Shown in pieces: positions 1 through 32,000 of a DNA stretch of 32,000 nucleotides. The number at the start of each line of letters is the position of its first letter. Position 1 is the stretch's first letter. Under the pieces are notes generated by a model. It saw only the letters and a program-made list of their open reading frames with translations. It was not told where the DNA came from and did not search any database. Source of the stretch: Candidatus Nitrosocosmicus sp. FF01. Its GTDB lineage: Archaea > Thermoproteota > Nitrososphaeria > Nitrososphaerales > Nitrososphaeraceae. The DNA is taken from NCBI RefSeq assembly GCF_047711275.1, contig NZ_JBLNIG010000002.1:515929-547928 (forward strand). The letters are read 5' to 3'. The position numbers were made by a program, and so were the translations under genes.

Positions 1-70
1 TTCTTTGCAAAGATGATTTCAAACTAAAAATATTTCCAGCACCATAATCAAATATTGATATTTTTACCAT
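1..70 (-). CDS. hisH: Imidazole glycerol phosphate synthase glutamine amidotransferase subunit HisH, N-terminal 23 codons only (gene runs off the left edge)
   Basis: The minus-strand ATG at 70..68 reads MVKISIFDYGAGNIFSLKSSLQR. This matches the conserved HisH N-terminus (I-x-I-x-DYG-x-GN-x-x-S). It starts 3 nt after the hisB stop. It is absent from the ORF track because it is truncated. Confidence 0.65.
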   Translation of the reverse strand, partial: MVKISIFDYGAGNIFSLKSSLQR

Positions 71-73
71 TAA

Positions 74-679
74 TTACATCAATCCTTTAGTAGTAGGAAG
101 TTCTCCCCCTCCGTTGTCTGGATCTATTTTTATTGCACTTCTCAATGCAACCGCGGTAGCTTTTATAGCGGATTCGATTTTGTGATGATCATTTGCGCCA
201 TAATGTACAGTTATATGCATGCAGCACTCCAAATTCCCTATAAATGATTGAAAAAAATGGATGATATCCTCTTGTGAGATGTCCTCTATCTTTTCTCTAT
301 CTAGTTTCAAGTCAAGATGACTGTATTGTCTCTTTATCAAATCTATTGAAACGCTTGAAACTGCTTCATCCATGGGAATTGTAGCATTTCCAAAACGGTT
401 TATCTTTTCTCTTTTGCCGAGGGCCTTATCAACTGCTTGACCCAGTACAATTCCAATGTCTTCTATCAGGTGATGTTTAATACCGTCCTCGCTCTTAGCG
501 TTTAATTGAATGTCAATTTTGCTGTGTTTTGAAAATGAAATTATTATGTGATCCAAGAAGTCAATTCCGGTATTTATTTTTGAAATTCCCTTTCCGTCTA
601 AATCAATCTTAGCCACGATGCTTACTTCTTTTGTCTTTCTTTCTATCTCGCTCGTGCGCTGAGGATCCTCTACAATCAC
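74..679 (-). CDS. hisB: Imidazoleglycerol-phosphate dehydratase
   Basis: 201 aa. Recognisable IGPD motifs: RKTKE near the N-terminus, GIDFLDH, KHHLIEDIGIVLGQA, PMDEA, and DHHKIESAIKATAVALR with TTKG at the C-terminus. The frame forces a GTG start at 679. The upstream HAD gene ends 9 nt away. Confidence 0.9.
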   Translation of the reverse strand: MIVEDPQRTSEIERKTKEVSIVAKIDLDGKGISKINTGIDFLDHIIISFSKHSKIDIQLNAKSEDGIKHHLIEDIGIVLGQAVDKALGKREKINRFGNATIPMDEAVSSVSIDLIKRQYSHLDLKLDREKIEDISQEDIIHFFQSFIGNLECCMHITVHYGANDHHKIESAIKATAVALRSAIKIDPDNGGGELPTTKGLM

Positions 680-688
680 TATTTGAAT

Positions 689-1756
689 TTAATTTTTTGT
701 AATATTTAATATATTTGGTAAATCATTAACATTTTCTATAATTAAATCAGCATTTTTTGACCTTAGTATTTCCTCTTTGATTTTAGACAAGTTGTTTTCA
801 CAAGCCTCGTGGGTGGCAGTGGTGGTGTTGTTGTCATCATGCTCGCTCTCACTACTAATATTTCTGTCAACTCCTTCCCCATATACTCCACAGAAGAATA
901 CCTTGCTCTTTTTGTTTACTTGACCATTAAAATTTTCAACCATCAAGAGATCTGCGATAGAGTCACCGACATATAAGGCACTTTTTAATCCTAAATTATC
1001 CAATACCCTGTGGAGAGAATATGCATTTGGTTTAGAAAATTCTCTTTTTTCGTCTTCCAAAAATATACAGGCGTTGTCTTTGAAATATTTCATGAAATTG
1101 CCTAAAGTAAAATAAGAGGCAACTTTGCTTCGACCAGAAATTAGGCCTAAATTTCCATTGAATCTTTGTGAAAGCTTTTTGATCGTCTCCTCTTTAATTA
1201 TGAGTATATCGTTGCTAATCAGTGGTTTTTCAAAATAATATCTTGATTCCCTATCGAATCGCTTCTTAAAGAGAACTGGACCATAAAATATTTCATTAAA
1301 GAGTGTTGAGATCACGTTTTCATCATTACCATCATCATCATTTTTTGCTGCTGCATGGCCTGGATAGCTTAATTCGTTTATTATAGTTCGTATGTCACCC
1401 ATACTCTCCAATTCTTTTTCTACCGAATCCTTGCCTTTGTCATCGAGTTTTTCTACCACTTTGTCAAAAGTTACTAGAGTTTTTTCTATATTCATTTTAT
1501 TTATCAGAATACAGTGTAATATGATTAAGATAATCGCATACGCAGTATCAATGTCGTTATTAAAACCACCTGTATTTCGAAGTTTTGAGATTAATTTCTC
1601 AAATGGAAATTCGTTTGAAATTTTGATGTCGTAACTATCTTTTAGAATTAGTTGAACTGTTTTTATTATGGCCTCGTTATAAGATCTCCTAACATCCACC
1701 AATACGCCATCTATATCAAAGATAATAGCTTCACACTCATCTATACCATTGGACAA
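689..1756 (-). CDS. HAD-superfamily (subfamily IA-like) hydrolase with a large cap insertion; candidate phosphatase of the his operon
   Basis: 355 aa. Canonical HAD motif I (FDIDGVLVDV), motif II region (LISGRS) and motif IV (VGDSIADL). Forced TTG start at 1756. Same direction as hisB and 9 nt upstream of it. Confidence 0.75.
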   Translation of the reverse strand: MSNGIDECEAIIFDIDGVLVDVRRSYNEAIIKTVQLILKDSYDIKISNEFPFEKLISKLRNTGGFNNDIDTAYAIILIILHCILINKMNIEKTLVTFDKVVEKLDDKGKDSVEKELESMGDIRTIINELSYPGHAAAKNDDDGNDENVISTLFNEIFYGPVLFKKRFDRESRYYFEKPLISNDILIIKEETIKKLSQRFNGNLGLISGRSKVASYFTLGNFMKYFKDNACIFLEDEKREFSKPNAYSLHRVLDNLGLKSALYVGDSIADLLMVENFNGQVNKKSKVFFCGVYGEGVDRNISSESEHDDNNTTTATHEACENNLSKIKEEILRSKNADLIIENVNDLPNILNITKN

Positions 1757-1895
1757 GTTTTAAATCTAAATGAAATTTAATTATTAATAACTGTATGAAT
1801 TAGATATATAGAGGTAGCAATTACGATCAGTATAGTATATTAATATAGTATAATCAACGATATAAGTTATATATTACAATCTTCTATAATATTAT

Positions 1896-2162
1896 GTGAA
1901 ATATCGGAATAGGACCGAAATAATTTCTAATATTCTAAATGCCGCCAATGGGGGAATTTCTAAAACTAAAATCATGTACAAGGCATTTCTTTCTTATGCT
2001 CAAATCAAAGAATACTTGCCTATATTATTAGAGAATAACTTGTTAGAATTAGGTCCTGACGGTAAATACCGAACAACTGAAAAGGGTATTCGATTCTTAA
2101 AGATGAACGAGGAGATCCAAGAATTAATAGAATCAAAATCACTTCAAGATGATTTTACCTAA
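1896..2162 (+). CDS. Small archaeal winged-helix DNA-binding protein (HTH_45-like)
   Basis: 88 aa. The pattern RNRTEIISNILNAA..GISKTKIMYKAFLSYAQIKEYLPILLENNLLE....YRTTEKGIRFL is typical of small archaeal wHTH regulators. GTG start at 1896; the nearby ATG at 1894 is out of frame and runs straight into a stop. Confidence 0.6.
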   Translation: MKYRNRTEIISNILNAANGGISKTKIMYKAFLSYAQIKEYLPILLENNLLELGPDGKYRTTEKGIRFLKMNEEIQELIESKSLQDDFT

Positions 2163-2852
2163 CTGCATCTATATTTTGTGATTATTGCAGTCAAACCTGA
2201 AATTAATAATTAATTTCTTGTAGTAGTAACCACACGCTTTTGTGATCAATATAGTCAGACTAACCAATAGTTTGTTATGGTATTAATTATATGATGCTAT
2301 TATCAGAACTTCATCCAAGTACCATATTTCTGAATTTTGTCTTTACTGTTTGCATTCATCCGTCTATGCTTCAGGTGATTCGAAAGATAACTGTTGTTCA
2401 CTTAATATTATAACATCGCCAAAGCCATATAATTCTGCTATAAAGGTAGGGGAAAGGAAATAATCCTATATCGTTACAGGTATTTTCCTTCAAAAGTAGA
2501 GATAATACTGATACCTCTATAATGGGTTTAGATACTATAGAAAAGATCGGGTGCCATTTAATTTTCCTGATAATACAAGATTCATTTCTTTTTTTAACAA
2601 TTTGGGTGAGCTGTCAAAAGAAGTAATTGATAGTAGAATTCAGATGGTTATAATGTTAAACGCAAGGGCGTTGATACCTGCTATCGTCTCTCCTATGATG
2701 AGGTAATAAATTCAAATAAGGCTCCGCTTATGCTTTTGAAGCAATTGAGAAAATTCATAAATTCATATATTCAGGACCCTCTTCTTATTGTCTTTAGATA
2801 AGTTGAGATAACCTGGGACTAATTGCTTTTGCTCATTGCATCATATCTAACT

Positions 2853-2860
2853 ATATATTT
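2853..2860 (+). promoter_or_regulatory. TATA-box-like element upstream of gatD
   Basis: TATATATT lies 25 nt before the TTG start at 2886. That spacing fits an archaeal TATA box driving a leaderless or near-leaderless transcript. Confidence 0.35.
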
Positions 2861-2885
2861 TCTAACTTATTTCTTAATTCTATAA

Positions 2886-4382
2886 TTGACAGAAAAGATA
2901 ATTGACTCTTTAGATTCAAATGAGAATAAAAGGAAGAACAGTTATTGCAAAAATTCTCAGAAAATTTTAAACAAATTCAGGGTTGATATCGGTAATGAAG
3001 CAAAAATAGTTACCAAAACCCAAGAATTTTTTGGAATTATTTTGCCTCGATATGAAACTTTTAGTGATAAATACATCGTCTTAAAATTGAAGAGCGGTTA
3101 TAATATTGGTATTGAGGTTGACAATATTGTTGAAATAGTATCTCTAGAAAATAATCTTTCGTCTGCAAAATTTTCTTCAGTATTATCCACCAAAAGTTCA
3201 ACTTCACTCTCTGTGCCCTCCTCATCACCATCATCACGACTAGAATCAAGCTCAAGGTCTACACATAATAAACTAGGAGGAAGTTCGAACTCCTTGCCCA
3301 AAATATTACTAATTAGCACTGGTGGAACCATTGCAAGCAAAATTGATTATAGAACTGGAGGTGTAACATCACTTTTGAGTGCCTCAGAACTGTATTCTGT
3401 TTTTCCTGAACTCGCAGAATACAGTGTTATTCACCCTGAATTTTTATTTAATGAATATAGCGAAAATATAACACCCGAGCATTGGACGTTACTGGCAGAT
3501 AGAATATCACAAGCAGTTACTAAAGAACATTATGATGGTATTATTGTATCTCATGGCACTGATACAATGCATTACACTTCCTCTGCATTGAGTTTTGCTC
3601 TCAAAAATGTCCCAATACCCGTGATCTTGGTTGGCTCACAGCGCTCATCTGATAGGCCCTCTTCTGATGCATTTAGCAATTTAGTTGGTGCAATTCGATT
3701 TATAAAAGATGCAAAATATTCTGGAATATTCGTTTGTATGCATAGCAATACTTCAGACGATATAATTGCATGCCATATAGGAACTAGAGTAAGAAAAAAT
3801 CATACAAGCAAACGTGATGCATTTAGATCACTTGATTCTCTTCCATTCGCTTTTATTGAGAACTCAGGAACACAGTATAATAAAGTCTTGCACAATGAAA
3901 TAATAAATTACAAAGACACTTCAAAAGTTTTCGTATCAAAAACAGCATTTGACTCCAGAGTATTTCTTCTAAAATTCTATCCAGGTTTTAATCCATCATT
4001 TCTAGAAACTTTTTTGAATTTAGATTATAGAGTCATTATTATAGAGGGTACAGGACTAGGTCATATAAACAAAAAATGTTTTTCAATTATATCAAAACTT
4101 ATTGAATCAGGAATTTTTATTTTTATGACATCTCAGTGTATATTTGGTCGGGTACAGATGACTGTGTACGATACAGGACGAGATCTTTTAGCATTGGGCG
4201 TTATTTCACTTTCAAATATGAGCTCTGAAACCGCTGTTGCAAAAGCAATGTGGGCTTTGAGCAATAATTCTGGAAAAGAGGATTTCATCAAGATCATGAA
4301 ATCCGATTATGCAGAAGAATTTTCTGATATTTTGCCATTGATTTCTTCCACACAAGAGAGAGGAGAAAAGAAGAGGGAGTAG
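2886..4382 (+). CDS. gatD: Glutamyl-tRNA(Gln) amidotransferase subunit D
   Basis: 498 aa. N-terminal GatD-specific domain (LKLKSGYNIGIEV) followed by an asparaginase-type domain (ISTGGTIAS, HGTDTM, GSQRSSDRPSSDA). gatE follows immediately. Forced TTG start. Confidence 0.9.
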   Translation: MTEKIIDSLDSNENKRKNSYCKNSQKILNKFRVDIGNEAKIVTKTQEFFGIILPRYETFSDKYIVLKLKSGYNIGIEVDNIVEIVSLENNLSSAKFSSVLSTKSSTSLSVPSSSPSSRLESSSRSTHNKLGGSSNSLPKILLISTGGTIASKIDYRTGGVTSLLSASELYSVFPELAEYSVIHPEFLFNEYSENITPEHWTLLADRISQAVTKEHYDGIIVSHGTDTMHYTSSALSFALKNVPIPVILVGSQRSSDRPSSDAFSNLVGAIRFIKDAKYSGIFVCMHSNTSDDIIACHIGTRVRKNHTSKRDAFRSLDSLPFAFIENSGTQYNKVLHNEIINYKDTSKVFVSKTAFDSRVFLLKFYPGFNPSFLETFLNLDYRVIIIEGTGLGHINKKCFSIISKLIESGIFIFMTSQCIFGRVQMTVYDTGRDLLALGVISLSNMSSETAVAKAMWALSNNSGKEDFIKIMKSDYAEEFSDILPLISSTQERGEKKRE

Positions 4383-4440
4383 ATGATGGAAAAGCAGAAG
4401 GAAAAGAAGGAGTAGGAGAAGGAGGCTTAGAACAAGTAAG

Positions 4441-6399
4441 ATGAGTTTAAATCTTGACAAGTTGAATGTTAAAGTTGGATTTGAAATACATCAGCAACTA
4501 AATACATCGACTAAATTATTTTGTGACTGTAGTGGCAAGGGGTCAGACGACGAATATGATTTCGACTTTATTCGTGTCCTAAGACCCACTAAAAGTGAAT
4601 TGGGAGATTTTGATAGGGCCGCTTTATTTGAACATGCCAAAATGAGCTCCATCAAATATTATTCTAAAATTGGGTACAGTTGCTTGGTGGAAGCTGATGA
4701 AGAACCTCCACATAATGTAAACTATGATGCACTTGAAACGGCATTACTGTTTTCCCTCGCCTTAAAATCTAATATTGTTGATGAAATTCACGTCATGAGA
4801 AAGTTAGTCATCGACGGATCGAATGTCAGTGGATTTCAAAGGACCATGCTGGTATCTACGGGTGGTTATTTGGAAGTAGAAAATTTTCAAAAAGTGGGTG
4901 TTCAGGGTATTTGCTTGGAGGAAGATGCAGCAAAATTAATTTCAACAACAAATCCGAAATTTAAGGAATACGGGTTAGATAGATTGGGAATTCCACTGGT
5001 AGAAATTGCACTTGAACCAGTTTCTGGGACTCCTGAAGATATTGTAAATGTGGCGCTGACTCTGGGTCGACTACTTCGAAGTAGTAAAAGAGTAACAAGA
5101 GGGATCGGAAGTATAAGACAAGACGTGAATATTTCAGTCAATGGAGGTCAAGTTGTAGAGGTTAAAGGAGTACAGCAACTCTCTCAACTTGTTAAGGTAT
5201 TGGACTATGAAATAAAAAGACAGTACGGCATGATTAAGATCGCAGAGGAATTTAGTAATAGAAATATTGAAGATTCATTCATTGGAGATAAGGTTATAGA
5301 TGTTACCTCTATTTTCATGAATTCTTCATCAAACGTCATAAAAAAAATCCTAAAAACTTCTGATCCCGTTATCAAGTGTATTCGTTTAAGAAAGTTAAGA
5401 GGACTTGTTGGTTATGAACCTGTCAAGGACGTTAGAATTGGCAAGGAGTTGGGTGAATTTGTTAGATTTTTTGGATTAGGTGGACTTTTTCATTCAGATG
5501 AGTTACCCCATTATGGAATCACAGCTTACGAGATCGAAAAAATTGAGAAATCTCTTGATATTCCTGTAGATAGTGACTTTGCCTTCATCATTATTGGAGG
5601 TAACAGAAACAGAATAGATAATTTGATTGATCCACTGATTAAACGGATAATCCAGTTTAAACTCGGTGTGATCGCCGAGACACGTGCCGTTACCTTAGAC
5701 GGAACTACAATTTTTTCACGCCCCAGACCTGGTTCATCCCGTATGTATCCTGAAACAGATATCATGCCTATTCCAATCGAGCCAGAGTTGATTGAAAGAT
5801 TAAAGGACAAAATACCGTTACCATGGAATGAATTGATTAAGCGAATTATGAAAAAATACGAATTAAATAAGAAATTGTCTGAACAAATATTTGATTCTGA
5901 CTATTACGATTTGTTTGAAACTATAGTTAGAACTAAATCTTCTACTGCCTCTCCCACCTCTCGCTCTGCCATTACTCCTACATTTGTTGCGTCAAAACTT
6001 ACTGAGGATATTGTAAGTCTTGCAAGAAATAATCTTGATAAAAGCCTCCTGACCGACGAAATGATTCTGGAGATTTTTGATAGACTCGAAAAGGGGCTTA
6101 TTGCAAAAGAGTCGGTAATCTTAATTTTTGAAAAACTAATGAAAGGAGAAAGCGTATCAGTACAAAAAGCAATAAATTCTCTCAATTTGATCCAAATGAA
6201 TGATACGGAACTATATTCACTTTTGGATAAACTATTTAATGATAATATCAATATCATAAAAGAAAAAGGTTCTAATTCTATGGGAGTACTTATGGGCAAA
6301 AGTATGGCAATATTAAGGGGTAAAGTAGATGGAAGTAAGATTAATGATTATTTAAAGACAAAATTAGAAACTTTTCTGAAAGATGAAACATCGAAGTAG
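4441..6399 (+). CDS. gatE: Glutamyl-tRNA(Gln) amidotransferase subunit E
   Basis: 652 aa. GatB/GatE N-terminal signature (VGFEIHQQLNT.KLFCDC, CLVEADEEPPH, GFQRTMLV, CLEEDAA, IRQDVNIS) and a GatE-type C-terminal domain. Paired with gatD. Confidence 0.9.
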   Translation: MSLNLDKLNVKVGFEIHQQLNTSTKLFCDCSGKGSDDEYDFDFIRVLRPTKSELGDFDRAALFEHAKMSSIKYYSKIGYSCLVEADEEPPHNVNYDALETALLFSLALKSNIVDEIHVMRKLVIDGSNVSGFQRTMLVSTGGYLEVENFQKVGVQGICLEEDAAKLISTTNPKFKEYGLDRLGIPLVEIALEPVSGTPEDIVNVALTLGRLLRSSKRVTRGIGSIRQDVNISVNGGQVVEVKGVQQLSQLVKVLDYEIKRQYGMIKIAEEFSNRNIEDSFIGDKVIDVTSIFMNSSSNVIKKILKTSDPVIKCIRLRKLRGLVGYEPVKDVRIGKELGEFVRFFGLGGLFHSDELPHYGITAYEIEKIEKSLDIPVDSDFAFIIIGGNRNRIDNLIDPLIKRIIQFKLGVIAETRAVTLDGTTIFSRPRPGSSRMYPETDIMPIPIEPELIERLKDKIPLPWNELIKRIMKKYELNKKLSEQIFDSDYYDLFETIVRTKSSTASPTSRSAITPTFVASKLTEDIVSLARNNLDKSLLTDEMILEIFDRLEKGLIAKESVILIFEKLMKGESVSVQKAINSLNLIQMNDTELYSLLDKLFNDNINIIKEKGSNSMGVLMGKSMAILRGKVDGSKINDYLKTKLETFLKDETSK

Positions 6400-6400
6400 T

Positions 6401-6739
6401 ATGACTCGCCTACCAAAATCAATTAAAAGCCACTACATCGATTCATTTGAGACAAACTTGGAAAACTTGAGAACCTTTTTGCATCGTCGTAAAATTCCGA
6501 GGTACGAATCCGATGAAGTATGTTCGTTGATTTCCATGATTTATAATCAAAAAGTGGATTACATTTTGGCAACTTGTGAAGATGACTGGAGCAAATTAGA
6601 ACCTTTCTCTTCTCCATTGATCATTTTTGTCCAATGTATGGGAGAACTGCTTGCTGATCAGGATCATCATAATATTTCATCAGAATGCCGACTTATTTTA
6701 AATTCATATACAAAAACATTAGAATCTTGGATGATTTAG
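6401..6739 (+). CDS. Hypothetical protein
   Basis: The ORF track opens at 6383, inside gatE. The ATG at 6401, 1 nt after the gatE stop, is the more parsimonious start (112 aa, MTRLPKS...). I recognise no motif. Confidence 0.4.
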   Translation: MTRLPKSIKSHYIDSFETNLENLRTFLHRRKIPRYESDEVCSLISMIYNQKVDYILATCEDDWSKLEPFSSPLIIFVQCMGELLADQDHHNISSECRLILNSYTKTLESWMI

Positions 6740-6789
6740 TGATTAATATTCTTGTTTATAATTATTAATGTAATTGATTAAAAAAATAT

Positions 6790-7458
<669 letters not shown>

Positions 7459-7500
7459 TCATTGTTGTTAGACAATAGTGAGGTAATTTCTAATACCTCA

Positions 7501-8823
7501 TCAGGTATTTACCAGTTGAATATATTGATAAGCTGACGTTTTGTCATCAAATGCATAATGTACTTTTTGAAAGTTCTTTCTGAATTCTATTACATTTGTC
7601 CGAACCTTGGAGATGTCTTGCTTATCGATAACAACTTTTTTGATAAACGTCGCTATTTCTTGCATTTCATTTTCTTTCATTCCTAGTCGGGTTACCTCTG
7701 GAACTCCAATCCGTACCCCACTAGGATGAAAATAATTTCTACCCCCTTTAATATCGCCAGGAAGCAATTGTCTGTTTAAGATTATGTTGCATCTTTCTAA
7801 GTCTTTTTCAATATTTCCACCATCCCCATAATTTGAGACATCTACAGCCAGCTGATGCGATTCAGTGTATCCTCTCTTTTCTCCTAATACCTTAAATCCA
7901 TGATTTGCAAGCGAATAGGCAAGCATCTTTGCATTTTTAATTACTTGTTTGGCATACTCCTCACCAAATTCTAGAGATTCCGCTAATGCAACGGCCTTGC
8001 CCGCGACGTGATGCAAGTGATGACTGCTTGTATTTCCTGGAAAAATCGCTTTTTTAATTGGCTCTGCATACTTTTCCGCAGAAACTATTATTCCTCCTTG
8101 AGGGCCCCATAATGTTTTATGCGAACTCATTGTCATAGAATCTGCACCCTCTCGTAAAGGATCCTGAAACTGTCCACCTGCGATCAAACCTGCAACGTGT
8201 GCACCATCATAATTTATGTAAATATTTTTATCATGAAGAAATTCTGATAATTCTTTAACGGGATGTGGAAATAAAAAGAGACTTCCGCCAAACATGGCTA
8301 TTTTTGGAGGCCTCCCATCATCGATTAAATTGCTTATTTTCTTCTTAGTTTCTTCTACATCTATAGTCATATTTTCTTTGGAAAATGGAAAGTGTTCTAT
8401 TACCAAACCGTGTACCAACCCTGCAGTCCCATAGTGTTCCCTTTTACCGTGCGAAATATGTCCTCCTGTAGGAATTGAGGAGGCTATCATGGTATCTCCT
8501 GGATTTGAAAAAGCTGAATAAATTGCTAAATTTGCAACAACACCTGATGTAGCCCTGCAGTCTGCGAATTCGGCCTTAAAAACCGACCTTGCCAAATCAT
8601 TGCAAATATTTTCAACTTTGTCTATGTAGGTGCATCCAGCATAAACTCTCTCTCCAGGCCAGCCTTCTGCGTATCTATTTCCAAAATCTGAAGCCACTGC
8701 TTCTCGGACGGCAGGACTAGGAATGTTTTCACTAGCTATAAGTGGGATTGAATTATTAAACCAGTCATGGTGTTCTTTAATCAACTTTAAAATGTCATTC
8801 TGTATTTCTTTTCCATTCAACAC
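7501..8823 (-). CDS. glyA: Serine hydroxymethyltransferase
   Basis: 440 aa. PLP-lysine region SSHKTLWGPQGG, plus IPLIASEN, YAEGWPG and other SHMT blocks. Forced GTG start at 8823. Confidence 0.92.
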   Translation of the reverse strand: MLNGKEIQNDILKLIKEHHDWFNNSIPLIASENIPSPAVREAVASDFGNRYAEGWPGERVYAGCTYIDKVENICNDLARSVFKAEFADCRATSGVVANLAIYSAFSNPGDTMIASSIPTGGHISHGKREHYGTAGLVHGLVIEHFPFSKENMTIDVEETKKKISNLIDDGRPPKIAMFGGSLFLFPHPVKELSEFLHDKNIYINYDGAHVAGLIAGGQFQDPLREGADSMTMSSHKTLWGPQGGIIVSAEKYAEPIKKAIFPGNTSSHHLHHVAGKAVALAESLEFGEEYAKQVIKNAKMLAYSLANHGFKVLGEKRGYTESHQLAVDVSNYGDGGNIEKDLERCNIILNRQLLPGDIKGGRNYFHPSGVRIGVPEVTRLGMKENEMQEIATFIKKVVIDKQDISKVRTNVIEFRKNFQKVHYAFDDKTSAYQYIQLVNT

Positions 8824-8842
8824 CTTTTTTTGGAATAATTAC

Positions 8843-8852
8843 TTATATAAAA
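8843..8852 (-). promoter_or_regulatory. TATA-box-like element for glyA
   Basis: The minus strand reads TTTTATATAA, followed by about 19 nt and then the GTG start at 8823. This is leaderless-type spacing. Confidence 0.4.
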
Positions 8853-8914
8853 TATCGTAATCTTGATAAATAGTAATATTTTAGGTATAATTTTTTAGGT
8901 AATTATAACAATAA

Positions 8915-8922
8915 TTTTATAC
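8915..8922 (+). promoter_or_regulatory. TATA-box-like element for the small zinc-ribbon gene
   Basis: TTTTATAC lies 20 nt before the ATG at 8943. Confidence 0.4.
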
Positions 8923-8942
8923 TACATGTATTTTATCTACTC

Positions 8943-9107
8943 ATGCAGAAGGTTAATCAGATGGAAGGATATTGTGTAAAGTGTAAAGCAAAAAGAGAAA
9001 TGAAAGATGAAAAACAGGTAACAATGAAAAACGGAAGACCTGCCACCCAGGGTATATGTAGCGTATGTAATACGAAAATGTTCAAAATAGGAGGATCTAA
9101 AAAATAA
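8943..9107 (+). CDS. Small zinc-ribbon protein (DUF5679-like), 54 aa, or 48 aa if it starts at ATG 8961
   Basis: Hand translation: (MQKVNQ)MEGYCVKCKAKREMKDEKQVTMKNGRPATQGICSVCNTKMFKIGGSKK*. The CxxC...CxxC spacing and the YCVKCK...MKNGR...G.C..C.TKMF+I pattern match a widespread small protein family. It falls below the ORF-track size cutoff. The track instead lists two low-complexity minus-strand ORFs here. Confidence 0.65.
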   Translation: MQKVNQMEGYCVKCKAKREMKDEKQVTMKNGRPATQGICSVCNTKMFKIGGSKK

Positions 9108-9365
9108 TAAAAAATAATGAACATTTTGATAATTCCGATGATTAAAGTCGATATTTTTATTATTTTGAGCATATCTGAGTGTCTGCAAACTCCAACCTAG
9201 GCTAATTAATTCGTATCAATAATGATAATGCAATCACAGTACAGTCACTATATATACAGTTGTTAAAATTTTTATATTTGATAACTTTTATTTTTTGTAC
9301 AGTAATGATGACAACCTTCTAGCTCTGAACTGTTATATATTAATCAGTAATGCTTTATAGAATTC

Positions 9366-9887
9366 ATGAAGGGCACGTCCACAACAGATTTTGATAGGCC
9401 GGATTGGGATACGTACTTTATGATACAAGCCTTTTTAGCCAAACTTAGAGCAAATTGCCTTACAAGGCAAATCGGAGCAGTTATAGTTAAGAATTATAGG
9501 CAAATATCAACCGGTTACAATGGTACTCCTTCGGGCTTTACTAATTGCTATGAAGGTGGGTGTAAAAGATGTTCTGATAGGGTAAAAGGCGCAATTAAAT
9601 CGGGAGAAGGTCTTGAGCGATGTATATGTGTGCATGCTGAGGCTAACGCAATAATGCAGTGTGTTATGTTTGGAAATGCCGGCAGCACTAAAAATGCCAC
9701 TCTGTATTCTACTCTTTCACCATGCATAGAATGTAGTAAGATGGCGATTACAGTTGGAATTGACAGAGTTGTTATATTGACTCGGTATGCCGAGGACGGG
9801 ACTGCTATACTAAAGCAGGCTGGGGTAAAGATCTTGGAAATGGATCCGTCAAAATTAGAATCTTGGATTGAAAAAATGTTCAAATAA
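9366..9887 (+). CDS. dCMP (deoxycytidylate) deaminase, ComEB-type
   Basis: 173 aa. Zinc-binding deaminase motifs HAEANAI and PCIECSKM. The N-terminal WDTYFM block is typical of dCMP deaminases. Confidence 0.85.
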   Translation: MKGTSTTDFDRPDWDTYFMIQAFLAKLRANCLTRQIGAVIVKNYRQISTGYNGTPSGFTNCYEGGCKRCSDRVKGAIKSGEGLERCICVHAEANAIMQCVMFGNAGSTKNATLYSTLSPCIECSKMAITVGIDRVVILTRYAEDGTAILKQAGVKILEMDPSKLESWIEKMFK

Positions 9888-9962
9888 TTGTGAAATGGTA
9901 CTTTTACTACAAATCAGTGAATAATTTGCATTAACTGTTTAAAACTCTAAACTAATAAGAAC

Positions 9963-9984
9963 AAAACAAAAAAAAATAAAAAAA
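9963..9984 (-). terminator. Poly-T terminator of amoC copy 1
   Basis: The minus strand reads TTTTTTTATTTTTTTTTGTTTT directly after the TAA stop. Oligo-T tracts are the usual archaeal termination signal. Confidence 0.55.
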
Positions 9985-10548
9985 TTAAGGAACTGATCTG
10001 CTGTAGAGTTTTCCTTCTAGTGCTAGTTTGTACATTTCTGCTACGTATGGGTTTCTTGCAGGCGTTTCCGCACCCAGCTCCACCAAACGTGCATATACCC
10101 TAACTACATAGGCCAAAGCACCCATAAATGCTACTACTACACCCATGTTAAACATCCAGTGGTTTGGTACAGAGAATATCTCTTCAACAAACCAAAAGTG
10201 CCACATTTCATTGATACCTATAGTAAACATGGTTGCCAAGTAACCGATAATGGTGATCTTTAGACCAGTATTCATTGAATTGTTTGGTCCTCGAAGTACT
10301 GGAACTCTTCTGTCATACATTGCAACAAATCCCCAACCTAATGGAAGTGCAATAAAGTGACTGTACAACCACCAGTGAGCTGGTGTAAATGCACTATCTC
10401 TAATTGCTGTTTGGTGTAGTGATCCATCAACAAAGTTATCTACTTCTACTGATGCAGCAATAGATCCTAGCATGATGACCATCAGATAGATCTTTTTTAG
10501 TCTTTGAATTTCAACTTCTTTTGGAATTAATGCTGGCATTTGGGCCAT
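9985..10548 (-). CDS. amoC: Ammonia monooxygenase subunit C (archaeal), copy 1
   Basis: 187 aa. MAQMPALIPKEVEIQRLKK..., VEVDNFVDGSLHQT.IRDSAFTPAHWWLYSHF, VPNHWMFN and ENPYVAEM are characteristic archaeal AmoC blocks. Several predicted TM helices. Confidence 0.93.
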   Translation of the reverse strand: MAQMPALIPKEVEIQRLKKIYLMVIMLGSIAASVEVDNFVDGSLHQTAIRDSAFTPAHWWLYSHFIALPLGWGFVAMYDRRVPVLRGPNNSMNTGLKITIIGYLATMFTIGINEMWHFWFVEEIFSVPNHWMFNMGVVVAFMGALAYVVRVYARLVELGAETPARNPYVAEMYKLALEGKLYSRSVP

Positions 10549-10579
10549 AATCTTTCTTCAACATATCTTCCAGATTTAG

Positions 10580-10587
10580 GTATATAA
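10580..10587 (-). promoter_or_regulatory. TATA-box-like element of amoC copy 1
   Basis: The minus strand reads TTATATAC, 31 nt upstream of the ATG. It lies inside the duplicated segment. Confidence 0.4.
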
Positions 10588-10773
10588 GATATTAAGTATA
10601 AAAGTTACAAATGCAAATAGGACAATATATAGAAAATACTATTCTTATATGTCAATAGTATAGAAATTATATAAAAGTGAACAAATAATGGATATTGTGA
10701 AGTAAAGCATAGCTGATTAGCGGGAGTGATAAAAAGGTCCAAACGATAAATAATTAGTTATCTCTAAATTGAG

Positions 10774-11472
10774 ATGTTGGATCCATTCATCTTTTTTGAT
10801 CTGGGACAAACTTTGATTGATGAATGGAGTTTTGTAGCCTATTTTGATAACCTGTTGTTTAAGACTCTCAACGACTATGGTGCAAGAGTAGATCGGAGAA
10901 ACTATACTGCACTGAGAAATAATTTAATTCTGGATAGAAAGTTTGGAACTTCTGGATTTTTGGAACTGGTCCCTCTAATATCTAAACTAATTCTCCCCCG
11001 TGGATATGAATCAACGATTAACGATGTTTTGATGGAAGATTTACTACGTAACAAGAGAGAGTTAATCAAATTGTTCGACGAAGTTCCTAAAATAATTCCG
11101 CAGTTGTCCAAAAAATATTCCCTGGGAATTATTAGCAACAATTCATCAGGTTCTGCAAACCTGCTACGAAGACATGATCTCGATAAGTATTTTGATGTGG
11201 TGTGCTTGTCTGAAAATATCGGTTTTAAGAAACCGGATCATAACATATTTCAAAAGGCACTGGCTGATGCAAATTTAAGTATCAATAAATGCATAATGGT
11301 CGGAGATAGATTAGACATAGATATAATGCCAGCTAATGAGCTTGGGATGAAGACTATTCGTACTCTGAATTCTTTGTACAAAATTCAAAGAGCTAGAAAT
11401 GAGAAGGAAACACCGCTATTTACAATAAATTCTTTAACAGAATTACCTGAGATATTGTTACGCATTGGTTAG
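10774..11472 (+). CDS. HAD-superfamily hydrolase (subfamily IA-like) with a non-canonical motif I
   Basis: 232 aa. FFDLGQTLID (motif I with Gly where the second Asp is expected), ISNNS (motif II), KPDHNIF, VGDRLDIDI (motif IV). Confidence 0.7.
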   Translation: MLDPFIFFDLGQTLIDEWSFVAYFDNLLFKTLNDYGARVDRRNYTALRNNLILDRKFGTSGFLELVPLISKLILPRGYESTINDVLMEDLLRNKRELIKLFDEVPKIIPQLSKKYSLGIISNNSSGSANLLRRHDLDKYFDVVCLSENIGFKKPDHNIFQKALADANLSINKCIMVGDRLDIDIMPANELGMKTIRTLNSLYKIQRARNEKETPLFTINSLTELPEILLRIG

Positions 11473-11906
11473 GCCGACTCTATCAATTTCGATATGTTTT
11501 TCCAGTGGTCATCAAGCTCGTCTGCTGGGATATTTTTCTTGTCAAATAATGAATGAATTGACCTATTTCTTTCTGATTCAGAAGCTGGAATAATGTGTAC
11601 ATGGAAATGGGGAATCTCTTGCCCTGCGTCCCTCCCATTATGAATGCTTATTAGTGATGAACTACCATCCATCGCCTTTTCAATTTTATCAGTCAAAAAA
11701 TGTAGTGCACTAAAAATATCACTATTTTCGCCAATGCTTAGATCCTGAATTTTAGGTCTGTGAGTTTTAGAAATTAAAAGCGAATGACCTTTTCTTAAGG
11801 GAAACGCATCTAAAATCGCAATTGAATGTTCAGTTTCATATATTTTTCTGGTCTTTATGTTACCTTTTATGATTTCACAAAATACACACTTGTTTGGACT
11901 CATCAT
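11469..11906 (-). CDS. HIT-family (histidine triad) nucleotide hydrolase/transferase
   Basis: 145 aa. C.FC.I near the N-terminus and the histidine triad HFHVHIIP. Confidence 0.85.
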   Translation of the reverse strand: MMSPNKCVFCEIIKGNIKTRKIYETEHSIAILDAFPLRKGHSLLISKTHRPKIQDLSIGENSDIFSALHFLTDKIEKAMDGSSSLISIHNGRDAGQEIPHFHVHIIPASESERNRSIHSLFDKKNIPADELDDHWKNISKLIESA

Positions 11907-11996
11907 ATTTATTCCTAAATGTGCTCATAATAATAAAAGATTACAATATATTCTGATTCACCAAGATTAATAAAATTGAACTAAAAAGGATATGAC

Positions 11997-12557
11997 ATGA
12001 ATAAAACATCAATTCATGAGAGGCCTTTAGTTACAATTCTGATGAACGAAAATATTGCCAAGAGTTTAAGCGATCCTCATAGGCTAAAAATTTTGGATTT
12101 TCTTTACCATAGAAATCTGTCGACTAGAAATCTGTTTGATTTATTAAAAAAAGCTAAATACGATATAGCCATGACTACCTTGAGACATCATATATTAATA
12201 CTGAAAAAAAATGGTTTGATAAGTATCCAAAGAAAAGAAGAGGTTAAAGGGAAATTGGTAAAGTACTACAAATCCAATGTAAAGATGTTAGTATATGAAA
12301 ATTTTCCATTTGTGACCTTTGCACGAGATAGTAAGGAAATTGTCAACTTGTTATATCCAAAACTCTACAAAGTTATAAAAAAAATTATCATAAATGAAAA
12401 GGATTTGATCTCCACTATTTTATCTGATGTTAAATCAAGATGCAAAATATGTAGAACTTATCACTACGCGGAATTTTTACTTTTTATGGTTTTTAACATG
12501 GTTATAGCAAAAGTATTGCGAAAATTACTCAAGACAGTTTTGTCCCCAACGGTATAG
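11997..12557 (+). CDS. ArsR-family winged-helix transcriptional regulator with a C-terminal extension
   Basis: 186 aa. LSDPHRLKILDFL....ST..L.......TLRHHILILKKNGLI...KEEVKGKLVKYY is an ArsR-type HTH plus wing. A hydrophobic C-terminal segment is present. Confidence 0.6.
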   Translation: MNKTSIHERPLVTILMNENIAKSLSDPHRLKILDFLYHRNLSTRNLFDLLKKAKYDIAMTTLRHHILILKKNGLISIQRKEEVKGKLVKYYKSNVKMLVYENFPFVTFARDSKEIVNLLYPKLYKVIKKIIINEKDLISTILSDVKSRCKICRTYHYAEFLLFMVFNMVIAKVLRKLLKTVLSPTV

Positions 12558-12700
12558 TTTTTGGTTTCGATTATAGCGGTTGTTATAAAGCAAATAACGG
12601 CACTAATAATGCTATTTCAAATCAGGCAATCCCAGATCCTCTTTTTTGAGATTGCAAACATTATTTTAAAATACTAAAAAGTTCTTAAATTATCTAACTC

Positions 12701-13699
12701 ATGTCCCCTTTTCTTTTACTTAAGAATGTAAATAAGATCTTCCCTATTCATAGAAATTTGTTTAGTTTTTTTTCAAAGTCCAATCATATTCGAAAAGTAA
12801 TAGATAACGTATCATTGGAGGTGGGCGCAGGCGAAGTAATGGTTCTAGCTGGCGAATCTGGATCCGGAAAAACAACTTTGGCCAAGCTCATAATGGGATC
12901 ACTAACACCAGACAGCGGCACGATCTACTTTGAAGGAAATGATGTTCAAGTTTTGAAAAAGAAAAAAAAGTTTTATTCATTGATACAAATGATCCATCAG
13001 GATCCTTATAGTTCGCTTAACCCGCATCTCAAGGTTAAAGATATAGTTATGGAGCCACTAAAAATACATGATAGAGGATCCAGTAGTAAGGAAGAAAAAA
13101 TAGAGCAAGTACGTATCGCTTTACGTAGAACTAAACTTGAACCAGTAGATGAATTTTTAGATAAATATCCGACAATGCTCTCAGGGGGACAAAGACAGCG
13201 TGTTTCTATTGCACGGGCTATTGTAAAAATTCCCAAGTTAATTATCGCTGACGAACCAGTTTCCATGCTGGATATTTCTGTTAGAGCCGAAATCTTATCA
13301 TTGCTTAATGATTTGAGGAAATCTCTGAATATTTCTATTATATATATTACTCATGATCTCGCTACTTCTAGATTTATCGGTGACAAGATTGGAATAATGT
13401 TTGCAGGAAATATTGTGGAATATGGGGATATCGATGAGGTATTACACAACCCACTTCATCCATATACTTGGATGTTACTTGATGCCGTTACATTTGCTTC
13501 TACTGAATCCAAATTCTACAAGACTTTCTCTGGCTCGAATACTTCTGCTGCTGCTTTGCCATTAAAAGGGTGCAAATTTTACAACCGTTGCAAATTATCT
13601 TTTGCTGATTGCACCCAAGATATCCAACAATTTAATATCAATAAGAAGCATGCTGTTTCATGTTTTTATTACAAAAATGTCGTTACCAACCTAAACTAG
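12701..13699 (+). CDS. ABC transporter ATP-binding protein, oligopeptide/dipeptide (DppF/OppF) type
   Basis: 332 aa. Walker A GESGSGKTT, signature LSGGQRQR, Walker B LIIADEPVSMLD, H-loop ITHDL. Opp/Dpp-type C-terminal extension (HPYT, GCKFYNRC...C). Confidence 0.85.
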   Translation: MSPFLLLKNVNKIFPIHRNLFSFFSKSNHIRKVIDNVSLEVGAGEVMVLAGESGSGKTTLAKLIMGSLTPDSGTIYFEGNDVQVLKKKKKFYSLIQMIHQDPYSSLNPHLKVKDIVMEPLKIHDRGSSSKEEKIEQVRIALRRTKLEPVDEFLDKYPTMLSGGQRQRVSIARAIVKIPKLIIADEPVSMLDISVRAEILSLLNDLRKSLNISIIYITHDLATSRFIGDKIGIMFAGNIVEYGDIDEVLHNPLHPYTWMLLDAVTFASTESKFYKTFSGSNTSAAALPLKGCKFYNRCKLSFADCTQDIQQFNINKKHAVSCFYYKNVVTNLN

Positions 13700-13752
13700 A
13701 ATAATCTTAAAATTTCGATTCTCTTGCCAAGAATACTTTTAGAGTTATCAAA

Positions 13753-16700
13753 TCACTGTGCTTCCACTTTTACCTTGCTAGGATGATTATATTTTACCAC
13801 TTGAGATATTCCGTTCTTTGGATAAACTCCAAAGATTAGATCTGATTTAGCAACTGTAGAATCTTTAAGGGTTACCATTATTATCTGGTTATTTATGGAT
13901 CTTAGCATTAATATTTTTGATAACCTGTCAGTATTTTGAGCGTCGAGGTGAGCATCTACTTCATCCATCAGATAAAAAGGGGATGGTTTAAGGGACTGCA
14001 AGGCTAGGAGAAATACTATAGCTGCCATTGTCTTCTCACCACCAGATAAGGAGGTAGATTCTCTTGCAGGTTTGTTGGGAAACTGTACCATCAACAGGAT
14101 TCCTCCCGAAAAAATATTTTCCGGATTTTCTAGTTCTAACCAAGCGTTACCACCTGTAATATCAGAAAAAGTCTTTCTTATATCTTCATCAACCTTTCTA
14201 AAAGCATCTATGAATTGATTTTCTTTTTCCTTTGCTATCTCCTCAATGAAACCCACGATTGAATTTCTCTCTTCCTCAAGTTGATTTCTTTTGTCGGATA
14301 ATCCCCTATATCCTTCTATTATTTCCAAATATGTTTCGTCTGCCCTAAAGTTAACTTGATCTTTGATACCCTCAAATTCTTCTTTTAATTCACGATAAAG
14401 TGTATCCACATCAAAACTTTCCAGCAATGTTTTGTGACCCAATCTTGCAAGTTCATTACTCTGATTTACAAATTGATTTTCTAAATCCATGATATCTTTT
14501 CTCAGAAATCCTAGGTCTTTATCTAATTGATTTAATTCTCGACTAGTACTTTTCTCTTGCTCACTCAGTCTTTTGTTTATATTTTCATACTCTTGCAATT
14601 TTGTATACGTTAAACTAGATGATTGTATTATTTCATCCTCTTTTTCTCTCAAAATTTTCATTTCTGACTCAATTCTTTGGCTTTCTAATATGGCCTTATC
14701 CAAGAAATTTTTCTTCTCAATCTTCTCGACTTGTAGGCTTTCATATGCCTCTTTGGCTCGGTTGTATAAACGTGAATTACTTTCCAAATTGTTTGCAGTC
14801 ATGGATTCTGTCAGCTTTAGCTGATTTAGTTTGATGTTAAGAGATTCCATTTCTGCAACAATTGAATTTTTCTCCTCTTCTATCTTTTCTATACCTTTAT
14901 GATCTATTCTTTCTTCTATTTCTCTTATTAGTAAATTGAGCCTTTCAATGGTATTTATTATGATTGTGAATCTCTTTTCAAAATATTTTAAATCAAGGAA
15001 AAGCTTGTCAAGAAATGAACTGTGTTCTGCATTTAAAGTATAAAGTCGATTTAAATTCTTTTGATTTGTAGATATTACATTCTCTGCTTCCTTTATTTTC
15101 TCTATGATATTGGATCTTTCGTGATCGTAATTATCAAGTTCTTTTGATTTGGCGATTCTTAATTCATTGAGATCATTTAGTTCTTTAACTCTTAGCTTGG
15201 TCAATTCCCTTAACTTTTCTATATTTATTTTTAGATTTTCGATAGAATCAGAAAGTAACAAGTCCTTTGTAATATCTGCAATCTTTGAACCATAATCGAA
15301 TTGCATCAGAGATAAATCCGGGAAAAAGATTTCTCCAGTTATCGATACTGCTTTAAATCCTTTTTTAGATAGTATATAGGCGGTCAATGGATTCTTTGTG
15401 AGTATTATATTTCCAAACAAGAATTCTGACAAGTATGGTATCTTGCTAGATACAAAGTCTGATAGAACCCCTAGAACTGATGGATTATCTTCTACGTTTC
15501 TTATTCTATCTACTACAAGCAATTCCTGTGGAATGATTTTTAAAAAATTTATTCCCTTGTTTTTGGAAAATTCAGCAAGTGTGATCATACTTTTGATATC
15601 TTTGACTACTATTGATTTCATCCATTCGTTTCCTGATGCTATTACGGCCTTTTGATATTTTTCGTTCCACGTTAGTAAATTAAATACGTATCCTATTACT
15701 CCTAGATTCTCAAAATCTTTTGATAAAGTTGCAATGGCATAGTCTTCTGTCAAACTATTCTTTGCAAGTTTGATCTTTTCATCATATTTTATGATTACTT
15801 TATCTGCATTTTCTATAACCGACTTTGATGTATTTGTCTCTTTGTTCATTTTTAGAAATTTTTCCTCAATTTTTTCTTTTTCACCCCTAAATGCATTTAA
15901 TTCCTTGTCCATGAGGGTAATTTTTGATCTTGAATTACTTACTATCCTTTCAATTTCTTTATTTCTTGCAAGTATTTGAAATATTTGTGAATCGTTCTCT
16001 TTTATCTTTGATGAATCGTTCTTAATGTTCTCTTCTAATCTGGCAATGTTTATTTCGATTTTGCCCTTTATAGGTATCAATTTGTTTATTCTATTTATCA
16101 AGAAATTCTTTTGATTTATATCATCCGAATTTGATTTCTTTATTTCATTAAATTGCTTATTTTTCGCCTCCAGTGAATTTCTCAGATTAATTTGAGTCTC
16201 TTCTAAAGAACGGATTTCTGGTTCGATCTTTTTGAGTTGGAGCTGAAGTTCATTAATTTTCTTCTGATGTGTTTCCTGTTCAATCTTATTTGATTTTTCA
16301 TTCTGTACAATCTGATTAAAATGATATTCTGCTTCCTTAAGAGCGGATCTTGTCTTTTGATATTCGAAGTTTGCCGCCGATAGTTTCTTTTCGTGCATCA
16401 TTTTCTCATTGGTAGAGGCGTTTGCTTGAATAAGAAACTGTTCCTTATCTTTATTTGCATTTTCAATTTGTGAGCTTAATTCATCCAATTTTTTTGAAAT
16501 TTCTATATTTTTCTCCTCCTTGTTTTTTTGCTCTTCTTTAAACTCTGCAATTTTATTTGTTAGGTTATTGAGACTTCCAGATAATCTAATAGCCTTTAAC
16601 CTGTTAATTTCTGATTCTATTTGCGAATATCTATGTTGATAGTTTCTTTCCTCTTCTAACTCATCAATTCTGTTTCTAACCTCGCCCATTTTGGCCAAAG

Positions 16701-17283
16701 CTATTTCTAGCCTTCTGTCTGATTCTTCCAGTTGCTTATAGGCTTGCTCTTTTTTTTCATCAAAATACGATAGCCCGATGATATCTTCTATGATTTTTCT
16801 CCTATCTTCTGAATTGAGTTCGGAAATCCTTGTGATCATTCCCTGCTGAACAATGTTAAGTTTATTGGGCGAAGCTACTACTATTTCCATTAGTTCTAGA
16901 ATGTTATTTCTTGACACCCTTTTCTTATTCAGATAATATTGACTTTCACCTGTATTGCCTCCAGACATTTCTCTTGTAATGGTAACAAGATTGTCATCTA
17001 TTGGGATCCCTCTATCCTCATTGTCAAATGTTACACTTACTTTTACCACTTTGTGAGGGTTATCACTAGCATCACTATCATGAAATAATGACTGAAACTT
17101 GTCTACTCGAAGAGCCTTTGGGCTATTCTCTCCTAGAGCGAATATAATGGCATCAAGGATATTGCTTTTTCCAGACCCATTTGGACCGGTCACTGCTATT
17201 AATCCCTTCTGAAAATTTAAAGAAATATTCTTTGAACCAAATGATTTAAATCCAAAAACATCTAATTTTTTAATATAAACCAA
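13753..17283 (-). CDS. smc: Chromosome segregation protein SMC
   Basis: 1176 aa. N-terminal Walker A GPNGSGKSN, long coiled-coil arms, a central hinge region, C-terminal LSGGEKT and Walker B YLMDEVDAHLD. Forced TTG start (MVYIKKLDVFGFKSF). Confidence 0.92.
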   Translation of the reverse strand: MVYIKKLDVFGFKSFGSKNISLNFQKGLIAVTGPNGSGKSNILDAIIFALGENSPKALRVDKFQSLFHDSDASDNPHKVVKVSVTFDNEDRGIPIDDNLVTITREMSGGNTGESQYYLNKKRVSRNNILELMEIVVASPNKLNIVQQGMITRISELNSEDRRKIIEDIIGLSYFDEKKEQAYKQLEESDRRLEIALAKMGEVRNRIDELEEERNYQHRYSQIESEINRLKAIRLSGSLNNLTNKIAEFKEEQKNKEEKNIEISKKLDELSSQIENANKDKEQFLIQANASTNEKMMHEKKLSAANFEYQKTRSALKEAEYHFNQIVQNEKSNKIEQETHQKKINELQLQLKKIEPEIRSLEETQINLRNSLEAKNKQFNEIKKSNSDDINQKNFLINRINKLIPIKGKIEINIARLEENIKNDSSKIKENDSQIFQILARNKEIERIVSNSRSKITLMDKELNAFRGEKEKIEEKFLKMNKETNTSKSVIENADKVIIKYDEKIKLAKNSLTEDYAIATLSKDFENLGVIGYVFNLLTWNEKYQKAVIASGNEWMKSIVVKDIKSMITLAEFSKNKGINFLKIIPQELLVVDRIRNVEDNPSVLGVLSDFVSSKIPYLSEFLFGNIILTKNPLTAYILSKKGFKAVSITGEIFFPDLSLMQFDYGSKIADITKDLLLSDSIENLKINIEKLRELTKLRVKELNDLNELRIAKSKELDNYDHERSNIIEKIKEAENVISTNQKNLNRLYTLNAEHSSFLDKLFLDLKYFEKRFTIIINTIERLNLLIREIEERIDHKGIEKIEEEKNSIVAEMESLNIKLNQLKLTESMTANNLESNSRLYNRAKEAYESLQVEKIEKKNFLDKAILESQRIESEMKILREKEDEIIQSSSLTYTKLQEYENINKRLSEQEKSTSRELNQLDKDLGFLRKDIMDLENQFVNQSNELARLGHKTLLESFDVDTLYRELKEEFEGIKDQVNFRADETYLEIIEGYRGLSDKRNQLEEERNSIVGFIEEIAKEKENQFIDAFRKVDEDIRKTFSDITGGNAWLELENPENIFSGGILLMVQFPNKPARESTSLSGGEKTMAAIVFLLALQSLKPSPFYLMDEVDAHLDAQNTDRLSKILMLRSINNQIIMVTLKDSTVAKSDLIFGVYPKNGISQVVKYNHPSKVKVEAQ

Positions 17284-17340
17284 AATTATATTGTATTCCT
17301 ATGGTCCTTTTCTTTATTATTTCTTTTTGTTTTTTAACTA

Positions 17341-19740
17341 CTAATTATAGCTGTTACTGTTATTTTGGTGTAAATTTTGAATGGTAATTACTTTGACCCG
17401 CCTTAAATTGTTAGGTTTACTTGAACCATCTGAATTGGGCAAAAATGTATCACTTGACTCAAGTATCTTGTAGTCGTGAGCTGGTATGAGGGAAATTATT
17501 TTTTCAAAGTCTACATTATCGTCTACAACAATCTGAATAGTCCCGCCATGATTTAATTTTGAGCTATAAGAATGAAGCAAGTTCTTCAAAATTCTTTCCT
17601 TATTCACAGTTTTTCTGGATTTATCATAAAAGATAGTAACTATGAAATTATCCACAGATTTATCTTTTATAAAAGGAAGGATATTTTCGCTGTTACCGGG
17701 CAATATTTCCAAGTTGTTGATTTGAATACCGGATAGTTTTGCTTGTGTATTGATTATTTCTATTTTGTCTTTTACAATACCGATGAAATATTCGTTCCTT
17801 TTCTTTAGAGCATTATTTATTAAAAAATCACAACTACTTGTCTTTACGTCTATGTTTATTTTTTCATACTTTGTTTTGGCATCTAAAATTAGATTGTTTA
17901 TTTTATTGGCTGGGTTACCTTCATGAAAAAATTGGTACACATTATCCCATTTTTGCCTAAATACGTCTGGAAAATTCTTTCTTGTTATGATTTCTTTAAA
18001 TAGAGAACCTTCTGAAAATAATGATAAAAATCTATCAGTTCTAGAAACTGCCTCAACTATTGGAAAATCTAATTCTTCATATAATTTAACTACTCTGTTC
18101 CAGGCTAGGAGAGGGTCTGAACTTAAATATGTTACCGATAAATCTGAAAGTGATAGAATTTCTGCGATCAAATTGATTTTTTCTACCGAAATCTCTTCAC
18201 TATCTATTTCCTTTAGCAACTGATTAAAACTGTTATAAGCCTTCTGGTTAAATGGATAATCTGTTCTCCAGATTAGAGCTTCAACTATTTTGCTTTCGAC
18301 ATTGACTTTTCTGTCCGCAAGCATTTCTGGATGCGTAGTTGCGAACTCCTGCGGAGGCAATAATGAAGACTCGTATTTTCTGAAAAATCTGATGAATTCA
18401 TCATTTGTCAACATAAAATATGCATCATGAATTCTTGTTCTCTTTAATTCCGCTATGGTGCTTGAAACTGTAGGTACTCTTGAATATCTTAATTCATAAT
18501 GAGATGTGCCAATTACAGGATCGTAGTCATGCAGCAAAGCAGCCACCACCATTATTTCAAAGTCTTTACTAGTGATGGTATATCCATGTATTTCCTTTGG
18601 TAACATATTGAGGCTCATATACGTGACCTCTAGTGAATGGTGTAAGTTGTGATATTCACTTGAGCCTTCCCCCAAACCCAGCTTTTCATACTCTTTTTTT
18701 AGGAACTCTGTCAACGTATGCAGTTTATCAAGGGACATTTCATTGATTCCCACTGCTTTTGATTTTATTAGAATTGATTCGATTAAGTAGTCTAAAGTTA
18801 AACCCGACAAATTTTCATTTGTGTATTGAATTTGTCTCTTTTTAGCACCAGGGAGGATATCTTTTGCTTTGTTATATACTATTCGTATTGGGAGACTTTT
18901 GTTTAAATAAGTATAGAAAGATGTGAGTATATTTCCTGTATTCTTAAGTACGGGTTTTTCTTTAAATAGGATTTCGTCAATTATTTGGGGAATGTTCTTA
19001 TTAACGTTAGATATTTTATTCGTTATTGTATTTATTTCCACCTGAGAGAACATATTAAATCTCTTGTATTCTGTATTTAATACCAGCCACTGTGGTATCA
19101 TGACTTTAAAAACTGTGATTGAATTATCGTCTACTAATGATCTTGTGTTCCTAGACATCGACCCTATATTATTGGTATATCGTATTATTATGATAACGTT
19201 CCCTTTTCCTTTATTAAATGAGAGGCTGGCATCCTTTACTACTTGCAATTTTACATTCTTGTTTATTTTTTGTAACTCTAAGAGCATCTTCCAATATTTA
19301 CCCTTATCGAGCCAATGCGGTACTTCGTTTTCTCTGTCCCAGAAATCTACCAAACGGTGATATGCATAACCTTCTTCTGGCTGGTTTGTTTCTGGATTCA
19401 AGGTTTCGCAATCATATTCTCCGATGAGCGGGTCCAATTTACGACTAGCGTGCCATGTATCTCTGACTAATTTAGTACCATACTCAAACTGTGTGTGCGC
19501 CATCAGACCCCATACACACCCCAATGCACTGGTAATCGAAAATAACAAATTTATCCAATCCTTGTTCCAATCAAATTTCTCATTCAAAAAAAGGTCAGAC
19601 AATAGTGGGATGGCAAATATACCTGTGCTAATCATAGAGGTAAAAGATAAAGCAATAAAAAAATATGCAGCATAATCGTAATGAGATAGATTAAATGTCC
19701 ATTTTTTAGACTTTATGGTAGAATTACCTTCTACAGTCAA
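17341..19740 (-). CDS. Membrane-anchored HD-domain protein of unknown function
   Basis: 799 aa. Two N-terminal hydrophobic helices (AAYFFIALSFTSMISTGIFAIPLL and WINLLFSITSALGCVWGLMA). A central HD phosphohydrolase-like signature (YHNLHHSLEV ... VVAALLHDYDP). The C-terminal ~170 aa faintly resemble the tail of a Rossmann methyltransferase (LNHGGTIQIVVDD). Forced TTG start right after an in-frame stop. Confidence 0.6.
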   Translation of the reverse strand: MTVEGNSTIKSKKWTFNLSHYDYAAYFFIALSFTSMISTGIFAIPLLSDLFLNEKFDWNKDWINLLFSITSALGCVWGLMAHTQFEYGTKLVRDTWHASRKLDPLIGEYDCETLNPETNQPEEGYAYHRLVDFWDRENEVPHWLDKGKYWKMLLELQKINKNVKLQVVKDASLSFNKGKGNVIIIIRYTNNIGSMSRNTRSLVDDNSITVFKVMIPQWLVLNTEYKRFNMFSQVEINTITNKISNVNKNIPQIIDEILFKEKPVLKNTGNILTSFYTYLNKSLPIRIVYNKAKDILPGAKKRQIQYTNENLSGLTLDYLIESILIKSKAVGINEMSLDKLHTLTEFLKKEYEKLGLGEGSSEYHNLHHSLEVTYMSLNMLPKEIHGYTITSKDFEIMVVAALLHDYDPVIGTSHYELRYSRVPTVSSTIAELKRTRIHDAYFMLTNDEFIRFFRKYESSLLPPQEFATTHPEMLADRKVNVESKIVEALIWRTDYPFNQKAYNSFNQLLKEIDSEEISVEKINLIAEILSLSDLSVTYLSSDPLLAWNRVVKLYEELDFPIVEAVSRTDRFLSLFSEGSLFKEIITRKNFPDVFRQKWDNVYQFFHEGNPANKINNLILDAKTKYEKINIDVKTSSCDFLINNALKKRNEYFIGIVKDKIEIINTQAKLSGIQINNLEILPGNSENILPFIKDKSVDNFIVTIFYDKSRKTVNKERILKNLLHSYSSKLNHGGTIQIVVDDNVDFEKIISLIPAHDYKILESSDTFLPNSDGSSKPNNLRRVKVITIQNLHQNNSNSYN

Positions 19741-19956
19741 TTAACTCCACACCCAATTGGAAATCGGGCACCGTCTAATTTTCCATTTATTGATATTTAA
19801 TTTAATTTATCCCTCTTTCTATTTTATGAATGTTATTTTTAAGATCTCTGCTTTAATGCTAAGAATAAAGTGACTAGCTGTTATTATCATTATTAGGTCA
19901 AGGTCAAAAGCTACATCATCAATATGATAGGAAACAAAGACCAGATGTATAGGGAA

Positions 19957-21312
19957 CTAGTAAACATCCATCTTTCTTGCCTTATTTTCAACATTGTTTA
20001 TAATGTTCTTTGAAGCTGAAAGCTGAGTTTGAGGATTAAAGATAACTTTTAGTTCCTCTTTGCTAATATTATCAGTGATTTCAGGTTCACTTATTAGTGC
20101 ATCATAAAAATGCTTGTGATTTTCTGCTGCATTAAAGGCTATGGATTGGATACTCCTATATGCCTTAACCCTTGGAAGACCCTTTAATATCAATCCTTGA
20201 AGAACAAACTCTGCAAATATTTGACCGTTTGTTAATTCAATATTCTTTTGAATTTTGTCTGTATTTATTTTCAATCCCGATATGATTTTTACCATCGTAC
20301 CTATCATATCGTCGATTAAAATAGATGCCATTGGAATTATGAAACGCTCGTTAGCAGAATTTGATAGATCCCTTTCATGCCATAATGCAATATTTTCTAA
20401 AGAAACATTTAGATTTGATCTAATAATTCTGGCCAAAGAAGAAATCCTTTCACTCTTTATAGGGTTTCTTTTTACTGGTACTGCACTACTCCCCATTTGT
20501 CCTTTTTTAAATGATTCTTGAACCTCATCAATTTCAGTTCGTTGTAAATTTCTAATTTCAATAGCCATTTTATCAAGGGTGGAAGATACAAGCGTAATTA
20601 TGAACATCATCTCCGCATACCTTTCTCTTTGAATTACTTGAGTAGCGGCCTCTGTAGGAAATAGGTCCAATTCATTTGCGACGACTTTTTGAACTTCGAG
20701 CGCTTTCTCTCTCATCAATGAACCTGTTCCAACTACCCCCAAGGTCTTACACAACAAGAATCTTTTTTTACCTTCGTTAATTCTCGTCAAATCATCTAGT
20801 AACTCGTTTGCCCAAATAGCAAATTTGAGTCCAAATGCAGTGATGCTGGCATGTTGTCCATGTGTTCTACCCACTGAAGGCAAATCCTGATATTTTCTCG
20901 CTTTATCCAGCAATTCTTTTATCAATTGTTGTAATTTTGTTTCAATAATTCTAAATACATCTCGCATCTGCATGGAAGTGCTGCTATCTACTACATCATT
21001 ACTTGTTAATCCGTAATGAACCCACGGTTTAGAGCTTTCCGAGCATAATTCGCTGATTGCTTCAACTATTGCCGCTATATCGTGATCACTTACACTTTCT
21101 AATTCTTTAACTCTTTTTACTGTAATTCTATTCGACAAAACTACATTTTTTATATCGGCTGCTGCTGCTTTTGGAATCATGTTTAGTTTAGCTTGTGCGT
21201 TGGCCACTTCAGCTTCGAAGGTCAATTCATAATGTAATTTTGTTTCTTCCTCAAAAATAGCCTTCATTTCTTTTGTTCCATATCTTCCACTATCAATAGG
21301 TAAAATCGGCAT
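19957..21312 (-). CDS. purB: Adenylosuccinate lyase
   Basis: 451 aa. Fumarate-lyase family signature GSSAVPVKRNP. The length and the blocks TSNDV and GRTHGQHA are typical of PurB. Confidence 0.9.
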   Translation of the reverse strand: MPILPIDSGRYGTKEMKAIFEEETKLHYELTFEAEVANAQAKLNMIPKAAAADIKNVVLSNRITVKRVKELESVSDHDIAAIVEAISELCSESSKPWVHYGLTSNDVVDSSTSMQMRDVFRIIETKLQQLIKELLDKARKYQDLPSVGRTHGQHASITAFGLKFAIWANELLDDLTRINEGKKRFLLCKTLGVVGTGSLMREKALEVQKVVANELDLFPTEAATQVIQRERYAEMMFIITLVSSTLDKMAIEIRNLQRTEIDEVQESFKKGQMGSSAVPVKRNPIKSERISSLARIIRSNLNVSLENIALWHERDLSNSANERFIIPMASILIDDMIGTMVKIISGLKINTDKIQKNIELTNGQIFAEFVLQGLILKGLPRVKAYRSIQSIAFNAAENHKHFYDALISEPEITDNISKEELKVIFNPQTQLSASKNIINNVENKARKMDVY

Positions 21313-21400
21313 CAGTCTAGAATCAAATATGAATTATCTAATTTATTATTTAGGATGATTAATATTTGCCAAAATTCGATTATTTATCTTAAAAGGTATA

Positions 21401-22879
21401 ATGTCTGGTTCATTAGTAACAAAAAATGGTAAACATGTAGTTAACAAAATTTCAGATAATCAGTTTCAGATAGAGAGGGATAAATCGAGAGGAATGAATG
21501 TTCCAGTCACAGTATTCGCAAATGATCTATTGATTTCCAAAATGACGTTAGATAGAACACTCGATCAGGCGGTCAATGTCACAACTCTGCCTGGCGTCAA
21601 AAAGCATATGGTTGTACTTCCTGATGGACATGAGGGCTACGGCTTTCCAGTTGGCGGAGTAGCTGCATCTGATTTCGAGGAAGGGATAATTAGCCCCGGT
21701 GGAGTCGGCTATGATATCAATTGTGGAGTTAGATTGATTCGAACTAATTTACTGGAATCTGATATCCATTCAAAACTCAAACACTTGGTGGATTCTCTAT
21801 TTTCATCTATTCCAACTGGTGTGGGAAGTGAAGGGGCTATTAAGCTGACCAACGCGGAACTAGATGATTTGCTTGTTGATGGAGCAAAGTGGTCTGTGGA
21901 ACATGGTTACGGTATGGATAGTGATCTGGAATCATGTGAAGAGGGCGGAAAGATGAATGGCGCAGACCCCGTTAACATTTCGGCCAATGCAAGGAAAAGA
22001 GGCTCGATGCAATTAGGCAGCCTCGGTTCGGGGAATCACTTTCTTGAGATCCAAAAGGTAGACAAGATACTTGATAAGGAAGCAGCAAGTGCCATGGGTA
22101 TTTCACGGGAAGGAGAGATACAGATCCTAATACATTGTGGTTCTCGTGGATTCGGACATCAAGTTTGTTCAGATTATCTTAGGTTATCAGAACAAGCCAT
22201 GAAAAAATATGATTTAAATGTAATAGACAGGGAGTTGGCTTGTGTACCCAATATTTCGACAGAGGGAGAAAGTTACAGAAAATCTATGTTCTCTGCATTG
22301 AATTTTGCATGGGCAAATAGACAAATGCTTACTCACTGGACGAGGATGACATTTCAAAAGGTTCTAAATCTACGAGAAGAGGATCTGGAAATGAAGCTAG
22401 TATATGATGTGTCTCATAACATTGCAAAGGTTGAACATCATAAAATTGATGGTGAAGGTTCTCGTGACTTGGTAGTACATAGAAAAGGTGCCACGCGTGC
22501 ATTCCCATATGGAATGGAACAACTTCCTTCAAGGTTTCGGTCTATCGGTCAACCTGTGATTATACCAGGATCGATGGGTACAGCAAGCTGGGTTCTCTTA
22601 GGTTCTCCAAAATCTATGGATCTTAGCTTTGGATCCACGGCACATGGCGCAGGAAGAACTATGTCAAGATCAGAGGCAAAAAGAACCCATACACTAGAAA
22701 GTGTAAAGAAAAAATTAGAGTCAAGAGGAATATATGTTAGATCTTTGACCAAAAATGGACTAATTGAAGAATCACCGGATGCATACAAGGATGTAGACAT
22801 GGTTGCGGATGTATCACACAACGTTGGGATCGCGACTAAAGTCGTTAGACTTGTCCCTCTGGGAGTTATTAAAGGTTAA
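21401..22879 (+). CDS. rtcB: RNA-splicing ligase RtcB
   Basis: 492 aa. GGVGYDINCGVR, GSGNHFLE, HCGSRGFGHQ, PGSMG and HGAGR are all hallmark RtcB motifs. Confidence 0.93.
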   Translation: MSGSLVTKNGKHVVNKISDNQFQIERDKSRGMNVPVTVFANDLLISKMTLDRTLDQAVNVTTLPGVKKHMVVLPDGHEGYGFPVGGVAASDFEEGIISPGGVGYDINCGVRLIRTNLLESDIHSKLKHLVDSLFSSIPTGVGSEGAIKLTNAELDDLLVDGAKWSVEHGYGMDSDLESCEEGGKMNGADPVNISANARKRGSMQLGSLGSGNHFLEIQKVDKILDKEAASAMGISREGEIQILIHCGSRGFGHQVCSDYLRLSEQAMKKYDLNVIDRELACVPNISTEGESYRKSMFSALNFAWANRQMLTHWTRMTFQKVLNLREEDLEMKLVYDVSHNIAKVEHHKIDGEGSRDLVVHRKGATRAFPYGMEQLPSRFRSIGQPVIIPGSMGTASWVLLGSPKSMDLSFGSTAHGAGRTMSRSEAKRTHTLESVKKKLESRGIYVRSLTKNGLIEESPDAYKDVDMVADVSHNVGIATKVVRLVPLGVIKG

Positions 22880-22904
22880 ATTGGACGCAGGTAAGAATTC
22901 AGGC

Positions 22905-23363
22905 ATGGATGATCCAGATCTTGAATTAATTAAAAAACGAAAGATGAGGAAATTACAGGAACAATTGGCATTCAGAGAAAGGCAGGAGCAAGAGAAGGCG
23001 AAGGAGAAGGACAAGAATAATTTGGAACTCCAAAATCAAATAAATAAACAAAAATCTAACGAAATTGATTCCGAAAGGAACTTTTTGCTGCGCCACATGT
23101 ATGACAGAGGGGATGAGGTTCTAAAACTTGCAGAACAACAATACCCATTCCAAACTAAGATGATAATAAAGAGGTTAAATGAACTAATTCGGTTTGGAGA
23201 AATCCCTGGAATATCTGGTGGTGATATGCTTAGTGTTTATAGATCACTTGGTCTAAATATCAGGGTTGATACCCATATTTCTATATCAGACCATGGCAAA
23301 ACAATAAGTTTTTCGGATAAACTAAAACAATCAACAGCTTCAGAACTGGATGAATCGTCCTAA
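22905..23363 (+). CDS. PDCD5/TFAR19-like DNA-binding protein (dsDNA_bind family), tentative
   Basis: 152 aa from ATG 22905. The N-terminus MDDPDLELIKKRKMRKLQEQ, a charged linker and a helical core (YPFQTKMIIKRLNELIRFGEI.G.ISG) are collinear with archaeal PDCD5-like proteins such as MTH1615, as I recall them. The tracked start at 22803 would overlap rtcB by 77 nt. Confidence 0.5.
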   Translation: MDDPDLELIKKRKMRKLQEQLAFRERQEQEKAKEKDKNNLELQNQINKQKSNEIDSERNFLLRHMYDRGDEVLKLAEQQYPFQTKMIIKRLNELIRFGEIPGISGGDMLSVYRSLGLNIRVDTHISISDHGKTISFSDKLKQSTASELDESS

Positions 23364-23499
23364 GCTAAGTAAAGTCAATAGGGCTTGCTAGAAGTTTCTT
23401 GCCATCATGCTGGCATCCATTTTATATAAACTTTATGGAAAATACTTACACTTTGTTACTATTTTGATTATCTTTTTATGATTAAATTCTACTATAATT

Positions 23500-23521
23500 A
23501 AAACAAAAAAAAATAAAAAAA
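23500..23521 (-). terminator. Poly-T terminator of amoC copy 2
   Basis: Identical T-rich tract to copy 1, directly after the stop codon. Confidence 0.55.
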
Positions 23522-24085
23522 TTAAGGAACTGATCTGCTGTAGAGTTTTCCTTCTAGTGCTAGTTTGTACATTTCTGCTACGTATGGGTTTCTTGCAGGC
23601 GTTTCCGCACCCAGCTCCACCAAACGTGCATATACCCTAACTACATAGGCCAAAGCACCCATAAATGCTACTACTACACCCATGTTAAACATCCAGTGGT
23701 TTGGTACAGAGAATATCTCTTCAACAAACCAAAAGTGCCACATTTCATTGATACCTATAGTAAACATGGTTGCCAAGTAACCGATAATGGTGATCTTTAG
23801 ACCAGTATTCATTGAATTGTTTGGTCCTCGTAGTACTGGAACTCTTCTGTCATACATTGCAACAAATCCCCAACCTAATGGAAGTGCAATAAAGTGACTG
23901 TACAACCACCAGTGAGCTGGTGTAAATGCACTATCTCTAATTGCTGTTTGGTGTAGTGATCCATCAACAAAGTTATCTACTTCTACTGATGCAGCAATAG
24001 ATCCTAGCATGATGACCATCAGATAGATCTTTTTTAGCCTTTGAATTTCAACTTCTTTTGGAATTAATGCTGGCATTTGGGCCAT
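23522..24085 (-). CDS. amoC: Ammonia monooxygenase subunit C (archaeal), copy 2
   Basis: The 187-aa product is identical to copy 1. The nucleotide sequence differs at two synonymous sites. Confidence 0.93.
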   Translation of the reverse strand: MAQMPALIPKEVEIQRLKKIYLMVIMLGSIAASVEVDNFVDGSLHQTAIRDSAFTPAHWWLYSHFIALPLGWGFVAMYDRRVPVLRGPNNSMNTGLKITIIGYLATMFTIGINEMWHFWFVEEIFSVPNHWMFNMGVVVAFMGALAYVVRVYARLVELGAETPARNPYVAEMYKLALEGKLYSRSVP

Positions 24086-24116
24086 AATCTTTCTTCAACA
24101 TATCTTCCAGATTTAG

Positions 24117-24124
24117 GTATATAA
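24117..24124 (-). promoter_or_regulatory. TATA-box-like element of amoC copy 2
   Basis: Same element and spacing as copy 1, within the repeat. Confidence 0.4.
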
Positions 24125-24281
24125 GATATTAAGTATAAAAGTTACAAATGCAAATAGGACAATATATAGAAAATACTATTCTTATATGTCAATAGTATAG
24201 AAATTATATAAAAGTGAACAAATAATGGATATTGTGAAGTAAAGCATAGCTGATTAGCGGGAGTGATAACCGAACATTTAA

Positions 24282-25187
24282 CTAAGAAATTATAGGCTCC
24301 ACCTTTTGAACCGTTAAGGCATGATTATCGGTGTAAATGTTTGAAATAATTTCTGTCTTGTATACCTGGATATCTGATATGTTTGTGCTATTGCCTTCTT
24401 GTAAATCTAACTTATTCTTGATTAGGTTGACAGGATTTATTATTTCATCAGAGTCTATTTTAAAAATAGCGGTAAGATTATCCATCATTTTTCCCTCAGC
24501 GGAGGGTATCGAGAAATCTGTTTTTAGATACAACGCTTCTTTGTTTAAATTATCCAATGTATTTACCGTGTGCAACACGTCTACATTGACCAAATTACCA
24601 ATTTCTGACGCATTGATTATCGTATTTCCAATCTGATTGTTTAAAAAATTATTTACCAGTAACCCGTCATTGATACTGATCTCTATTTTTACAATCCCTT
24701 CTGCAAAATTGTTTGAAATATTGTTGGTAGTGTTGTTAGCAGTAGCGGAATCTGGACTTGTTTGAGAAAATGGAAATATTTTTGCACAATTAATATTTAC
24801 AATACTTTCTGAAGGGACATTAAGAATATTGAAATTACTCTTATATTGTTGATTTACCGCAATCGCTTTCCAAATTATGGTGATTGGAAAATCCTTTTTG
24901 TTAAAAATAGTAATATCTGAATCATACTTTCCGGGCCTTAACGGTCCACTATCGTCATCGATTGAACCACAATTGAATCTAGCATAATAGTTCACTGTCA
25001 ACTCATTTTGCGAAAAATTTGGTTTTGAATTAGTAGTATTAGTGTTGGTTGTAATGGCTGTGGTAGTCTGGCCTAAAACATTTTTGACCGACAAGAATCC
25101 ACTTTCTCCTCCTACTCCTCCTCCTCCAAAAATGATGACTTGAGTAACTAGAATAGCTAATATGGTATAGAGTTTATAGCGAACCAT
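24282..25187 (-). CDS. Secreted or membrane-anchored hypothetical protein (Asn/Thr-rich)
   Basis: 301 aa. N-terminal hydrophobic signal or anchor (YTILAILVTQVIIF) followed by a Gly run, a Thr/Asn-rich linker and a Cys-containing beta-rich body. A TATA-like AAAATTATAT lies about 23 nt upstream of the ATG. Confidence 0.5.
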   Translation of the reverse strand: MVRYKLYTILAILVTQVIIFGGGGVGGESGFLSVKNVLGQTTTAITTNTNTTNSKPNFSQNELTVNYYARFNCGSIDDDSGPLRPGKYDSDITIFNKKDFPITIIWKAIAVNQQYKSNFNILNVPSESIVNINCAKIFPFSQTSPDSATANNTTNNISNNFAEGIVKIEISINDGLLVNNFLNNQIGNTIINASEIGNLVNVDVLHTVNTLDNLNKEALYLKTDFSIPSAEGKMMDNLTAIFKIDSDEIINPVNLIKNKLDLQEGNSTNISDIQVYKTEIISNIYTDNHALTVQKVEPIIS

Positions 25188-25266
25188 TCAACAAACGATG
25201 TTCTTTTCGTCGATATAATTTTTATCATAAATTTGAATAATAATTATATAGTCAAATATCACTAGT

Positions 25267-26328
25267 ATGTTATATATGAAATTTGTTTTTTCTCTGATTA
25301 TTATTTTTAGTTTGTTGTCTAGTCCGTTATTGACTTTTTCTCTTGTTCCAAAAAGTGTTTACGGTGATGGTCTTTTCATGGAAGAGCTGGGTGCATCTTT
25401 TGGTGACCGTACCGCTAATTTGTTGATAAAAATGTCACCTCCGGTGGTTACTACAGAGACAATCCAACAGCAAGCTCAAAAACCCGAAATCCAATTTAGA
25501 CTCTATGAAAATCAGTCGGACCAGAACTTTAAGGAGGTAACATATTTCATTACAATCGAAAAAGATGGAAAAACTTTGTTATCTGACTGGTTCTTTAATC
25601 CAAATGGAAATCTGACCATCCAGATGCAACCAAGAAACCAAAGCCAGATTTCAATATATGGAGAGCTCGATCCCATAATGAATGCATACACTACCAGAGG
25701 TGATGATCCGGTGGTAGCAGCTGGACCCATATTTTTGGAAGGAGGATTGTATCACTTTATTGTTAGAATATTGACCGTAGACTTTTCCCGCACTATTCTT
25801 CCCGATGATCAACAACCCGTATTCGATAGTTGGCTCAGTATTGGAGCAGCTGAAAACGCAATATTGGATGTAAAAGGACAAGAAGTTCCAATTAAGGTCC
25901 TGTCATACTACGATGAAATAGGGAATATAACCTACGATCAACAACCTAATTCGATAAACTTTACGATGCCGTTTTCTTATGATCCACAACGAATAGCCGA
26001 TCCTAGAAACACTGTGTTTATTCATCAGGAAGTGGAAATCCCAAAACCTAGTCCACTGTCTGCGGAAGGTGGTTATCAGGGATTTACTAATGGCAAAGAC
26101 GTTACAAATGTACTGATGGTTGATGGGAATAATAAAACAAAGGATGTCGTACATTTTATGATCGCTAAACCAGCTGTTGAGCAAATTACAAACGAGTATT
26201 TGAAAAATTCTAACACTACTAGTGCTGAGGGCTTAATGACCTTCTCACTAATTCCTTCTAAAAATGGTTCAATGGCAATGGGGGGAGGGGCTATGAATCA
26301 CACGATGCCTATGGATATGCCAATGTAA
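25267..26328 (+). CDS. Secreted hypothetical protein with a C-terminal Met/His-rich tail
   Basis: 353 aa. Signal-peptide-like N-terminus (FVFSLIIIFSLLSSPLLTFSLVP). The C-terminus is SMAMGGGAMNHTMPMDMPM. Divergently arranged with the 24282..25187 gene, 79 bp apart. Confidence 0.55.
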   Translation: MLYMKFVFSLIIIFSLLSSPLLTFSLVPKSVYGDGLFMEELGASFGDRTANLLIKMSPPVVTTETIQQQAQKPEIQFRLYENQSDQNFKEVTYFITIEKDGKTLLSDWFFNPNGNLTIQMQPRNQSQISIYGELDPIMNAYTTRGDDPVVAAGPIFLEGGLYHFIVRILTVDFSRTILPDDQQPVFDSWLSIGAAENAILDVKGQEVPIKVLSYYDEIGNITYDQQPNSINFTMPFSYDPQRIADPRNTVFIHQEVEIPKPSPLSAEGGYQGFTNGKDVTNVLMVDGNNKTKDVVHFMIAKPAVEQITNEYLKNSNTTSAEGLMTFSLIPSKNGSMAMGGGAMNHTMPMDMPM

Positions 26329-26512
26329 CAACCATACAGACACTATTCTCCCTCTCTCTCTTATAACGGATGGAAGAGAATGTAACGACTAAGGCCAGTA
26401 ATTTTCCTATTTTTATTTCTATCAAATCACAATGTCCAGGTTACAGCGCATAACAAAGGATGAATATATTACAAATAACATTTTATATCATGGATTTATT
26501 TAAATACTAAAT

Positions 26513-27361
26513 TTGGGTAATCGATATTTCTCCCCTTCTTTTTTGTTTGTTTTATCGACCTTTATCGCTACCTTTATCGTTGCTTTGGTGATTGCAGTTG
26601 CAGTCGCAGTCACGTATGTACCTTTTTCTTTAGCTATCTATATACCTCATTTTGAATTATTTTTACCTAACGAAAGATTCTTCGAAATAGCCTATGGACA
26701 AGTATATGATGATCTATTTCTCTCAGTTAATCCAGATCCATTTATATCTTCTGAAAGCAATAATCTTCCTCTAATCAATAATTCTAATACCTTTTTTACT
26801 AAAGGATTGTTGTCCACCGTATTAACTCCAGATCCAAACTATTTGACCAAAAATATATCTGAATTATTGTCTCAACAACAACAACAACAACAGCAGCGGA
26901 GGGATAACCTGAGCAGTTCCCAAAATCAGACTGTTCAGACCGATTTGTTTTATCCTTACCCTAAGCTTGTCTCTGGAACTTGGGTTCTTAATGTATCTAA
27001 AGGATTGGTCACCGATTTTCAAGCCAATTTTAAACTACTTCCTGTAAACGGAATTGATAAACACTTTATTGACATCCTGGATTTTCGAAATGCAGATGGT
27101 TCTTCTATAACATTCGACCAATTTTCTAGTACTACCATAAACGGGTTTGCAGACATTAAGATCGATAATGAGTTATTTCAGAAAGACTTACCAATGACAA
27201 TTCAACTCTTTAAAATAAATACTATTGCCATAGATATCAAGGAAGAAGTGGTGTCTAATGTATTTTACAATAATAAATTATTAGGGATTACAGATTCCTT
27301 TAGGAATTTCAAAAACGATGAACTATTGATATTTGACGAAGAAAATGACGATGAAATTTGA
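26513..27361 (+). CDS. Membrane-anchored hypothetical protein with a polyglutamine tract
   Basis: 282 aa. N-terminal TM helix (FLFVLSTFIATFIVALVIAVAVAVTYV), a Q8 tract, a beta-rich C-terminal domain and an acidic tail. TTG start, with TTTTATAT 24 nt upstream (26481..26488). Confidence 0.5.
   Translation: MGNRYFSPSFLFVLSTFIATFIVALVIAVAVAVTYVPFSLAIYIPHFELFLPNERFFEIAYGQVYDDLFLSVNPDPFISSESNNLPLINNSNTFFTKGLLSTVLTPDPNYLTKNISELLSQQQQQQQQRRDNLSSSQNQTVQTDLFYPYPKLVSGTWVLNVSKGLVTDFQANFKLLPVNGIDKHFIDILDFRNADGSSITFDQFSSTTINGFADIKIDNELFQKDLPMTIQLFKINTIAIDIKEEVVSNVFYNNKLLGITDSFRNFKNDELLIFDEENDDEI
26873..26896 (+). repeat. (CAA)6(CAG)2 trinucleotide repeat encoding Q8
   Basis: Read directly: caacaacaacaacaacaacagcag, inside the 26513..27361 CDS. 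Confidence 0.9.
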
Positions 27362-27403
27362 AATATAGTTACTATGTAAAGTATTACTATAGTAGTCCAA
27401 TTA

Positions 27404-27411
27404 TTTAATAT
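27404..27411 (+). promoter_or_regulatory. TATA-box-like element for radA
   Basis: TTTAATAT lies 24 nt before the ATG at 27436. This supports the long form of RadA. Confidence 0.4.
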
Positions 27412-27435
27412 ATCTGAAAGTTGTTATGGTAGAAT

Positions 27436-28551
27436 ATGGGAGAAAAAAAGAATAGTGAAAGGATAAAAGATGAAGACGTCATGAATGCCCTTTCTAGCGA
27501 AAGCCATGAAATTGAGGCAACAGCAGTCGAAGACAATCTCGATTCAAGGCCTATCCCTACGATGATTGATGATTTAGATATTCAAGATATTCCGGGTATC
27601 GGACCTACTACTGCCAAAAAATTGAGAGATGCAGGTATATTAACAGTAATGGATCTTGCAGTTGCATCTTCTGAAGAACTGTCTGTAGAGATCAATTCTT
27701 CAAAAGAGAGTGCAGCCGCATTTATTATAGCAGCCCAACAATTGTTGCGTGACTCCAACCTTTTAGATAAAGAATTTGTTACGGCAGATGTAGCACTTGA
27801 AAAAAGGAAATCTATGCTGCGTTGTACGACCGGATCAAAAGCTTTGGATAAGCTTTTGCTTGGAGGTATAGAGACCCAGGCTGTTACTGAATTTTATGGT
27901 GAGTTTGGATCTGGAAAATCTCAAATTTGTCATACACTTTGTGTTACAGCAAGCCAGCCTGTTGAGAACGGAGGATTTGGAAGTGGCTCAATTTATATCG
28001 ATACTGAAGGAACATTTAGACCTGAAAGAATTGATCAAATAGCAATCTCGAGAGGACTTGATCCAGCAAGTGTTTTAAAAAGCATTGCTGTTTGTAAAGT
28101 ATACAATAGCTCTCACCTTGAATTAATCGTTAAGGATCTTGGAAAATACATTAATGATTTCAAAGCAAGGCTAGTTATCATAGATAGTATTATATCATTA
28201 CATAGGGCAGAATTTGCAGGAAGAGGTACCCTTGCTGATAGACAACAACGACTGAATGGAATGCTACATAAAATAATTCGATTGGCTGAAATATATAACA
28301 TATCTGTTGTCATAACAAATCAGGTTCAATCTTCACCAGATACATTTTTTGGAGATCCTACAAAAGCCGCTGGAGGAAATGTCCTAGGGCATGCCTCGAC
28401 ATATAGAATATATCTTAGAAAATCAGGTGAAAATAGAACTGCCAAGATGATCGATTCTCCTTATCATCCCTACTCAGATACTAAATTTACGGTGACTGAA
28501 AAGGGTGTGGATGACCTGGAAGAAGAAACGAGTTCAAAAAGAGGAAAATAA
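27436..28551 (+). CDS. radA: DNA repair and recombination protein RadA (archaeal Rad51/RecA homologue)
   Basis: 371 aa. N-terminal HhH domain (IPGIGPTTAKKLRDAGI), Walker A GEFGSGKSQ, Walker B LVIIDS, and the conserved ITNQV and GGNVLGHAST blocks. It carries an acidic extension of about 42 aa. An alternative ATG at 27562 would give a typical ~329-aa RadA. Confidence 0.92.
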   Translation: MGEKKNSERIKDEDVMNALSSESHEIEATAVEDNLDSRPIPTMIDDLDIQDIPGIGPTTAKKLRDAGILTVMDLAVASSEELSVEINSSKESAAAFIIAAQQLLRDSNLLDKEFVTADVALEKRKSMLRCTTGSKALDKLLLGGIETQAVTEFYGEFGSGKSQICHTLCVTASQPVENGGFGSGSIYIDTEGTFRPERIDQIAISRGLDPASVLKSIAVCKVYNSSHLELIVKDLGKYINDFKARLVIIDSIISLHRAEFAGRGTLADRQQRLNGMLHKIIRLAEIYNISVVITNQVQSSPDTFFGDPTKAAGGNVLGHASTYRIYLRKSGENRTAKMIDSPYHPYSDTKFTVTEKGVDDLEEETSSKRGK

Positions 28552-28573
28552 AAATATCCCATCACCAACAAAA

Positions 28574-28586
28574 TTTTTTTGTTTTT
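28574..28586 (+). terminator. T-rich terminator candidate after radA
   Basis: TTTTTTTGTTTTT begins 22 nt after the radA stop. Confidence 0.4.
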
Positions 28587-28609
28587 ATTAGCACAATTTA
28601 GCTCTTGAT

Positions 28610-28629
28610 AATTAAATTAAATTAAATTA
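28610..28629. repeat. (AATTA)4 tandem pentanucleotide repeat
   Basis: Read directly: aattaaattaaattaaatta, in the convergent intergenic region. Confidence 0.85.
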
Positions 28630-28643
28630 GTGACGTATTATCT

Positions 28644-28690
28644 GTCAATCCGTCAATCTTGCTGTCAATTCCATTCCAATTCAATCCAAT
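28644..28690. repeat. Cluster of six (T/C)CAAT pentamers, three of them as GTCAAT
   Basis: GTCAAT at 28644, 28652 and 28664. CCAAT at 28676 and 28686. TCAAT at 28681. All lie within 47 bp between two convergent genes. Confidence 0.8.
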
Positions 28691-28833
28691 CATTTTAAAA
28701 TCTTAAAATTTTCAGACGATTAATAATTATTATTTTTTAGATCAAAGTCAGATCGTATCCATTAAGTTTTTACATTCCATTGGATGTGTATATCAAAGTA
28801 CCAGAAGCTAGAGGATATATGATAAATGACGTG

Positions 28834-29856
28834 TCAAATATTTTCTCTCTCCTTGTGGTTGTCGACATCAGCAGCATGCTCGTACTCCTTATTAGACTCG
28901 TTGAGGGTTGTTTTTCGTTTATTACTGTCTTCTTTAGGATCAATAGTAAGCAGGACAACAATGGGGATTAGAATCAAATTATTTTTGCATCTATATGCCT
29001 CCATCTCTTTGAAATATGTGTCAATAACTTCTTTGCAATGACGATACTGGCTAATTGAAGCATTCATAATATTGATGAAGTTGAATATATTTTGACAAAT
29101 CAATCCTAATGTTTGTGTCTGGAAAACTAAACTAGAATGTTCTCTTTCAATCTGATGTAATTGATTATTTCGTTCATTGATGGCTGCCTTTAATCCTCCA
29201 TAATTCTTTAATTCTTCTCTTAGTTTTTTCCATCCCTTTGTATCTTTATTGCTACTTGCATCAGACTGGACATTTTCATTTCTTGAATCGTCGGATAGAA
29301 GATCCGACATAGTTCGACTTTCATTAAATATGCGACTCATTTCAACTATATCTTGCTCAGTTATACCCCTTTTAAAGAGAGACAATAGTGTGGATGCTAT
29401 CCACGGTTGGGATAAAAGGTTCTGTCTACCTACTTTTACTTGGAAATTCAACGTGTCTAGTTCTTCTCTTTTTTCGTTTACCCTGTCTTCAAATTTGAGC
29501 TTGTCATAATAATTATTTTCTACATCCTTTATGAAAAAAGCAACAGGATTTTCACTCCTATCAAAATCCTTTAGAGAATCCCCGAGATGTCTAATTTCTG
29601 AAACTGTTAACCATAATTGCTTAAGTTCATTTATTCCAAATTTCATGACATCAAGTTGCTGATACAAGTCCAACTTCATTCTGTGCTTATCTAATATCGA
29701 CTGACTTGATCTAATGTTTTGATGCAGCTCTGATAATTGATTGTTAAGTGCTTGAATTTGATTTTCGTTAGTCTTGATATCCCATTCTAATCTTTGAAGC
29801 TTTCTCGTATAGATGAACAATACTTGTAACATTGTATTCCTTTTCCTTAAAGTCAT
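28834..29856 (-). CDS. Coiled-coil hypothetical protein; probably the C-terminal part of a frame-disrupted larger gene
   Basis: 340 aa. Heptad-rich sequence (LQRLEWDIKTNENQIQALNNQLSELHQ...) with a short hydrophobic segment near the C-terminus (LILIPIVVLLTI). Its first ~30 codons overlap the upstream ORF in another frame and look non-native. Confidence 0.5.
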   Translation of the reverse strand: MTLRKRNTMLQVLFIYTRKLQRLEWDIKTNENQIQALNNQLSELHQNIRSSQSILDKHRMKLDLYQQLDVMKFGINELKQLWLTVSEIRHLGDSLKDFDRSENPVAFFIKDVENNYYDKLKFEDRVNEKREELDTLNFQVKVGRQNLLSQPWIASTLLSLFKRGITEQDIVEMSRIFNESRTMSDLLSDDSRNENVQSDASSNKDTKGWKKLREELKNYGGLKAAINERNNQLHQIEREHSSLVFQTQTLGLICQNIFNFINIMNASISQYRHCKEVIDTYFKEMEAYRCKNNLILIPIVVLLTIDPKEDSNKRKTTLNESNKEYEHAADVDNHKERENI

Positions 29857-30073
29857 AGAATACTTTAGTGAATGGTTCTAAATCTTTTCTTAAATCGATG
29901 TGACAATCATTTTTCAATATATTTTCAAGGTGTGTAAATGTTTCATGGAATACGAGTATGGACTCTTTTTCTTGCTTCAGGGATGCCACTTCATCTTCTA
30001 GTTCCTTTATTTGTTCTTCATGTTTTCTTATCGTATTTCTTGTATTCCTCTCGGTTTGAAGTAATTGTTCCAA
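29768..30073 (-). CDS. Coiled-coil hypothetical protein fragment (middle part of the same disrupted gene?)
   Basis: 101 aa from a TTG. The frame stays open a further 48 codons upstream, to 30217, with no canonical start. That is the 7-nt overlap with the preceding ORF. Confidence 0.4.
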   Translation of the reverse strand: MEQLLQTERNTRNTIRKHEEQIKELEDEVASLKQEKESILVFHETFTHLENILKNDCHIDLRKDLEPFTKVFYDFKEKEYNVTSIVHLYEKASKIRMGYQD

Positions 30074-30210
30074 ATCCCTTTTCTTTACTTCTATAAAATC
30101 AGAAACTAAAGATACAGAAGGTATTAAATTATTTTTGTCAATCTGATTAACTATTTCTGAAGAAGTACCTGACGATGTTTTGGCTATTTCCTTTATATAA
30201 ATACTGGTAA

Positions 30211-30573
30211 TTATTGACTAGTGAAATTTAACAAATCTGTAATCCAAGCGGTTATGATATTTGGACCAATGCCATATTCTTTGCATTTTAGATATATTTC
30301 ATTAATAAAGAAAGATAAATCGTCTATATCAGAGTCAACAGCCTCATTTTCCTTAACTATATCAAATTTCTTTAATGATTGTAAAATTCTAAACCCTTTG
30401 GCACATTGTCTGACATCTACACCTGATTTTCTTATTAGTGTGGTTATTTGGCGTATTTCATCGATATCTGGAATTTGAGTTCTTTTCTTCCATTCATTAA
30501 TTTTGTTAGAAACCGAACCAGCGGCAGCATTGGTGACCTCTTGTAATTTCATCTCTTGTACATCCCAATACAT
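30211..30573 (-). CDS. Hypothetical protein (possible N-terminal part of the disrupted gene)
   Basis: 120 aa, ATG start. No motif recognised. It contains helix-rich modules (KSGVDVRQCAKGFRILQSL, GIGPNIITAWITDLL). Iteron-like repeats lie 77 to 120 nt upstream. Confidence 0.5.
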   Translation of the reverse strand: MYWDVQEMKLQEVTNAAAGSVSNKINEWKKRTQIPDIDEIRQITTLIRKSGVDVRQCAKGFRILQSLKKFDIVKENEAVDSDIDDLSFFINEIYLKCKEYGIGPNIITAWITDLLNFTSQ

Positions 30574-30649
30574 GATTTAGAATAATTTGTTCTTCTAGAT
30601 ATTTGCTAAGCATGATAGCTCTATAGCATTTCGCAAAGCATAATAGATT

Positions 30650-30692
30650 TCGTCATTTCCGTCATTTCTATCGTCATTTCCGTCATATTCTA
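30650..30692. repeat. Four copies of the 9-mer CGTCATTTC (last copy CGTCATATTC), arranged as two 21/22-bp tandem units
   Basis: Read directly: tCGTCATTTC CGTCATTTC ta tCGTCATTTC CGTCATATTC ta. 9-mer starts at 30651, 30660, 30672 and 30681. Confidence 0.9.
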
Positions 30693-30843
30693 GAGCTATT
30701 CCTGGTTGCGCGTGATTACCATACTAAAATTCAGGAGTCCGATGAAAAATATGTAAAGAGTTATAGTGAGTTCAAACAATATTTAAATTTCAAAATCTTT
30801 TTTAAGATGTTCAATACAATATATAATACACAGTATTCCTTAG

Positions 30844-31014
30844 TCAGATACGTTGTGCGTATAAGGTCTTACCTCTTGCGTAGGACCTTATAATGTTGTG
30901 GATTTTGTCAAGATGAATGTTTGTAATCTTTTTGCGAATGAAAAATCGGTTGAAATATGTTGATATCATACTACGTCTAAAATTTGGCAATCTCTCCATG
31001 GAGGATGAAACCAT
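30844..31014 (-). CDS. Very tentative 56-aa basic ORF
   Basis: Hand translation: MVSSSMERLPNFRRSMISTYFNRFFIRKKITNIHLDKIHNIIRSYARGKTLYAQRI*. Below the ORF-track cutoff. It contains the 30860..30892 hairpin, which argues against coding. Confidence 0.2.
   Translation of the reverse strand: MVSSSMERLPNFRRSMISTYFNRFFIRKKITNIHLDKIHNIIRSYARGKTLYAQRI
30860..30892. other. Strong 13-bp stem / 7-nt loop hairpin
   Basis: TATAAGGTCTTAC ctcttgc GTAGGACCTTATA. There are 12 Watson-Crick pairs plus one G-U. GTTGTG occurs on both flanks (30852..30857 and 30895..30900). Confidence 0.8.
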
Positions 31015-31158
31015 TCGGATTGTTTGTTTCTTTAATCTTTTTGGTTCAAAGTCTGGAAAGTTTTCTAATAAAATTATTTAAGAGTAAAATTGAGTTCGTA
31101 ATGCATTATATTACATTTCATGATAAATTCTTTGATTAATAGGTTGACGACTACCCTA

Positions 31159-31593
31159 TTAATCGCCAAAACTAAAGTCTATTCCACTTTCTCTCATTGT
31201 ATCTTCAACTTCATCCATTATGTCGCGACTGCTGTCGTTGTTGTCATTGTCGTTATTATTATCTTCGTTATCGTTGTTATTACTCTCCTCTTCCTGTTCA
31301 TCATCATTTCTATTGTTGTCTTCCTCTTCTGTGGTCTCTTCTTCAACTTCCTCTTCCTCTTCAGTGGCTACTTCAGAAGTATCATCTGCTAATGCTGCTG
31401 TTGTTGGAGTAGTAGTTCCTGCTGTTTGACCGGGAATAGTACCCCCTACTGTAGTGCAACATACTGGTCCACTTCCTGTATCTTGATTAAATTGTTGAAT
31501 TTGAGCAACTGGCTGAATAGCATTTGATGCTAGTGTGCTATTACCATTGGTTGAGTTAGAAGCAGACTCTAACATCAGTTCATAGTTTGTCAA
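31159..31593 (-). CDS. Thr/Gly-rich and extremely acidic (Glu/Asp/Asn) C-terminal segment; probably the 3' part of the gene that continues to 32000
   Basis: The track gives 144 aa from a TTG. The same frame is open upstream to 31740 (QDNFKDILCTAGNNTGTGNGTTGSVALPPQPSQAYYSVNITASNF...) and overlaps the 3' end of the upstream ORF. Confidence 0.45.
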   Translation of the reverse strand: MTNYELMLESASNSTNGNSTLASNAIQPVAQIQQFNQDTGSGPVCCTTVGGTIPGQTAGTTTPTTAALADDTSEVATEEEEEVEEETTEEEDNNRNDDEQEEESNNNDNEDNNNDNDNNDSSRDIMDEVEDTMRESGIDFSFGD

Positions 31594-31664
31594 TTGTGCT
31601 TGAGTAAAGTTACTAGCAGTAATATTTACAGAATAATATGCCTGTGAGGGTTGAGGGGGTAATG

Positions 31665-32000
31665 CTACACTACCAGTAGTACCATTACCAGTACCAGTAT
31701 TATTACCAGCTGTGCACAGTATATCTTTGAAGTTATCTTGTTATTTCCTTCATTGATACTGGTATAATTACTTGAGAGTGTATATTGCCATGTTGAATAA
31801 TCGTTATTTCCTTGTATTCCTGTAGGTTGGACATTTTGATAGGGCTTTACGTTATTCACAATAATTGTCACATCACAGTCAGTTGAAGCAGTATCCTTTG
31901 AGACTCCATAGATTACTAGTGACTTGTTTGAATTAAGGGGAACCAAGTCACCTTTGTCGGGTGAATTTATCTTTATACCTCCTGCAAGTTTTGAGATGCT
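31665..32000 (-). CDS. Ig-like/beta-sandwich secreted-protein fragment (5' end beyond the window); probably the 5' part of a frameshifted gene
   Basis: The frame is open to the window edge (SISKLAGGIKINSPDKGDLVPLNSNKSLVIYGVSKDTASTDCDVTIIVNNVKPYQNVQPTG...STWQYTL...EGNNKITSK), the pattern of bacterial/archaeal Ig-like repeats. The last ~20 codons (LVIILVLVMVLLVV*) look like out-of-frame read-through. Confidence 0.45.
   Translation of the reverse strand, partial: SISKLAGGIKINSPDKGDLVPLNSNKSLVIYGVSKDTASTDCDVTIIVNNVKPYQNVQPTGIQGNNDYSTWQYTLSSNYTSINEGNNKITSKIYCAQLVIILVLVMVLLVV

Follow-up and report, generated by a model that had tools for sequence, protein, structure and literature searches.

Why are two copies of amoC, lying 13.5 kb apart in the genome of the soil ammonia-oxidising archaeon Candidatus Nitrosocosmicus sp. 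FF01 (Nitrososphaeraceae), almost identical, their upstream non-coding DNA included? The copies were recognized in a stretch of 32,000 nucleotides (hereafter the window) by a sequence-only reading, which offered two explanations: a very recent duplication, or ongoing gene conversion between the copies. Here the window was compared with the amoC loci of related genomes.

Two copies of a complete amoC unit bracket housekeeping genes

Base-by-base comparison at an offset of 13537 showed that a 770-bp block occurs twice in direct orientation (Table 1), with just two mismatches, 10294 A versus 23831 T and 10501 T versus 24038 C. Both are synonymous third positions (codon 16, AGA/AGG, Arg; codon 85, CTT/CTA, Leu), and both open reading frames encode one identical 187-aa protein. 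The non-coding parts, 184 nt upstream and 22 nt of oligo-T past the stop codon, are identical. The coordinates, orientation and substitutions given by the sequence-only reading were therefore exact, as was its description of each copy as a complete amoC unit with upstream region, coding sequence and oligo-T tail. It had also called the repeat boundaries sharp, and this held: identity drops at once outside both edges, and local and gapped alignments of the 200 nt past each edge detected no residual homology, their scores being no better than those of shuffled sequence. An automated repeat search placed the start of a 300-nt family at 9924; we rejected this edge as overstated, the ~60% similarity at 9924-9962 being compositional.

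The interval between the repeats encodes a HAD hydrolase, a HIT protein, an ArsR-like HTH protein, an ABC ATPase, SMC, a 799-aa protein with a TrmB-like methyltransferase domain, PurB, RtcB and a small ORF. Copy A is located between a dCMP deaminase gene and the HAD hydrolase gene, and copy B between the small ORF after rtcB and a 301-aa ORF. Rfam and tRNA scans of the window found no RNA genes or tRNA-type attachment site at the repeats.

Table 1. Positions of the amoC units and their elements in the window.
Feature	Position	Strand	Remarks
Repeat copy A	9963..10732	-	Complete amoC unit (distal motif array, promoter, CDS, oligo-T tail); identity block; same neighbours in other genomes
Oligo-T tract, copy A	9963..9984	-	Directly past stop codon (TTTTTTTATTTTTTTTTGTTTT); putative archaeal oligo-T terminator
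amoC CDS, copy A	9985..10548	-	187 aa; private synonymous alleles AGA (codon 16), CTT (codon 85)
TTATATA, copy A	10581..10587	-	Putative TATA box, -39..-33 from ATG; invariant in upstream alignment
Distal motif array, copy A	10695..10732	-	At 5' edge of copy A (TTATCACTCCCGCTAATCAGCTATGCTTTAC...)
Interval between repeats	10733..23499	.	12,767 bp; single-copy housekeeping genes
Repeat copy B	23500..24269	-	770-bp amoC unit of identical layout; identity block
Oligo-T tract, copy B	23500..23521	-	Past stop codon; identical to that of copy A
amoC CDS, copy B	23522..24085	-	187 aa, protein as copy A; alleles AGG/CTA, as in strains L009 and L100
TTATATA, copy B	24118..24124	-	Putative TATA box; invariant in upstream alignment
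Distal motif array, copy B	24232..24269	-	At 5' edge of copy B; same as that of copy A

The encoded protein matched the Pfam AmoC family (PF04896; E 6e-14, 52.4 bits against a cut-off of 26.7, residues 4-157). Bacterial equivalog models of NCBIfam matched only weakly, with about 50-55 bits versus cut-offs of 280-319, which fits the published absence of two helices of the bacterial protein from archaeal AmoC (PMC10030591). AmoC of Ca. Nitrosocosmicus agrestis SS is 100% identical to the encoded protein, and 569 confirmed matches in Nitrososphaeraceae genomes (80 loci kept) are 95-99% identical to it. By these matches, both ORFs are assigned to AmoC/PmoC, subunit C of the Cu membrane monooxygenase, in its archaeal short form. 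The genes amoA, amoB and amoX are absent from the window.

Both amoC loci are shared with related species

We defined locus A by the order HAD / amoC / dCMP deaminase-SHMT and locus B by the order 301-aa ORF / amoC / o186-RtcB. At least three other Nitrosocosmicus-like genomes, N. agrestis SS (L004/L005), CP166992.1 (L008/L007) and MFD01916.bin.2.53 (L020/L021), carry the two loci on a single contig, at a spacing of 13.7-13.9 kb compared with 13.5 kb in the window, and in the four genomes where both were seen the neighbours on both sides are orthologous. One or the other was recovered singly in at least eight further loci (L010, L017, L012, L089, L044, L032, L039, L059), in which the neighbouring proteins are 54-93% identical to those of the window; the more distant Nitrososphaeraceae MAGs that hold one or the other have an SMC only ~58% identical. 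Wherever the locus could be recovered from a related genome, amoC was present at both sites; no empty second site was observed. The relatives carry three amoC copies; a third copy in strain FF01, if present, would lie outside the window.

Because loci A and B hold the same positions in relatives, distant Nitrososphaeraceae MAGs among them, the duplication is old, and by this synteny it arose before several Nitrosocosmicus species, and also more distant lineages of the Nitrososphaeraceae, separated. Taken alone, the window, with two differences in 770 bp and sharp boundaries, is compatible with the copying of one amoC unit shortly before sampling, near-identity then reflecting lack of time. This explanation, the first offered by the sequence-only reading, becomes extremely improbable once the relatives are considered: amoC occupies both sites, between the same neighbours and equally spaced, even in species where the DNA of the flanking genes is only 74-82% identical and amoC stands at a dS of about 0.5 to that of the window, and it is not credible that each lineage received the unit independently at these two intergenic sites.

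amoC copies are alike within genomes and diverged between species

Within genomes, amoC coding sequences differed at 2 positions in the window, 0 in N. agrestis, 0/0/0 among the three copies of CP166992.1, 0-1 in MFD01916, 0/0/0 in MFD09603.bin.1.314, 2 in MFD08416 and 1 in MFD05176, whereas positional orthologues of different species differed at 45-75 of 564 nt. Such within-genome counts may be inflated or deflated where MAG bins mix strains, but the key pairs (N. agrestis, CP166992.1, MFD01916, MFD09603.bin.1.314) each lie on a single contig. The corresponding dS was 0-0.016 within genomes versus 0.50-0.75 between species, with dN about 0.

The upstream non-coding DNA followed the same pattern. 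Over 171-186 nt, copies within a genome carried 0-2 mismatches, while between species the region from about -140 to -45 had diverged until barely alignable and megablast alignments ended about 60 nt upstream of the ATG. Aligning the amoC loci of relatives together with their flanks, the check that the sequence-only reading had proposed, thus returned flanks identical within genomes and diverged between species. That reading had itself argued from flanks more conserved than the coding sequence. With just two differences this contrast is not a signal in the window alone and carries no statistical weight, since both would fall in the 564-bp CDS by chance with a probability of (564/770)^2 = 0.54. 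The evidence for concerted evolution comes from the relatives, not from the window.

Could purifying selection on every position (protein, codon usage, promoter) keep the copies alike with no exchange between them? AmoC is extremely constrained, the protein being 100% identical between species whose amoC dS is about 0.5, and the TATA box and distal motif described below are conserved. However, sites that differ freely between species (the 45-75 CDS substitutions and the region -140..-45) are identical between the paralogues of each genome, and where sites are unconstrained, selection cannot prefer one exact sequence in one species and another in the next. Because the upstream DNA has diverged between species, selection on sequence alone cannot explain within-genome identity, and we assign this explanation a negligible probability.

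Paralogues are closer to each other than to positional orthologues, the duplication, judged by the synteny of each copy, predates the species split, and unconstrained sites are homogenised. With copies alike within genomes and diverged between species, upstream DNA included, these results argue strongly for concerted evolution: very probably, loci A and B derive from an old duplication and have been kept near-identical by recurrent gene conversion. It was thus the second explanation of the sequence-only reading that found support (0-2 versus 45-75 nt).

The alleles AGA/CTT of copy A are private, the near-identical strains L009 and L100 (the latter with a locus-A flank) both carrying AGG/CTA. 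Locus A of MFD07386 differs from the other three copies of its bin at 28-31 nt, evenly along its length; it could have escaped homogenisation, or the bin could be mixed. No mosaic copies or conversion tract boundaries were found in the less homogeneous bins; the few within-genome differences were scattered single sites.

A conserved distal array lies at the 5' edge of the block of identity

A T-run follows the amoC stop codon in all relatives examined. A scan for sigma-70 promoters and hairpin terminators found no hairpin terminator at the amoC units; its promoter matches were at shuffle level, the sigma-70 model being uninformative for an archaeon. The sequence TTATATA is invariant in 20 of 20 aligned amoC upstream regions and probably serves as the TATA element of the amoC promoter.

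About 140 bp upstream of this putative TATA box, the window units carry their version of an array of three TGMTWATCA palindromes with 13-bp spacing, which throughout the Nitrososphaeraceae recurs at about 180 nt from amoC on the upstream side. Within 1.25 Mb of DNA from this family (without the amoA, amoB and amoX loci) the array was found at amoC only, and in most genomes examined the 5' edge of within-genome identity, at about -172 to -186, coincides with it. This distribution suggests a regulatory role for the array. For N. viennensis, a published search found no promoter motif common to all six amo genes (PMC10030591).

In the model that best accounts for these observations, the two 770-bp repeats belong to a small family of amoC units dispersed in the genome, each with its own distal control element, TATA promoter, coding sequence and oligo-T tail. 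Gene conversion (non-reciprocal homologous recombination), presumably of the RadA type, would repeatedly overwrite one copy with another, and the copies, non-coding DNA included, would be almost identical for this reason. The homogenised block would end sharply because conversion tracts cannot pass beyond shared homology, and its 5' end would correspond to the outermost element conserved between species, the palindrome array some 180 nt ahead of the ATG. Both synonymous differences would have entered copy A recently, by mutation or by import, and would still await erasure. Since all copies encode one AmoC protein (dN about 0), the benefit may be a higher or more robust supply of it. Multiple amoC copies need not mean dosage, though, because the six copies of N. 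viennensis are non-identical and one dominates expression (PMC10030591). The direct repeats may persist because a pop-out deletion, taking SMC, PurB and RtcB with it, would kill the cell.

A wider version of this model is tentative, and we think it may well fail: the homogenised unit would be a self-contained regulatory module, the array would set its 5' limit and be the operator of a dedicated amoC regulator, and the dispersed units would be the main recombination substrates reshuffling Nitrososphaeraceae chromosomes, with copies flanking essential genes immune to loss.

The amoC unit is probably not a mobile cassette

Copies could also remain identical if the amoC unit were a mobile cassette, carried by an integrase, virus or integrated element and re-seeding preferred sites from a mobile master copy. 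Associations of this kind exist: the third amoC copy lies 4-7 kb from an archaeal phage-type integrase in CP166992.1 and GCA_007826885.1 and near a primase-like gene in L003, an integrated element of Nitrososphaera evergladensis encodes AmoC (PMC6563490), and marine thaumarchaeal viruses carry amoC (PMC11849493). The 5' boundary is moreover common to all copies. The 3' boundary, in contrast, varies between genomes, within-genome identity extending 22 nt in the window, 219 nt in N. agrestis and further, with indels, in CP166992.1, unlike a defined cassette. No relevant terminal inverted repeats turned up when the ends of the unit were searched, inspection found no target-site duplication or matching short direct repeats flanking the unit, and the window contains no integrase, transposase or recombinase gene. 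Across deep divergence, loci A and B keep their places among housekeeping genes, and the soil AOA viruses examined so far are without amoC. We consider re-seeding by a mobile cassette improbable, and gene conversion between resident copies remains the preferred explanation.

Flanks have been exchanged at the repeat in a relative

It had been proposed from the window that unequal recombination between the repeats could amplify or delete the interval. The support for this is indirect. Recombination at the unit was evident in MFD09603.bin.1.314, where, compared with its close relative L089, the outer flanks are joined to each other (L038) and so are the inner flanks (L035), homology breaking at -184 and +37 of the amoC unit. 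Pfam annotation of the region surrounding the L035 breakpoint revealed no recombinase; for the third-copy locus L006, it again showed the phage-type integrase close by. No amplified junction was seen. L009, an 89-kb contig of a near-identical strain (99.8% identity to window positions 1-10732; 97.7% to 23500-31997, with most differences at 30-32 kb), joins the outer flanks and omits the interval. We did not favour a real deletion variant here: the missing block holds SMC, PurB and RtcB and short-read assemblers fail at the repeat, which makes an assembly shortcut more likely.

The same behaviour raises the question of whether the layout of the window is itself artefactual, one amoC locus having been duplicated by the assembler or the 12.8-kb interval misplaced. 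The 770-bp repeat exceeds short-read length, and short-read assemblies of near-identical strains break at it, in addition to the joined outer flanks in L009. Nevertheless, two positions distinguish the copies and their four flanks are all different, and the two-copy layout recurs in assemblies made independently, among them a single record of 3.08 Mb and contigs of 0.2-1.6 Mb with several copies each. In short-read metagenome assemblies the interval appears as a stand-alone contig of ~12.7-13.1 kb whose two ends each reach about 150 nt into amoC, which is what an interval bounded by the repeat should give. An assembly artefact in the window itself is very unlikely.

Discussion

Earlier publications describe both identical copies of amoC in Nitrosocosmicus and the concerted evolution of amoCAB in bacteria. 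In betaproteobacterial ammonia oxidisers (Nitrosomonadales), multi-copy amoCAB, hao and cyc evolve in concert with conserved synteny (PMC6053082). As in the window, amoCAB paralogues are near-identical within a genome and diverged between species, and gene conversion was proposed for a gene of the same enzyme family (Cu membrane monooxygenase subunit C); in both systems the conserved synteny of the copies indicates that duplication predates speciation. The present case differs in that the host is an archaeon in which just amoC is multiplied (amoA and amoB are single-copy in Nitrosocosmicus), the unit is monocistronic and 0.77 kb long rather than a multi-kb operon, and the copies are direct repeats just 13.5 kb apart around housekeeping genes. 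Among Nitrososphaeraceae, Ca. N. franklandus C13 has 'three identical copies of amoC' (PMC6776761) and Ca. N. agrestis has three (PMC8573960). These belong to the same gene family and clade and are likewise dispersed and unlinked to amoA/amoB, yet the synteny reported here indicates older duplications masked by homogenisation. The singleton amoC3 of Nitrosomonas europaea, with a role in stress and recovery (Berube and Stahl), is also a monocistronic amoC away from other amo genes. This bacterial singleton is divergent in sequence and separately regulated, whereas the window copies encode the same protein behind the same promoter, so that the role of a specialised isoform is not available to them.

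tufA/tufB of Salmonella are the classical dispersed duplicates homogenised by gene conversion. The multi-copy psbA genes of cyanobacteria are listed among such cases (PMC6053082). Both resemble amoC in having few dispersed copies of a highly expressed, constrained gene, identity maintained by recombination and occasional rearrangements; they are other genes in another domain of life, and in the block described here homogenisation also covers about 184 nt of control DNA upstream of the gene, with a distal motif conserved throughout the lineage. The literature searched connects amoC with gene conversion or concerted evolution in the bacterial study alone (PMC6053082). The process is known in kind and had not previously been demonstrated for archaeal amoC; as gene-conversion homogenisation is textbook knowledge and the amo operons of bacteria already provide an example, the advance in concept is modest.

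If copies are homogenised, the reading of the amoC family of soil ammonia oxidisers changes. In published gene trees, amoC paralogues cluster by genus or species, which was read as genus-level duplication (PMC10030591). Under homogenisation, trees with such clustering underestimate the age of duplications, and the identity of amoC copies tells nothing of recency. Repeats of 0.77 kb also break or mis-join short-read assemblies of Nitrosocosmicus, leaving the interval as an orphan contig of ~13 kb, and it is missing from one public contig. Pangenome and core-genome calls may also suffer from multi-copy amoC; a published Nitrosocosmicus core genome contains amoA/B/X/Y/Z 'but not amoC'.

The conserved distal palindrome array provides a concrete, testable handle on amoC regulation. 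In the tentative wider version of the model, one candidate for the amoC regulator is the ArsR/SmtB-like protein whose gene lies 1.3 kb from copy A in most of the relatives examined at locus A.

The amoC repeat and its two copies

Self-comparison of the window, shifted by 13,537 bp, revealed an unbroken block of 770 bp in direct orientation (9963-10732 = 23500-24269; copies A and B), in which only two mismatches were found (10294/23831 and 10501/24038). This confirms to the base the direct repeat with a complete amoC unit proposed in the sequence-only reading. The two genes encode identical proteins that match the Pfam AmoC family (PF04896) above threshold, and both differences are synonymous third positions (codon 16 AGA/AGG, codon 85 CTT/CTA). 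Alignment also bore out that the 184 nt upstream and the 22-nt tract TTTTTTTATTTTTTTTTGTTTT downstream of the coding sequence are the same in both copies and that the boundaries are sharp: identity falls to background at once beyond the block, and the edges are judged sharp because the 200 nt outside either of them gave local alignment scores equal to those of shuffled sequence. An additional ~40 nt of repeat from an automated repeat search was rejected as compositional. The argument that the noncoding flanks are better conserved than the coding sequence fails, since there are only two differences and the chance that both fall in the coding sequence is (564/770)^2 = 0.54. Two near-identical strains carry AGG/CTA (contigs L009 and L100, the latter with amoC running into the locus-A flank), and because both do so the AGA/CTT alleles of copy A are private to the window and recent.

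Coordinates of features in the window and in amoC loci of relatives (L-numbers)
Feature	Position	Strand	Remarks
amoC ORF, copy A	9985-10548	-	187 codons
amoC ORF, copy B	23522-24085	-	187 codons
TTATATA, copy A	10581-10587	-	invariant in 20 aligned upstream regions
TTATATA, copy B	24118-24124	-	as copy A
Distal array, copy A	10695-10732	-	three TGMTWATCA palindromes, 13-bp period; 5' edge of repeat
Distal array, copy B	24232-24269	-	as copy A
186-aa HTH protein	11997-12557	+	weak ArsR/SmtB metalloregulator similarity; 1.3 kb from copy A
799-aa protein	17341-19740	-	C-terminal TrmB-like methyltransferase domain, residues ~626-770
L059 amoC pair	3210 / 7979	+ / -	brackets rtcB and o186
L015 amoC pair	2893 / 10001	- / +	
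L055 amoC pair	6234 / 10001	- / +	
L006 third-copy surroundings	14174-15115		
L003 third-copy surroundings	17286-18170; 20323 onward		

Two direct amoC copies with the same neighbours were also present in three other genomes: N. agrestis SS (both on one 128-kb contig, spacing 13,930 bp), CP166992.1 (a 3.08-Mb record, spacing 13,837 bp, with a third amoC copy elsewhere) and the MAG MFD01916.bin.2.53 (spacing 13,690 bp). Single A-type or B-type loci were found at no fewer than eight further loci in other genomes or MAGs. An assembly artefact in the window is very unlikely, because its two copies are not identical and all four of their flanks are distinct. Short-read assemblies fail at the amoC repeat: contigs with the window's exact RtcB are all ~12.7-13.1 kb, corresponding to the interval plus ~150 nt of amoC per end, and contigs with its exact SHMT mostly end near the repeat edge, ~110 nt past the dCMP deaminase gene.

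In L009 (JGI 3300036714, Ga0400557_00021; 88,971 bp, relevant locus at 2122-20548) the outer flanks of the window are joined via a single amoC and the 12.8-kb interval is absent. This contig is 99.8% identical to window positions 1-10732 and 97.7% identical to 23500-31997, with 160 of the 194 right-hand differences clustered at 30-32 kb among small hypothetical ORFs. While such a structure could reflect a real deletion in a sub-population, we prefer the reading that the assembler probably bypassed the repeat loop, given that SMC, PurB and RtcB are encoded in the interval and that a structure of this kind is collapsed in short-read assembly. Relative to L009, window positions 30000-32000 form a local hypervariable patch, with divergence of ~0.2-0.5% elsewhere. 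L009 shares an IMG dataset with a contig of the N. agrestis SS assembly, and the dataset therefore appears to hold a second Nitrosocosmicus strain.

Age of the duplication and concerted evolution of amoC

Locus A has the gene order HAD/amoC/dCMP deaminase-SHMT and locus B the order 301-aa ORF/amoC/o186-RtcB, o186 being the small ORF beside rtcB. Each locus occupies an orthologous position in genomes with flanking DNA only 74-82% identical to that of the window, and in more distant MAGs the SMC and 799-aa proteins are at only 54-59% identity. Because the loci are shared by genomes so diverged, the duplication is old. The proposal of a very recent duplication is thus contradicted by relatives in which both loci are occupied and have the same neighbours.

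The copies within each genome are nonetheless nearly identical. The amoC coding sequences differ by 2 nt in the window, 0 in N. agrestis, 0/0/0 among the three copies of CP166992.1, 0-1 in MFD01916, 0/0/0 in MFD09603.bin.1.314, 2 in MFD08416 and 1 in MFD05176, whereas A-to-A and B-to-B comparisons between species gave 45-75 differences in 564 nt. By the Nei-Gojobori method, within-genome dS was 0-0.016, against 0.50-0.75 for comparisons between genomes, and dN was essentially zero. The same pattern was observed upstream, where 171-186 nt are identical within genomes (0-2 mismatches) and the stretch from approximately -140 to -45 is heavily diverged between species. Purifying selection alone was rejected as the cause of the within-genome identity, since it could not favour one precise sequence in one species and a different one in the next at positions that are otherwise unconstrained. 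Because the identity spans sites free to differ between species, these comparisons indicate that the amoC copies undergo concerted evolution, for which recurrent gene conversion between copies is the simplest mechanism; this part of the sequence-only reading is upheld. Two cases depart from this pattern. The locus-A copy of MFD07386 is separated from that bin's three other copies by 28-31 substitutions, distributed evenly, and is either an escaped copy or the product of a mixed bin. In MFD09603.bin.1.404 two copies are 10 nt apart; nine of these differences fall in the final 13 nt and resemble an indel.

A distal palindrome array upstream of amoC

Relative to the ATG, the TTATATA element sits at -36 to -39; ATC/ACT comes before it, and the sequence between it and the start codon is semi-conserved. 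By analogy with archaeal promoter architecture, the element is likely a TATA box, with a short leader behind it. Between this element and a distal array of palindromes lies an A+T-rich spacer of ~100 nt that is poorly conserved. Anchored alignment of 54 distinct upstream regions gave the array consensus TtATCA-N4-TGaTaATCA-N4-tGaT.AtC, starting at approximately -180 to -186. The array is conserved across Nitrososphaeraceae, at the same position in most loci from L003 to L090, while the spacer to the TATA box is not.

A regular expression for two adjacent sites was used to scan both strands of 1.25 Mb of fetched DNA. It matched 43 of 81 amoC copies at the distal position, and essentially every match on either strand was amoC-distal; within the window the motif occurs at the two repeats only. 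The only exceptions sit at the beginning of two short contigs, L034 and L036; the L034 motif has no plus-strand gene after it, as would fit an additional amoC copy lying just outside the contig. The array may be a functional distal control site and is a candidate operator of an amoC regulator. In most genomes examined the within-genome identity block starts at the array, with neighbours that differ for each copy. We propose that the array would anchor the outermost homology usable by conversion, because it would be constrained in every copy, and that DNA beyond it would have decayed.

The 3' edge of the repeat

The 3' edge of within-genome identity lies 22 nt after the stop codon in the window, 219 nt after it in N. 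agrestis and further out in CP166992.1, there in a T-rich stretch where the copies carry unequal numbers of GTTTT(A)-type repeats. The window repeat ends at 22 nt because this T-rich tandem-repeat extension is absent there. T-rich tandem repeats (GTTTT, GTTTTA) follow the amoC stop in L006, L007 and L008 (~10565-10740), L004/L005 and L044. In every species compared the stop codon is immediately followed by a T-run, the signal at which archaeal transcription usually terminates.

A transposon-like cassette is unsupported, because no terminal inverted repeats were found at the ends of the amoC unit, inspection of the flanks of the window copies revealed no target duplication, and the window contains no recombinase gene. 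The third amoC copies of CP166992.1 (L006) and GCA_007826885.1 (L003) lie 4-7 kb from an archaeal phage-type integrase (PF16795), the latter also near a Prim-Pol/D5_N primase-like gene amid many small ORFs. These surroundings may represent the border of an integrated element; N. evergladensis has a published integrated element that encodes AmoC (PMC6563490).

Probable recombination at the amoC repeats

A 1.58-Mb contig of MFD09603.bin.1.314 (CAVXKW010000005.1) contains two rearranged amoC loci on the same strand, 89 kb apart, which were compared over 20 kb around each copy. One (L038) reads 301-aa ORF/amoC/o83-SHMT and joins the outer flanks; the other (L035) reads HIT-HAD/amoC/o186-RtcB-PurB-799aa-SMC and joins the inner flanks (o83 and o186 are ORFs). 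The close relative MFD09603.bin.1.404 has an ordinary B locus (L089), with which the homology of L035 starts exactly at -184 of amoC and that of L038 stops 37 nt past the stop codon. Because homology breaks at these two points, the flanks were exchanged within the amoC unit. The junctions are those expected from A x B recombination, giving a chromosome and an excised circle, and are indirect evidence that amoC repeats recombine. The suggestion that the repeats could amplify or delete the intervening block gains indirect support from this flank exchange at the repeat; no amplified junction was seen among the loci examined. Direct repeats around essential genes would be shielded from pop-out loss, which would help to account for the persistence of loci A and B. 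In other Nitrososphaeraceae MAGs, inverted amoC pairs 3.8-7 kb apart are further rearrangements with amoC at the breakpoints.

Identical copies and published amoC duplications

The window AmoC is 100% identical to that of Candidatus Nitrosocosmicus agrestis SS and 95-99% identical to hundreds of Nitrososphaeraceae AmoC sequences, and the protein is 100% identical across species with an amoC dS of ~0.5. All Nitrosocosmicus copies encode one protein behind one promoter. Given this single protein, single promoter and extreme constraint, specialised isoforms are unlikely to explain the copies, in contrast to the divergent amoC3 of Nitrosomonas and to the six non-identical amoC copies of N. viennensis (PMC10030591). 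The most economical reading is that the copies would provide a higher or more robust AmoC supply.

Multi-copy amoC is well documented in soil AOA, with three identical copies in N. franklandus C13 (PMC6776761) and three copies in N. agrestis (PMC8573960), and archaeal copies have been ascribed to genus-level duplications (PMC10030591). For Nitrosomonadales amoCAB, concerted evolution with conserved synteny has been demonstrated on the same grounds as here (PMC6053082), the only study found in the literature on amoC and gene conversion or concerted evolution. Because both multi-copy archaeal amoC and bacterial concerted evolution are already published, the phenomenon is of a known kind and its significance modest; what is added is dating of the duplication by synteny, a recurrent boundary with an amoC-specific palindrome array, and the recombinant layouts. 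The novel ideas left standing are the array as a distal operator and a role of amoC repeats in genome rearrangement.

Genes of the interval

The 12,767-bp interval between the copies encodes a HAD hydrolase, a HIT protein, an ArsR-like HTH protein, an ABC ATPase, SMC, the 799-aa protein with a TrmB-like domain, PurB, RtcB and a small ORF. Annotation of the window genes gave no amoA, amoB or amoX, and in the 799-aa protein, which is conserved in the interval, the N-terminal ~600 residues had no family match above threshold. G+C content of the window is 30-42% over 1-kb windows, mostly 30-38%. The 186-aa ArsR/SmtB-like HTH gene holds its position in most locus-A relatives examined (L001, L008, L018, L020, L032 and L044), and its product is, speculatively, a candidate amoC regulator.
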